Translations under genes and position numbers: made by a program
In this document: one piece after another, positions 1 through 64,000 of the stretch
Numbering within the stretch: position 1 is the first letter of the stretch
Layout of the letters: the number at the start of each line of letters is the position of its first letter
DNA from: Macrostomum lignano
Lineage: Eukaryota
Length of the DNA stretch: 64,000 bases
NCBI GenBank assembly: GCA_002269645.1
Contig: NIVC01002121.1
Span: 116,193-180,192 of the forward strand
Reading direction: 5' to 3'
Notes under the pieces: model-generated
Seen by the model: the letters and a program-made list of their open reading frames with translations, nothing else
Databases searched by the model: none
What the model was told of the DNA's origin: nothing

Positions 1-730
1 CTTCCTCTTGTATATCTGCACAAGCTAAGCAAATAAGCCAATGAGAGCCTAGAAAAAGTGCCCATGGTTATAAAATTTACCCTAAAAATCATTAGAGAAT
101 TTGATTGGAGAAGATGGTTAGAAAAAATGTATTGACTATATATAGGGTGGCCCATGTAATGCATATTCTGATTTAAAGTAAAATGTTAATAACTTTTGTC
201 ATTTGCAACCAATGTTGACAATATTTTAACACAACATTGCCACAAGTATAGCATTATATTTGCAAAATTTATGCATGTAAGCAAGCACTCACACATACAA
301 GATGAGGTCCAAAGTCAAATGTTAAAAAAGCAAGCTGCAGACATGCTCCACATTCACTGTGCTTTGTGTGTGTTTTTGTCAAAATTGTGCTTGAAATTTC
401 TAGCATACATGATATGATCCTAAGTATAGGATAAATATTATTGTCAATAATGCGGTTTAATAATTAAACATCAAACATATATTTTTGGGAATATCTAAAC
501 TAGCTCTAACTGCTTAAATTGAGAATAGTTAAGCTAATTTTTGTGTACCACATCTACTATCTATACTAACTGTTGCAAATATAACTGTGCATCTAAGATC
601 AGGGGATTGCATGTGTATAAATAACTACAATGGCTTGTAGTATGAATTGAACCTAAAGAACAGCCTTTGTATATGTGCCAGCACTAATTTTTTATCTGGG
701 TTTGGCATTTGCTACATCTATATTCTTATC

Positions 731-1136
731 TACATTATATAGGCTCTAGAATATATACCAATAGGTTTCAATATTTATTAATTTTACACCATTATATTAC
801 ATTATTAGAGCCTATATACATTATATAGTCTCTAGAATATATACCAATAGGTTTCAATATATATTAATTTTACACCATCATATTACATTATTAGAGCCTA
901 TATACATTATATAGTCTCTAGAATATATACCAATAGGTTTCAATATATATTAATTTTACACCATCATATTACATTATTAGAGCCTATATACATTATATAG
1001 TCTCTAGAATATACACCAATAGGTTTCAATATATATTAATTTTACACCATCATATTACATTATTAGAGCCTATATACATTATATAGTCTCTAGAATATAT
1101 ACCAATAGGTTTCAATATTTATTAATTTTACACCAT
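731..1136. repeat. AT-rich tandem repeat, 86-bp unit, ~4.7 copies
   Basis: CTCTAGAAT recurs at 744, 830, 916, 1002 and 1088 (period 86). Confidence 0.9.
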
Positions 1137-1372
1137 ATTTTGTTACAAGTGTTGTAAGCATAAATTTTATATCATCCATTAAAACATATTTATCATTAAA
1201 AAAGGGAAAGCAAGAAAAGTGAATATGGCTCATATTTTGGACTAGTAATTACGTAAAGTAAAGTTATTTGTTAAACTAAACCTAATTTATACTTATTCCA
1301 AAAGGATGCAGTAAAACAGTTATTAAACCTATCTTGCTCAAATATTTTCAGAGTGTTGATAATAAATATAGG

Positions 1373-3727
1373 ATGGAGCCACTAGGCATGGATCAGCAGC
1401 TTGTTGAGCAGCCACTCCAGCAACAACGACCTCCGCTAATACCACCCCGCCTACACAGGCGGCCAATAAACGATGAGATCAGGCCTCTGCCGCCTCTGCC
1501 GCCTCTGGCGGATCTTCAAGAACCTGTAGCAGACACTCGCAGTATCCAATCTGCGCGGCCTGAGAGTGGGACAGTTTGGCAGCGTGTCTGCCGAATCCTG
1601 ACGACCTGTCGCTTCATTGGCGGCAGGAGCAATCATCAAAGAGATTATCGAAGGGCCAACGAGTCTGAGATTAGTCTGCAAAATTTTGAAAGAAGCGGCA
1701 GGTTCGCGTACCAGATTAGCCGCCAAAGTGGACACTACCCCTGTATGTTTGACATCAAACAGATTAAACAGGTAAAGATTTCTTGCTGCCTTGAATTCTA
1801 CCTCTACTCCAGATCGCCCGTCTGACCTGCCTGTCCTGTCTGTCCTGTCTGTCCTACTTGTCTGCCTGTCCTGTCTGTCCTACTTGTCTGTCTGTCCTGT
1901 CTGTCCTGCCTGTCCTACTTGTCTGTCTGTCCTGTCTGTCCTGCCTGTCCTACTTGTCTGTCTGTCCTGTCTGTCCTGCCTGTCCTGTCTGTCCTACTTG
2001 TCTGCCTGTCCTGTCTGTCCTACTTGTCTGTCTGTCCTGCCTGTCCTGTCTGTCCTACTTGTCTGTCTGTCCTGCCTGTCTGTCTGTCCTGCCTGTCCTG
2101 TCTGTCCTACTTGTCTGTCTGTCCTGTCTGTCCTACTTGTCTGTCTGTCTTGTCCTGTCTGTCCTGTCTGCCGGTATGCCTGTTCCCAAGTGCAACATAA
2201 GGGGGTTGTAGCCTAGTGGTTAGAGCGTCAGACTGACGAATTGAAGCCTTCAAGGTCGAGGGTTCGATTCTCGACCCACTCGCAAACGTTTGTGTCATTG
2301 AGCAAGACACTTCACTCTGCATTGCTTCAGTCCATTCAGCTATAAAGTGGGTACCAGCATCAGCTGGGGTAATTGAGGCTGTGTGTGGCGACCACCCAGT
2401 CCTTGGACTGAACAGCCGTACGCAGCCTTCAGATGCGCCGCGCAATAGCTGCGGCTGAGCTGTCGGTTGCACATCTGGTCCGATTGGGGCAGGTTTGATC
2501 TGTTTTTATATTATTATTATTATTAACTGCAAAACTCCCAGATGAAATCGCTCCCGTCCCCACAGATGCCGTGGTACTTCGGTCCCCTGAATAGCGCCGA
2601 TGTGACTAGAATTTTGGCCGGCCGACCCAATGGATCGTTTATTGTGCGAGAATCGCCCTATAATTTAAATGTTTTCTATCTATGCCTGCTTTATAATGGC
2701 TTAACATTTGACACCAAAATCGTTTGCGAGTCCAGTGAGTCATGAAAGTGGAAATCATTCTACTTGTATCAATAGCTTACAGTAGGGTGCAGTAGCCGTT
2801 GTACAGAATATATTAGTTCACCTGTACACTTGTAAGATTAGTTCACCTGTACACTTGTAAGATTAGTTCACCTGTACACTTGTCAGAGTAGCTCACCTGT
2901 ACACTTGTCAGAGTAGCTCACCTGTACACTTGTCAGAGTAGCTCACCTGTACACTTGTCAGATTAGCTCACCTGTACACTTGTCAGAGTAGCTCACCTGT
3001 ACACTTGTCAGAGTAGCTCACCTGTACACTTGTCAGAGTAGCTCACCTGTACACTTGTCAGAGTAGCTCACCTGTACACTTGTCAGAGTAGCTCACCTGT
3101 ACACTTGTCAGAGTAGCTCACCTGTACACTTGTCAGAGTAGCTCACCTGTACACTTGTCAGAGTAGCTCACCTGTACACTTGTCAGAGTAGCTCACCTGT
3201 ACACTTGTCAGAGTAGCTCACCTGTACACTTGTACCTGTATACTCAATAGTTGTGATTTAGTAGGTAGCATTTTTTTCCTTTTTACTAAAAAGAAATATT
3301 CTTTAATACAGGTGTCTTCCATCTCAGCTGGCGTGATATGAATATTCGGTCGCGCACGAATCTAACGGACCTTATTGATTACCTGGTTCGAGATTCCAGA
3401 AGCGTTAGATCCGCCAATACATGTAGCACCCGCTATTTATTGCCACAACCGACCGCTGATGACCCGTTAAAGCTGGCCCCGCTTAGCCGTAACTCTGTTT
3501 TACCATCGCTAAAACATCTGTGCCGTTTCGAGATCATGGCCCGCATTCGTGGCAGACAGCTTGGAGCCAGCGCAGCTGTCGGGTTGCTTCCGTTGCCAAA
3601 TTCTCTGCAGCAGTATCTGCTTGTAGAGCAGTACTTTGTTGAGAATGTGAGCCAGTTTGAGCTGCAGCCGCTACCGCAATCGCCAATCGCGCAGGATTTC
3701 CATCAAGTCGAGAGTTTCTACGAGTAG
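1373..3727 (+). CDS. SOCS-family protein (SH2 + SOCS box); join(1373..1771,2542..2734,3312..3727), ~335 aa
   Basis: Exon 2 WYFGPLNSADVTRILAGRPNGSFIVRES is an SH2 N-terminus; exon 3 LPSLKHLCRFEI...LPLPNSLQQYL is a SOCS box. GT-AG junctions keep frame (phases 0, 1). Start codon is tentative. Confidence 0.8.
1822..2170. repeat. Low-complexity (CCTGT/CTGT)n array in SOCS intron 1
   Basis: Degenerate 4-5-nt units; explains the spurious CLSCLS/CPVCP ORFs. Confidence 0.9.
2201..2460 (+). mobile_element. tRNA-derived SINE with CORE-like central domain (intact copy)
   Basis: Pol III A box TAGCCTAGTGG and B box GGTTCGATTCTC; central TGTGTCATTGAGCAAGACACTT...CAGCTATAAAGTGGG resembles the CORE domain. 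Related copies at 14308/23444 and 29102. Confidence 0.8.
2813..3237. repeat. 25-bp minisatellite (AGCTCACCTGTACACTTGTCAGAGT), ~17 copies, SOCS intron 2
   Basis: Head-to-tail near-identical units, no spacers. Confidence 0.95.
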
Positions 3728-4639
3728 AAGAGTAACCAGACAGACATGCGCAACATCTAAAATTACACCGGTCATGCGACCTGGTTTTGACTGAAAATGC
3801 AACTTAGTTTTGCGACTTACCTGAAAGTTTTTTTTTAAATTTTTCAAGCAAAGTATAAAATTACAATATTTGGGGAGTGACATTGTCAGGTTAGTGGGTG
3901 AGTGACAATATTATTCTAGGGGAGTGACATTGCCAGGTTAGTGAGTGAGTGACAATATTCTAAGGGTAGTGACGTTAAGTCATCTATTCTCGTATTACAA
4001 TGCGATGGCATTTTCAACGGCCAATTTCAACTATATGGTGCGTATTTAAACGCTAGAACATTTTCTAATCTCTTCCGTATATGAACCGAAAACTTCGCAT
4101 TTTAAAGCGTTAATCTTTTAAAACTATTCCCTGTGCATTCTATAATACAATCTGCTATTTTACTATTATTTTTACTATTTGCTACTCCAGGTTGGTTAAT
4201 TACCATGCTTAATCCTCATTACAGTCCGAAATCCGTTTAGATTTCAGATATGTCTACTCCAGATTTATAGAGTTCTGTGCTTTATCCTTGATACATTTTT
4301 ATCTTTAACACAAGTCTGAGTGACACCGAGTTACACAACACCATTGATCAAATGTCGTTTTTTAGCTGCATATAATTCATCAATATAGGAGCAAATTAAA
4401 AAGTAAATTTCACATCATTTCATTTCTGTATGTTTCTGGTATTGCGTTCTGTATAATCCGTCATTTTTTATAATATTTCTACTACAAAGCAAGTATAAAT
4501 ACAAAAAAATCGTTCATTTTTGTTTTTTAAATAGTTTTCACCCTCGTCTTCTATTCTTTTAGCTAACTGTACAGTAAAGGGTGGACAGATAGATAGTAGG
4601 TAGAAGACAGGTAAACTCACAAACAGATAAGTAAATAGA

Positions 4640-5758
<1,119 letters not shown>

Positions 5759-5987
5759 CTGATATTCATAAACAGACATAGCATTTATACATATTAAGAA
5801 AGCAGGCAATTAGAAATCATTGTATAAATTAGTGCCATCTCCAACCTCATTTAACTTTTATGCATGTTTACTAACTATAACCGCGTAAAGGCTGTCGAAA
5901 TTCGACCGATTCTATCGAAACAATTATCAAAAGTACATTCGCACCCGCCATTAGCTACTAACTAACAGTCCAGTAGTATAGAGAAGA

Positions 5988-8900
5988 ATGCTGCAGATAA
6001 AAGCGCTGTTCTATCTGACTATGCTGGCACTCAGTCTTGTCCAGCTTGTCAGCTCAGACGAGCACAACCACGTGTACGAGGAGGGCGAAGAGGTCGTACT
6101 GTGGATGAACACCGTCGGCCCCTACCACAATAGACAGGAGACTTACACTTATTTTTCCCTGCCATTCTGCCGCGGTCCCAAGCAGGACATTGCCCATTAC
6201 CACGAGACGCTTGGCGAAGCTTTGCAAGGCGTTGAATTGGAATTGTCCGGCTTAGACATCGACTTCAACGTGCCGGTGAAGCGGACCACCTATTGCGAGG
6301 TGACGCTGTCCGAGGAGAAGGCCGAAGCGTTCATATACGCCGTTAAAAATCACTATTGGTACCAGATGTACATTGACGACCTGCCAATCTGGGGTATTGT
6401 TGGCGAAATTAGCAAAGACGATCCGCCGCAGTTCTATCTGTGGACGCACAAGAAATTAGATATTGGCGTCAATGCCAAACAGATTGTTGATGTTAATCTC
6501 ACTAGCGACTCTAAAGTGCTGATTAAACCTGGCGCCAAGGTTACCTTCTCTTACGAGGTCACGTTTAAACCTTCGAAGGTGCAATTTGCCGACCGGTTTG
6601 ATAAGTATCTGGACCCGAGCTTCTTCCAACACCGGATTCATTGGTTCTCGATCTTCAATTCGTTTATGATGGTTGTATTCCTTGTTGGCCTGGTGTCCAT
6701 GATCCTGATGCGAACTCTGCGCAAAGACTACGATCGCTACAATAAGGCCGACGATGTGGACGATTTGGAGCGGGATCTCGGAGATGAGTACGGCTGGAAG
6801 CAGGTCAGGAGCAGCTACATGTAGTTATCTCAGTGTGTGTTGGGCTTGGGCTGTCGTTGACGGATATAGAAGGAAGAAAAATCTGGAAGCAATTATGATC
6901 AGAGTTAACTAAGTAACTTCAGAGCAAATAAGATTATAAAATATTTTTCCATTCAATGGCATGAGCAAACGGATTTAGTAAACTTGATTGATGTTATCTA
7001 ATGAGCAATCCAGTCAGTGCCCTTTTATTCGTTAATTAGCAGCTATAAATTTTGTTTTTGCGGCTTATACTCGTAGCTTGCAGTGTCGCTTAAGTGGCGT
7101 AAGGCGAGTACGAAATGTCGCAAAACACCGTCAGACAAGCAATGACCGACGCTAAAATTCAGAATCGGGGTTGGGCTAAAGCAGGGGTCTCCAACCCACT
7201 GTTAGCAGCGGGCCGCATTCAATATTTATTTAAGATACGCGGGCCGCAAAAAGTGCACAAAAGTTAAGAAAAATTTAGTCAAAGTCAAGATATAGCATTA
7301 GTCTACTACAAAATGACACCTTTCCCTACAAAACTACACCTTTCCCAACAAAATGACACCTTTCCCTACAAAATGACACCTTTCCCAACAAAATGACACC
7401 TTTCCCTACAAAATGACACCTTTCCCTACAAAATGACACCTTTCCCTACAAAATGACACCTTTCCCTACAAAATGACACCTTTCCCTACAAAACTACACC
7501 TTTCCCAACAAAATGACACCTTTCCCTACAAAATGACACCTTTCCCTACAAAATGACACCTTTCCCAACAAAATGACACCTTTCCCTACAAAATGACACC
7601 TTTCCCAACAAAATGACACCTTTCCCTACAAAATGACACCTTTCCCTGCAAAATGACACCTTTCCCTACAAAATGACACATTTCCCTACAAAATGACACC
7701 TTTCCCTACAAAATGACACCTTTCCCAACAAAATGACACCTTTCCCTACAAAATGACACCTTTCCCTACAAAATGACACCTTTCCCTACAAAATGACACC
7801 TTTCCCTACAAAATGACACCTTTCCCTACAAAATGACACCTTTCCCAACAAAATGACACCTTTCCCTACAAAATGACACCTTTCCCTGCAAAATGACACC
7901 TTTCCCTACAAAATGACACCTTTCCCTACAAAATGACACCTTTCCCTACAAAATGACACCTTTCCCTACAAAATGACACTTTAAGACTACTGACTGCTTG
8001 GATAGTTGAGGCAAAATTGATTAAATTGCATAAGTCAGTGTTGCGATTATCCGACAGCAATGATAACCACGTGAGTTGCGTGATACCGTTGCCTTGGCAA
8101 CAGAAAGATCTCCGACCGCGCATACTTTTCGCATCAATACTTGTCACAACCTTCGATATTTGATAGTGAATTTCCGGGATGGGGTGTTCAAAATGCTGCA
8201 AGTTACTTATATCATAGCAATTCAAGCAGTAGGGAGTATTACACGCCTACTTAACGGCGATCGTTAAATCTTGTTAACCGTAAGGCCGCATTTGTACATT
8301 GCCGAAATTGCCGATACAGTCATGGGTGCTCGCAGACAATCTTGCTCAACAGTTGTATTCAGAAATAGCTTTTGACTCTTATTGCGTGTACCGGTATGGG
8401 GGTAATTGAGCCAATAGATTCTCACAGCGTGTCAAAAATTGTTTATAACCCCCCTCCCAGGTGCACGGTGACGTGTTCCGCGCCCCAACCCAGCCGCTGC
8501 TATTCTCCGTCCTGATTGGCTCCGGCCTGCAGCTGGCCTGCGTCATTCTGGCCGTAGTCAGCCTGGCCATGCTAGTAGAGATGTACACCGAGCGGGGCAG
8601 CCTGCTGTCAGCCACTATCTTTGTGTACGCGGCCGCCAGCCCAGTTGGCGGATTCGTTGGCGGCGCCCTGTACGCCAGATCCGGCGGCAGGAAGTGGATC
8701 AAGCAGGCCGTGGTGCAGGCCTTGTTTATACCGGCTCTGCTCACCTCGGTGGCTCTGTCTGTCAATCTGATCGCTATCGGCTATCGGGCCTCGCGCAGCC
8801 TGCCAGTGCTGCACAGCATCGCCATGCTGGCAATCCTTGGCTTCGTCATCCTGCCGCTGAGCCTTGTTGGCACCGTGCTGGGCCGCAACCTGGCTGGCCA

Positions 8901-9926
8901 GCCCAACCTGCCCTGTCGGGTTCGTTTCGTCTGGGGTTTTAGCTGTTGCTATGGCAATGCATCGGATGTATCACTGTCGTATCAGCTGATCCCAATGTCC
9001 TGTGATCTCCTATCATGTCAGCAGATTCCCACCATGTCAGCTGATCCCAATGTCATGTCAGCCGATTCCCATCATGTCAGCTGATCCCCATCATGTCAGC
9101 CGATTCCCATTATGTCAGCCGATCCCCATCATGTCAGCTGATCCCCATCATGTCAGCCGATTCCCATCATGTCAGCTGATCCCCATCATGTCAGCCGATT
9201 CCCATCATGTCAGCTGATCCCCATCATGTCAGCTGATCCCCATCATGTCAGTTGATCCCCATCATGTCAGCCGATTCCCATTATGTCAGCTGATCCCAAT
9301 GTCATGTCAGCCGATTCCCATGTCAGCTGATCCCCATCATGTTAGCTGATCCCCATCATGTCAGTTGATCCCCATCATGTCAGCTGACTCCCATAATGTC
9401 AGTAGCTTATTACTATCTTATCAACCCATTACCCCATCCCCAGGTGAACGCGGTGCCCCGGCCCATACCTGAGAAGCGCTGGTTCATGGAGCCGCCAGTC
9501 ATCTGCCTGCTAGGCGGCCTGCTGCCCTTCGGCTCGATCTTCATCGAGATGTACTTCGTATTCACCTCGTTTTGGGCCTACAAAGTCTATTACGTGTTTG
9601 GCTTCAGTTTCCTGGTGTTCCTCATCCTGCTGTGCGTCACCGGCTGCGTCACGGTCGTGTGTGCCTACTTCCTATTGAACTCCGAGGACTACCGCTGGCA
9701 GTGGTGCTCCTTCCTCTCCGGAGCGTCCACCGCCCTCTATCTGTACATGTACGCCGTGTACTATTTCTTTTTCAAGACCAAAATGTACGGCCTGTTCCAG
9801 ACATCATTCTACTTTGGTTACATGGCCCTGTTCTGCGCCGCTTTGGCTCTGGTCTGCGGCGCTATCGGTTTTGTGGCTACTAGCTTGTTTGTCCGCAAGA
9901 TCTATTCTACAGTGAAGATTGACTGA
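5988..9926 (+). CDS. TM9SF3: Transmembrane 9 superfamily member 3; join(5988..6803,8461..8919,9444..9926), 585 aa
   Basis: Signal peptide, [51 protein letters not shown]|VHGDVFR, PCR|[11 protein letters not shown] and C-terminal [10 protein letters not shown]. All three exons join in phase 0 with GT-AG. Confidence 0.95.
7310..7980. repeat. 20-bp minisatellite (AAATGACACCTTTCCCTACA), ~33 copies, TM9SF3 intron 1
   Basis: Head-to-tail units. Confidence 0.95.
9010..9395. repeat. ~19-bp minisatellite (GCTGATCCCCATCATGTCA/GCCGATTCCCATCATGTCA), TM9SF3 intron 2
   Basis: Alternating variant units. Confidence 0.9.
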
Positions 9927-10351
9927 GCTTCTCCGGCTCTGTGTGTGAACTTTAAGCTGAGGTTTATTGGCTGAACAGTGAAATTTCATCATTAGACTGT
10001 TCTTTGCTTGCTTTAAACTTTAAACATTCAGTTTAGACTAGTAATAAGGTGGAGTTTGCATGCCCGCAATTTGGATGTATTGCAGCTATATCACAGGGAG
10101 CATTTGAGAGTCTATTCTTAACGCTGTAGAGAAACTGGGAATGTCATGTAGTGTAGATTTTGTCCAAACCACAGTTACTAGAATAACTAGATAAGAGCGT
10201 CTACTCTTTTTCAGTAGTTTGTCTGCGCAGTGTCACATAAGTTAAATGTGGCAGCTAAAATTTCATTTCCTTCCTCGGGGTTGCAGCGTCAGGAGTAAAT
10301 GGGGTTAGGAATGAACAACAAGCAATTTAACTGGATGTACACAAGTGACTA

Positions 10352-10522
10352 AGGGGCAGGTCCAATCTTGCACAGCCAATGAGAGAACAGTGAGGAGAGA
10401 GGTTAAAGTCAGACGGATGAAAACTCAGCCTAGAGGGCAGGCCCAATCTGGCTCAGCCAATGAGAGAGCAGTAAGGAGAGAGGGGTTAAATGTAGAAGGA
10501 CGGATCTCAGCCTAGAGGGCAG
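10352..10522. repeat. Tandem ~80-bp duplication carrying CCAAT motifs
   Basis: GGGCAG(G)T/CCCAATCT..CAGCCAATGAGAGA..GAGGAGAGA...CTCAGCCTAGAGGGCAG occurs twice. Confidence 0.6.
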
Positions 10523-11449
10523 TCTGTCCGTCTTTTCGGATTTAGTTTTAGTTGGTAGGAAAAAAGAAGAAATGCGGGTCACACGAATAACTTGCTGTAT
10601 GTCTGCTTTTCTCCCTATAGTTTTCTTTTATTTTATGTTTAGCTTTTAGCTAGATGTGATGTGTTCGCAACATTTATCTGACTAAATAGCTGGTCAATAG
10701 TAAGTCCATTGCCATTTCTGTGTTGGTGACTCGATTTACTACTATCAATAGTTGTAGTAGTACTATATATCGCAAATTGTTTTTGTCTGGCTTTTTGCTT
10801 TACTCGTCTACAGTTCACGTGTCCCGTTTAATAATTTTTATTTTCTCCTAACAAAAATTTTAGTTTTGGTCGAGCAAAATGTTTTTTTTATTTGAGGTAA
10901 TATCTTGCTATGTAGATTAGTTCTCTGCGCTCATTTGGTATTACGCTTGACTATATACACAATACTGGTGTTTATTTGTATAATTATTGGTAAATCTAAT
11001 CATCTTTAGTGTCTGTCTAACTAACGTAAAATCGTTTTTCTGTTCGTATACTGACTTTAATACGAGAAAGTAAGTATTTATGTCGAGAAAGTAATTTGTA
11101 TGTCCCGATGTTAAACCCTTCATTTTAGTATAATTAGTATTCTAATTTAATTAATTCTCCGCAATCTTCTGTTGTATATCCGGCTGTGGGGTGTTATTGA
11201 ATTTCTATTATTTTTTAACTGACATTCTATTATGTATGTATGGATGCGGAAGTTAGGCCGCAGGTTAATGCTAGTAAATGGTTTTGCTATTTAAAAATAT
11301 TATTGTTTTATAATTTTCTTTTGTCAGATTCTCTCTTGTTAGTAGAAAAGATTAAAGCGATAAGAGAGCTGGTCAATAAAAAGAGGTGTGTGGATGTTCG
11401 TTGCCTGGCTATGGAGTGAGGTGGGGTCACTGTGCATTCATTGTACAAG

Positions 11450-11930
11450 CTAATATACATTCAGTGTACAACCAAATGTGCATTCAGTGTACAACCAGAT
11501 GTACATTCAGTGTACAAGCTAATTTACATTCAGTTTACAAACTAATGTACATTCAGTGTACAAGCTAATGTACCTTCAGTGTACAGCCGAATGTGCATTC
11601 ATTTTACAACCGAATTTTCATTCAGTGTACAACTACATGTACTTTCAGCAGTGTACAACCAAATGTACATTCAGTGTACAAGCTAATGTACATTTAGTTT
11701 ACAAGCTAATGTACATTCAGTTTACAAACTAATGTACATTCAGTGTACAAGCTAATGTTCATTCAGTCTACAAGCCAATGTGCATTCATTTTACAACCGA
11801 ATTTTCATTCAGTGTACAACTACATGTACTTTCAGCAGTGTACAACCGAATGTGCGTTCAGTGTAAAACCAAATGTACATTCAGTGTACAACCAAATGTA
11901 CATTCAGTGTACAAGCTAATGTACATTCAG
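11450..11930. repeat. Degenerate ~23-bp minisatellite (AATGTACATTCAGTGTACAAGCT)
   Basis: Direct inspection. Confidence 0.85.
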
Positions 11931-14307
11931 TGGTAATGCTTAAGCGTCATTTCGTTTACACCTGGTGCGGTGGAATTATCTGTTTTATAAATATAATTAA
12001 TTAAAAAGCACTCACAATGATTTTTGTCTGTTTTCTATATTGTGTAACTATTATCATTATTATGATTAGCTGTGTTTATCGGTCTTTTCATGCGTATTTC
12101 TTCATTTCGTCCCGATGGCTCTAAACAAAGTTTTTCCTATCGATTTGTCGTCGCCAACTTTTTTCTCTTTTCCTTTTCGTCCTCTTCGCTTCTTCTTTTG
12201 GTCTCTTGAATTTAAGTTAATTGGATGGTTTTTTGCTTTCTCTAATTCTCTTAGTAAGGTAATTATTATTCACTCTATTGTGTTTAGATGGGTGTTTTTG
12301 TTTTATTATTATTACTATTATATTTATAACTACTACTGTTAGTATGTATTTGATTATTCGGAGTCGCTAAGTAATTATACCTACACCCTGTGTGCAGCCC
12401 TCTACCATTTCAAACTTTTGTTTTACTTTTTAGCCTGTGTTATACTCTCTCACCATGTGCAAATGTGTGCTGATAAATAAAATAATATATGCAGAAATTA
12501 ATAATTTAGCTGCCCGCTTGCATTGGAATCTTCTTTTGGCTGACTTATACCGTATGTTTTTGAGTTCTCTTGAATCTTCTTGAATATCAGAGTGCCCTAG
12601 TGCGTCAGTGCGTCAGTGTTCTCTCCTTTGTCTCCTCTCTGCTTCATCTCTCATAGAAATTTCGCCTATTCAAATCCGGGCAGGCCGCAGGCAGTGGATG
12701 TCTCAGCTGGCGAGATCTAAAACTTAATAAGAAGAACGAAATTTTTTGCCTTTGTTTTTTCTTTACTTTTGATTTCGGTAGCAGATACCAGAATAACCGT
12801 GCTACATTGCAGTAGTCAAAGGCTGTGCTATCATCGGATCTGCGTCGGTGAGAGATAGTTCTTGGAAAGCCCGATCACAGAATCCAGGAAAACATTAAGA
12901 ATCGCCTGATACGAGAAGATTCTATGGTTCATCTCCGAGTATTAGGCGATATTTCTTTGTGCTCGGATGTAATCCACGGCCTGTGCGGCTCGAATAAAAT
13001 GCATTATTCTATGGCTTACCGAGTCTTTATGATTGTCCAAGGAACGCCATTTCTCCATTATTTCAGGCTTCCAGCGCGCGCTTCAACCATAGACAAAACA
13101 GTTTATTAAACAGAAGTGACGATAAATACACGGCGATTAATATACGCCGAAGACTCGAGGGCGCTAAGTAAATAGTGCCCGGAAAATAGCATGCTTTGTC
13201 TCATATAGAGCATGTACTCGTATACCTTAAACCACTTTAAAGCTCACTTTCAGGGAGGTTATTGACATAGATTTTATTTTGCGGGATTTAATCGATCACT
13301 TTCCCGGACATATTGCAAAGATTATTGTATGTATCTAAATAAGCGAGCTTCTCTCTTCTCTTCCTTCGTGACTCGAGAAATTTCTTAATGAAATTTTGTC
13401 TATGGTAAGATTGTGGGGGCTTCGCTTCGCCCCCACACCCCCATCCCCAACTTCAACCATAGACATACAAGTATGGATCCGGGATTTATCTGAATGCATC
13501 CCGCTAAATTAAAGTAGTTTAAATAAGATTCTATGGGTTTGAGGTCGGTATACAAAGGTAGACAAATGGTTGAAAAATTAAGCCCGCAACTTGACTAACT
13601 GCTTGGAATAGCGGGCAATATAAGGCTCACACCATGCTCTATGCAATTAAGAATACGTACATGTAAATATGAAATATGCGTATAACAGACACCGATATGA
13701 TCAGGAACAAACTATGCGTACATTGTGTGTTTTGAAACAAATTTTGATTAGAACGATGTGATTAAAGGGAGATTGGAATTCCCAGCATTGAGAGTTCCTA
13801 ATTCCTAGCATTTTTAGAAGACTGGGATTTCAAGCATTATTAGAAGATTGGGATTATAGGATTAAGCATCGACAAATAAATCATGTGCAAGCAGAAAGTG
13901 TCTCAAAAGAGAACAATTGTCACTCCGTCCAAATACGAAATGTCAATTCATCTGATATCAAAGCCTAACTTATTATAAATTAAAAGTACAATCAGCAAAG
14001 CTACAGGGTTGGCAAACATCGGCTCACGCACTGCTGTACTCGCATCTCATTGTTGTTGCGTTAATGAAACGGCCGTTGTGCTTCCCGTGGCTCGTGAAGT
14101 CATAAATGAAGCACCAGTTCGCAAGTCCTCGCGAACGTCAGGAACCAGACTCTGTTTGATTCTAGTAGCGAGGTAAATTTTGTGTTCTTTTAGCACTGAG
14201 AGAATGGCTTGCTCTGTATCTACTATCCTGTTCTACTTCAACCCTCACGCATTATCGATTTTTTTGGCGGGACCAAATAGATACGAGACTCGTAGTTCTT
14301 GGCCTGC

Positions 14308-14488
14308 GGTTGTAGCCTAGTGGTAAGAGTGTCGGACTCACGAATGAAAGGACGGGGGTTCGATTCTCGACCAAATCGGAACAGTTGGTGTACTTGAACA
14401 AGAAACTTAACTCTGCATTGCTTCAGTTCACCCAGCTGTAAAATGGGTGCCAGCATTAGCTGGGGTATTTGAGGGTGTGTGTGGCGAC
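14308..14488 (+). mobile_element. tRNA-derived SINE, 5' half (disrupted by the Polinton-like element)
   Basis: Colinear with 2201-2390 up to GTGTGTGGCGAC. Confidence 0.85.
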
Positions 14489-14872
14489 AGTAGTAGGTAA
14501 AACGACGCCTACAGACCCAGAGCACTTTTTTAACAGCCGTTTTAAGGGTCTAGAGGGGGGACACGGGGGTAAATAAAAAAACACATCTAAACACCCTTAA
14601 CACATCTAATCACCCTTAATCACCCATAAACACCCATAATCACCCACATTACCAAAAAAGCAATATAACCCATCCCCAACCCATCTTATCAGCCCCCCTC
14701 GTGTCCCCCCTCTGGAACCTTATAAACGGCCATTAAAAAAGGTCTGATCTGTAAGCGTCGTTTTACCTACTACTACACATCCAACACCCCCCAACACTTC
14801 TAACACTTCCAAATCTCTATAACCCCTCGCACGCGCCGCAGGCGCGAAGGGTCTTTTTCTGTTACTAAAAAT
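14489..14872 (+). repeat. Left terminal inverted repeat (384 bp)
   Basis: Reverse complement of 23061-23443; three differences seen by eye (one G-run indel, two substitutions). Confidence 0.95.
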
Positions 14873-15185
14873 GACCCGAGTTTACACCTTTTCTGTTAGT
14901 GATACTTTTGAGACTGTTGCTAAAAATGCAGAGATAATAAAACAACATATTTTGAATGGAATAATTGATGAAGTTTATTTGAAGTATGACGACAAGCACG
15001 ACCTAAAACTTTATCCATTAGAGTTGGATGAGATGTATGATTTAGAACAAGAGGGTGAGTTAATATTTCAACTTGGAGATTATTTAAATTCGGATGATTG
15101 GGAGGTTCGTTCAGATGATTCCAACTCAACAAATAGCTCATATGAAACTAGTGATTCTGAGAATGAAATTGAAATTTTTATGTAA
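14871..15185 (+). CDS. Element ORF: acidic hypothetical protein, 104 aa
   Basis: ATG at the TIR boundary in AAAAATG context; D/E/S-rich C-terminus; no family recognised. Confidence 0.6.
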   Translation: MTRVYTFSVSDTFETVAKNAEIIKQHILNGIIDEVYLKYDDKHDLKLYPLELDEMYDLEQEGELIFQLGDYLNSDDWEVRSDDSNSTNSSYETSDSENEIEIFM

Positions 15186-15188
15186 AAA

Positions 15189-15443
15189 ATGAACTATTAC
15201 TCTATAACAGAAACGACATTTATTGTGAAAAATATATATAAAAAAATGAAGGTAAATCGAACCCTAGGTTCGCGTGCTATGCACGATTACTCCTACATCG
15301 GAAATGTTCCAATTAATGAACTTAATGAAAATTTAAGTCTAATCACTGTTGAACAAATGTCAATAATTATATTAGTAACAATAATAGTAATAATATTGTT
15401 TTTGTTTGTTATAAAAAATTTACTACCATGTTGTCTCAAGTAA
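15189..15443 (+). CDS. Element ORF: small protein with C-terminal transmembrane helix, <=84 aa
   Basis: Hydrophobic IIILVTIIVIILFLFVI followed by KNLLPCCLK; AAAAAATG starts at 15189 and ~15246. Confidence 0.55.
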   Translation: MNYYSITETTFIVKNIYKKMKVNRTLGSRAMHDYSYIGNVPINELNENLSLITVEQMSIIILVTIIVIILFLFVIKNLLPCCLK

Positions 15444-15453
15444 TTGTTCGAAC

Positions 15454-17087
15454 TTAGTTCGCTGATATTAGTTGGTTCTCATAAAACGAACCCAATATTT
15501 CTTCACCATCCTTATCAGCAATTATATAGGTTGTAGGATTGGTATTTAAAACTTTACTGATAGTAAATATCTCACTTATTTTCCAATATCCTTTTCTTCC
15601 TTTTTCAAACTTATCTTTCCATTTATAGATATAAACAGAATCACCAACCTTAAAAGATTTCTTTTTATTTTTTTCAAATTCTCTAAAAGTAACTTTAACA
15701 TTTTCAGGATTGCTATAAGCTTGTTGAGGAGTCATCTTTATCGTACGAAATCCGCGTTCCGAAGGAACGATAGCCGAATGATATGAATTATTATAATCTT
15801 TCACGACGTCTGGTAATATTTTTACCCACTTTTGGTTTCCATTAAGACTAAACTGAAACCACAATTTCTTACCTAAAGTTCGATTAAATCTTTCAATTAA
15901 TGCGTTTTTGCTTTCTCCATAAATAGAATAAATTTTATTAATATACTCCCCATTCGCGTCCTTCATCCTTTCTTTTCCTTTTTCAAAATGATATAATTTA
16001 TACATATGAGGATTGTAAAATTCTTTTCCTTCATCAACACATAGCCGCTCACTTTTTTCTCCAAGACTTCTAAAAGCAGCAGCAACCTCCTCACCTTTTT
16101 TGGATTTCAAAGGAACAGCCCACGCGTATCGAGTAAAACCATCTAGTATGGTTAAGATATATTTATATCCTCTTTCATTTGGCATCGACATTAAATCAGC
16201 ATACCAAATTTCGTTCTTTTTGAAGTTCATGATTTTTCTATAAAATTTAGGTTTTCGATATTCTTTATGAAGAATCTTTGCCTCATCAGAACTTAACCCA
16301 CTGCCACTTAATAATAAACACTCAACACAATTATTTCCATGTTGATTGTAATTAATTCCCAAACCAAATTTAACTTTAGATTGCAGAATCTTTTTAATCA
16401 TCCACCTAGTTAATCTTTGGCCTATTGACAATCCTTGTAAATTATCCAATCCTTCAATCATTTTTCTATCGGCTTCATGTTTTAATCTTAATGCTTCCTC
16501 GGGTGAGTTCTTATCAGCATCTCTGTATGCTAAGTCATGATAGTATGCTAACCAATCAATACCATTAATGGGAATTGAATCAGCTTTTGGAGTATCATCA
16601 GGATTTAATCGGAGATCGAGTCGAGTCAACCCGGCCTTTATACCTTTGCTTTCACAAAGGAGTAGACTGTGTCTTAAGCTATCATAAGGATTGACTAAGT
16701 CCTTCAAGCCCACCAGCGTACAGTCGTTGCATCTCAACCATACTCAAGTCATACGAGGTTAGGTTTTCGATTCACTCTTGTCCATATATATCTTCAAGCT
16801 TGTTACCGTTGGGAACAGGAGTTACCTGTGTTCCTTCAGAAGATTTCTCAACTGAAGTGGTACTTGAAGCTTTAGGAGATTGAGTGAGCGGCTGGTGTTG
16901 CCACTAATAGTGACTAGCAGTAGGTTTGCTTCTACCACTCGGGCACAGCTCGAGCTCCACCCGTGAAATTATACGACGGCAGGTGTAATTCATTTGTATA
17001 CCTTCCAGTAGTAAAAACGCTTGGTAAGCTTGTTAATCCTTTTTGTAAGTCTAAAAATCCTCCTTCAAATACTAATTGATTGCTCAT
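15454..17087 (-). CDS. PLA2 (parvovirus/adintovirus-type)-retroviral-like integrase fusion; join(17087..16959,16635..15454), ~436 aa after removal of the group I intron
   Basis: Exon 1 ends ELHLPSYNFTG; exon 2 continues AGLTRLDLRL...PINGIDWLAYYHDLAY...HEAD (PLA2 HD/D catalytic motif). The DDE core follows (WYADL, CVDEGKEF, IERFNRTL), then a Polinton-type C-terminus (GDSVYI...FTISKV...PTTY..GEEILGSFYENQL). Confidence 0.85.
16636..16958 (-). ncRNA. Group I self-splicing intron, 323 nt, no internal endonuclease ORF
   Basis: Minus strand: P1 exon CGGGU with GCCCG (16940-16944; U-G pair at the 5' splice site); P3 CACCAGC/GCUGGUG (16891-97/16711-17); P4 UCACUC/GAGUGA (16882-87/16772-77) with AA in J4/5; P6 AUC/GAU; P7 A(C)GACUG/CAGUCU (16721-25/16665-69) in the S motif AAGACACAGUCU; P9 CCUUUGU-GAAA-GCAAAGG (16643-60); terminal G. 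Excision restores the reading frame. The exact 3' G could differ by a few nt. Confidence 0.88.
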
Positions 17088-17685
17088 TTTTAATAGCCTT
17101 AAAAATACACGATAGCACCAATTGTTTTGCAAATTCATCAATGGTTGGTTGTTTATCATTTTTTGAAATATTATCTACAGCAACTAAGTATCTTTTATTT
17201 CTCCAATTTTCAGACTTTTTAATTTGTTCATCATCGCGATAATCATATGAAGAAGCAGGAATAAAATGATCAATATGTAAAGCACCACAATAGTCTTTTG
17301 GGACGTAATAATGTTTTGTGAAATTTAACCAATCAGTAAAGAATTCAATTGAGCAACCAAGGTAATCAATAGTATGATTATTTTTTCGAGTATTATTAGA
17401 TTTTAGAAGAGAATTTATTCTACATCTGGTGTTTTTTTTATTTCTAAAATTTTCATCAGTTAATCTTCTTTCATTTTCATATTTTCTGCGGCTTTCTATA
17501 TTATTTTTATCGTATTCTTTTTTCCATTGAAGCTTATATTCACGATTTTTCTCATACCATTCTTTATCATACTTTCTCTCACAAGGTTTGCAAATACTAT
17601 AATATCTATTTTGATCTCTACGAAATCTAAACTCAAACAAAAATTTCTCATCTTTACACTTAGTACAAATCTTTTTAGTTTCCAT
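17065..17685 (-). CDS. HNH homing-type endonuclease of the giant-virus-like family with N-terminal CxxC...CxxC Zn finger, 206 aa
   Basis: CTKCKDEK...ICKPC; DYLGCSIEFF; HIDHFIP...N..YL...DNISKNDK (HNH core). Confidence 0.75.
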   Translation of the reverse strand: METKKICTKCKDEKFLFEFRFRRDQNRYYSICKPCERKYDKEWYEKNREYKLQWKKEYDKNNIESRRKYENERRLTDENFRNKKNTRCRINSLLKSNNTRKNNHTIDYLGCSIEFFTDWLNFTKHYYVPKDYCGALHIDHFIPASSYDYRDDEQIKKSENWRNKRYLVAVDNISKNDKQPTIDEFAKQLVLSCIFKAIKNEQSISI

Positions 17686-17708
17686 TTTATAAAAAATAAA
17701 TTTAACAA

Positions 17709-18380
17709 TTAAACACCGGTATGTCCAGCAGCTTTCGCAGCAGCTAAAACAAGTTTTCGTGGAGTTTTAAATCCTTCTCCAACAGCCGGTTTGTTATTTA
17801 TAGAATCAACAATCCTTTTATATAAACTTGTATTCTTAGCAGCTCTTACTCCTAACTCATCATAAAAATTTTTAGCACTTACTAATTCATCTCTAGTGTA
17901 TAAATCGGGGTTAAATTTTACCCTAGGGTTCATAACAATATTATATGCTCCACCCAATTCTCTATATAGCTCATTCTGATTTTTATTAACCCCACCAATT
18001 CGATAATTATTATTATCTAAATCTGTCACAGCAATACTAGTTGGTGCAGGTCTCGGATATTCATCAACTCCACCCCTTTCTGCAGCCCTAATTTCTGCAA
18101 CTCTCAATAGTGCTTGAGCAACATCATAAGTAGGCGGCTCATCCAAAATTTCATCCTCTTTTGGCTCTGTATTCTTAGCAATTTTTTCCAGAAGGTCTTT
18201 ATCTGTTTTTTCTAGTTCACTAATTTTCCCCGTAATAGGATTAACAAAAGGAGCAGCAAATCTTTCACCAGCTAATTGTATTCCTAACTTTCTTTTTTGC
18301 AAATTTCTAACAAAATCAGAATATCTTTGCTTTTCTTTATAAATCGCTAACTCTCCATCAACGTCCATAAATTGACTCAT
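17709..18380 (-). CDS. Element ORF: Polinton-associated conserved hypothetical protein, 223 aa
   Basis: Clean ORF with AAAAATG start. C-terminal GEG...LAAAKAAGHTG resembles a conserved uncharacterised Maverick protein (recalled similarity, unverified). Confidence 0.6.
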   Translation of the reverse strand: MSQFMDVDGELAIYKEKQRYSDFVRNLQKRKLGIQLAGERFAAPFVNPITGKISELEKTDKDLLEKIAKNTEPKEDEILDEPPTYDVAQALLRVAEIRAAERGGVDEYPRPAPTSIAVTDLDNNNYRIGGVNKNQNELYRELGGAYNIVMNPRVKFNPDLYTRDELVSAKNFYDELGVRAAKNTSLYKRIVDSINNKPAVGEGFKTPRKLVLAAAKAAGHTGV

Positions 18381-18413
18381 TTTTTAACATAAAAAACTTT
18401 TTTAACTTAAAAA

Positions 18414-19886
18414 ATGGCTGAAACAAAAACTATGTGGAGTGATAAATTTCATTTCAAAAAGCACCGCCAGTATATTAATGAAGTCAGAGCAAGAGATTTA
18501 AATTTTACCCTACCAACAAGTGATAATTCAAATAACTTTACAACCGGAACGGTAACTTTTGACATCGGCGCAACCAACACTATATTGGATATGAAAAATG
18601 CGTTTTTCCGTGTTAGATGGTTGTATACTAGAAATGATGGAACTGCTCTTGCAGCCGGCGATATCGCAGATCGTTCTGGTATTATAATAGAAAATGATTG
18701 GTTTTATAAATGTTTTTCCCAAGCCCAACTGTCAGTTAATGGAGCCGAGGTTGAGACAGCATCAAACCCCGCAGAGATTAATGGAGTTTTGAAACATTTA
18801 AATTATACTTATTTATCAAAACAAGTTGGTGATAATGTTGGGTGGATGCCTGATAAGGGTAATGGTCAAGCAGTAGTTTTCCCTAATGTACAAAACGCAG
18901 CTGGTGCAGATACCGCAGCTCTTATAGCTTATCTTAATACCAATATAGTTCCAGTTGTAACCACTATGACTAATACAAAAGAGATTAATACAGGTTTTAT
19001 AGATCGTCAGAATAAATTCCCAGTCGCGGTTTTAACCACAGCAACAGCATATGAGCAAGACTTTTCAATCTTTCCGCTATTTGGGTTCTTCTCACCAAAT
19101 CGGGTATGGAAAGGATTAAAATTTGGGATACAATTGCAAATATCTGGTGGATATCAGCCTAGGATACTTTATGGAACCTCAATTTCAACCGATATAGCAG
19201 TTCGTATAGATTCAATTCAATTAGTCGTACCAACTATTGAGGTAACAGCCCCACTTTTAAAACACATTGATAATCAGTTAACGCATGATCAGGAAATATT
19301 TTATTTGAATCGTCGACATTTTATGCGAACCATTAATAATAACCAGGATTCATTCCAGTGGCAGATAATTACATCAAAACGTCGGGTGAGATATATTTTT
19401 GTTTGGTTTAAAATAACAAACAGAAGGAGTAAAAGAACAAATGGGGATTTATATTGGCTTCAATCCGGTGCCATAGCAGCACAAGCAGCTACTGCAACAG
19501 ACAATGCGGCTGCAGCTATTAACGAGTTTAATGTTCAGAACATCCGCCTGCAGGTTGATGATCAATATTATCCGGTTAAAGACCCCCTTAATCTAAACAT
19601 AGCAAATAATAATGTTAATGATTTTATAAAATATTATCAAGATTATGTCAAAAATGAAGCGTTTGCCGTCCCTCAGTACACACCCACAGAGTTTCTAAAC
19701 ATTCATCCAGTGGTTGTTTATGATCTAACGGCACAGAAAGAAAACGTAGCCAATGTTGGACTTAATTACATGTTAGAGATTAATAAAACCGGTAATCAGG
19801 CAATCGACGCCCACGTATTGTTTCTAGAGGAATATATGTCAATTGCTAAAGCTGATGGCACGATTGTTCGGGACGCGCCAATTTAG
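18414..19886 (+). CDS. Major capsid protein (predicted double jelly roll), 490 aa
   Basis: Size, beta-rich pattern, motifs FDIG..TILD..NAF, FSQAQLSVNGAEVE, QYYP...LNL and PVVVYDLT.Q.E typical of Polinton MCPs; lies directly upstream of the ATPase and penton. Confidence 0.8.
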   Translation: MAETKTMWSDKFHFKKHRQYINEVRARDLNFTLPTSDNSNNFTTGTVTFDIGATNTILDMKNAFFRVRWLYTRNDGTALAAGDIADRSGIIIENDWFYKCFSQAQLSVNGAEVETASNPAEINGVLKHLNYTYLSKQVGDNVGWMPDKGNGQAVVFPNVQNAAGADTAALIAYLNTNIVPVVTTMTNTKEINTGFIDRQNKFPVAVLTTATAYEQDFSIFPLFGFFSPNRVWKGLKFGIQLQISGGYQPRILYGTSISTDIAVRIDSIQLVVPTIEVTAPLLKHIDNQLTHDQEIFYLNRRHFMRTINNNQDSFQWQIITSKRRVRYIFVWFKITNRRSKRTNGDLYWLQSGAIAAQAATATDNAAAAINEFNVQNIRLQVDDQYYPVKDPLNLNIANNNVNDFIKYYQDYVKNEAFAVPQYTPTEFLNIHPVVVYDLTAQKENVANVGLNYMLEINKTGNQAIDAHVLFLEEYMSIAKADGTIVRDAPI

Positions 19887-19944
19887 TGTCGCAGGTCTCC
19901 GACCATCGCCCCGCTGTAAAATTAGTTAAATTATTTCTTTAAAA

Positions 19945-20729
19945 ATGGTAAAGGCAAAACACGATAAGATATTTCCAAATGATCCTTTTCTTTGTTTAGT
20001 AATTGGTGGGTCGGGTAAAGGAAAAACACACTTTGTTTACGATTTATTAACAACAGATGGAATGCTAGACTATAATAATTTAATAATTTATACTAACAAA
20101 CCTAGAATAAAATATTATGAATTTCTTAAACATGGTTTAAAAAACAAATTAAAAAAAGATATCTTGTTTAGAATGTTAAGAGCATATGAGCAATATGAGG
20201 ACGATGATGAACCAAGATTTACACTCGATGACATTGAGGATTTATGTAAAACAACAGCAAAAGAACCGGAAAACACCACCGATCGCCCCGAAGGGTCGCG
20301 GACTTCGTCCGATCGAGCCCCAACTGTTAGAGTATCAACCCGATTATCCTATGATCAAATTCCAAAACATGATAAAACACTAATTATTTTTGATGATTGT
20401 ATTAATGATGGTGATCAAGAATTGCAAAAGGAAATTTTTGTTAGTGGTAGAGGAGATGGAATTGGAGCTTTTTATCTTACTCAATCCTTTAGAGAATTAG
20501 AATCGATTATAAAAAAGAATGCTAGCTGTTGTGTAATGTTTGATTTAGATAACTATGATTTACAAAATATACACGCTAGATTTAATCCTGGGTTGGATGC
20601 AAAACCATTCAAAAGTATGTGTAAAAAATTTGGGATGATAGTCAATACAAACATATATATATCAACCCTAGGTTAGAAAGGAAAAATCGAATCTTAAAAG
20701 ATCTGATAAAAGAAGACGATGAGGAGTGA
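19945..20729 (+). CDS. A32/FtsK-HerA packaging ATPase; 1-nt frameshift near 20625 (ORF track ends 20676, shifted frame ends 20729)
   Basis: Walker A GGSGKGKT, Walker B LIIFDD, arginine-finger motif GRGDGI...LTQSF. The shifted frame from 20631 reads WDDSQYKHIYINP...EE*, fitting the usual C..W...Y..I.I tail. Confidence 0.88.
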
Positions 20730-20775
20730 TCGTTCCTTCGGAACGCGGACTTCGTCCGATTCTCCCACTATAAAA

Positions 20776-21561
20776 ATGGCTACAAATTTAGATACTATAA
20801 AACAATTGGTAGATCGAACTAATTCAAAATTTAGTACAACCTTACAGTTTATAATGACAACCAGTGAACAACGCATTCAATTGCGCGATCCATTACAACT
20901 CGATCAAAGCCTAAGTTATCAAATAGGTTTGATACTATTTTCAGTTTTTAACATGCCTCAATTAATTAATGCAACAAATAATCAATTTAGATATTCTAAA
21001 GATTCAGGAGCCAATTGGACAACATTTAGCGTTAATCCAGGAGCGTATTCCTATACCGATTTGAATGCTTATATAGAAGGAGAATTAACAGCTAATGGAG
21101 ATTGGGTATCAGGCGCAATTGTTATAGGGGTTGATTTACCATCTGGCAGATTCACACTATCACTCGAATCCGGATATCAGGTTGATTTCACAATTGCAAA
21201 TTCACTCAGAACCATACTTGGATTTAATTCCCGAATAGTTACCACATCAAGCACCGGCGATACAGTGGGAAATATTGAGGGTGGAGTTAATACAATTAAT
21301 ATAACAACCGATATATCAAACGGTGGTTATATAACAGACGATAATGGAGTTTTGGTTCAACGTGGAATTATTTATTCCATCCCATTTCTTGCTGTTCCAA
21401 TTGGAGAGAAAATGATTGTTTCACCCCAAACCCCAATATATTATCCTTTAAATCAATATAGTGTTCAATCAATTTATATTAGGATTGTAGATGAAAGCGA
21501 TAGATTAATAAGTTTTGGTGGGCAGTCAATAACAATAATTTTACGGATAAAACAGGTTTGA
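20776..21561 (+). CDS. Minor capsid (penton-like, single jelly roll) protein, ~261 aa
   Basis: Start MATNLD in TAAAAATG context; L.DPLQL...YQIGL..F, NNQFRY...W...NPGAYSYTDLN and YYPL..YSVQSIYIRIVDE..RLISF pattern of Polinton minor capsid proteins. Confidence 0.72.
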   Translation: MATNLDTIKQLVDRTNSKFSTTLQFIMTTSEQRIQLRDPLQLDQSLSYQIGLILFSVFNMPQLINATNNQFRYSKDSGANWTTFSVNPGAYSYTDLNAYIEGELTANGDWVSGAIVIGVDLPSGRFTLSLESGYQVDFTIANSLRTILGFNSRIVTTSSTGDTVGNIEGGVNTINITTDISNGGYITDDNGVLVQRGIIYSIPFLAVPIGEKMIVSPQTPIYYPLNQYSVQSIYIRIVDESDRLISFGGQSITIILRIKQV

Positions 21562-21605
21562 CCGAACCGAAGGTTCGAGGACATCGTCCGTTTCCTATAG
21601 TAAAA

Positions 21606-21779
21606 ATGGGTAACAATAATAGTTTAAAAAAACAATCAGATAAAGTTCAAAACGCAAAGGATAATTATGAAATCGAACTAACAAAATTGAAACAATTACA
21701 AGCAGAAAAAATCCGAAAGGAACTATTAAAATCCAAACCTACGAAACTAACTAAAACCAAGAGTTTTTCAGGAACATAA
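21606..21779 (+). CDS. Small basic protein with N-myristoylation consensus (MGNNNS), 57 aa
   Basis: TAAAAATG start; Gly2/Ser6; Lys-rich coiled segment. Confidence 0.55.
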   Translation: MGNNNSLKKQSDKVQNAKDNYEIELTKLKQLQAEKIRKELLKSKPTKLTKTKSFSGT

Positions 21780-21780
21780 A

Positions 21781-22020
21781 ATGGTAATAACTTGGGGCGA
21801 CTTCAAACAAAGATATGGAACTGACACAACAAGCAATATTGAATTAACAAATTGGGCGCGGCAGTTAAAAATAAAACCATTCAGATGTGTTATGCGAGAT
21901 GAGATCAAAGACTTACCACAATATGGATCTTTCATTGTTAATATTGAAACAACAAAAGAAAATGGTGTTCAGTGCTATCGTGTATTTTTAAGGCTATTAA
22001 AAATATTAAAAAAAAAATAA
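21781..22020 (+). pseudogene. Truncated adenain-like cysteine (maturation) protease
   Basis: TSNIEL..W...L.IKPFRCVMRDE..DLP...FIVNIETTKENGV matches the N-terminal half of Polinton proteases up to the expected catalytic His (G-x-H-W). At that point the sequence switches to a 33-nt copy of 17086-17118 and stops. Confidence 0.72.
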
Positions 22021-22629
22021 TATAAAAACATTACTACTATTAATGGTATCAATAAGTTTCTGTTTGAATTGTGCGTCCTGTGTTATTTGCTGTCTTTGAA
22101 ATTCTGCATCTCGTTTAGCTTTTTCATCCGCAGCTTTTTTATCATTTACTGCTTTTGTGATTCCAGCTGCGCCCCCTGCTATTCCACCAGCTGCTCCTAT
22201 TCCTGCAAAAATTATTGGTAATAAAGTTGCTAATGGCAATATTCCTCCTTGTTTTGCTTTTAATTCTGCTAACTGTTTTCGGTTATCATGAATTCTTTTA
22301 CCTGCTAAACCGGCTGCTCCGGCTGCTCCGAGGCCTAAAAGAATTGGTAAAATAGGTAACAACCCACCGTCTTTTTTAGTGTGAGTCTCCAATAAAAATT
22401 TTACATCAGAGTCTGTCAACCTATAATTTCTACCATGATACTTAAAGGATATTGGCCTTCCTTCTTGTGCATATTTTGCAGCAAGTTTAAATGTATCGAT
22501 ATCGTAGTCAAGTTTTTTACCTAAACGATCCAATTTTTTTAACATTGTGTGGCTATGTTTATTATCATCTAGATCTAAAGTATCTACAATTTCTCCTATA
22601 AAATATAAGCGGTCGTTATCTGTGTCCAT
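22006..22629 (-). CDS. Membrane-active core/cement-like virion protein with two GG-LP...GAAGG hydrophobic repeats, 207 aa
   Basis: KKDGG-LLPILPILLGLGAAG and AKQGG-ILPLATLLPIIFAGIGAAGGIAGGAAGITKAVNDKK, a motif typical of Polinton/adintovirus core proteins. Confidence 0.65.
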   Translation of the reverse strand: MDTDNDRLYFIGEIVDTLDLDDNKHSHTMLKKLDRLGKKLDYDIDTFKLAAKYAQEGRPISFKYHGRNYRLTDSDVKFLLETHTKKDGGLLPILPILLGLGAAGAAGLAGKRIHDNRKQLAELKAKQGGILPLATLLPIIFAGIGAAGGIAGGAAGITKAVNDKKAADEKAKRDAEFQRQQITQDAQFKQKLIDTINSSNVFILFFF

Positions 22630-22639
22630 TTTTATATTG

Positions 22640-23050
22640 TTAAAATTTCTTTAATCCTTTTCCGCCTTTAATTGTGGTTAACATTTTATTAAAATCCTGA
22701 ATATCTTTATTACTTATTGGCGCGCTTTTCGTGGGGGTTTCTGTTGGTTGTGCGGCTTGAGTTGTTTCCTGCGCTAGTTTCAAATCTTTTATTGCTTTTA
22801 TTTGTGAGAGGGTGTCGTTAAATTCTCTCAATTTCTTTAGTTCTTCTACTGCCCTCGCTGCTTCGATTCCGCCCTTTACAGCGTTTGTTATAGAACCTGC
22901 TGCAGAGCCTGCTTGGCCTATAAGACCCATATTGTCTTTAACGAAATTCGCTGCTGTACCAACCACATCAAAAAGACCCTCACCTCGGTATTCAACTGGG
23001 TCTCCCACCTGCAATTCGTTCAGATTTTGCATATGTGTAACGTGTGTCAT
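22640..23050 (-). CDS. Putative virion core protein with amphipathic helix, 136 aa
   Basis: RGEG-LFDVVGTAANFVKDNMG amphipathic segment; C-terminal KGGKGLKKF; AAAAAATG start next to the right TIR. Confidence 0.55.
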   Translation of the reverse strand: MTHVTHMQNLNELQVGDPVEYRGEGLFDVVGTAANFVKDNMGLIGQAGSAAGSITNAVKGGIEAARAVEELKKLREFNDTLSQIKAIKDLKLAQETTQAAQPTETPTKSAPISNKDIQDFNKMLTTIKGGKGLKKF

Positions 23051-23060
23051 TTTTTGTTCT

Positions 23061-23443
23061 ATTTTTAGTAACAGAAAAAGACCCTTCGCGCCTGCGGCGC
23101 GTGCGAGGGGTTATAGAGAATTGGAAGTGTTAGAAGTGTTGGGGGGTGTTGGATGTGTAGTAGTAGGTAAAACGACGCCTACAGATCAGACCTTTTTTAA
23201 TGGCCGTTTATAAGGTTCCAGAGGGGGGACACGAGGGGGGCTGATAAGATGGGTTGGGGATGGGTTATATTGCTTTTTTGGTAATGTGGGTGATTATGGG
23301 TGTTTATGGGTGATTAAGGGTGATTAGATGTGTTAAGGGTGTTTAGATGTGTTTTTTTATTTACCCCCGTGTCCCCCTCTAGACCCTTAAAACGGCTGTT
23401 AAAAAAGTGCTCTGGGTCTGTAGGCGTCGTTTTACCTACTACT
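23061..23443 (-). repeat. Right terminal inverted repeat (383 bp)
   Basis: Reverse complement of 14489-14872. Confidence 0.95.
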
Positions 23444-23513
23444 GGCGACCCCCCAGTCCTTGGACTGAACAGCCGTGCGCAGCCTTCAGATGCGCCGCGC
23501 AATAGCTGCGGCT
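23444..23513 (+). mobile_element. tRNA-derived SINE, 3' half
   Basis: GGCGACCCCCCAGTCCTTGGACTGAACAGCCG..GCAGCCTTCAGATGCGCCGCGCAATAGCTGCGGCT matches ~2385-2456. Confidence 0.88.
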
Positions 23514-23992
23514 ACAAGTGTAATAAATAAACAGAAGGAAAACTTTTGTGACCCTTTTACACACTGATATATACATTCTTTGCCGCAATTCCAGATGATG
23601 AAGGACTCTGATAGATGCTAAAATCCTACAGAGACAGTCTCTAGGGCAGCGTAACAAATTCAGCATGATAGTTACACTGCAGTTGTTTAATAATTCGTCA
23701 ATCGCATTCTAAAATCTATGACAAGTTTTGCAACTCTGGGTGCAGATGTGTTCTTCGATTTTCTATGTTGCGGATTATTCATTCGTATCATGCAGTTTGC
23801 TGATGCGGTTTGCAGATAAGTTAAGTCATATCAATTGAACCATCAAGAACGCATGGCAACTGCTTTAATCCAGAGCCTAAGCAAGAGATCAATAACTGAT
23901 ATTTAGCATAAATTAAACTGATGCATCGTTCAAACCCCTCAGAGGAAAATCTCAGCCTTAGACTTGTCCAGCATACACGCGAGCCGCACAGA

Positions 23993-28923
<4,931 letters not shown>

Positions 28924-29101
28924 CCAGCTAACGATGCCTGAACTGACAAACGCGCTTCAATTAGGACTGCTGTTGCCTGTTAGTAATAAAAAGGACTAGT
29001 TTGGAAGGCTCTGTGCAAGATTTTTCTTCAAAATGAATTCGTCAAGATAATAGCTCTTATCAGCCTACACAATACAATTATAACCGTTCCTTTTTTGGAC
29101 A

Positions 29102-29260
29102 AGGGGTGTAGCCAGTGGTTAGAGCGAACTCACGACTAAAAGGTCGGGGGTTCGATTCTCGACCAAATCGGAACAATTTGTGTCCTTGAGCAAGACACTT
29201 AGTAAAATTCGTGGCAGCATTAGCTGGGGTAATTGTGTGGCGACTCCCCCCCCAGAGCAG
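29102..29260 (+). mobile_element. tRNA-derived SINE, internally deleted copy
   Basis: GGGGTGTAGCCAGTGGTTAGAGCG...GGTTCGATTCTCGACC...TTGAGCAAGACACTT...GCATTAGCTGGGGTAATTG..GTGGCGAC. Confidence 0.75.
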
Positions 29261-30469
29261 CGCGATAGCTGCTCTCTGAGTAGTGCCTGAGAATGTCTAT
29301 GGCCAAAACAACAGGTATATCGCTGACGCAGTCGCTGTCACCCCCCATCAGGACCCTGAATGACATGTTAGCAAGCACGAGAACGCCACTGATTTCAGAA
29401 ACTTCAATTAGCCAGGTTTTTTATTCAGCACTCACTAATTTGAATTTGAATAGAAATTGGGCCTTTTAAATAAATATCGCTAGATAGGCACTCTTTTACT
29501 ACAGGCTTTAAACAATAAATAAATGACTCTATCAACAATACTTAATTCAAAATCATTTTTCCCACTCTGATCGGAATAAATTATTAAATAGCATTAATTA
29601 AATTATGTATTTACAGGCAACAAGTTAAGGCTACCGTTGCATTTGATTAATTTATTTTTTGAATAAGTTCTTGCAATTGCAGAAATGTTCGTGTGAATTT
29701 ATATTACTAATATAAGTAGTGTCATTGGATAGATTTATTTACAAATTAAAAAACTTGCCAGTCAGTAATTAAGATTAATAACAACTAATTAGTAAACAGC
29801 GGACATGAATAGTAGCAGAAACACCAGCTTACTTGTGGTTATGATTATTAACTGCAGCAAAAATTCAGACTTAACTTGCTGATAACACATAACTAATGAT
29901 GAGCACATTATTGCTAATTAAATTACAAACAAAGCTTATTAACATTTACGCATAATTACACAATAGGCTGAAATATGAGTCTTTTTTGTTTTTAAGATTT
30001 ACATAGCTGCACAGATGAATATTAGTAGTAATAATATAACACACGCGCATATGAATGGCGAACTAAACAATAAATATAAACAAAAAACAAAAATTTACAG
30101 ACATTAAACAGCAGGTGCTACGTAAATAAATAAATAAATAACAAAACGCAGAAGCTGTGAGTTCGAGGACAATTTATAAATAAAACTACTAAGGGCTGCA
30201 CAGCAGAGAAAAATGAATAAGTTAGACGCTAGAAGGGGATGAAAATTGATTATTTAGCTTCATTACTTAGCCAAATCAGGCGATTCACTCCAGCTGATTT
30301 ACCAAATGAGGAATTTCAAATAAAATAGAAAAACACCTAACTGACTACTAACAAATCAAATTAATAAATTCAAGTTTCAAGTATACAAAAAATTAAATCA
30401 TCATATTTAACTGGATAAGCATAAGCAGCATTGGACTGGGGTCAACTGTGCTACTAGGCCGCTATAAAC

Positions 30470-30830
30470 CTCATGGGTTGCTATGCTGCTGCCATGGTGT
30501 CAACGACCGTAACCAAGTAAATCCTACGTTGCTATGCTGTTTCCGTGGTGTCAACGACCGTAACTAAGTAAATCCTACGTTGCTATGCTGTTGCCATGGT
30601 GTCAACGATCGCAAATAAAGTAAATCCTACGTTGCTATGCTGTTGCCATGGTGTCAACGATCGCAAATAAAGTAAATCCTACGTTGCTATGCTGTTGCCA
30701 TGGTGTCAACGATCGCAAATAAAGTAAATCCTACGTTGCTATGCTGTTGCCATGGTGTCAACGATCGCAAATAAAGTAAATCCTACGTTGCTATGCTGTT
30801 GTCATAGTGGTAGCGACCGTAATTATGGTA
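30470..30830. repeat. 52-bp tandem repeat x~6
   Basis: GTCAACGATCGCAAATAAAGTAAATCCTACGTTGCTATGCTGTTGCCATGGT, period 52. Confidence 0.9.
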
Positions 30831-31027
30831 AATCATGCGTTGCTATGGTGCTAGAGACAGTAACTAGGGAAATTCTACGTTACTACGGCGGTAACTTCAA
30901 AGAGATTAGCAAAAAAGTTGGGGCAAAAATATAAAAAAACACTATAAAAAAGCATATACAAATATTAATGGAGAAAACCGAGAAATTGATTCAGTCCAAG
31001 CAATGCAATCGACTAATTCAACAGAGA

Positions 31028-34000
31028 TTAATAATCATCCTTGACCCGTTTAGCCTGCTGCATGGGATCCTGGGCCAGCCGCTTGCTGCCTGTAGCCAGG
31101 CCGCCGCCCCCAATGCCAACGCCTGGCAGGGCTGAGGCGCCCTCCTGCAGCCAGCGGACCTGAGTAGCCGGTCCGTAGCCTTTGTCATTCCTAGCGGCGA
31201 TGCGAAATATGACAGCCGGCTTGCTGCTCATATCGATGTAGGCGGCGGCCAGGCTCTGGTTGGACACCTGGCAGAATGGCTGGGAGCCGCAGTACACTCT
31301 AGCGAATGACATCTGCTGCTGGCCGCCGGCCGTCTTGGCCTCGATGCTGCTGGCACCGACCGGGGCCGGTTTCACGGCTAAGTACACCGTGTACTCGAAT
31401 ATGTCGCCGGAACCCGGGGCGCTGGGCGGCGGCGGCTCCCAGGATAGCTGGGCGCCGAAATCTGACTTATTAATTTTAATAGCCGACGGAGCGCCTGGGA
31501 AGCCGGGCACGCAGGTTTTGTAGGCGGCCACCTCGGACCAGGGCCCGCGGCCGCAGGCGTTAACAGCGCACACGCGGAATCTGTAAGCAGTGCCAGGCGT
31601 CAGGTCGCAGCGTTCGAGTACGCCGGCACTGTTGGGAGCCAGGTAATTGCGCACGCAATAGGAGGTGCCGCGCACCGTGGCCACGTCGTGCCAGAGCCCG
31701 CCGCTGCCGTCGGCATTGGACGACGAGGCCGGCGACACGCCGGATGCCACAAGCGGATTAGCCGAAGACGATGTTGTTGAAACTGTGGCGGCTGGCGTAG
31801 CTTTTTTCAGGCCGGCGGCGGCCACGCTGGCCAGGGTGGCCAGGGGATCGGCCAGCAGGCCGGGCGTGCCGTTGGCTGAGTCGGCCACGGTGGCGAACAG
31901 GTCGTAGGGCAGGTCGGTCGGCAAATCCTCGCTGCCGCCGGATGCCGTAGCGGCTGCGGCGCCGGACGTTGTCGGAGTCGCGCCCGAAGTCGACGACGAC
32001 GAAGCGGCGGCCTGATGGCCATCAGGCTTGTCCGCTCCGGCAGCCTCGTCGCCTTCATCAACAGCGCCGTCGAATTGCGGAATTGTTGAGGAGCCGCCAG
32101 CGTCAGAAGTTGAGGCTGAGGCGCCGGTGCCGCCGGTACTGATGACCGGCTTGACAGTGAATGATGGCGCCTGCTGCTGCTGACCGCTGGCTGGCGCATT
32201 CATGACAATGATTGGCGATGCGGTGGCTGCGCCCTGCGCCTGCGGCTGGCCGATAGAGCCGCGGCTAGCAGCGATGATGTACTTGGAGGTGCCGGTAGCG
32301 CCAGGAGCCAGAGGCCTAGCCTGCTGCGGCAGCAGCTTCACAACCTGCGATGCGCTGGACATGGTTGGCCGGAGAATCTGCTGGCCTGTGGGCGTCTTCA
32401 CCAGAGTCATCATCTGCTGCTGAGCGAGCTGGCCAGCCGGCCTGGCTAATTGGATCACCTGGGCTGGCCGGCTGACAACCACGGTCGGGGCCACGCGCTG
32501 CGGCTGCAGAGTCACCCTGGCAACACCGCCGCCGCCGCCGCCGGCTGCCATCGAGGCCGACACGGGTACGCCTGCGGCCATCAGGGCGGCAACGCCGGGT
32601 TGAATAGCCGAAGTCGGCGTTGGCGGAGGCGTCGGAGCCGGCACTACTAAGTCGTACTTTTGAATCTGCAGCACGTATTCGTCAGCTGTGGCTACAGCTG
32701 GCCAGCACACGTCTAAACTGTGAGTATTGGCTTTGACTAGCTGGACTCGGCCAACCACTGGCGGAGCGTCTGTCTCCAGTAGCCAGAGATCTTTGAAGCA
32801 CACCTGCGAGTGTTATGCGGCGAGTTTGACACTGATGTAATGGGTGAGATTCAGAAAACAGAGAATTAAAGGGCGTGAGGGGAAGCGGACAAACCAAAAG
32901 ACCAGAGGCGGATTTGGAAATATAAAATGAGGGGGGCGGATTTTAACCATAAGTGGGGGCGCCATAATATACACCAGAGGGGCACCATAATATACACTAG
33001 AGGGGCACCATAATATACACTAGAGGGGCACCATAACATACACTAGTGGAGTACCATATTAGACACTAAGAGGGCGCCATACTGAGCAAACTGAGGGCGG
33101 AGGGGACCCTCTTTAGGGCAAAGGAAAAGGGGCGGCCCAAAAGCCAATCCAACAAACCTGATTGCCCCAGGCCTTGCGAAAGCCGTCTCTCCCGGACCAA
33201 ATCCACAGTCGGCTATTGACGGACACGGCGCAGTGGCCGGCGCGCGGCCTCGGCACCAGATCGTCGGCGGCGGCACTACTGGGATAGTCGTACACGTGCC
33301 AATTAAGAGTCTCCAAGTCCAGACAGGCCAGGGTGTTGGTGCAGCGCCACTCGGACTCGGCCTGGACGGTGTCGCCAACGCTGAGCGCCTCGGTCTTGTC
33401 TCGCTCGGTCATGGCTGCCCAGCCGCCGAAGACGAACATTTTAGCGCCAATCATAGTGGCGCTATGCAGCGACCTTGGCGCCGGCGGACTACCGTGCACC
33501 ATTGGCCTGGTCCAAACCAGCGAATCCAAATCCAACTGCCACAGATCGTTAAGCCTAGTGCCATTGTTCATGCCGCCAAACACTAGCAGGTGCCATTTAC
33601 GTTGGTTATTAACGCCGGCAGTTTGGAAGGACACGGCCGAGTGCGACTCGCGCGGGCAAGGCGTCATGCCGGCCGGCTTCAGCAGATCCCAGGCGGTGTT
33701 GCCGGCCTTCACGTCCATGGCGTATAGGTCGTCTAAATAATGCGGCACGTTGGCCTTCAAATCGGTGCTCTTGTTGGCCAGGCCGCCGAATAGGATGGCC
33801 CGGCCGCCGGCCAGGGTGAACGAGTGGCCGAGTCTGGCGCAGGGCGGCGGACCGTGACGCGGCGGCTTCGGTTTAATCCGCTTCCACTCCCATCTGGTGG
33901 CCTGCAATTCGAATACTTCGTCAGAATAGCGGCCGTATTCCATCATGCCGCCGAATAGTAGAATTCGGGTGCCATCGGCTACAAAGCCGAAGGCGGCGCA

Positions 34001-37000
34001 GCCGTGTGGCACATCGCCTCGCACCTGCGGCTGGAACCACTGGCCAGTGGCTGCGTTGGGTTGGGGGTAGAATATGTTAGATTAATTAGACCATACGCCA
34101 TTGTTAACTACTTGGAAACTAAGACAATTAATCTAGCAGACTATTTGCCCATCTCAGTTAAACGGCTAGTTGCAGAATATTTCTATGCAACAAATAGCCA
34201 ATTTTAATGTTGAAAATTTCAAAATTAAGGTTGTTAACAAGCATAAACCACTTCTATAACCTTCTTTAGTCTGTTTGTCTCTTTAGTAGATGGGTTAGTG
34301 GCATGTTTTGAAAAATGGAAGAGAGGAAGTAGCTATCAATTTTTAACTGCTGATGTGTATTGAATGTCTGTTTAATCAAGAGGATTTCAGTTTTCATAGA
34401 GAGGATTTTTGATAGATTTCTATTTCTTGGAGAGGATTTTGGTTGAATTATCAATCAAAAAGGGTCCTTTATGCCTATACTCAGGAAAGTGTCACATGTG
34501 CTCAAAAATATTTTTAGCATCTCTTTTGGAGCATGCACTGTGCGCAAAGCTAAAATACAAATTTTAGCACTAAGTCTTATATTTGTTTGATATAAAAATA
34601 CCTATATAGTGGAGCACTAATGTATAGTAATACTAAAAAATCTAGTAAAATTCAAATTAAATTAAAATTTAAATTAACAGATCAATTTTGTTGCATTTTA
34701 AGGCCTTTTTAATTAAATTTAAAATTCTGTTTTATTTTAGCTCATACTAGCAATCAGCACCCCCCATTGGGGAGCCAAAAAAATGCAGTAAAAGTTTTTT
34801 AATGAACTACATGTAGCATTTCTTTGCATTATACCTTAGTAGTCCCTTGTAAACCTTGACGTGTCAGCAATTCCGCCACAAGCTTTAACATATCAACCCC
34901 CCCTTGACATCTTAAAAAATTGGTCAACCTAGCTTCTAAGCCTAACCCTAGCCTAATATAACCTTAATATAACCTTAACCCTAGCCTAACCCTAACCCTT
35001 AAGCATTGACATTTTAGTAATTCTCACCAAGAGTCATTATAGCACTACATCATCATATCAATTCCCTGCAACCCTCAACATTGTAGATATTCCCAAATAA
35101 ATCTCTTAACTTTGACATGACGCTTCTTTTGTTTTTTTAAATGAACTTTTTTTATCAGTGAATAAAGTTGAATAAACTACATATAGCTTCTGACTTTAGC
35201 CTTGACATCTCATTTATTCCCCTATGAGCCTTGACATCTTAGCTATTCCCCCATAAGCTTTGACATCATAGTAATTCTCCTCAAAAGTCATAGCACAGTT
35301 TCATATGATATTTTTACATGATGCTTCTTTAATGTCTAATATGAAATTTCTTTCATTTCTGATATTACACTTCCTTCATGTCTGACTGACATGACGCTTC
35401 TTTTGTCAAGGCTTTATTCTACTTTAGAATAAAGTACATGTTTATACCTGTTTAAACTACAGCTTCTCTTTGCAATAACCTTAGCAATCCCTTGGGAGCC
35501 TTGACATCTCAGCTATTCCCCTTGCAAGTCTTGACATCTTAGCAATGCCCCCCATAAACCTTGAAATCTGAAAAATCACCTGTCAACCTTGAAACCCCAT
35601 AAACCCTAATCCTAAATCAAAACCTAAACTAAACCTAACCCTAACCCTAAAGCCTTTACATTGCAAAAGTTCTTCTCCCCTAAGCCTTGACATTTTAGTG
35701 ATTCCTCCCCAAGAATCACAGCACTATAGCGATTCCCTCCAAGCTTTGACATTGTAGCAATTCCCAAATGAATCTTTTAACTTCGACATGACTCTTTTTT
35801 ATGTCTACATAATGCTTCTTTTCTTTTTACATGATGCTTCTTTTATCAGCGCCCCCCGTGGCAAGCCAACAAAGAATATAAAAAAAAATTTGAGCACAGT
35901 ACATGTAGCTTGACTTTTGCCTTGACATCTCAGAAATCCCACTATAATCCTTTACATCTCAGTTATTCTCTGTGAGCCTTGAGTGTGCCTTGAGGAGTAA
36001 TTCTCCTTAAGAGTCACAGCACAGTTTTATGTGATGCTTCTTTTATTTTTGACATTATGCTTCTTTTGATTTTTACACAATACTTCTTTCATGTCTGACA
36101 TGACACTTCTTTTATTATTCTTTCTTTTATTATTATTTTTACATGACCCTTCTATAATTTTTACATGACGTTTCTGAAATTTTTACATGACATTTCTTGA
36201 ATTTTTTACATGACACCTCTATAATTTTTTACATGATGCTTTTATGATTTTTTTATATGACACTTCTATAATTTTTATATGACACTTCTTTTTAAAAAGT
36301 TTTTTAGTTTTAGTTTTTAGAAGCTTTAATAAAACAATTCTACTCTAAGAAAATTTGAACCATCATTGCTGCATTTAGCAATTTGGTCTATTACCTCTAG
36401 GCTAGCTCTCATTGTTTTGATAGCATGAAATTTAGTGCTTATATAATTCAACACTTTAAACTCCAAGCATAGAGTAAATCACACAAAGCAGTTATGAGAT
36501 AATCAATTTCTCAGTCAGTCAGTATCAGTTAACAATATGGTGCTACGCTTCCACAATGCATTTTCAATTCAAGTTGAAGTTACAATTCAGTTATGATGCA
36601 ATTTATTTCAGAATCAGAATTCAACCAGTCAGTTTTTTCTGTAGCATTCTTATAATGCTTTTGCATATGCATATTTTTTCTAATGCATATTAGAAAAACA
36701 TGCTTCTAATATCTTAGGAAAAAAAATCATACTATGTTCTATTATCACTATTATCATGCTTTTTGTCTTATTCCATAGATTCCTATAGCCAATGTTCTTA
36801 ATTTAAATAAATAAATAAATATTAGAAACAGGTAGAATAAGACAAATATACTTTGGTAAACTGTATTATAGACTTAGAAACTTATAGATTATATCTAATC
36901 AGTGTTGGGCACTGTTAATGAAAATCTTAACTTCCATTAAAAACAAAAGCATTAATGTTAAAATGAAAAAAAGCTTAACTTTTTAACTCTTTATTTTGTT

Positions 37001-40000
37001 AAGTTAACTGAAAATTAACTGATAATCATTAATAAGCATTAATTGATTAAAGTTAACACAGAAATTCAGAAATCTTGCACATTTTTCAAAAAACAGACTT
37101 TATAATGCACTGCTTTTGCTTTTCTATTTTTTTAGTAAAACACAGGTCACCCAACAGATTTACAAGCTCAAAAATAAAAAATAATAATAGTAAAAACTTG
37201 TAAGTACAATACTACTAAAAGTAAGCACATGGTAAACAAAGTAACTTATTTATTTGAAACTTGAAAAGCTAATTAGTTAATGATAAAATACAAATAAGGT
37301 TGTTTCAATAGCATTAGCAGGTGTAGCAGAAAGTTACAAAAGGTTGGCAAAGAAGTCAATCAAAGCAATCGATGCTCAAGCACAAGCAAAAAAGTTCACA
37401 ATTTTAATTCATTATTAAAGTTCATTAGTAAGTTGTTACATCTGCATGATCATTGTCATAAACAAAGAGATTAATTAGGCATTTAGGTAAATTTGAATAC
37501 ATTTATAATGTTGTAACTTCTTGTTAGACTTGTATTTTTGTTTTTTTTCTGTGTTGTTAGTCTTGACACTGTCATTGACATCAATGATTAATTTGTTGTG
37601 AACTCACAAAATAATTAACACAAATTTGTTAATCTGTTAGTTCAAAAAATCTTAATGGCAGTCCATTAACATTAATGAAAAATATTAATGCTTATTAATA
37701 GATTAATGCTTATTAATAGACCAGCGCCCAACACTGTATCTAATAAAGTACAATAAAACACTAGCAAATTATAACTTTTATTAATATGAAAAAGTTTAGC
37801 ATTAGTACTTTAGTAGAGATTAAGTATTGTTACGCTTTATAAAACTGATGAAATATAATCTTACAAAGGCAATCAAGTGTTTGTTTTATTTTCTACCTTC
37901 TTTTGCAGTTGTTTAAGCACCAGGTTATCTTCTTGACTCAAAATGTTTTGTTTCCTGGACTTTTTATTAAAACTGAAGCTATGGCTATAGGAACTATGCG
38001 AATATGGTAATATTGGGATCTCTATAGCTAAGGAATATAGAAAATTGGAATAAGCCATAATTTTGCTTATGGCTATAGCACATGGACCCCCTTTATTGTG
38101 GAACACTAATGTCAGGTATTATATGCCAAGCATATTTTAGGTCCACTATATGCCACACAGTGGATAGTTCAATTATTTTGGCATATTACTTTGGTATACT
38201 ACCTTGAGCTTAAATAGATTTTTAATACATTAGCTGGGCGCATGTCCAAAAAAATAATAATTACAAATGCATGCCAAAAAAATTTAGTGCATACCAATTC
38301 TTAAAAATAGGTCGGTGTTGCAACAATAAATGACATTTTTTACATTATAACAATAGATGACATTTATTTAAATTGTGTAATAGACCCTTATTAGCAGATA
38401 ACTTAGTTGATTTTTGTGCTTTTTTGTGATACTATTTATACTAGAAAATTGATACACACAAAGATTTGTTTAAATGCTTCTTCACAAGCTTGAAAAAAAC
38501 AGAAAACTTCTGCTTAAAAATTAACTTTTTTTCTACTTCACAATGACTCAATTCTATAAAGTGCACACTTCAGAGTTTTTTTTAAAAACAAAGGTAAAAA
38601 AATTAAACCTTAAATTATAGTTAAAATTTAGTTAACAATGAATGTCTATCTAAATTTATGTTTAAAAAATGTCTTATTTATTTTGGTTGTTTCATTTTAT
38701 AAAAAATTATCTTTCATTTTTAAATGCCTAATATATAGTAATATAATATTGCCAGCTATCTATATATTCAATATTTGATATTCAGTGAATACTTATATAT
38801 TTCTTTTTTAATCACTTATTGGAAAATTGCTCTCTATAAAGTTCATATAATACCTGTTTTATAATTCCTTATTTAAATACTTTTTTGTTTTATTAGCTAT
38901 TAAATTTATTTTGAAGATTCATAGAGAATTGTTTAGCTACTCTTTCAAATACTATATATGGTGAAATCAAAAAATCGGGGGCAAGTTTTATGAAAATTTG
39001 TTTTTTTGGCAATTTGAAAGCAATAAAGCTATAAAATAAATTTATTCAAGTTTTTAAAAGGTAAAAAAGTCTATTAAAGCACAAATTATTTTTGTATAAC
39101 TTTATTTTTTAATAAAATGATTTGTTGAAATGGTAAGTTTAATTACAACCTAAAATGAGTCGAATGAAAATGCTAGAAAAGCTATAATAATGTATTTTAT
39201 TAACTTTAACTATCTTATAATGTTACACTCTATAATTCTACAACATATTTAACATTATTTTCAAGGGTTTATTTGTTTATCACTTTTGTTACTCTTGACA
39301 ACGTGTATTTTGTAGAGTTCGTTTGCAATAAATTGTATTCAACATAAGTTTATTATTTAAACATACAAATTCCTGTAAGGATCGGAAAATTGCATTTTAC
39401 TTAGCTTCTACTAAAGCGATTGGGAAAATTCTTTTTTTCCTGCATATACGCCGCGATGATACATGTTTTAGTGCAATTTTATTGTTCTTCGTTGCTTAAT
39501 GAGCATACAGTAAGCATCTGATTTGGATGCCGGGTTCACATTTTGTGGTACCATTTTTTGCCCAAAATTTTGAAGTCTAAATATAGGCATATTACAAATA
39601 CTAATACTATGCAAGTTGATATTTAAATGAAAGAAAACAACTTAAAGATTATTTTGCAACAAGGAATTAGCAATATATTTTTACTTTTAGAGAAAGATGT
39701 TTGCTGGCAAACTTTGCACTTTATATTAGTATGAATTTTCGCGAGTTTATATGGTTTTAGAAAAACTTTGAAATCATTAGAAATACTTCATCTTTTTGAA
39801 TTGAATAAAAAGTAAAACACAGATTACTTTCTGTTTTGTAAGTAGTAAAAAATTAGCCTTCTCTAAGGCCTACAAGTCTTAAAATTAATTGTTAAATAAT
39901 GAAAAAAAGTGAAATAAAAAATTGCAAATCGGTCAACTCGGACTTTCAAAATGTTTTTTGTGGTTTTTTATTTATTCAACAATATAAAGCGTGAAAACGA

Positions 40001-41017
40001 TAGTTTTTATCCAGAACTATTTTCTAAAGACCTATTTATCTTTCAAAAACTTTTTTTAGATACATTACTTTCCATGGAATATCCGCAGATTTGTTTTACC
40101 ATTTTATCCCACGTTTTTGGATTTCGCCATATAATTTTAACAAAACTCATACTTATTAAAACAAAATCATAAGATTCAAAACAAGATACTTCTAATATTC
40201 AAAGACTTCATTAGTAAATAACTGCTTGCAGAAGACTATTAGATCCATAGCCATTAAAAAATGGGTTCCAATGTTGGAACTCTAGCCATTACCAAAAAAA
40301 GGCAAATGCCCTTATTGTACGCTAGAAAACCCTGGCATACATATTGCCTTCTAAACTATAATAGGCTAAATAGGCTTTTTTGCCTAAGCTAAACTTATTA
40401 GGCCTACTACTATTACTATATTTTTGCAATGCAAAAGTGGCATATATTGGATATGCTATAATGAAAGAGACATTTTCTAAAATATGTTGTACTATGAACT
40501 ATAGTCAAACAGACTAGGCTTAAGTTAGAATTTTTTGGCATATATATAATATTTGATTTGGGAATAAGGCTTTCAATCCACTATAAAAATTAAAGTTTGG
40601 CTTAAATTGGGTAAATTTGAATTATGCCTAATGCCAATGGCCTCAAAACTAAATTATCATTTATTCTTGTTTACTACATACATAATATTAAAAATCAGAT
40701 AAGTCATATGATAGGCTAACATTAATGAATAAATCACAGTATTTTATTTTCATTCAAATAATTCAAAGTCATTCAATCTCATCAAGTCGTTACATGATAG
40801 GAAAAAGCAAAATTTAATTAAATGTCATGAAAAAATAAAACTACTCACTTGTGTTAAAAACGTGAAGGTCATCAATGATTCCTTCATTTCCACCTCCAAA
40901 TATTATAATAAGGTCCTTAATTGACACAGCTTTGTGACCATGCCGTGGTCTAGGCAGTGGAATGTTACCAGATGATGTGTGTGCGACCTTTTTCCACTTA
41001 AAAGGTATGTCAGCCAT
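31028..41017 (-). CDS. HCFC1: Host cell factor 1 (Kelch repeats + FN3 SAS domains); join(41017..40849,34050..33158,32803..31028), ~945 aa
   Basis: Exon 1 [35 protein letters not shown]; exon 2 [27 protein letters not shown]...[14 protein letters not shown]; exon 3 [11 protein letters not shown]...[39 protein letters not shown]...[24 protein letters not shown] junctions keep frame. Confidence 0.95.
34744..36660 (-). repeat. Dispersed repeat copy A (~1.9 kb) with telomere-like (CCCTAA)n patches; inverted partner of 42780-45345
   Basis: Multiple 50-250-nt blocks are reverse complements of copy B (34744-34820 vs 45270-45345; 36370-36655 vs 42785-43110). Confidence 0.8.
36900..37736. mobile_element. 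hAT-type MITE, 837 bp, in HCFC1 intron 1
   Basis: TIR CAGTGTTGGGC(A/G)CTG at both ends; 8-bp TSD TATCTAAT at 36892-36899 and 37737-37744. Confidence 0.85.
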
Positions 41018-42779
41018 TTTAGTAATTGTACTTCAACTTCAGTAATATATAATTGAAACACAAAGCAAATGAAAGTGAAACCCTAACTAAGCAGATTTAT
41101 CACGATAATATTAAAAATTCAACCATTGAGCGTTTAGAATGCTAGATTTACACCAGTCGTATTTCAATCAACTAATCTATCTTTTTCGGGGGGACCTTTT
41201 GCTCTTAGTCTTATCAGCTGCAGCAAGGGACGGGACGTGAAGGCTTTTTAGTGTGATGCATAAAATAAAGAAAATAGCAGTTTTAAAAATACTTAGTTTT
41301 TTGTTTTTAAGTTAAAACAAAAAGAAGTCATTTAGGCAATATTATAAACATAAAAAAATAAAAATATTGCCTTTTATATGACATAGGAGTTATTTTCATA
41401 CGTTTCTTGTTAACTGTATATTGTAAAATTTAAATTTGATTGTTTTTATTGTAAAATTTAAACGTTTCACAACAGCAGATTTAATTTGATGCAAAACTGT
41501 TTCAACTGAATATCGAGTTTTTTATACAGATTATGTATGCTACTTAAAATATTTTAATGCAACCCTTCTTCCCTTCTTCTCCCTTGCTTAATCTTTAGTC
41601 AGATAAAAGGTCGGACTATCAGAGCGAAATATGTGCTGACTGCTGAGTTACATTAGAGTTACATTATTGTAACTATGTAATGTGAGTTACATTACATAAA
41701 GATGCCTACATAAATCAAACAGAAAATTAATTTCTTAATATGGTTAGAGTTTATCAATCATGTTTTATATTTTTTTAGCATCTTATTTCATTATTCATTC
41801 ATTATTCATTCATTTTTCATTCATTATTCATTATTTAGTTAGTTATTTGTCCATATGTTTATTGCTAAATTGCGATTCAAAAATCAAAGGCAATTAACTT
41901 ATAACTAGATAAATATCGCCATCAGAAAATTTATTATTTTCATTTAATATAATGTCTTAGATTTAAGTCAAATTCAATAAAATATTATGCAACATTTGAT
42001 AAGTTTTTACTTAAATTTGTTTTATTACAAAGATTTCTAGCCATCTAAGATAATTTACATTGCCACCAACTGATAGTTCAGAACTAACTAATATAACTAA
42101 GTTATATAACTAACCTAAAACTCAATCTTTAGATAATTTCATTAGTTCTAATAGATCATTTAGAAAATTTTGTTTTATCTTGCCTGATCATCTTTAAAAT
42201 ATAATATCAAATAAATATATTTCGAATATTATAATATACAAGCAGTGTTTCAAAAGTTTCCAGATTTCCTATAGGCAAATTTCTCAACACAATGATAACA
42301 AGGGAAATTTCTAGGTAATATTCTAAAAAGTCAAAAACAGTAAGGTAACATATTATTATGTTTTAATAGTGTCAAGTGGAACAAAAAGCAACAATTTAAA
42401 ACATGTTGCAATCAATCAGTGTCCCTTCACCATAAATCACTGTACTAAAGTTCCAGCTGCCATCTATCCCTACCAATCACTATCACTGTCACTGATGTTG
42501 TTTTTTCTATCTGGCCTAGCACTGTTGCGTTCCACATATTCACTGTTAAATGCTATCCAATATACTAAAAATGAAAATCTTGCTTGTTTGTTTGTTTGTA
42601 CGCAATCAATTAAAGAAAAAATGGCTGGACCGATTTTCATGAGACTTGCACTGTTCGATCAGAAATTTTCCCGTGACGGTACATGCATCGTGGCTAAGAA
42701 ATTGCTCGATGCTAAAGGCATTAAATATTCAAAAAACATGCTTTTTTGCAAAGGTCAAGCAAACTTTTCGACTTGAAAT

Positions 42780-45345
42780 GCATTGTAAGAATGCTAGAGA
42801 AAAAACTGACTAGTTGATTCTGATTCTGAAATAGATTGCATCATAACTGAATTGTAACTCCGACTTGAATTGAAAATGCAGTGTGGAAGCGTAGCACCAG
42901 ACTTGATTTAAATTGCGTAACCATATTGTTAACTGATACTGACTGACTGAGAAACTGATTATGTCATAACTGCTTCGTGTGATTTACTCTATGCTTGGAG
43001 TTTTAAAACTTATAATTATATTATAGAAGTGCTAAAATTCATGTTATCAATACGATGAGAGCTAGCCTAGAGGTAAACAGACTGACTGCTAAATGCAGGG
43101 ACGATAGTTTGGATTTTTAGAGTTTTTTTAATTAAAGTTTTTTAACGCCAAGAAAACTAAAAAATCATGGAAGCGTCATGTAAAAAATCATAAAAGCGTT
43201 ATGTAAAAAATCATAGAAGCGTCATGTAAAAAATCATAGAAGCGTCATGTAAAAAATCATAGAAGCGTCATGTAAACAATCATAGAAGCATCATGTAAAC
43301 CATCATAGAAACGTCGTGTAAACAATCATAGAAGCGTCATGTAAAAATCAAAGAAGCGTCATGTAAAAAATCATAAAAGCGTCATATAAACATCATAGAA
43401 GTGTCATGTAAACAATTATAGAAGCATCATGTAAAAAAATCATAGAAGCATCATATAAACATCATAGAAGCGTCATGTAAACAATCATAGAAGCGTCATG
43501 TAAACAATCATAGAAGCGTCATTTAAAAAATCAAAAGCGTCATGTAAAAACCATAGAAGCATCATGTAAACAATCATAGAAGCGTCATGTAAAAAATCAT
43601 AGAACCGTCATGAAAAAATCATTGGAGCGTCATGTAAACAATCATAGAAGCGTCACGTAAAAACCATAGAAGCGTCATGTAAACAATCATAGAAGCGTCA
43701 TCTAAAAAGCATAGAAGCGTCATGTAAAAAATCAGAAGCGTCACATAAAAATCATTGAAGCGTCATGTAAAAAATCATAGAAGCGTCATATAAACAATCA
43801 TAGAAGCGTCATGTAAACAATCATAAAAGCGTCATGTAAACAATCATAGAAGCGTCATGTAAAAATATAAGCGTCATGTAAAAACCATAGAAGCGTCATG
43901 TAAACAATCATAGAAGTGTCATGTAAAAAATCATAGAAGCGTCATGAAAAAATCATAGAAGCGTCATGTAAACAATCATAGAAGCGTCATCTAAAAAGCA
44001 TAGAAGCGTCATGTAAACAATCATAGAAGCGTCATGGAAAAAGCATAGAAGCGTCATATAAACAATCATAGAAGCATCATATAAAAAATCATAGAAGCAT
44101 CATGTAAAAATGATAGAAGCATCATGAAAAATCATAGAAGCCTCATTTAAAGACTAATGAAAGTGTCATTTAAAAATTAAGAAGCATCATGGTAGAATAA
44201 AAGAAGCGTCATGTCAGACATGAAGGTGTCATGTAAAAATTAAATGCAGTTATAATGCTGTGCTGGGGAGAAAAACTGAGACGTAAAGGCTCTCAGAGAA
44301 TAACTGAGATTATGGGGGGGGGTGGTTCTGAGATGTCAAAGCAAAAGTCAGAAGCTACTTCAAAGTTCATGTACTTTACTCAATTTTTTTATTGCATTCT
44401 TTGTTGGCTTGCCATGGGGGGAGGCGCTGATAGAAGAAGAGTCATGTAAAAAATAAAAGTAGCACTAAGTATACATAAAAGAAAGGTCATGTCGAAGTTA
44501 AAAGATTCATTTGGGAATTGCTACGATGTCAAAGCTTGGTGGAAATCGTTATAGTGCTGTGATTCTTAAAGAAGGAATCACTAAAATGTCAAGGCTTAGT
44601 GGAGAAGAATTGCTGAGATTTCAAGGCTTTAGGTTGGGTTAAAGTTAGGTTTAGGTCAGGTGTGGGTTGAGGGTTATATTTTATTGGGTTTCAAGGTTAA
44701 CAGGGGATTTTTTAGATTTCAAGGTTTATGGGAGCCATCGCTGACATGTCAAGGCTTACGGGGGGGGGGGAATAGCTGAGATGTCAAGGCTCACTGGGGT
44801 ATAAATGAGATTTCAAGGCTAAAGCCAGAAGCTACATGTAGTTTATTGAAAACTTTTTATTATATTATTTGATGCCTCCTCAGGGGAGGGATCGCTGATA
44901 AAAAAGCGTAATATAAAAAATAAAAGAAACTTCATGTCAAAGTTAAGAGATTCATTTGGGAATCCCCACGATGTCGAGGCTTGCAGGGAATCGCAATAAT
45001 GCTGTAGTAGTGCTATAATGACTCTTAGAAAGAATTACTGAAATTTCAATGCTTTAGGGTTAGGGTTAGGGTTAGGGCTAGGGTTAGGCTAGGGTTAGGG
45101 TTAGGTTAGGATTAGGGTTAGAAGGTTGACAGATATTTTTAGATTTTCAAGGCTTATTGGGGGCATTGCTAAGATGTCAGGGGGGGAGTTGATATGTTAA
45201 AGCTTGTGGGGGGAATTACTGACATGTCAAGGCTTACAAGGTTTGACAGGAGATTTTTTAAGATTTCAAGGATACATGTAGCTTATTAAAAAACGTGTAT
45301 TGCATTTCTTTAGCTCCCCAACGGGGGGTGTAGATTGCTAGTATA
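42780..45345 (+). repeat. Dispersed repeat copy B (~2.6 kb) containing an expanded 23-bp satellite (43160-44200) and (TTAGGG)n-like patches
   Basis: See copy A; satellite unit CATGTAAAAAATCATAGAAGCGT. Confidence 0.8.
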
Positions 45346-45414
45346 CTTCTGATAGCATTTGATCAGATTGTCAAACCCAGCCTTCTAGAAGCTGGAGTCT
45401 AGCTAGTGCAGCAA

Positions 45415-45800
45415 TGCGTTAGCGGCGTCAATGACCTGATATGTCGTGAAAACTTTCCCATGCATTGGCAACTTCATTGGACAGAAGAGACGGAAGTTGG
45501 CAATTGCAAGGTCAGGGCTATAGATAGATTTGCTTCCAAATATTGGAGCATGGCAGCCGCATTGTTGTCATCTGTGCTGGAACATAGACAGCCAGAGCGA
45601 TCAGCATCAGCAACACTTGTTTGACCATCAGTAGCAAGTCAATGGTGGGCAAACACTTGTGTGCAACCCAACGCATGATCACCAAAAGCAGTACAAACTT
45701 CATTAAAAGTCTGCGTTGGTGTCTTACCCATGTGTTGACATGCCATAATGAAGTGACATTGACTTTCTTTCGAACCAAAATCTGGTTGGTTTTTTGGCTG
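45415..45800 (-). pseudogene. Internally deleted mariner (Tc1/mariner) transposase relic
   Basis: GKTPTQTFNEVCTAFGDHALGCTQVF (Mos1-type HTH), DRSG, then YSPDLA.ANF.LF..VK..MHGKVF (mariner YSPDL motif); stops present and DD34D core missing. Confidence 0.75.
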
Positions 45801-46567
45801 GCTCATTCTCCAAGTGAAATTGTATGAAATAACATAGACCCTCAGGCTTAACTTGGCTCTAATGTAGGCTTTGTTTGTCCTAGTCATGCAAAATTTTAGC
45901 CTGGCTCTTATTAATAACCAAATAGTTTATGGATGAAAGCTTATCCAAATCTGATAAGAATTGTGCTTTAGCAAACACTAGTCTAGAAACTTTTGCAACA
46001 CCCCTCATAGTTTGGTTGTAAGCATAATAATAAAGATAAATTCATGCTATGATCTAAGATATTTAAAATCTATATGAAATCCCATTTCAATTTAATGATT
46101 GTATTCTATTTTAAATTGAGTTGCTAAACATTGAAGCATATATAATAGTTTACTTTAAATTATTAATAATTATAAAATTCAAATCTAAAATTATTAGAGA
46201 TTATTCTATTTCAGTTATACAAGATTTTTATTTATTTTTATTTATTTAAATGAATTTAACCAAATTTGTAATTAATATCTATTGGTTAGCTTTTTAAATC
46301 TAAGGAACAACCTTACCAGTAGAGAATATTTGTTAGAATTAACAAAGTTATAAACAAAAAATACTAAGCTTATTTGCTTAAAACATAATGTCATCAACAT
46401 TAGGATCTTGAGGTCTAGAAAATTATAGTTTGCTTATATGGGAAAGTTTCTCTTTTATTGTTTGAACATGTTTGATTCATGCAACTGGGCAGTGGCTGTT
46501 GACTGCCATCAGCTAAGAGCTTCCCTAGGCTAAGTAAAAGTGTATTACACTTAAATTGGATGCCAAA

Positions 46568-49500
46568 ATGGCTGCTGCCACTGAAATTGATTCATTCATT
46601 GTGCAAGAGAAGCAGCGGCTGGTGGCCAATCGGCAGCAGCAAACTGGCCGAGATCGGAGCCAAGAGCGGGAGGGTGCTGGGGTGGCCGCCGCTATTCGTG
46701 AGGCCCAGTACCCAATTCCTAGGCATGGTGAGCTGCGCTTCAGTTTTGAAACTTGTATTTCATGCACTTGACTGCTTTTCAGTGTGATTTATTGTTTCCA
46801 AGACTTGAGCTGAAATTTGTTTTCAAGGCAAGATAAGATTCAGATTAAGGTAGAGTGAGATACAAGCTGAGACAGAGTGAGATATGGGTTGAGACAGGAT
46901 GAAATATAGGTTGAGACAGGATGAAATATAGGTCGAGACAGGATGAGATCCTGGTTGAGACAGGATGAGATCCCGGTTGAGACAGGATGAGATACAGGTT
47001 GAGTTGAGACAAGATGAGATTCCGGTTCAAACAGAGTGAGATTCCAGTTGAGACAGCATGAGATTCCGGTTGAGACAATAAGATGCAGGTTGAGACAGGA
47101 TAAGATACAGGTTCGGTATCTTTGAGTAACTTTCTTCAAATATGTGATTAACTTTCTTCAAATTTTAAATGTCAAACATACACGCTTATTGAAATCAAAT
47201 ATGCGTGTTTTCGATTTTTCGCCATAAACATTCGCGTGTGGCAATTGTTGCAGACCCACTCTACAGCTTGCTGTATTTACCCAGTCAAGCAGTTCAGCTA
47301 CTGGCAGGTACGAAAGGTTACTGGATCTTCATAAATATAGATATTGCTTGTTTCTGGTCTTTGTTTCTGACTTTTCGAAGCCCACTGTGGTACTCTAGCA
47401 GCAGCCCTCCTCAGGACTCTAGTGGCAACCTACTGTAATACTCTCGCGGCAACCCACTATAGTACTCTCGCGGCAACCCACTATAGTACTCTCGCAGCAA
47501 CCCACTATAGTACTTTAGCGGCAACCTACTATAGTACTCTCGCGGCAACCCACTATAGTACTCTCGCGGCAACCCACTATAGTACTTTAGCGGCAACCTA
47601 CTATAGTACTCTCGCAGCAACCCACTATAGTACTTTAGCGGCAACCCACTATAGTACTCTCGCGGCAACCCACTATAGTACTCTCGCAGCAACCCACTAT
47701 AGTATAGTACTCTCGCGGCAACCCACTATAGTACTTTAGCGGCAACCCACTATAGTACTCTCGCGGCAACCCACTATAGTACTTTAGCGGCAACCCACTA
47801 TAGTACTCTCGCGGCAACCCACTATAGTACTCTCGCGGCAAGCCACTGTAGTGCTCTCGCGACAACCCTCTGTACATGTAGTACTCTAGCAACAGCCCAC
47901 ATCAGAAACCTCAGCGACAGACTACTCTAGGGGGTCATCATTTCATTTCCTTTTCTTCGCCTAACTTTTGATCTGGTTCTACTATTTCTAAAGTTTTTTT
48001 ATAATTATTTTTATGGCAAATAACCCTTAATTAGCTCTTCTTTAGTTCAGTTGCGCCGTATTTCTATTCCGTCTATCTGGTTTTGTTTTTTCTACTCGCC
48101 TTTGTTAACTATTTTCTATGTAGATGAGTAGTCGGCAAACTTTTTTAACTCAGAGGCCTTGAAGAATCTAGCGCTTGAATGCGGAACTGAGAGAGGAGAG
48201 AAAATATGCGGAAGAGGCGAGATGGTGGAAGAGAAGAGACAGGGAGAGAAGAGAAGAGAGCTGAGAAGAAAGAAACACAAACTTTGAGCGGGCCGGATTG
48301 CTATTGTGAAGTTTCAAAGGACCCGAGGGCCGGATAGAGAGGCTTCGCGGGCTGGGGTTTGCCAACCCCCGATATACTCATAGGTTTTTGATCATATGAG
48401 TGGTCTTGTTTTTATTTTAACTACTCTCAAATGGTTCTATTATTCACAGAGGTTATAAAGCCATTAATCATTAAACTGGGAATTGAAACACGAAACACCT
48501 GGCTCAAACTCCATAAAACACATGGCTCAAACTCCATAAAACACATGGCTCAAACTCCATAAAACACCTGGCTAAAGCTCCATAAAACACGTAGCTCAAA
48601 CTCCATAAAACACCTGGCTCAAACTCCATAAAACACCTGGCTCAAACTCCATAAAACACCTGGCTCAAACTCCATAAAACACCTGGCTAAAACTCCATAA
48701 AACACCTGGCTCAAGCTCCATAAAACACAACTGGCTCAAACTCCATAAAACACCTGGCTAAAACTCCATAAAACACCCGGCTCAAACTCCATAAAACACC
48801 TGGCTAAAACTCCATAAAACACAACTGGCTCAAACTCCATAAAACACCTGGCTAAAACTCCATAAAACACCTGGCTCAAACTCCATAAAACACCTGGCTA
48901 AAACTCCATAAAACACCTGGCTAAAACTCCATAAAACACCTGGTTCAAACTCCATAAAACACCCGGCTCAAACTCCATAAAACACCTGGCTCAAGCTCCA
49001 TAAAACACCTGGCTCAAACTCCATAAAACACCTGGCTCAAACTCCATAAAACACCTGGCTCAAGCTCCATAAAACACCTGGCTCAAACTCCATAAAACAA
49101 CTGGCTCAAACTCCATAAAACACCTGGCTCAAACTCCATAAAACACAACTGGCTCAAACTCCATAAAACACAACTGGCTCAAACTCCATAAAACACATGG
49201 CTAAAACTCCATAAAACACCTGGCTAAAACTCCATAAAACAGTCTATGAAAGGCATTGTAAGAATTCAGGCTTAAGCAGTTTTTTTCCAACCCGCACAAC
49301 CTGTGTTTACTTGCAGGCTAGGCTGCCCCTTTGAAGTTAAAATAATAGCAGGATAATGAATGAAGCCGTATTGCTCCTGTTCTATTTTGCTGAATTCCTG
49401 TTTCTTGTTTTAGCAAACGTGATGATTGAGCGCCGTGTCTGCCTCTGTATAAATGCAGATTTCTGCAGCAATTCGTGATGATTTTTTTGTCTTGCAAATC

Positions 49501-52500
49501 AGTCACAGCTGCCCCGCTTGTATGTAGGAACATTCTTATTCTTATAATTCTTATAATTATAGCCTCAGAGATAATCCAGCTGCTGTGATTATGGCTCCTG
49601 AAATCCCCAACTATCTCATCTTTCTGCTCCCTAAAATTGAAGTGTAAAGAAAAACTGCGAGAATAGGTTTGGATGTGTCATTTTTTATTATCATTGAAAT
49701 ATTGTAAAATATGAGCAAAATTGTTCTGATCTGCAGCGTTCATGACGTCTCAGAGCAGGGGTTGGCAAACTACGGTTCTCAGGTTCTTTGAAACTTCCCA
49801 ATAGCAATCCGGCCCGCTCAAGGTTTGCGTCTCTTCTCTCCTTCTCCTTCTCCCTCTCTCTCCTCTCTCTCCTCGCTCCTCTCTTATCTCTCCTCTCTCT
49901 TTTATCAACTCTCCTCTCTCTCCTCTCTCTCCCTCCTCTCTTTTTTCTCTTTTCTCTTTTCTCTCCTCTCTTTTCTCGCTCCTTTTCTCTGTCTTCTGTC
50001 CTCTGTCCTCTCTCTCCTTTCCTCTCCCATATCTTCTTTCTCCTCTCTCGTATTGTCTGTCTTCTCTCCTTTCTCTGGCCCGCAGTCAGGCACTGGATTC
50101 TCCTGGTCCTCGACGTAAATAGCTCGCCAAACCCTGGTCTAGATATTCATCAATTCTTCAGTTATCTCGTAATTGCAATAATTCTTCAATATAAAAATTG
50201 TCGAAAGCCCAGCCAAGGGACATGAACGAAATGGACAAGAGAGTCTTTGTTAAGTCATGGCGGGGGGCCTAGGAGCACACAGACCCGGATACGTACACAG
50301 GCACACGCTTACACAGGGTGTGCATGACATCGTTGGGCAGTGTACATGTCGCTCGGAAATCAGACGCTTTAACCCGCTCCGCCCCTGCTGTGGCTACTCT
50401 GACTGCCCCGCAGACCCGGTCGGTGCCCAGGTGCCGCCCCAGAAGGCCGTGTTCGCCCAACATCAGCCGGCCGAGCCGGAGTCCGTTGCTGCGCCTCGCT
50501 ACGACTATCGCGACGAGGAGCCTCTGGTTGCCAGGCTGAGCAACGATCAGCAGAAGCGCCAGCAGCAGCTGCTGGACCGTCGTGCAGCTCAACAACAGCA
50601 GCAGCAGCCGCCGCCGCCGACTCAGCAGCCTCGCCGATCCTCTAAAAACGAAGCCGGCTATTACGACGAGGATGGGAATTTCTTTGAAAAATTTGGAGAC
50701 TATGAGGCCCGCCGGCGACAGCTGGACGAGGCCAGACGATTGGAGTATCAGCAGCTGCAGGCTCGAGCTCAGCCTGCCGCCGCTCGGCGCGTCGGCAGCG
50801 ACGCTTCGCCAGACGACCGGCCAGGCGTGTCCGGCGCCATCGGGCAGCGGGATTCGGCCGCCTCGCGTCAGCGGAAGCGTCGCGAACGCAACGCTGAGTA
50901 TAACGATTATTTGAAGCGGAAAGAGGCCGACGGTCGGTCACGTCAGCAGCAGCCGCAGCCAGCCGCGCAATCGCAGTACCGCCAGCCGATTCGCGCCGCT
51001 TCGCAGCCGCAGCCACAGGCTCCGCCGGCGTCTGATCCAACTCTCGACGAACTTGAGCGGCAAGTCACTCAGCTGCGACAGCCGCAGGGCTCGTACAATG
51101 GCGGCGCCCCACAGAGGCCGGCGCTTGAAGCTGCGCCTCCGCCGGCGCCACCTGAACAATTGGATCCATTGGCTCTGCCTGAACCGCCTGGTTAGTCGGG
51201 CTTGTGTTTATAGCATCCACTCCACTGATTCTATTTTCTACCCACTGATTTTATTGTCTTCTACCCCACTGATTCTATTGTCCACCCCACTGATTCTATT
51301 GTCTACCCCACTGATTCTATTGTCTACCCCACTGATTCTATTGTCTACATGTACCCCACCGATTCTACTGTCTACATGTACCCCACCGATTCTACTGTCC
51401 ACCTCACTGATTCTATTGTCTACCCAACTGATTCTATTGTTTACCCACTGATTCTATTGTCCACCCCACCGATTCTACTGTCCACCTCACTGATTCTATT
51501 GTCTACCCAACTGATTCTATTGTTTACCCACTGATTCTATTGTCCACCCCACTGATTCTATTGTCCACCCCACTGATTCTATTGTCCACCCCACTGATTC
51601 TATTGTCCACCCCACTGATTCTATTGTCTACCCAACTGATTCTATTGTCCACCCCACTGATTCTATTGTCTACATGTACCCCACCGATTCTACTGTCTAC
51701 ATGTACCCCACCGATTCTATTGTCTTCTCCACCGAATCTTAATGTCTTGTCTATCCAACCAACTCTTATGTGTATCACATCGACTCTACTCTCTATCCTG
51801 CCCCACCCCTATTTAGTGAAGCACTTTTCCCATGTTCTACCGACGTCACCGCATTCTCCTCGCTGACTTCAGTCATTCAAGCAGAATTATTCTAGTTAGT
51901 AGTCAGCCGCGCCAAACCGCCAATCCGGTCCGCAGGCCGCCACAGCCCCCGCGGCATCCCAGCGGACGCCGGGCCGCAGAACACCTCCCTGCCATTCGTA
52001 GACGATCGCGAACGAGCCGCCGCCCAGAAACGGGCCGAGCGCAATCGCGAATATAATGAATTCTTGCGCGGCAAACTGGACCAGGAGGCCACGCACAGGG
52101 ACTGGCGCAGGGGTGGTACCGGAGTTCACTACGAGGACGTTCTGACGCAGAAACGGATGGAGGAGGGACTGTACAGGTGCGTCATAAAGATGATTTTTTC
52201 ATAAAGTAGATTTTCTACCGCACCCAGACATCATTTGTCATAACGAGATTTTCTCTGATATTGCACTTTAAATCCTTGTGTCTGTGTGGGTCAGTGTCTG
52301 TGAATTCCAGTATCTGTGTGACTCCCAGTGTCTGCGTGAATCCCAGTGTCTGTGTGACTCCCAGTGTCCGCGTGAATCCCAGTGTCTGTTAATCCCAGTG
52401 TCTGCGTGAATCCCAGTGTGTGTGATTCCCATTGTCGGTGTGAATCCCATTGTCTGTGTGAATCCCATTGTCTGTGTGAATCCCAGTGTCTTTGGGAATC

Positions 52501-55500
52501 CCAGTGTCTTTGGGAATCCCAGTGTCTGTGTGAATCCCAGTGTCTGGGAATCCCAGGGTGTGTGAATTGCAGTGTCTGTGTGAATCCCATTGTCGGTGTG
52601 AATCCCATTGTCTGTGTGAATCCCATTGTCTGTGTGAATCCCAGTGTCTTTGGGAATCCCAGTGTCTTTGGGAATCCCAGTGTCTTTGGGAATCGCAGTG
52701 TCTTTGGGAATCCCAGTGTCTGTGGGAATCCCAGTGTCTTTGGGAATCCCAGTGTCTTTGGGAATCCCAGTGTCTTTGGGAATCCCAGTGTCTTTGGGAA
52801 TCCCAGTGTCTTTGGGAATCCCAGTGTCTGTGGGAATCCAGTGTCTGTGTGAATCGCAGTGTCTGTGTGAATCCCAGTGTCTGTGTGAAGCCCAGTGTCT
52901 GTGTGAAGCCCAGTGTCTGTGTGAAGCCCAGTGTCTGTGTGAAACCCAGTGTCTGTCAGTCCCTAATGCCCCCGCTCAATCGGCAGGTACGTCGACAATC
53001 CCGATGATCAGTACGCCGCGTACAATCGGCCCCGTCCTGTGGCCGTGAAGGATCCGGCCACCCTGGCCGAGGAGAAGCGCCTGTCCGAGCTGGAGGCTCA
53101 GTATGACAGCGCCAAGTTGCGCTTGCTGTTCGGCGGAGGCGGCGCCGGCGGCAGGCGTCGCAACGATGACGCCTGGCTTCGCAGCGGCGGCAACACAGAC
53201 AAGTCGCTGGACTTGGACCTCAGCCTGCGGCGCAATCGGCACTTTCAGCAGCGCGGCGGCGGAGGCAAAGACGGAGCCGGCTTAATCGGTTTGTTCTTAT
53301 TTTGCTTGATTACTGATTTTCATGCTCACCTCCTCACCCGCCCCTTCATCCGCTAACTCCCTCCTCACCCGCCCCTTCATCTGCTAACTCCCTCCTCACC
53401 CGCCCCTTCATCCGCTCACTGCCTCCTCACCCGCCCCTTCATCCGCTCACTGCCTCCTCACCCGCCCCTTCATCCGCTCACTGCCTCCTCACCCGCCCCT
53501 TCATCCGCTCACTGCCTCCTCACCCGCCCCTTCATTCGCTCACTGCCTCCTCACCCGCCCCTTCATCCGCTCACTGCCTCACTGCAATCTCATAGAGATC
53601 TCAGAGAACCCCAACCCGCCCCATCCAGACGGCATTGGCGGCACAATCGACCTGCATAGACCGGACTCCGGCACCGTTCGCGAGAACCGCAAAGAGTCTT
53701 ACAAACGCGAACTTCAACGCCAGATGGCCGAAGAGGAGAACCGTCGCAAGCAGGAGCGTCGAGACGCTCGCAGCGACGCCCCCGGCGTTCTAGGCGGCGC
53801 CGTCACTGACCGGCCTGGCGGCGCTGGCGCCGGCGCGGGAAGCGGCGCCACTTCGCCGGGCCTGCTGGCCGCTCAGTCTGGCGGCCTGCCGCAATTGTCG
53901 CCTTATAATACACCTGCGGACGATTCGTATTTCTATTACGGAATGCAGAATCCGCTGGAGGAGGGCAGCGGCAGTGAGTGGTTGGGCTGCTCTCCGAGCT
54001 AGTGTAAAAGGGCTTGGGCATTAGTAGTGGCGCCTTTTGTTTTTTATGTTCCTCAATTATTGGCCTCTGGACTCCTCAGTTTTGCGTCTCTTGACTTCCT
54101 CAGTTTGGCGTCTCTCTTGACTTCCTCAGTTTGGCGTCTCTCTTGACTTCCTCAGTTTGGCGCCTCTCTTGACTTCCTCAGTTTGGCGTCTCTCTTGACT
54201 TCCTCAGTTTGGCGCCTCTCTTGACTTCCTCAGTTTGGCGTCTCTCTTGACTTCCTCAGTTTGGCGTCTCTCTTGACTTCCTCAGTTTGGCGCCTCTCTC
54301 AACTTTCTCAGTTTGGCGCCTCTCTTGACTTCCTCAGTTTGGCGCCTCTCTTAACTTCCTCAGTTTGGCGCCTCTCTCAACTTTCTCAGTTTGGCGCCTC
54401 TCTTGACTTCCTCAGTTTGGCGCCTCTCTTAACTTCCTCAGTTTGGCTCCTCATGACGCTTCTTTTAACGCATAGTTCTTTTTGACTTTCGCTCAATCAG
54501 GCGGCTTTAGCGGCAGGGGTGGAGGCGGATACGTCGGCGGTGGCGCAGGCGCCGGCGGCAGCGGCGGTAGCGGGCCAGCCAAGTCTTCGCGCGTCCGCTA
54601 CCAGGAGAACAACGATGGCACCGCCGCAACGGGGATGCTGTTCACCTCCGAGGAGGAGCGGCGCGCCCGTCTGGCCCGCCAGAAAGTTGAATACGCGCTG
54701 GAGCTCAACCAGCAAATGGACGCCAAGCGAACTCGCGACGAGGGCCGGCGTAAAGAACGCGACGAATACGACCGGCTGAAGGAGCTGGAGATCGCCACCT
54801 ACGATCCGTGGGGCCGCGGCGGTGGCGGAGCGCCGCTCAAAGACGAACAGGGCAACACCCGGGCCGACCTGCGGGGCACCATACGCGGCGGAGGCGGCGG
54901 CGGTGACGGGCAAACCACTAGGAGCCGCGGCGGTGGCGACTATGGCGATTACGGTGGCAGCGGTGCGGCGTCCACAGGCGATCCGTTGAAGGACCTTCGG
55001 CTGCGGCTAGCTAACTCCTTTACGGAGGAGCAAGGTAGAAGAGGCGGCGGCGGCGGAGCAACTGGCCGAGCTCGCAGGTGAGTCATCAGGTTCCGCTTTG
55101 CTGCACCATAAGGGTGTATTGTAGAATCAAATATAGTAGTACTCAAGATCCAAGGTATGGGGTGGTGGTGTCCCATCCAAGGACAGTGGTGAGCAGCGTT
55201 GTCCCATCCAAGGACAGTGATGAGCAGCGGTGTCCCATCCAAGGACAGTGGTGAGCAGCGGTGTCCCATCCAAGGACAGTGGTGAGCAGCGGTGTCCCAT
55301 CCAAGGACAGTGGTGAGCAGCGGTGTCCCATCCAAGGACAGTGGTGGGCAGCGGTGTCCCATCCAAGGACAGTGGTGGGCAGCGGTGTCCCATCAAGGGA
55401 CAGTGGTGGGCAGCGGTGTCCCATCCAAGGGACAGTGGTGAGCAGCGGTGTCCCATCCAAGGATAGTGGTGGGCAGCGGTGTCCCATCCAAGGACAGTGG

Positions 55501-58500
55501 TGGGCAGCGGTGTCCCATCCAAGGACAGTGGTGGGCAGCGGTGTCCCATCCAAGGGACAGAGGTGAGCAGCGGTGTCCCATCCAAGGGACAGAGGTGAGC
55601 AGCGGTGTCCCATCCAAGGATAGTGGTGGGCAGCGGTGTCCCATCCAAGGGACAGTGGTGAGCAGCGGTGTCCCATCCAAGGATAGTGGTGGGCAGCGGT
55701 GTCCCATCAAGGGACAGTGGTGAGCAGCGGTGTCCCATCCAAGGATAGTGGTGGGCAGCGGTGTCCCATCAAGGGACAGAGGTGAGCAGCGGTGTCCCAT
55801 CCAAGGGACAGAGGTGAGCAGCGGTGTCCCATCCAAGGATAGTGGTGGGCAGCGGTGTCGCATCCAAGGGACAGTGGTGGGCAGCGGTGTCCCATCCAAG
55901 GACAGTGGTGGGCAGCGGTGTCCCATCCAAGGGACAGTGGTGAGCAGCGGTATCCATTCCAAAGTGAAATAAATACAACTAGCGAGCTTTAAACCTGTGA
56001 GTTGCTATATAAAATTGCTATTCTCATCCCTTGCCCCATCAGCCGGACCCAAGAGCCGCTGCCGTGGATTGAGAAGCCGACGCCCAGACAGACTAACGCA
56101 CTAGGCGAGGCCACTCACGCCAGAGGCGGCCACGGAATATTCGGCCAGGGCCTCACCGACGCGCAGAAGCGGGAACGCGAGCGCTATCAGGACGAGTTGC
56201 GCGACCAGATGGAGGAGCGCCGGCGGCTGCGCGAGCTTGACCAGTTGCGCCAGCGCGAGGAAGACGAAAGAGAGCAGCGGCGGGTTGAGGAGCAGCAGAG
56301 GCGAATTCAAGCGGAGCTGGACGCTGAGAAACGGAAACAGACGGAGAAAGAGGAGGAGGCCAGGCGCAAGAACGAGGAGATGCTGCGGCTTGCCGAAGAG
56401 AAACGACGGTCTAGCGAGGCGGCGCGCAAGGCCAAGGAGGCGGACAGGTGGGTGCGGGGATGGACAGGTGGGTGCGGGGATGGACAGGTGGGTGCGGGGA
56501 TGGACAGGTGGGTGCGGGGATGGACAGGTGGGTGCGGGGATGGACAGGTGGGTGCGGGGATGGACAGGTGGGTGCGGGGATGGACAGATGGGTGCGGGAT
56601 GGACAGGTGGGTGCGGGATGGACAGGTGGGTGCGGGGATGGACAGGTGGGTGCGGGATGGACAGGTTGTTGCGGGGGTGGACAGGTGGGTGCGGGATGGA
56701 CAGGTGGGTGCGGAGATGGACAGGTGGGTGCGGGGATGGACAGGTGGTTGCGGGGGTGGACAGGTGGTTGCGGGGGTGGACAGGTGGGTGCGGGGGTGGA
56801 CAGGTGGGTGCGGGGGTGGGCAGGTGGGTGCGGGATGGACAGGTGGGTGCGGGATGGACAGGTGGGTGCAGGGATGGACAGGTGGGTGCAGGGGTGGGCA
56901 GGTGGGTGCGGGATGGACAGGTGGGTGCGGGATGGACAGGTGGGTGCGGGGATGGACAGGTGGGTGCGGGGATGGACATGTGGGTGCGGGGATGGACAGG
57001 TGGGTGCAGGGATGGACAGGTGGGTGCAGGGATGGACAGGTTGGTGAAGACAGATGGGTGCGGGGATGGACAGGTGGTTGCGGGGGTGGACAGGTGGGTG
57101 CGGGGATGGACAGGTTGGTGCGGGGATGGACAGGTGGATGCGGGGATGGACAGGTTGGTGCGGGGATGGACAGGTTGGTGCAGGGGTGGACACGGTGCGG
57201 GGATGGACAGGTAGGTGCAATGACAGACATTTTAACCAAGCTCCGGACCCGCCATTCGCGGTGCCAGGGAGCGGGTGGAGCGGGCAGCGGACGTGGCCAT
57301 GACCGAGCAGCAGCGGTCCCGCTCTCCACCAGTGCCGTCCATTCGCGGCGCACCGGCTTCAGCCGCCGAGGAGGCCGACACCCAACGCGAGGAGCCGCCA
57401 ACCGACAGCGAGTCGATTGTGCAGCTGGCCAGGCTGAGGAATCAGCTGCGCAGCGAGCGCCAACGCGTTGAAGACGCACTGGAGACGCAGAAATATCAGC
57501 CGGAGGTGTTTGACCCTCGACTGCACGGATTCGAGGGTCCGGGCGATCATCGGCCAGTGCAGGGGCCGGCTGTTGGCCAGCAGGTCGACGTTTTCGACAT
57601 GGCCAGGGACCGGCGCAAGGCGGCCCCGGTGTCGCGCAGGCCGAATAATTATCAGCAGCAGTCCAGCCTGGACCCTACTGCGGCTCAGGAGTTTAACAGG
57701 CTCAAGGCCAACTCTAGCGACCCGGCAGCAAATCAGGTGCGGGTGCCGGGTGTCCCATCTGGGAGCTTCTGGTCAGACATGGGATCCTTAGGCCCGTCTG
57801 GTAGCTTGAGGTCTCACCTGGGATATTTGTATGTCTAACATGCGATATTTAGGTCTCACATGGGATATTTAGGTCTCACCTAGCCGGTATATTTAAGTCT
57901 CTCCTGTTATATTTAGGTCTTACCTAGCTGGGATGTTTAGGTCTCACCTCGGATATTTTGGTCTCACCTGGGATACTGAGGGCATGATATGGGATCCTGA
58001 GCTATCTTTGAAATTACTGTACGTCACCTGGATCAGATATACTAGATATTAATATAATCTAGCTGCAAATCTCAGATATGCTGTTTATTCTATTCTATCC
58101 AGCGTCAGCTCACTCTCAGTATAATCGCTCATTCCAGGTGCGCAACTATTTCCCGGAAACGCCAATCAGTGGCGAAGCTCTCGAAGCGCAACAGGCGGCT
58201 CTCCTACGAGAGCAGCGCGACCGGCTGCGCCGCATGCAGGGCGGCGGCGGCGGCGGCGGCGGCGACGACCTCGACGGCCTCGGCCTTCGCCCCCGCGACC
58301 TCGGGCTGCGGTCCTACTCTCGGGCCGACTCTGCCCAGCTGCAGGCGGACACCGCTTTCGTTGACATCGATCAGCCGGTGTCAACTGGCCGCCTGGATCC
58401 GAACGGCTATCAGCAGCGACAGCCGTCGGTCAGCGGCGGCGGCGGCGGCTTCGGCTCGCAGGCCAGCCTGGACGCCGAGAGAATCGCACGGGCCAACGAG

Positions 58501-58674
58501 GCCCGCCTGCGCCGCCTGCAGCGGATGCAGGCTGATTCGGCTTCGTTGGAGGGCGCCTCGGGCGATCCGGACGAAGTGCTGGGCCGGTTCATGCGCCAGC
58601 AGCGCGGCCTTGAGGACAGCCGGCCGAGGACTGGCGACACTCTGCAGGACGACAGCTGGCTGTTGGCCAATTGA
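46568..58674 (+). CDS. CSPP1: Centrosome and spindle pole-associated protein 1; join(46568..46727,50414..51190,51903..52176,52987..53288,53596..53973,54501..55077,56043..56447,57268..57736,58138..58674), ~1292 aa
   Basis: EIDSFIVQEKQRL, ERNREYNEFLRGK, YDPWGRGGGGAPLKDEQGN, ARGGHGIFG...RYQDELRDQMEE; all nine exons join in frame with GT-AG. Confidence 0.85.
46850..49240. repeat. Three minisatellite arrays in CSPP1 intron 1 (46850-47110; 24-bp unit 47420-47850; 23-bp unit 48500-49240)
   Basis: Units GTTGAGACAGGATGAGAT, GCGGCAACCCACTATAGTACTCTC, CTGGCTCAAACTCCATAAAACAC. Confidence 0.9.
48128..50110. mobile_element. Two inverted partial copies of a hAT-like MITE (~48128-48372 and ~49756-50110)
   Basis: CAGGGGTTGGCAAAC-type ends; shared CTTTGAAACTT..CAATAGCAATCCGGCCCGCTCAA in opposite orientation; no TSD found. 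Confidence 0.5.
51240..58030. repeat. Distinct minisatellite arrays in CSPP1 introns 2-8 (51240-51730, 52270-52950, 53325-53580, 54075-54445, 55160-55950, 56448-57210, 57790-58030)
   Basis: Direct inspection; each intron has its own unit. Confidence 0.9.
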
Positions 58675-58984
58675 TCACTTTTCAGACACTTCCGTTATGA
58701 AGACAGGGATTGATCCGTCCGAACTGAACCTTGATATGCAGTTGTATTCGCATGACAGATCTATTTTTCATAAATTGAATTTTTTTACTTTTTTAACTTG
58801 GCTACTTCGAAACAGAGTTTTTAAAAGATTTTTTGACTCTTTCCAAATGTCTGCTCTTTGGTCCATTCCTTCTAATTGCCTTATTATGCGTTTCGTATTT
58901 AAAAGCAAATATGGTTTCAAAACAACCCCCTGTATTCATTGTACCTTTGCTCCTGACCAGTTCCTCTTCAAACCCTGTCCCCAA

Positions 58985-59580
58985 TGTACACCCGCTCTCT
59001 CCCTGACCCTATAACCCAACCCCGCTCCCTAGTGTACACTCATTCTGTCCCTTACTTCTCTAACCCAACCCCGCTCCCCAATGTACACTCCTTCTCTCCC
59101 TTACCCCTCTAACCCAACCCCCGCTCCCAATGTACACTCCTTCTCTCCCTTACCCCTCTAACCCAACCCCCGCTCCCCAATGTACACTCCTTCTCTCCCT
59201 TACCCCTCTAACCCAACCCCGCTCCCCAATGTACACTCCTTCTCTCCCTTACCCCTCTAACCCAACCCCGCTCCCCAATGTACACTCGTTCTATCCCTTA
59301 CCCATCTAACCTAACCCCGCTCCCCAATGTACACTCGTTCTATTCCTTACCCCTCTAATCCAACCCCGATCCCCAATGTACACTCCTTCTCTCCCTTACC
59401 CTCTAACCCAACCCCGCTCCCCAATGTACACTCGTTCTATCCCTTACCCATCTAACCTAACCCCGCTCCCCAATGTACACTCGTTCTATTCCTTACCCCT
59501 CTAATCCAACCCCGATCCCCAATGTACACTCATTCTCTCCCTTACCCCTCTAACCCACCCCCGGTCTCCAATGTACACTT
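58985..59580. repeat. ~55-bp C-rich tandem repeat
   Basis: CCCCAATGTACACTCCTTCTCTCCCTTACCCCTCTAACCCAACCCCGCT units. Confidence 0.9.
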
Positions 59581-60324
59581 ATTTTACATCAGAGAAAACA
59601 AATAGCGAGTTTCCCTTTGTATATTAATAGTGAAGGCAAACCAGCGTGATAATTTTTTTACAGAAGCCGCCTTTTTCAAAACAGAACTATTTTACAATGT
59701 TTAATCGATTTTTTTACTTTTGTGATAACTTCTAAGGCTATATATACGCTGTGCTATTTTTCCTCTATGCGATTGGCGTTTTTGTGCCTTAATGTTCCCT
59801 ACTCTTAGTAGTATATGAGTTAGATTTACTATAGCTGGGCTTTGCATCGAATTACTCATTGTTTTTAAAGCTGTTTTACTAATAGAGAAGTATTTTTATC
59901 TGTTTTTTTGTACCGCCAGGCCCTATCGGATTATATTGCTTATTGAATTTTTTTGTCTGTATAATCTTCTTTATTAACTGAAGTAGGTAACCTTTTAAAT
60001 AGTTTCTACTCCCAGGCACCGCTTGTTGTTGCTGGGAAGAAAATACAGATATGTACTTTTTCGAAAACTGCTAAAATGCTCTTCCCAGATTATTTTTGTT
60101 GAGTTTATATTGACAATAATATAATCCATCTCCTTGTTGCTGACCTAAATAAATGTGTCTCAAGATTGATAAGCTAATATGATGGACTTTTGATGCGCTC
60201 TCGCTTGTCCTGACTCCACCTCTTTTTCTATATAGCTCACTTTTTGTTTTATTCTTACATGTGCTATGAAACTGGCTTGATTTCAGTCAACACTTACTAG
60301 ACTAGATAACTCATAGGTGAGCTG

Positions 60325-61245
60325 AATCTTTGTGTCTGTAGCTGAATCTGTATGTCTGTAGCTGAATCTGTATGTCTGTAGCTGAATCTGTATGTCTGTA
60401 GCTGAATCTGTATGTCTGTAGCTGAATCTGTATGTCTACAGTTGAATCTGTATGTCTGTGGCTGAATCTGTATGTCTGTAGCTGAATCTGTATGTCTGTA
60501 GCTGAATCTGTATGTCTGTAGCTGAATCTGTATGTCTGTAGCTGAATCTGTATGTCTGTAGCTGAATCTGTATGTCTGTAGCTGAATCTGTATGTCTGTA
60601 GCTGAATCTGTATGTCTACAGTTGAATCTGTATGTCTGTGGCTGAATCTGTATGTCTGTAGCTGAATCTGTATGTCTGTAGCTGAATCTGTATGTCTGTA
60701 GCTGAATCTGTATGTCTGTAGCTGAATCTGTATGTCTGTAGCTGAATCTGTATGTCTGTAGCTGAATCTGTATGTCTGTAGCTGAATCTGTATGTCTACA
60801 GTTGAATCTGTATGTCTGTAGCTGAATCTGTATGTCTGTAGCTGAATCTGTATGTCTGTAGCTGAATCTGTATGTCTACAGTTGAATCTGTATGTCTGTA
60901 GCTGAATCTGTATGTCTGTAGCTGAATCTGTATGTCTGTAGCTGAATCTGTATGTCTGTAGCTGAATCTGTATGTCTGTAGCTGAATCTGTATGTCTGTA
61001 GCTGAATCTGTATGTCTACAGTTGAATCTGTATGTCTGTAGCTGAATCTGTATGTCTGTAGCTGAATCTGTATGTCTGTAGCTGAATCTGTATGTCTGTA
61101 GTTGAATCTGTATGTCTACAGTTGAATCTGTATGTCTGTAGCTGAATCTGTATGTCTGTAGCTGAATCTGTATGTCTGTGGCTGAATCTGTATGTCTGTA
61201 GCTGAATCTGTATGTCTGTAGCTGAATCTGTATGTCTGTAGCTTC
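60325..61245. repeat. 20-bp minisatellite (GCTGAATCTGTATGTCTGTA), ~46 copies
   Basis: Direct inspection. Confidence 0.95.
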
Positions 61246-61589
61246 AGCAGTAAATAAGAAGTTCATCAGTAGTTAAGGCCTGTATGAGCAAATTATCGTA
61301 AATAAAAAAGAGTCTGAGACCATTACGCATGTTATTATTTGTCTTTTCCCTGTTTCCACCCTTTTTCTTGCGAGTCGTTTACTTAATCCTCGTGTCGCAG
61401 TTTCCTGCAACTATTCTCCCCTTTCTTCGGTTCAAGGCGGGAGTGAAGCCCGTCTAAGCTCCCCCTGAAACCCACCGCTTCTTCCCCTCCTTGTACAATA
61501 TTTATTTCGTCTTCCTTTCTAGAGCTCACGGCCTCGCTAGCGTATCTCTCTACCCTCAGAGTTCTCCATGACACTTGTCACCCCCCCCC

Positions 61590-61720
61590 AGCCAATCAGC
61601 GCCACTCCCGTGTGACGCAAACCGAACAGGATCGAAAAATACTTTTAGGCCCCAGAATAAAATAGATTTAGCACGAACTGGCTTCGGGTTTTGAGTACAC
61701 GCTTGTATGCGCATGCGGAG
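61590..61720 (+). promoter_or_regulatory. Candidate promoter upstream of the nuclear receptor
   Basis: CCAAT (61592), TGACGCAA CRE/ATF-like (61613), TGCGCATGCG NRF1-like (61708); motif matches only. Confidence 0.35.
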
Positions 61721-61782
61721 ACTTTACCCTATCGCCTGTTGAATCCAACACTTTAATTTCATATCGAAAGAAGCAACAACCA

Positions 61783-62880
61783 ATGTACCAACAGCAGCAG
61801 CAGCAGCTCCTAGAAGACGAGTCTTGCAGTATCTGCTTCCGCAAAGCAACTGGTCATCATTACGGCGCAGTAACCTGCGAGGCTTGTAAAGCATTTTTCA
61901 AGCGCACTGTGCACTCTTGCGTGACCTACTTCTGCCCGGTGCAGCGCTCCGGCTCCCGCTGCCCGGTGCCCAAGAGCAGTCGCAAGCGGCATTGCCCTGC
62001 CTGCCGGTGGGTCCGCTGTCTGGAGGCCCGCATGCAGACCGCTCTGGTCCGCTGCTCATCGCCTACAGCTGCTCTTCTTCCTCCTGCATCGGCTGAGGCA
62101 TCAGCGGGGGCGACTCTGCTGACTGATTCCTGCAGTCAGCCGGCGGTTGACAGCGTTGAAACAGCCGAAGCTGCAGCATCAGCCGCCAGCCTGCCGTTGG
62201 GCGCGAGCCGCCTGTCTACATGCGCCAGCTGCTGGCTCAGCGGCCCGTCCAGGGCGACCATCAGGCATCGAACCGGAGCGCCCTGGTATGCCGACTGACC
62301 GAGCTGCTCAACGAGTGCACCCCAGATGATCAGCTTCATCAGCAGGCGGATGCTGAGCAGCTATCGGCCGCGTCCGTCAGCTCGCCCGCCGGCTCCCTAG
62401 GCCAGTCGGATGAGCACACTGCTCAGCTGGGTGCCGCCACTAATAAACTGGCCGTTGATCTGATTGATTTTTCTAAACGACTGACTGAATTCACTCAGCT
62501 GCCTATGGAGGACCGGGTTCGATTGCTGCAGATGCACTGGCTCAGCCTGACTGTGTGGCAGGTGGCCTACAGTTCTGTGCCCTACGATGGCAGTCTGAAG
62601 TTCTCGGCCAGCTATGCGCTGAGGGAGGATCAGGTGAGGACTGGCTGACTGATCGTCAGGCTGACTGATTGATTGATTGATTTATATTTATTTGAAGAGT
62701 GCCAAAACAACAGTTGACCAACAGCTAACAGCTAGAATTTCGCTGGCCCTTAAGTACGCGCACGGATCATACGTACGCTGCTGGCACATGCTCGGATTCG
62801 AATCCAGTCAGCTGCTACTCAGCTGGCGCTACTCTAGAGAAGTGTAGTTAAAACTCGTTTGCCGCGCCTGCAATCGAGCT

Positions 62881-62941
<61 letters not shown>

Positions 62942-62948
62942 ACAGGCG

Positions 62949-62991
<43 letters not shown>

Positions 62992-64000
62992 ACAGGCAGA
63001 CAGGCAGGCAGGCAGGCAGGCAGGCAAGGAGGCAGGCAGGCAGGCAGGCAAGCAAGGCAGGCTAATGGACAAGCAAAAAAGCGATGTTTTTAACCGAAGC
63101 GTTTCAACTGCCAGAACTGGTCGGAGGGGGGGGGGGGCAAAAAGACAGGATATGCTTTTGTTATCGCTTCGCACAGCAGCTGGTGCCCTGTGATCCCAGG
63201 TGCTTAATCGTGGAAGTACTCGTATTTTCAGAAGTCAGCAAAGCATTTTAGCCTAGCAAAGTGTTTTCGCTTTGGCTTCCGTAAGTTTTCCTTTGACGAC
63301 AAAGAGTCGTCAGTTCCTGCTTCTCCAATTATCCTTTCCTTTGTAGTCATGTAAAGATGAACTGAAAGAACTCATCGCTAACACTGCGCCAGCCTCCCAG
63401 ATCCCCAGATCCTCAGTTGCTGGACCAGCCTCCCAGATCCGCAGTTGCTGGGCCAGCCTCCCAGAGTGTCAGTTGCTGGGCCAGCCTCCCAGATCCTCAG
63501 TTGCTGAGCCAGCCTCCCAGATCCCCAGTTGCTGGGCCAGCCTCCCAGATCCCCAGTTGCTGGCCAGCCTCCCAGATCCTCAGTTTCTGGGCCACTGCCA
63601 CCTTCCCAGATCCACAGGCGTGGTCTGTAGCTTCGCAGGCACTCTATGCCGAAACTTCAAGCCCGTACTGCAACAGCCTACTGTCAGTAGAAACAATGGC
63701 AAACAAGCTTATAAAAAGCTGATATATTTTGTCATCATCTGTCCCGCAGGCCTCCAGCGTGGCCGGCCTGATCCCGGTTCGCTGCGGCAGCAGATGCGGT
63801 GTCTGGCCCGCCTGCTGACCAGCACAGGCGTCACCGGCGGAGTTCCTCCTGCTCAAATTGGTGTTTCTATTCGACGCCGCGCCCCCACTGGACGAATGGC
63901 GCCAGCCGGAGCAGATCCAGGCCGCCCAGGCCACCTACCTGCGGGAGCTGCGGACCATCTGTCCGGACAATGCTCGCCGAGGCAAGCTGCTGTCTCTGAG
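61783..64000 (+). pseudogene. Nuclear receptor, ERR/NR3B-like P-box, with several apparent frameshifts; truncated by the window edge
   Basis: DBD CSIC...HYGAVTCEACKAFFKRTV...CPACRWVRC; LBD LIDFSKRLTEFTQLPMEDRVRLLQMHW (to donor 62635); next exon from 63750 contains EFLLLKLVFL...RGKLLSL but needs two frame changes. Confidence 0.65.

Follow-up and report, generated by a model that had tools for sequence, protein, structure and literature searches.

A polymerase-free 9-kb element of Macrostomum lignano as a probable deletion derivative of a Polinton family with group I introns in its PLA2-integrase gene

The polymerase-free element at 14489-23443 (8,955 bp) lies in a 64,000-nt stretch of Macrostomum lignano contig NIVC01002121.1, here called the window. 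With a probability of about 0.85, it is a post-integration deletion derivative of an autonomous, recently active Polinton/adintovirus family, and the PLA2-integrase gene of this family independently carries group I introns. The short element itself is ordinary, a broken copy of a full-length Polinton.

A preliminary description of this DNA had reported an element of about 9 kb with terminal inverted repeats (TIRs) about 99% identical and a perfect target-site duplication (TSD), in agreement with the 384-bp TIRs of 99.2% identity (2 mismatches, 1 gap) and the 6-bp TSD found here (Table 1). TIRs of several hundred bp with a 6-bp TSD, which is the Polinton type, are present in the window copy and also in C441, C870 and C1776. 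The reported absence of pPolB and helicase holds as well: neither is found among the interior ORFs, and none of the 14 proteins scanned has a Pfam match to them (14/14). The integrase was recovered by an rve match (PF00665, E 1.8e-7) whose 31.8 bits are slightly below the cut-off of 32.6. The interior ORFs had not all been accounted for, as the intron in the PLA2-integrase fusion was missed and several ORFs are cut or shortened. From the proposed capsid module, the major capsid protein (MCP) and the minor capsid ORF are intact, but the protease gene breaks off at the join and the ATPase is cut short. Recent integration is right for the full-length parent only: the near-identical TIRs and the TSD date the insertion of that parent, not any transposition of the 9-kb form.

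Table 1. Features of the element and its insertion site (positions in the window)
Feature	Position	Strand	Remark
Left target-site duplication, 6 bp	14483..14488		Identical TSD on contig C87
Left TIR, 384 bp, with internal inverted copy of its own first ~80 bp	14489..14872	+	
104-aa acidic ORF	14871..15185	+	Kept in sister copies; without family match
84-aa ORF with hydrophobic stretch	15189..15443	+	Without family match
PLA2-integrase fusion, 3' exon (PLA2 catalytic part, then rve integrase)	15454..16626	-	
30-nt hairpin insert, in frame in integrase	15741..15770		Window and C87; absent in 13/13 other copies measured
Group I intron, type A	16627..16958	-	5' end set by P1 U-G pair; 3' end within about 16627-16636
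PLA2-integrase 5' exon, 43 codons	16959..17087	-	pN/pS 0.28 over 37 alleles
Free-standing HNH/EndoVII-like nuclease, 206 aa	17065..17685	-	PHROG endonuclease VII, E 1.8e-9
223-aa conserved ORF	17709..18380	-	Without family match
Major capsid protein, 490 aa, double jelly roll via relatives	18414..19886	+	
A32-type packaging ATPase	19945..20676	+	PF04665 above cut-off; final ~15 residues in another frame, C87 likewise
30-nt double-hairpin insert, in frame in ATPase	20282..20311		Absent in 10/11 measured copies at other sites
Double-hairpin insert, gap between ATPase and minor capsid genes	20729..20760		Copy-to-copy variation
Probable minor capsid (penton) protein, 261 aa	20776..21561	+	From size and position; no profile match
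Double-hairpin insert 3' of minor capsid gene	21561..21596		Copy-to-copy variation
57-aa basic ORF	21606..21779	+	
Probable maturation protease, 5' remnant, 63/145 codons	21781..21971	+	Motifs and position; no profile match
Deletion join: 33-nt inverted copy of 17086-17118 and 28-nt A-rich filler	21972..22032		Replaces 8.7-8.9 kb of sisters
pX-like core/membrane protein gene, 5' remnant, 199 of 324-328 codons	22033..22629	-	PF05829, E 6.9e-5, below cut-off
136-aa ORF, probable protease-processed core protein	22640..23050	-	Putative function
Right TIR	23061..23443	-	
Right target-site duplication	23444..23449		

The MCP itself has no profile match, while 41 of its 54 aligned relatives match the double jelly roll profile PF21738; its nearest relatives outside the family are 41-51% identical. 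A single-sequence fold prediction of the MCP was uninformative (pLDDT 30), and PDB sequence searches with the MCP profile and with pPolB gave 0 matches. No adenain-like protease or penton was matched by Pfam or PHROG among the element proteins, and the protease is presumed to be one from its position plus known motifs. Its ORF agrees with the C87 sister over 63 of 145 residues only and stops at the join. The ATPase is shortened at the C-terminus (243 aa in the window vs 252-254 aa in sisters), and ORF 22006 has 207 aa vs 324-328 aa. In the genome, MCP and pPolB matches show recurrent breaks.

On either side of the join the window aligns to C441, C870, C1776 and C77, and 8.7-8.9 kb are missing between. 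In the sisters, this stretch contains the remainder of the protease gene, a fibre-like gene of 662 aa with an F5/8 domain, small ORFs and a pPolB of 1319-1324 aa. The protease and pX-like genes are both cut mid-frame, and the deletion derivative considered in the preliminary description is borne out by this loss of pPolB at one join. Contig C87 has the same insertion site with identical TSD and flanks, retains ~2.6 of 4.0 kb of pPolB, and shows 7 differences from the window over 7,486 element positions; therefore the loss in the window postdates integration. C87 also carries inverted and tandem duplications that have the right half of the join in common with the window. Two LTR retrotransposons, each flanked by 4-bp duplications, are inserted in one of its repeat units, and the other unit has the empty sites, so the rearrangement of C87 is biological. 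Exact microhomology at the join was rejected, since identity to the parent stops at 21971; the join partners have a 5-nt word in common, and only part of it is kept in the window. Next to the 3' end of pPolB there is a stretch similar to the 28-nt filler (88-92% over 25-31 nt); the filler is A-rich, and the similarity may be chance. The parent element inserted at full length and was then rearranged in situ, where repair-associated template switching may have created a C87-like structure, and inversion plus deletion on this structure could then have yielded the 9-kb form. The 9-kb form has lost genes for replication, fibre and maturation, and no copies derived from it were found among the matches scored.

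Two other explanations of the short form bear on the same evidence. An assembly collapse of a repeated, inverted C87-like locus, with the 9-kb form absent as real DNA, is rather improbable in our judgement. The C87 locus is indeed crowded with near-identical inverted and tandem segments, and the left half of the join occurs once in the assembly, but a join of opposite-strand places 4.9 kb apart without long overlap does not look like the product of a collapsed repeat or of a read folded back on itself, and the right half occurs twice on C87, in units that differ by the LTR-retrotransposon insertions. Contigs from 4 of 24 listed runs were aligned to 21750-22250, and in 4/4 the ends that break off at 21971 and 22033, or next to these positions, run on as the full-length form; no join-bridging piece was found among the contigs listed from these 4 runs (filler-bin depth 0.44, 0, 0 and 125), and no RNA run was among those listed. 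Because contigs lose rare variants, this comparison neither supports nor rules out the join.

The other explanation, a satellite-like class in which 9-kb elements lacking a polymerase would be packaged and integrate while a helper supplies replication, can hardly be correct, even though both TIRs, the TSD, the integrase part, the MCP and the minor capsid ORF are undamaged and the genome is rich in full-length helpers. Full-length members of the family are 17.5-19 kb long. Among 87 MCP copies, 46 were paired with the right-end ORF, 3 of them being the window site, and all measurable copies at other sites (43/43) span at least 11.8 kb and carry pPolB (30 by one search, 13 by another). The complete join was seen at the window locus only (1/40 scored matches), the same site on C87 keeps pieces of pPolB, and the protease, pX-like and ATPase genes are damaged as described above. 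Only the window site is short and the measurable others carry pPolB, which is the pattern that the preliminary description had linked to a one-off deletion; among the matches listed, no short structure recurs elsewhere with its own TSD, so the 9-kb pPolB-less copies at multiple loci which it proposed to look for did not appear. Of its remaining suggestions, mobilisation in trans is unsupported, a satellite-like class disagrees with these counts, and any large-virus link would be family-wide rather than a matter of this copy borrowing replication from a helper. The genome searches scored 87/585, 150/265 and 150/760 candidates, 41/87 MCP copies gave no length, and 37/54 right-end ORFs without a polymerase match stayed outside the check; rare short copies may therefore exist elsewhere. 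On a single capsid background, the full-length sisters have one of two pPolB classes, a PF03175-positive one of 1156 aa (E 8e-20) or an EndoVII-bearing one of 1319 aa, supported by motifs A, B and C and by polymerase-annotated relatives.

Judged by sequence and structure, the insert in the PLA2-integrase gene of the family is a group I intron. It is found at the PLA2 site in 76 of 79 family copies with a located site, and 3 of 79 are intron-less; the natural intron-less copy L034 has one 424-aa ORF that matches PF08398 above cut-off as well as PF00665. RF00028 scored above gathering in 5 of 15 loci (54.6-71.3 bits) and, counted by class, in 8/8 of type B, the commoner intron type, 0/2 intron-less and 0/3 type A. 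No Rfam intron was found beyond the PLA2 site in the 15 loci. In a genome search with RF00028, 28/28 scored matches were above gathering, and the 20 that were opened are a second family. The type A intron of the window reached 31.8 bits (E 1.9e-6, below the gathering score of 50) in a hand-chosen 411-nt search; the scan of the whole 9-kb element gave two chance snoRNA/riboswitch matches only and no RF00028 match, and none was found in the type-A loci.

Helices P1-P9 could be placed in type A, with a P1 U-G pair at the 5' splice site, the P3-P7 pseudoknot, a G-C guanosine site, P4-P6, P8 and a GNRA loop on P9. These helices were hand-picked, and the core grammar, composed after seeing the insert and with P9 loosened from 4 to 2 closing pairs, is satisfied in 6/1000 shuffles (fold z -3.07). 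The P7 sequence varies across three intron forms, yet its pairing is complete with the G-C guanosine site. A spliceosomal intron at 16627-16958 was rejected, as GT-AG pairs in register with the intron-less allele are absent. An 826-nt insert in the C249 intron, considered as a nuclease, resembles a lone LTR instead. The intron would self-splice from the mRNA and give a PLA2-integrase fusion protein. It is unlikely, though worth weighing, that the inserts are instead dead group I introns or other insertions inactivating PLA2, with the integrase translated from a separate ATG. In the register set by the allele without intron, type B introns end in G in 15/57 and in A in 42/57, the 3' end of type A has several candidates without a clean mapping on the intron-less allele, one copy has the LTR within its intron, and the integrase part has its own A-rich ATG at 16461, so the integrase may not depend on splicing. 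Against this, the core helices and guanosine site are retained over three diverged forms, exon 1 is open in 70/72 copies and under purifying selection (pN/pS 0.28), 18/20 family-2 loci have G at the expected register, and parts of PMC5871332 describe similar giant-virus introns as confirmed to splice.

The free-standing nuclease adjoins the intron site, about 100-160 nt away, and its slot is allelic, being occupied by an Eco47II-like PD-(D/E)xK nuclease in other copies. Nuclease type and intron type do not co-vary among copies. In the second Polinton family the nuclease lies within the intron and is 61% identical to the free-standing one. The intron may have reached near fixation through homing. 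Collaborative homing by the free-standing nuclease next to it would have come first, and in the second family the driver would be a nuclease relocated into the intron. In phage collaborative homing (Zeng et al. 2009; Bonocora and Shub 2009), a free-standing nuclease near the intron site is a proposed forerunner of intron-encoded nucleases, according to part of PMC11296320; both arrangements occur here as well, but in a eukaryotic integrated virus, where target cleavage by the nucleases and a move into the intron are putative.

The hairpin inserts in Table 1 resemble the double-hairpin or repetitive hairpin-forming elements of fungal and sponge mitochondria, which are short and G+C-rich, vary among close copies and enter introns and intergenic gaps. 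The inserts likewise differ between close copies, but here they are 30-nt units of two 15-nt hairpins, which also lie within viral ORFs and keep the reading frame.

The host is an animal: the assembly has 86 Wnt matches, two of them on contigs that also bear family copies. Group I introns in Polinton-like viruses (PLVs) have so far been reported from protists only (PMC12220804), but it is highly improbable that the intron-bearing elements come from a contaminant protist, because copies with 6-bp TSDs lie inside long contigs, C506 and C952 each combine an intron-bearing copy with Wnt exons, and the runs with the family come from 7 studies and bear a single organism label.

Introns of Rpb1 genes and of NCLDV capsid genes have the unusual P7 and J8/7 of the type-B core (about 70% identity over 170 nt), and exact core-word matches elsewhere are in giant-virus-type Rpb1 and capsid genes in 9/9 cases (two from one source contig). 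The type-A core word had 0 matches in viral contigs, and no PLA2-integrase relatives were found there. The family genes are single-exon apart from the PLA2-site intron, and TA(3-5)ATG is present at 11/13 gene starts vs 15/270 ATGs overall. A search of the host assembly for NCLDV capsid and VLTF3 gave no match, with the controls silent as well. A large-DNA-virus link may be family-wide, through introns and gene-start signals. We tentatively consider, at somewhat less than even odds, that animal Polintons are present or recent virophage-like satellites transcribed in a giant-virus factory, where self-splicing group I introns, homing nucleases and hairpin mini-elements of the giant-virus mobilome would have been acquired and then brought into the animal germline.

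Polintons/Mavericks of animals are the adintoviruses in the part of PMC8502044 considered here, and the family shares with them the 6-bp TSD, long TIRs, rve integrase, A32/FtsK ATPase, double jelly roll capsid, probable penton and protease, and PLA2 and pX-like genes. The two pPolB classes with a common capsid background are comparable with those described for Alpha/Beta PolB and for nematode Polintons (10.1101/2023.08.22.554363). The differences are that the window copy lost pPolB by deletion and that PLA2 is joined to integrase here and to pX there. The literature passages covered here make no mention of group I introns for animal elements. The PLV introns of protists (PMC12220804) were found by profile search only in Paulinella, Desmodesmus and Rhodomonas elements, without an assigned nuclease; they are alike in RF00028, a length of about 300-380 nt, a gene near the MCP gene and integrated elements, but here the elements are those of an animal, the gene that contains the intron has a name, intron-less alleles and two intron types exist, and nucleases lie next to the intron or within it. 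Sections of PMC5871332 place homing-endonuclease-bearing group I introns in essential protein-coding genes of Bodo saltans virus, similar in essential viral genes and nuclease ORFs; those viruses are not integrated and the matching introns carry GIY-YIG, whereas ours are associated with HNH/EndoVII-like or Eco47II-like nucleases. Group I introns of animals have been described from mitochondria of non-bilaterian lineages (PMC5633667).

If the satellite reading of the family is true, the nuclear DNA of an animal would contain functional group I ribozymes, many with a terminal A in place of G, and a whole homing cycle in one genome: empty site, intron with free-standing nuclease, intron-borne nuclease and chimeric introns. 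To our knowledge, nuclear group I introns occur only in the rDNA of fungi and protists. With introns close to fixation in a protein-coding gene of a Polinton integrated in an animal genome, the known range of group I introns would come to include animal nuclear DNA. Homing requires that intron-bearing and intron-less genomes meet and recombine, and therefore points to a multi-copy viral phase. The kinship with giant-virus introns bears on how animal Polintons replicate, be it on their own in the nucleus or as satellites that depend on large DNA viruses.

The nearly identical TIRs (about 99%) and perfect TSD claimed in the preliminary description were both borne out by self-comparison (see the table), and the element is richer in A+T than its flanks. 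Integrase, A32 ATPase, weak PLA2 and pX-like domains were found among the 14 element proteins scanned, and none of the 14 is a pPolB or a helicase, as had also been stated. The 490-aa protein is assigned as a double-jelly-roll capsid protein (MCP) through its relatives (PF21738 in 41 of 54), and two others are the putative penton and protease, from position and motifs only. The motif TA(3-5)ATG stands at 11 of 13 gene starts but at 15 of 270 ATGs, and resembles poxvirus late starts.

Within each TIR, the first 80 bp recur in inverted orientation, which would allow the two element ends each to fold back on themselves. The element also carries polymorphic double-hairpin inserts, which keep the reading frame when inside ORFs; its strong hairpins number 5, where 200 resamples averaged 0.075. 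Such inserts also occur within type-B introns, the commoner intron form in sister copies (e.g. L084), and one on contig C87 is the insertion target of an LTR-retrotransposon.

Features of the window and of related copies in the same assembly
Feature	Location	Strand	Description
Polinton-like element	14489-23443		TIRs 384 bp, 99.2% identical; TSD 6 bp (self-comparison)
Inverted copy within TIR	14489-14569 and 14695-14774		first 80 bp, about 85% identity; right TIR mirrors
Double-hairpin inserts	15741-15770, 20282-20311, 20729-20760, 21561-21596, 19885-19923		about 30 nt, each two 15-nt hairpins
Type-A intron	16627-16958	minus	window's group I intron form
Inverted copy at the join	21972-22004		exact 33-nt inverted copy of 17086-17118 (self-comparison)
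Host exon	33113-34081	minus	kelch repeats; presumably resembles host cell factor 1
A+T-rich stretch	34744-45344		10.6 kb, GC about 0.26; long degenerate inverted arms, about 76%; 23-nt tandem repeat; long ORFs absent; resembles an old element of the foldback type
Rearranged insertion	C87:100793-155730		55 kb
LTR-like insertion	C249:319738-320564		826 nt, in P8 region of a type-A intron
Copies with PF03175-positive pPolB	G000:C3469, C506, C166, C3108, C4889, C3109, C581, C986, C271, C1197, C1574		
Type-B introns with terminal A (examples)	L010, L019, L031		

At least 87 MCP copies exist in the assembly (87 of 585 candidates scored), while a TIR search, with 40 of 305 candidates scored, gave six matches of at least 99%, on C2121 (the window's contig) and C87. 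Sister copies on C441, C870, C1776 and C77 are 17.5-19.1 kb long and can be aligned to the window on the left and right of the join, with 8.7-8.9 kb intervening; the first three each have their own 6-bp TSD. In this stretch lie the remainder of the protease, a fibre-like gene (662 aa, F5/8 domain), small ORFs and a pPolB of 1319-1324 aa with polymerase motifs A, B and C and an EndoVII domain, some relatives of which bear PF03175 and some of which are named polymerase. In the window, the 33-nt inverted copy at the join coincides with the point where the protease ORF loses sense.

For 46 of the 87 copies the MCP was matched to a right-end ORF, 3 of them at the element's own insertion site. All 43 pairable copies at other sites have an MCP-to-right-end span of at least 11.8 kb, though the longest of these may link the ends of two separate copies, and all 43 have a pPolB (30 by polymerase match, 13 of 13 by opening the locus). 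A polymerase match lies 8-10 kb downstream in 15 of the 41 MCPs outside the span count; right-end ORFs with no polymerase match number 54, 37 of them outside the opened set, so rare short copies may exist elsewhere. A second, PF03175-positive pPolB class was present in 12 of 13 opened loci, and a polymerase swap within one family was seen, in which a near-identical capsid is accompanied by a PF03175-positive pPolB in the same slot.

C87 carries the same insertion, with an identical TSD, flanks matching at 95-99% and, in the left part of the element, 7 differences over 7,486 positions. There it is a complex rearrangement of tandem and inverted units, including an inverted right-end copy with 2.8 kb of host flank. 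Two fresh gypsy-type LTR-retrotransposons (LTR pairs 99.8% and 100% identical) are inserted in one unit and missing from the other. Of the 4.0 kb of pPolB, about 2.6 kb is kept in two pieces, indicating that the parent insertion at this site had a polymerase.

The preliminary description offered two origins for the 9-kb form, a deletion derivative mobilised in trans or a satellite-like class that borrows replication, and held that it would instead be a one-off post-insertion deletion (or an assembly collapse) if only this locus were short and all others carried pPolB, which is the pattern in 43 of 43 measurable copies at other sites. A satellite class is thus highly improbable, since all measurable copies at other sites are long with pPolB and C87, with the same TSD and flanks, still has pPolB pieces. 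That the join is an artefact of assembly is unlikely; among the matches scored, its right half occurs twice on C87 and the whole join in the window only. In contigs from four sequencing runs, loose ends at or near 21971 and 22033 run on into the full-length form and none of the pieces listed spans the join, but contigs of this kind lose rare variants. With the 8.7-8.9 kb missing relative to the sisters and the pPolB pieces retained at the same site on C87, we consider the 9-kb element a post-insertion deletion derivative (probability about 0.85). Starting from a C87-like haplotype, inversion between inverted repeats followed by deletion would give exactly the window's order.

The integrase ORF continues open upstream into the PLA2 catalytic part, and the 5' PLA2 part lies a further 330 nt away, while PLA2-integrase is one 424-aa ORF in the intron-less copy on C3967. 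The insertion site was surveyed at one locus per MCP-anchored copy (n=85; 87 minus two repeats on C87) and not located in 6. The other 79 comprise 17 of type A, 55 of type B, 4 with a type-B 3' end and 3 intron-less, the last 6 having been assigned by visual reading of rows that the classification had left over.

Type B scores above gathering for RF00028 and intron-less loci give no match; type A was missed by wider searches and reached 31.8 bits (E 1.9e-6) in a hand-chosen narrow search. Its helices were assigned by hand, namely P1 with a U-G pair, P2, P2.1 and P3-P9, with a P5abc domain and a GNRA loop closing P9, and it folds better than every one of 100 shuffled sequences (z -3.07). A post hoc core grammar matches type A, type B and the second family, as well as 6 of 1000 shuffles, and in the element only the tile over the insert (1 of 148). 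P7 has three sequences in the three intron forms, with complete pairing in each, and the P2 of type A is found in nine type-B introns, showing that the introns recombine. Exon 1 keeps an open frame in 70 of 72, with pN/pS of 0.28 (37 alleles; pairs not independent). Against this, the 3' end of type A is ambiguous and, in the register set by the empty allele, the terminal base of type B is A in 42 of 57 introns; the nine bases upstream of this A are stop-free codons, so an alternative 3' site is possible. The PLA2-integrase introns are probably spliced.

Among the 28 candidates scored in a genome search with RF00028, 20 were opened, and all belong to a second Polinton family (L037-L056; e.g. 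G000:C716:320001-339000), with about 57% integrase identity, pPolB, a different gene order and an intron at the same PLA2 site, about 880 nt long in the 12 of 20 loci measurable. Further afield, 5 viral contigs share a 19-nt core word of type B (4 split Rpb1 genes, 1 NCLDV capsid gene), two with an RF00028 match. A 24-nt word is shared by 4 metagenome contigs, of which three have Rpb1 motifs and the other repeats L162. The collections searched hold no eukaryotic rDNA, so these matches do not rank all relatives. The group I introns of these contigs (L159-L167), several of which carry GIY-YIG ORFs, lie at or beside the Rpb1 catalytic NADFDGD motif and in the NCLDV capsid gene.

The host of the intron-bearing copies is, on assembly sequence, an animal: Wnt matches number 86, and C506 and C952 each contain Wnt and an intron-bearing copy. 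NCLDV markers gave no match in the assembly, which is uninformative as the controls were silent too. One study reports group I introns only in PLVs from three protist groups (PMC12220804); its Tables S11-S12 list intron-bearing elements and could bear on novelty here. In the literature searched, which lacks most subscription journals, there is no report of an animal Polinton family with group I introns and nucleases.

Among 72 classified copies with the intron, the gene just upstream of PLA2 encodes an HNH/EndoVII-like nuclease in 50 and an Eco47II-like one in 22, independently of intron type, and in the second family the L038 intron encloses a 228-aa Eco47II-like ORF, 61% identical to its free-standing counterpart. 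For collaborative homing, PMC11296320 describes both free-standing and intron-encoded nucleases, and both arrangements are matched by predicted nucleases in these Polintons. In sequence and structure, the group I introns of this animal Polinton family and their nucleases are real.

Follow-up and report, generated by a model that had tools for sequence, protein, structure and literature searches.

Among the closest described counterparts of the locus analysed here are the group I introns of Polinton-like viruses (PLVs), which, according to the accessible part of the source, occur only in a few protist groups, namely in Rhodomonas lacustris, Paulinella micropora and Desmodesmus armatus (PMC12220804). 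As described there, they are RF00028 introns of 309–376 bp in protein genes of endogenous elements, which is also the situation here, and the gene that they interrupt is short and located upstream of that for the capsid, no intron nuclease being annotated in the part of the paper available (PMC12220804). The present locus differs in its animal host, in the insertion into the calcium loop of a phospholipase A2 (PLA2)-integrase gene, in the three intron types that occupy one site, and in a nuclease that is both free and intron-borne. Among giant viruses, Bodo saltans virus is described in the accessible text as carrying homing group I introns (PMC5871332), and giant-virus introns resemble those reported here in being viral mRNA introns with homing nucleases and with the same type of P7 and P9 (PMC5871332; IMG/VR contigs). 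Those viruses are, however, cytoplasmic, their hosts are protists, the interrupted genes encode RNA polymerase or ubiquitin, and they are not integrated into an animal nucleus (PMC5871332; IMG/VR contigs).

Nuclear group I introns are said, in the portion of a review that is available, to be found exclusively in rRNA genes of eukaryotic microorganisms (PMC3679873), and the animal ones in a 2025 database, as far as it is accessible, are mostly mitochondrial IB4 introns of placozoans, corals and sponges (PMC11835236). The mitochondrial introns, as described there, share with ours the occurrence of group I introns in animals, whereas ours are nuclear and viral. The rDNA introns, within the same limits of the source, are alike in being nuclear, in having P5abc and in the IC1-like motifs of two of our types, but here a protein gene of an animal is interrupted. 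In phages, the available part of one paper describes how collaborative homing and nuclease capture lead to composite introns (PMC3984707); both its free nuclease beside an ORF-less intron and its composite intron, one loop of which houses the nuclease, have likenesses here, with the difference that both states of the same nuclease family, which is Eco47II/EcoO109I-like, of the PD-(D/E)xK kind and putatively a homing enzyme, occur in one animal genome. For PLV genes, collaborative homing has been raised as a hypothesis only (PMC11296320; 10.64898/2026.10.13.758929), and an HNH domain in a nematode Polinton polymerase possibly comes from a group I intron (10.1101/2023.08.22.554363). Animal Polintons and adintoviruses, in the accessible descriptions, share with the present element the integrase, jelly-roll capsid, A32 ATPase, pX-like gene, PLA2, terminal inverted repeats (TIRs) and 6-bp target-site duplication (TSD), and adintoviruses have a parvovirus-type PLA2 domain, PLA2X, with no self-splicing intron mentioned in the available part of that paper (PMC8502044). 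Here, in contrast, the fusion partner of PLA2 is the integrase instead of pX, and the copy studied is without the protein-primed DNA polymerase (pPolB).

The window, by which we mean the whole stretch of 64,000 nucleotides that was analysed, contains such an element with a group I intron on the minus strand (Table 1). Group I cores lie at one codon boundary of the PLA2-integrase gene, intron-less alleles of that boundary exist, a nuclease gene lies upstream of the intron or inside it, and the elements are integrated. With moderate confidence, we favour the account that a group I ribozyme intron homes through an animal Polinton population and is carried into the nucleus with each integration, the intron in the window ending at position 16635.

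Table 1. Features of the Polinton copy and of its intron; positions refer to the window.
Feature	Positions	Strand	Basis and remarks
Polymerase-less Polinton copy, 8,955 bp, AGTAGT termini	14489..23443		TIRs, TSD
TSD, 6 bp, left copy	14483..14488	+	right copy 23444-23449
Left TIR, about 384 bp	14489..14872		inverted repeat
Right TIR	23061..23443		inverted repeat
Exon 2 (PLA2 catalytic part + rve integrase)	15454..16634	-	Pfam rve E 1.6e-7, Phospholip_A2_4 E 0.022; homologs carry PF00665+PF08398
Group I intron, type A	16635..16958	-	324 nt with favoured terminal G 16635; Rfam, helix map, covariation, intron-less alleles, P9.0 rule
P9 hairpin, GAAA tetraloop	16643..16660	-	helix map (16660-16643); 46 nt are 93% identical in giant-virus contig L234
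Guanosine-binding helix P7 (A-U, bulged C, G-C), P8 and 3' strand of P3	16664..16727	-	helix map, covariation; P7 strands 16727-16721/16669-16664
P5abc peripheral domain, common to types A, B, C	16790..16872	-	identity comparison
P4, contiguous with P6		-	P4 16887-16882/16777-16772, P6 16771-16769; AA in J4/5
P3, 7 bp		-	16897-16891/16717-16711
P2 + P2.1	16900..16939	-	helix map (P2 16939-16916); 39/40 identical to type B copy L025
P1 (exon-1 end + internal guide; U.G splice pair at 16959)	16940..16963	-	helix map, fold; strands 16963-16959/16944-16940
Exon 1, PLA2-integrase gene	16959..17087	-	43 codons, ends at first Gly of Ca-loop; matches N-termini of intron-less P0001, P0125
Free-standing HNH-like endonuclease gene, slot just upstream of exon 1	17065..17685	-	motif residues invariant, weak HNH matches
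Double jelly-roll major capsid protein	18414..19886	+	family alignment + structure model
A32-like packaging ATPase	19945..20676	+	PF04665 E 8.3e-7
Probable penton / minor capsid protein	20719..21561	+	position and size only; no family match
Truncated ORF, probably maturation-protease remnant	21751..22020	+	no family match
Adenovirus pX-like core protein	22006..22629	-	PF05829 E 6.9e-5

The preliminary description had listed a complete set of catalytic helices (P1 with a U.G pair, P2, a 7-bp P3, P4/P6, AA in J4/5, a P5 domain, P7, P8 and P9 with GAAA), and all of these were located. The U.G pair of P1 stands at the 5' splice site, and this boundary agrees with the intron-less alleles. The intron folds with a z of -2.99, and none of 100 shuffles was equally good. 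The comparison with Rfam RF00028 that had been proposed gave a match in a 356-nt search (33.1 bits, E 6.4e-7), yet this copy stays below the gathering score of 50 bits, which types B and C exceed; a search of a 2.5-kb stretch missed the intron of the window, and Rfam likewise missed those of L090 and L166 (both from outside the host genome). Sister introns reached 63–85 bits in three of five sources, and the other two sources, which are intron-less, gave no match.

Covariation was counted on the P4, P6 and P7 pairs of 28 distinct cores, which 51 of 54 loci provided; behind this set stand four related types, each retrieved with patterns specific to it. In total, 416 of 420 cells are paired and 11 of 15 pairs show two-sided changes. 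The G-C guanosine-binding pair after the bulged base in P7 is present in 26 of the 28 cores, the window included, and the P1 G-C pair of type A is replaced by A-U in types B and C and in L166, exon and guide thus covarying. Supported by helices, RF00028 and covariation alike, the identity of the insert as a group I intron is next to certain. That it might be an ordinary spliceosomal intron, coding sequence or a small transposon is a negligible prospect: there is indeed a GT across the 5' boundary, as well as an AG at 16637-16636, but GT-AG removal joins the exons out of frame with the integrase and was rejected, no TSD surrounds the insert, the reading frame of unspliced RNA ends at the 9th intron codon, as had been claimed, and the covariation and the Rfam scores of the sister copies rule against all three.

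Subgroup IC1 is characterised by J3/4 AAAU, P4 UGCGGG/UCCGCA, J6/7 UCA and a bulged A in P7. Types B and C have these motifs or come close to them, and we take their cores to be IC1-like, whereas type A has CGC, UCACUC/GAGUGA, GCA and a bulged C in the corresponding places. The peripheral domains P2, P2.1 and P5abc are nevertheless present in the window intron as in IC1, so that type A combines a P4/P6 of its own with peripheral domains common to its IC1-like sisters. Identities follow the same division: against the type B copy L025, type A agrees at 39 of 40 positions in P2-P2.1 and at 75 of 83 in P5abc, but in the core segments only at 10 of 27, 12 of 28 and 16 of 31; against type C it agrees at 25 of 34 in P8. 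P5abc of the window is even closer to types B and C (74–76 of 83 identical) than to another type A copy (71 of 83). Distinct cores with common peripheral modules point to exchange between co-resident elements, the modules presumably being swapped by recombination.

P7 and P9 of type A resemble those of introns in viral contigs: the motif was met in at least 123 stretches, many of them in giant-virus metagenome-assembled genomes (MAGs), and the same P7 occurs in L166. A P5abc pattern gave 0 matches, a single exon-2 query found no viral locus, and GenBank phages gave no match. A scan of viral contigs with core motifs yielded 9 chance matches, none of which has an Rfam match, and these were discarded.

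The search of the host genome (764 Mb) found at least 150 exon-2 matches, scored from 510 candidates. Type A, the type in the window, occupies at least 24 places; type B gave at least 111 core matches (RF00028 63–64 bits), and type C occupies at least 28 places at 73–91 bits (28 scored of 29,353 candidates). All three begin after the same Gly codon, the insertion site being the Gly|Pro codon boundary of the PLA2 calcium loop, and 10 of 10 fetched copies of type C also end at this site. Intron-less alleles, which the preliminary description had suggested looking for in sister copies, exist in a close family (L050, L071, L072) and in a distant one (L061-L063). Outside the host genome the PLA2 motif was recognised in 58 of 84 metagenomic and viral loci: 46 fit the intact-loop pattern and 6 more have equal spacing on reading, while the rest consist of 2 loci of a shorter class, 1 truncated locus and 3 with an intron at the same boundary (L090, and L121 with L166 on one contig). 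The proteins P0003 and P0024 start with a translated intron tail.

The 3' end calls for a closer look, as two tandem Gs (16636 and 16635) and a third candidate terminal G (16627) are available. The preliminary description had placed the join at 16636, where the PLA2 calcium loop continues in frame into the integrase. The intron-less alleles, however, read aromatic-x-G-P-G-T, one residue shorter than the 16636 join, and the boundary homologous to every one of them is 16635; among the readable intron-less homologs of the same class, all 52 have a loop of equal length. The P9.0 rule points the same way. It was derived from 76 introns with the P7 type of the window, 28 of which have a recognisable host-protein motif that fixes exon 2, and 26 of these 28 end in G. 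Twelve relatives have an A after P7 (the exon-1 motif being found as well in 10). All 12 pair the base following this A with the one that precedes the terminal G, and 9 have both pairs. With 16635 the window intron forms both P9.0 pairs, with 16636 one and with 16627 none. The terminal G is thus probably 16635, the end reported earlier being one base off. P10 pairing is possible but does not single out this position, as the duplex energy is -11.4 for 16636 and 16635 alike (177 and 132 of 1000 shuffles equally good).

A rather unlikely alternative, though one with several observations in its favour, is that type A splices at 16636 and so yields an in-frame, functional and splicing-dependent PLA2-integrase that is one residue longer (G-A-G-L-T). 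This join keeps G-x-G, G-A-x-T loops do occur in homologs (e.g., P0007, P0017, P0040), and two tandem Gs make a minority product plausible. In addition, all 24 copies of type A have one and the same exon-2 start, which was never met without the intron, and the PLA2 exon is under purifying selection: when 13 distinct copies of type A are compared in 68 pairs, those with indels being dropped, there are per 70 codons 10.2 synonymous differences and 4.2 non-synonymous ones. A frameshift common to all 24 type A copies, open downstream frames and purifying selection fit 16636 at least as simply as 16635, while recombination with type B copies could be the source of the frameshift. Against it stand the single P9.0 pair out of two, the extra residue found in 0 of the 52 homologs mentioned, and a P10 no better than that of shuffles. 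Much less probable still is a new terminal G at 16627, which would give an in-frame protein without Pro-Gly, with a damaged PLA2 loop and an intact integrase. Its P10 duplex is the best of the three (-12.9 kcal/mol, with 18 of 1000 shuffles equally good), but it has no P9.0 pair in the register of the family, lies 16 nt from P9 instead of 7–8 as for the other two, and removes residues whose spacing is constant in homologs.

The identification of the host gene as a PLA2-integrase is borne out by the domain matches and by the homologs. The further claim that splicing gates the integrase is doubtful for the copy in the window, because the 16635 junction reads P-G-stop, i.e., the frame is broken within the first three codons of exon 2 (stop at 16628-16626), and the integrase frame is open from 16626 to 15454. 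Moreover, an in-frame ATG is present at 16461 and the integrase core lies wholly downstream of it, so splicing need not gate the integrase. With the ribozyme most likely ending at 16635, the spliced RNA of this copy would stop two codons into exon 2, and the copy may rely on others for PLA2-integrase or make integrase from the internal ATG.

The claim of a Polinton is well founded on the TIRs with their AG...CT termini, the 6-bp TSD, a retroviral-type integrase (PF00665, E 1.6e-7), the jelly-roll capsid and the A32 ATPase. As to the capsid, 28 of 37 aligned members of the family match PF21738 and the window protein itself does not; its predicted structure (pLDDT 82.9) is similar to the capsids of iridovirus, mavirus and Sputnik (E 2.5e-16). 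A PDB sequence search gave no match for the capsid, the HNH-like nuclease or the PD-(D/E)xK nuclease. From Polinton gene order the gene that follows the ATPase is probably the penton or minor capsid gene, and the truncated ORF after it presumably resembles a maturation protease. The 8,955-bp copy has no ORF for a protein-primed DNA polymerase, and pPolB matches lie about 10 kb from intron-bearing sister copies; the window copy is therefore a non-autonomous derivative.

Integration into an animal nuclear genome, as had been claimed, is upheld by the TSD, by the host repeat that the element splits (an uninterrupted copy of which lies at 2204-2456), and by the genes around the introns: HCF-1 in the same window matches human 4GO6 (E 1.2e-59), and four of the contigs that hold intron copies (C506, C952, C67 and C393) also carry Wnt genes. 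It is true that relatives occur in environmental metagenomes, and contamination or misassembly from a protist, an alga or a free virus would make the DNA something other than animal nuclear; with TIRs, TSD and interrupted repeat at hand, with HCF-1 and Wnt neighbours, and with intron copies on more than 100 contigs, such an origin is extremely unlikely.

The window intron has no nuclease ORF inside. The slot upstream of exon 1 is filled in 34 of 36 long loci (25 with an HNH-like and 9 with an Eco47II-like gene), one of the remaining loci having a fragment and one being empty; in L166 it holds a GIY-YIG gene. Assignment of the window gene to the HNH family is a lead from sequence comparison: the residues D-H-x-x-P..N..N-x-x-K are invariant in the alignment of homologs, the Pfam HNH matches of homologs are weak (E 0.022–0.3), and Atlas gives a lead of 0.87–0.89. 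In type C, a nuclease ORF lies in the P2.1 loop, and the ORF or a fragment of it adjoins the match in 28 of 28 places. This nuclease matches RE_Eco47II (PF09553) with 29.5 bits at a cut-off of 25.9, has an invariant D65, E76 and K78 (the D...E-x-K motif), and its predicted structure (pLDDT 91.7) resembles EcoO109I (Z 8.6, rmsd 3.9, 146 aligned; Foldseek TMq 0.62). The free-standing upstream nuclease of the 9 Eco47II-like loci is 64–69% identical to it, and 10 of the 15 homologs retrieved from other data sets (17 found) run on into translated intron core. Three intron-less alleles (L050, L071, L072) also carry the HNH-like gene upstream; a nuclease can thus be present without the intron, and a strict linkage of HNH gene and intron was rejected.

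By analogy with phages, the arrangement looks like a homing cycle caught midway. The nucleases would cut intron-less alleles during co-infection (collaborative homing), and the nuclease would then have been captured into the intron in type C. At the RNA level, exogenous GTP bound at P7 would, by the known mechanism, cut the chain behind the U.G pair at 16959; exon 1, once released, would attack after the terminal G and so rebuild G-P-G. The 3' splice site may have decayed in many integrated copies, which would then obtain PLA2-integrase in trans.

Judging from the sequences, at least some of the intron types are probably spliced in the animal. Contigs from 4 of 24 listed sequencing runs, which come from 3 studies and are presumed to be RNA although they may hold DNA, list no joint across the intron and are unbroken over the boundary between intron and exon 2 in each run; run contigs drop rare forms, and divergent exon-1 sides would not align at 85%, so these contigs have no bearing on splicing either way. 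The introns may instead be real but inert in the animal nucleus, having come from a protist or giant-virus setting and been amplified passively in defective copies that are complemented in trans. Such inertness would fit with the 3' ends of type B, most of which are without a terminal G (67 of 87 exact ends have A), with the frameshift of type A at the favoured site and the missing polymerase of the window copy, and with the closest relatives of the core being in viral contigs from the environment, among which giant-virus MAGs are numerous. A working group I intron with a terminal A is reportedly present in Coxiella. Inertness is unlikely, however, as intron-bearing places far outnumber intron-less ones (24 of type A and 111 of type B against 6 intron-less among the fetched loci), the cores are almost never broken, the exon codons beside the intron vary synonymously, and pPolB genes are present at a distance of about 10 kb from sister copies with an intron. 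Beyond the homing account favoured above, we put forward tentatively, and at somewhat less than even weight, that the animal nucleus routinely splices group I introns of virus mRNA, that the homing cycle is complete, that competing unrelated cores trade P2, P5abc and P8, and that the commonest type splices with a terminal A.

While the ribozyme class and the logic of homing are known, what is new is the setting, a protein-coding gene in animal nuclear DNA, together with mosaic cores that compete and a nuclease that is seen outside the intron as well as within it. There is reportedly an account of self-splicing elements in coral Polintons. A search of the main texts of the openly accessible literature brought up no animal Polinton with a group I intron, and Tables S11-S12 of PMC12220804 and the database of PMC11835236 may bear on this. 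Novelty is narrower than the preliminary description claimed, since group I introns in PLVs of protists are already reported in the accessible part of PMC12220804, and it is the animal host that is new.

Because of the introns, ORF callers overlook the PLA2-integrase gene, and type A escapes Rfam. With more than 160 intron copies in an animal nuclear protein gene, a long-standing question about the absence of group I introns from animal nuclei becomes testable, namely whether they cannot work there or have had no vehicle. For this, one genome holds natural controls in its intron-less alleles, its three core types, its variants ending in G or A, and its nuclease outside or inside the intron.

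A fourth type of intron, occupying the same site of the PLA2-integrase gene as the intron of the window element, was found in a 10.7-kb viral contig (L166, IMGVR_UViG_3300027939_000003), with a core in which P4/P6 is IC1-like and P7 is as in type A, and with a GIY-YIG gene immediately upstream; a search with Rfam missed this intron. An intron family with a type A-like P7 is also present in further viral contigs (L183-L262), many of them giant-virus MAGs, where it occupies RNA polymerase genes and, repeatedly, ubiquitin genes. In these introns, P9.0 has two alternative registers, determined by the base following P7.

Within the window element, the end of the HNH-like gene (17118-17086, -) is matched exactly over 33 nt by the end of a truncated protease-like ORF (21972-22004, +), and this duplicate is perhaps a scar left by a rearrangement within the element. 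A palindromic loose end at 17077-17078 is seen in contigs from three of the four sequencing runs that were guessed to be RNA and possibly hold DNA; it is apparently a hairpin insert of other copies, lying between the nuclease gene and exon 1. Four ORFs of the element gave no convincing family match (ranges given: 14871-15443, +; 17709-18380, -; 22640-23050, -).

Second element and host genes in the rest of the window
Feature	Position	Strand	Remarks
Second large inverted-repeat element	34985-45070		About 10 kb, AT-rich, many minisatellites, few ORFs
Host gene TM9SF/EMP70	8449-9926		One intron contains a minisatellite
Host gene HCF-1	31028-34081		

The gene order of the type C family (L180-L182), whose intron carries its own nuclease ORF, differs from that of the window element, as its PLA2-integrase gene is near the element end, apparently directly inside the terminal repeat.

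In G000, the animal genome with copies of types A, B and C, the terminal G is replaced by A in 67 of 87 exact type B intron 3' ends. G-ending was found in 6 of the 9 type B copies located 9-11 kb from a match to pPolB (the Polinton DNA polymerase), versus 14 of the 78 others (Fisher p 0.004), where the list of pPolB matches is a lower bound and the type B copies are related to each other; a tie between G-ending and pPolB proximity is thus a lead only.

One type A intron of G000 (L024, contig C249) has an insertion of ~835 bp with inverted ends within the P8 loop; the ribozyme thus seems to be interrupted by a small transposon.

Some type B copies share an additional P5 hairpin of 30 nt with the type C introns of another Polinton family (comparison of L058, L059, L066 and L069 with L064), which points to cross-family exchange.

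Follow-up and report, generated by a model that had tools for sequence, protein, structure and literature searches.

Does a free-standing endonuclease work together with a neighbouring group I intron in an integrated, virus-like element? The question is raised by a 64-kb stretch of DNA, analysed here as a whole and referred to as the window, in which a first-pass annotation had described an HNH endonuclease gene beside a group I intron and had proposed collaborative homing. The model for how mobile group I introns originate, according to which a free-standing nuclease directed at the insertion site enters the intron, rests on a few phage cases. Both states of that model appear to be represented here for one nuclease subfamily and one intron lineage.

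A group I intron without an ORF in a PLA2-integrase gene

The nuclease gene, the intron and the interrupted gene comprise the following features.

17065..17685, (-) strand: free-standing HNH-type (His-Me finger) endonuclease, open ORF of 206 aa
16959..17087, (-) strand: exon 1 of the PLA2-integrase gene, 43 codons, ending in the U of the 5′ splice site
16636..16958, (-) strand: ORF-less group I intron, IC-type with P5abc, 323-324 nt (last base 16636 or 16635)
16940..16963, (-) strand: P1 helix (16963-16958/16945-16940) with a U.G pair at the 5′ splice site
16711..16897, (-) strand: intron core with P3 (16897-16891/16717-16711), P4 (16887-16882/16777-16772), P5, P5a-c (16869-16792) and P6
16643..16725, (-) strand: 3′ part of the intron with P7 (16725-16720/16670-16665), P8 and P9 (16660-16643, GAAA loop)
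15454..16635, (-) strand: exon 2, encoding the rest of a parvovirus-VP1-like PLA2 and an rve integrase, 393 open codons from 16635

The intron matched Rfam family RF00028 at 16643-16960 on the (-) strand (model positions 1-253; 41.6 bits, E 4.1e-9 in a search of 801 nt). An Rfam scan of the whole window missed it because 41.6 bits is below the gathering score of 50. The marks of a group I intron were present, namely the U.G pair in P1, the P3-P9 core and a terminal G. P1, P2, P3, P4, P5a, P5b, P5c, P7 and P9 all pair with zero mismatches, and P2.1, P6 and P8 fold as hairpins; the folding z-score of the intron as a whole was modest (-2.4). IC1 introns are marked by P2, P2.1, P5abc with an A-rich bulge and an extended P9 region. 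In this intron P2, P2.1 and P5a-c are present, P9.1/P9.2 are absent and P9 is short. Comparison of the intron with phage genomes gave no match. An E-value Rfam scan of the whole element (9.1 kb) returned no matches, and because the known intron was missed as well, that scan leaves room for a second one. Upstream, an Rfam search of 17000-18450 (1.45 kb) gave no match.

Several claims of the first-pass annotation held. As it had stated, the HNH ORF lies outside the intron: its stop lies 107 nt upstream of where the intron begins (16958) on the same strand, and the ORF overlaps the PLA2 ATG (17087) by 23 nt. A larger intron that would contain the HNH ORF was rejected, as exon 1 is conserved and P1 forms at the end of exon 1. 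The longest ATG-started frame within the intron is 19 codons, so the intron holds no nuclease of its own, again as annotated. The claim that it sits in a conserved motif was likewise borne out, since exon 1 is identical to the intron-less protein P0006 at 23/32 residues (72%) right up to the junction, which places the intron inside a conserved G-x-G motif. The designation of the interrupted gene as PLA2 proved incomplete: a PLA2 domain is present, fused to an rve integrase rather than standing alone. In exon 2, Pfam matched rve (E 1.6e-7) and Phospholip_A2_4 (E 0.022), and the fusion is a real family, as both domains occur in many of the 120 relatives listed, many of them full-length.

P0006 is the closest PLA2-integrase relative (70% identical) and is intron-less at the protein level, so a target allele exists. 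Among the 120 relatives listed, 40 others also have an uninterrupted motif at the protein level. Homology of P0008 and P0029 ends exactly at the insertion site, whereas P0009, which is 70-73% identical to them, is continuous. These two proteins may represent a second intron-bearing allele; a short deletion would explain them as well, their N-termini gave no match to the window intron, and they were left out of the tally of evidence.

The last intron base had been given as 16636. This is still a candidate, although 16635 is equally a G, leaving an ambiguity of one base. With 16636 the frame stays open and the motif has five residues, compared with four in 41/41 relatives (those fitting both search patterns among the 120 matches listed); with 16635 the first two codons specify the commonest family residues and are followed by a stop. 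A 2-bp P9.0 favours 16635, as does the P10 offset known from Tetrahymena. A working site at 16636 is favoured by the continuous frame, by an exon 2 whose 393 codons are intact and by a P10 of 7/8 pairs, which a 5′ extension of P1 can form with the present exon 2. The 7/8 pairs of this guide fall at the start of exon 2 (16634-16625) and include bases that are off the family register, which hints that the departure from the register is old rather than a sequencing error.

The upstream ORF encodes a predicted HNH-type endonuclease

The predicted nuclease combines a zinc ribbon (C7/C10/C32/C35), a long basic helix and a predicted catalytic region (D139-H140...N163...N172). We take the catalytic roles of D139, H140, N163 and N172 to be those of the HNH/His-Me finger family pattern, whose marks were present (a His with a preceding Asp, a central Asn and a second Asn). 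Among 28 aligned sequences H140 is invariant, and D139, N163 and N172 are each at least 90% conserved. Pfam HNH models did not match the nuclease; PHROG endonuclease families did, the best being phrog_1035 (E 1.8e-9). Its structure model had a pLDDT of 95.7. The best viral structure matches (BFVD) included mimivirus L246 (E 2e-11) and, at rank 3, an intron-encoded endonuclease of Bodo saltans virus (E 2.4e-10). Foldseek against the PDB gave no match at E<=0.001, with Cas9 HNH domains at the top ranks. VIA-align against solved structures gave weak similarity to PacI, BrxU and Hpy99I (Z 4.1-4.6), and a PDB sequence search found only the zinc ribbon of Hpy99I (E 0.33).

Membership in the DHHRN/Endo VII family of F-CphI was rejected, as I142 replaces the second His and the central N163 is present. 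DHHRN enzymes have a D-H-x-H motif and lack the central Asn, as described in the available part of PMC6083498; D-H-x-H occurs in 1/160 of the nuclease-family proteins.

The position of the gene is consistent with a reading in which the nuclease homes independently of the intron, cutting exon 1 or the upstream 223-aa gene, with the intron carried as a passenger in the conversion tract and the nuclease's own allele shielded by sequence divergence or by the nuclease insertion itself. The HNH ORF is wedged between two genes, with a 23-nt gap on one side and the 23-nt overlap on the other. Free-standing nucleases whose target is a conserved gene beside them are common, going by the accessible portions of PMC6083498 and PMC3984707. 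We return to the probability of this reading below, together with the relatives that bear on it.

The intron and nuclease gene lie in a young Polinton-like element

The surrounding element has these further features.

14490-23443: integrated Polinton-like element, 8.95 kb, inverted ends 99% identical, 6-bp target duplication
14490..14872, (.): terminal inverted repeat at the left end, with the target duplication GGCGAC just before it at 14484-14489
17709..18380, (-) strand: ORF of 223 aa with no assigned function, its stop 23 nt upstream of the HNH start
18414..19886, (+) strand: putative major capsid protein, 490-aa ORF, inferred from size and position, no family match
19945..20676, (+) strand: A32-type packaging ATPase (Pfam Pox_A32, E 8.3e-7)
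20719..21561, (+) strand: putative minor capsid protein, likely start 20777, no Pfam or PHROG family match
21781..22020, (+) strand: short ORF, likely a cysteine protease cut short (weak evidence, E 0.44 in a pairwise comparison with P0069)
22006..22629, (-) strand: protein X-like ORF (Pfam Adeno_PX, E 6.9e-5)
23061..23443, (.): terminal inverted repeat at the right end, 99% identical, with GGCGAC just after it at 23444-23449
17086..17118: 33-nt repeat spanning the last HNH helix to the PLA2 start, with an exact inverted copy at 21972-22004

Inverted ends that are 99% identical and GGCGAC on both sides indicate that the element is a true and recent insertion. Polintons as a rule duplicate 6 bp of the target. 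The Polinton/Maverick features found were the terminal inverted repeats, the 6-bp target duplication, the rve integrase and the packaging ATPase. The ORF listing contained no polymerase gene; the longest ORF is 490 codons, and the interior between the inverted repeats has no free space. By its gene content the element is best described as Polinton-like, polymerase-less, young and non-autonomous, keeping capsid-module and integrase genes. Spread between co-resident Polinton copies had been suggested earlier; the window shows one copy only. The 23-nt gap between the stop of the 223-aa ORF and the HNH start leaves no room for a second ribozyme.

P0069, the relative of the short ORF at 21781..22020, has a Peptidase_C5 match, and homology of the short ORF ends at 21972, where the copy of the HNH 3′ end begins. 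The copy at 21972-22004 is the derived one, since the HNH tail at 17086-17118 is homologous to relatives. It is perhaps filler from a break repair that removed other genes too.

Other repeats and the surroundings of the element were also recorded. Double-hairpin repeats of about 33 nt with TTCG loops occur at 15255, 15740-15771, 20281, 20728 and 21560, and two of them are in frame inside genes, the ATPase and the integrase. The 10-residue insertion in the integrase is absent from 29 aligned relatives, and the relative P0023 carries a trace of the same repeat peptide at a different integrase position. This repeat family looks like a small mobile palindrome or a terminator. AAA stands immediately before the ATG at 11/11 listed ORF starts, one of which was picked for its context, and at 27/270 ATGs of the element with those 11 included. 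This arrangement resembles the late promoters of cytoplasmic large DNA viruses. It may point to a helper virus as the source of transcription, a situation in which a self-splicing intron would be favoured. The insertion point of the element is on the margin of a tRNA-like, dispersed repeat (14300-14489), an 88% identical copy of which lies at 29125 (29104-29235). ARAGORN found no tRNA. We take the repeat to resemble animal SINE cores. Flanking host genes (1373-9926 and 31028-33946) encode a SOCS-box protein, TM9SF/EMP70 and host cell factor (Kelch, fn3), and carry introns rich in tandem repeats; this set of genes suggests that the host may be an animal. Three Polinton-like units in 77 kb (L006, L011 and L036) were seen on contig CBDDCI010000002.1, which is labelled Mycoplasmatales; they are probably eukaryotic or viral contamination of the bin.

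It is conceivable that the nuclease serves the element itself, by processing or packaging the genome or by interfering with a helper or co-infecting virus, and that its position next to an intron is incidental. The start of the nuclease gene shares the A-rich context of the element's other genes, and such roles have been proposed for HNH genes in Polinton-like and giant viruses in the portions of PMC12220804 and PMC5871332 at hand. The nuclease profile and intron blastn matched 0/39 distant Polinton-integrase loci (26-43% identical, from one genome scan with the PLA2-integrase alignment), loci whose distance and short length, many being short contigs, make them unsuitable for judging co-occurrence. 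Going by these loci, the nuclease is not a core gene. At the same loci the PLA2 profile matched 2/39, and an Rfam search of 20 of the 39 found nothing. Furthermore, the architecture of zinc ribbon, long helix and nuclease domain, the large and scattered family and the intron-fused relatives described below fit a mobile endonuclease. We therefore regard a role in the service of the element as very improbable.

Relatives of the nuclease read into a related intron

The nuclease belongs to a large family, with 12,341 representatives at E<=0.001 among 1.84 billion proteins searched. In the top match, P0126 (E 3e-38), the nuclease is followed by a tail that shares 64% identity (52 bits) over 36 residues with the translation of intron positions 16888-16781. 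In controls, the next best of 275 proteins reached 21.6 bits and the best of 200 shuffled introns 22.7 bits. When compared with the 64-kb window, the P0126 tail matched once only. Searches of phage genomes with the HNH protein and P0126 gave distant matches only, 23-37% identical in the best listed, none of which covered the intron tail.

A search with residues 170-234 of P0126, a query biased toward HNH matches as it held about 15 residues of the HNH helix, returned 9/10 candidates (proteins of 128-410 residues). All nine of these tailed proteins match the window intron at 34-52 bits. Seven belong to the same HNH subfamily and two are an unrelated restriction-like nuclease; both nuclease types join the intron at the same point, a few codons 5′ of P3. 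The tailed ORFs, known as peptides alone, would appear to sit in the 5′ periphery of the intron. Peptide patterns for the intron P and Q elements matched 4 tails and 7 bodies among 155 proteins. P0162 and P0212 also appear to be intron-derived; they gave no match to the window intron. The two restriction-like nucleases, P0282 and P0283, have a weak Eco47II match (E 5e-4) and HinfI and ApaLI as Atlas neighbours. They are a possible new intron-encoded homing endonuclease of the PD-(D/E)xK type.

The nuclease tree contained 48 rows (31 subfamily matches, 16 chosen outgroups and the window nuclease). The seven tailed HNH proteins, which share 61-97% identity, form one clade (97/86) and are counted as one event. 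They fall with the window nuclease in the same 24-row group (83/94). With the full-length tailed proteins the window nuclease shares 39-43% identity, and it does not fall within their clade; it groups with the tail-less P0127 and P0132 (86/94), a placement without strong support. The sequences at hand thus show this HNH subfamily associated with this intron lineage in two ways, as neighbours and as fusions, and the link between the two families, being better than chance, suggests joint spread.

The majority of HNH subfamily members have no intron-like tail, which agrees with homing that is independent of the intron. That reading leaves unexplained why the closest-scoring relatives are fused to the same intron lineage, and we consider it unlikely. 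The relatives bear equally on a third reading, in which the intron lost its own nuclease, a related HNH gene settled nearby independently from a shared pool, and the two are not partners at present. At least two unrelated nuclease types occur in the intron lineage, which therefore exchanges nucleases; the window nuclease is not nested in the intron-fused clade; and turnover has been put forward by Barth et al. as another way in which such loci could originate, in the available part of PMC10448857. Against this reading, no ORF remnant was found in the 61 nt before P3, and both the ribozyme helices and the predicted catalytic residues are intact. We consider independent settlement distinctly less probable than homing that ignores the intron, and such turnover can still end as a working partnership.

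Proposed partnership of nuclease and intron

The reading that we prefer, and to which we give about an even chance of being right, is that the nuclease is a homing endonuclease and the intron its partner. The enzyme would cut or nick PLA2-integrase alleles that lack the intron, at the insertion site or close to it, and the intron, by splitting the cut site, would shield its own allele. Repair templated by the protected copy would then give the cut copy both the intron and the nuclease gene that lies 107 nt away from it. Because it has no polymerase, the element would be expected to replicate only beside a helper element, and this helper would bring about the encounter with a second allele. The side-by-side and fused forms could represent both states described by the phage model, where a nuclease that is at first free-standing later enters an intron; the direction may have been either way.

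A free-standing nuclease gene adjoins an ORF-less intron and intron-less cognate alleles exist, as in collaborative homing. Consistent with a partnership are also the short distance, the common strand, the start overlap, the intact predicted catalytic residues, the intact ribozyme helices and the structural similarity to the intron-encoded enzyme of Bodo saltans virus. The collaborative homing proposed in the first-pass annotation thus gained from the layout, from intron-less P0006 and from relatives that read into a related intron, and was weakened by the position of the nuclease outside the intron-fused clade. Two further points count against it. A shared gene pool alone could place both in one 9-kb genome, and a different host gene for the tailed introns would weaken the case for a shared target.

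The model predicts that free-standing and intron-fused enzymes alike cut the intron-less junctions of their own host genes. If this is true, homing-based competition extends to small integrating eukaryotic viruses. If the host is an animal, the locus would also place a group I intron within a protein-coding gene of the nuclear genome of an animal, delivered by an integrating virus, and integrating viruses would be a route for group I introns into animal chromosomes. It is possible, with somewhat less than an even chance, that the locus is the first example of a collaborative-homing pair from a eukaryotic virus-like element, seen alongside the fused form, and that the same intron also captured a restriction-like nuclease.

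Comparison with known systems

Collaborative homing has been described in phages, as set out in the accessible text of PMC6083498, PMC3984707 and PMC10448857. The cases are F-CphI and the psbA intron of cyanophage S-PM2, T3/T7-like phages, and the terminase intron and T5orf172 nuclease of ICP1. In contrast to these, the carrier here is an integrated eukaryotic Polinton-like element. Further differences are that the nuclease has no DHHRN motif, that the intron is of the IC type and that cleavage is a prediction here. For Polinton-like or pox viruses, collaborative homing is raised no further than as a hypothesis, for helicases and replicases, in the available portions of PMC11296320 and 10.64898/2026.10.13.758929.

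Group I introns have been reported in Polinton-like viruses of Rhodomonas, Paulinella and Desmodesmus, those of Rhodomonas being 309-376 nt long (PMC12220804, available part). Ours is similar in size to the Rhodomonas introns and, like them, is a small group I intron carried by an endogenous Polinton-like element; the gene that they interrupt is short, unannotated and located upstream of the capsid gene, whereas here the PLA2-integrase gene is interrupted. The hosts in that study are protists, and its accessible text links no nuclease to the introns. In Bodo saltans virus, HNH-encoding parent introns are accompanied by ORF-less offspring that are thought to depend on trans-homing (accessible part of PMC5871332). 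The likeness extends to a eukaryotic DNA virus, a related nuclease fold and an ORF-less intron proposed to depend on an outside nuclease; the nuclease of that virus sits in another intron of the same gene, whereas ours is a free-standing gene, and the searches turned up no second intron.

The element shares with adintoviruses and animal Polintons the rve integrase, A32 ATPase, PLA2, protein-X-like gene and inverted ends, as given in the part of PMC8502044 at hand. It differs in having no polymerase and in the fusion partner of PLA2, which is the integrase here and protein X there (PLA2X). A group I intron and an HNH gene are present as well, and the available text of PMC8502044 mentions neither. 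According to the portions available, mirusvirus homing introns are spliceosomal (PMC12768974), and nematode Polintons have an HNH domain within the polymerase (PMC10748475).

Nuclear IC1 introns resemble the present lineage in being IC-type with P5abc and in having nuclease genes inserted in the 5′ periphery; in the accessible part of PMC3679873 they are confined to rRNA genes of microbial eukaryotes and encode His-Cys box enzymes. Unlike them, the present intron has a protein-coding host gene and a short P9 only. Animal group I introns are limited to placozoans, corals and sponges and are mostly mitochondrial in the text available from PMC11835236. A pair of free-standing nuclease and group I intron in a Polinton-like element was not found in the literature searched, which covered only a minority of subscription papers and of bioRxiv supplements. 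Earlier reports of group I introns in Polinton-like viruses exist, and it is the pairing with a free-standing nuclease that would be new.
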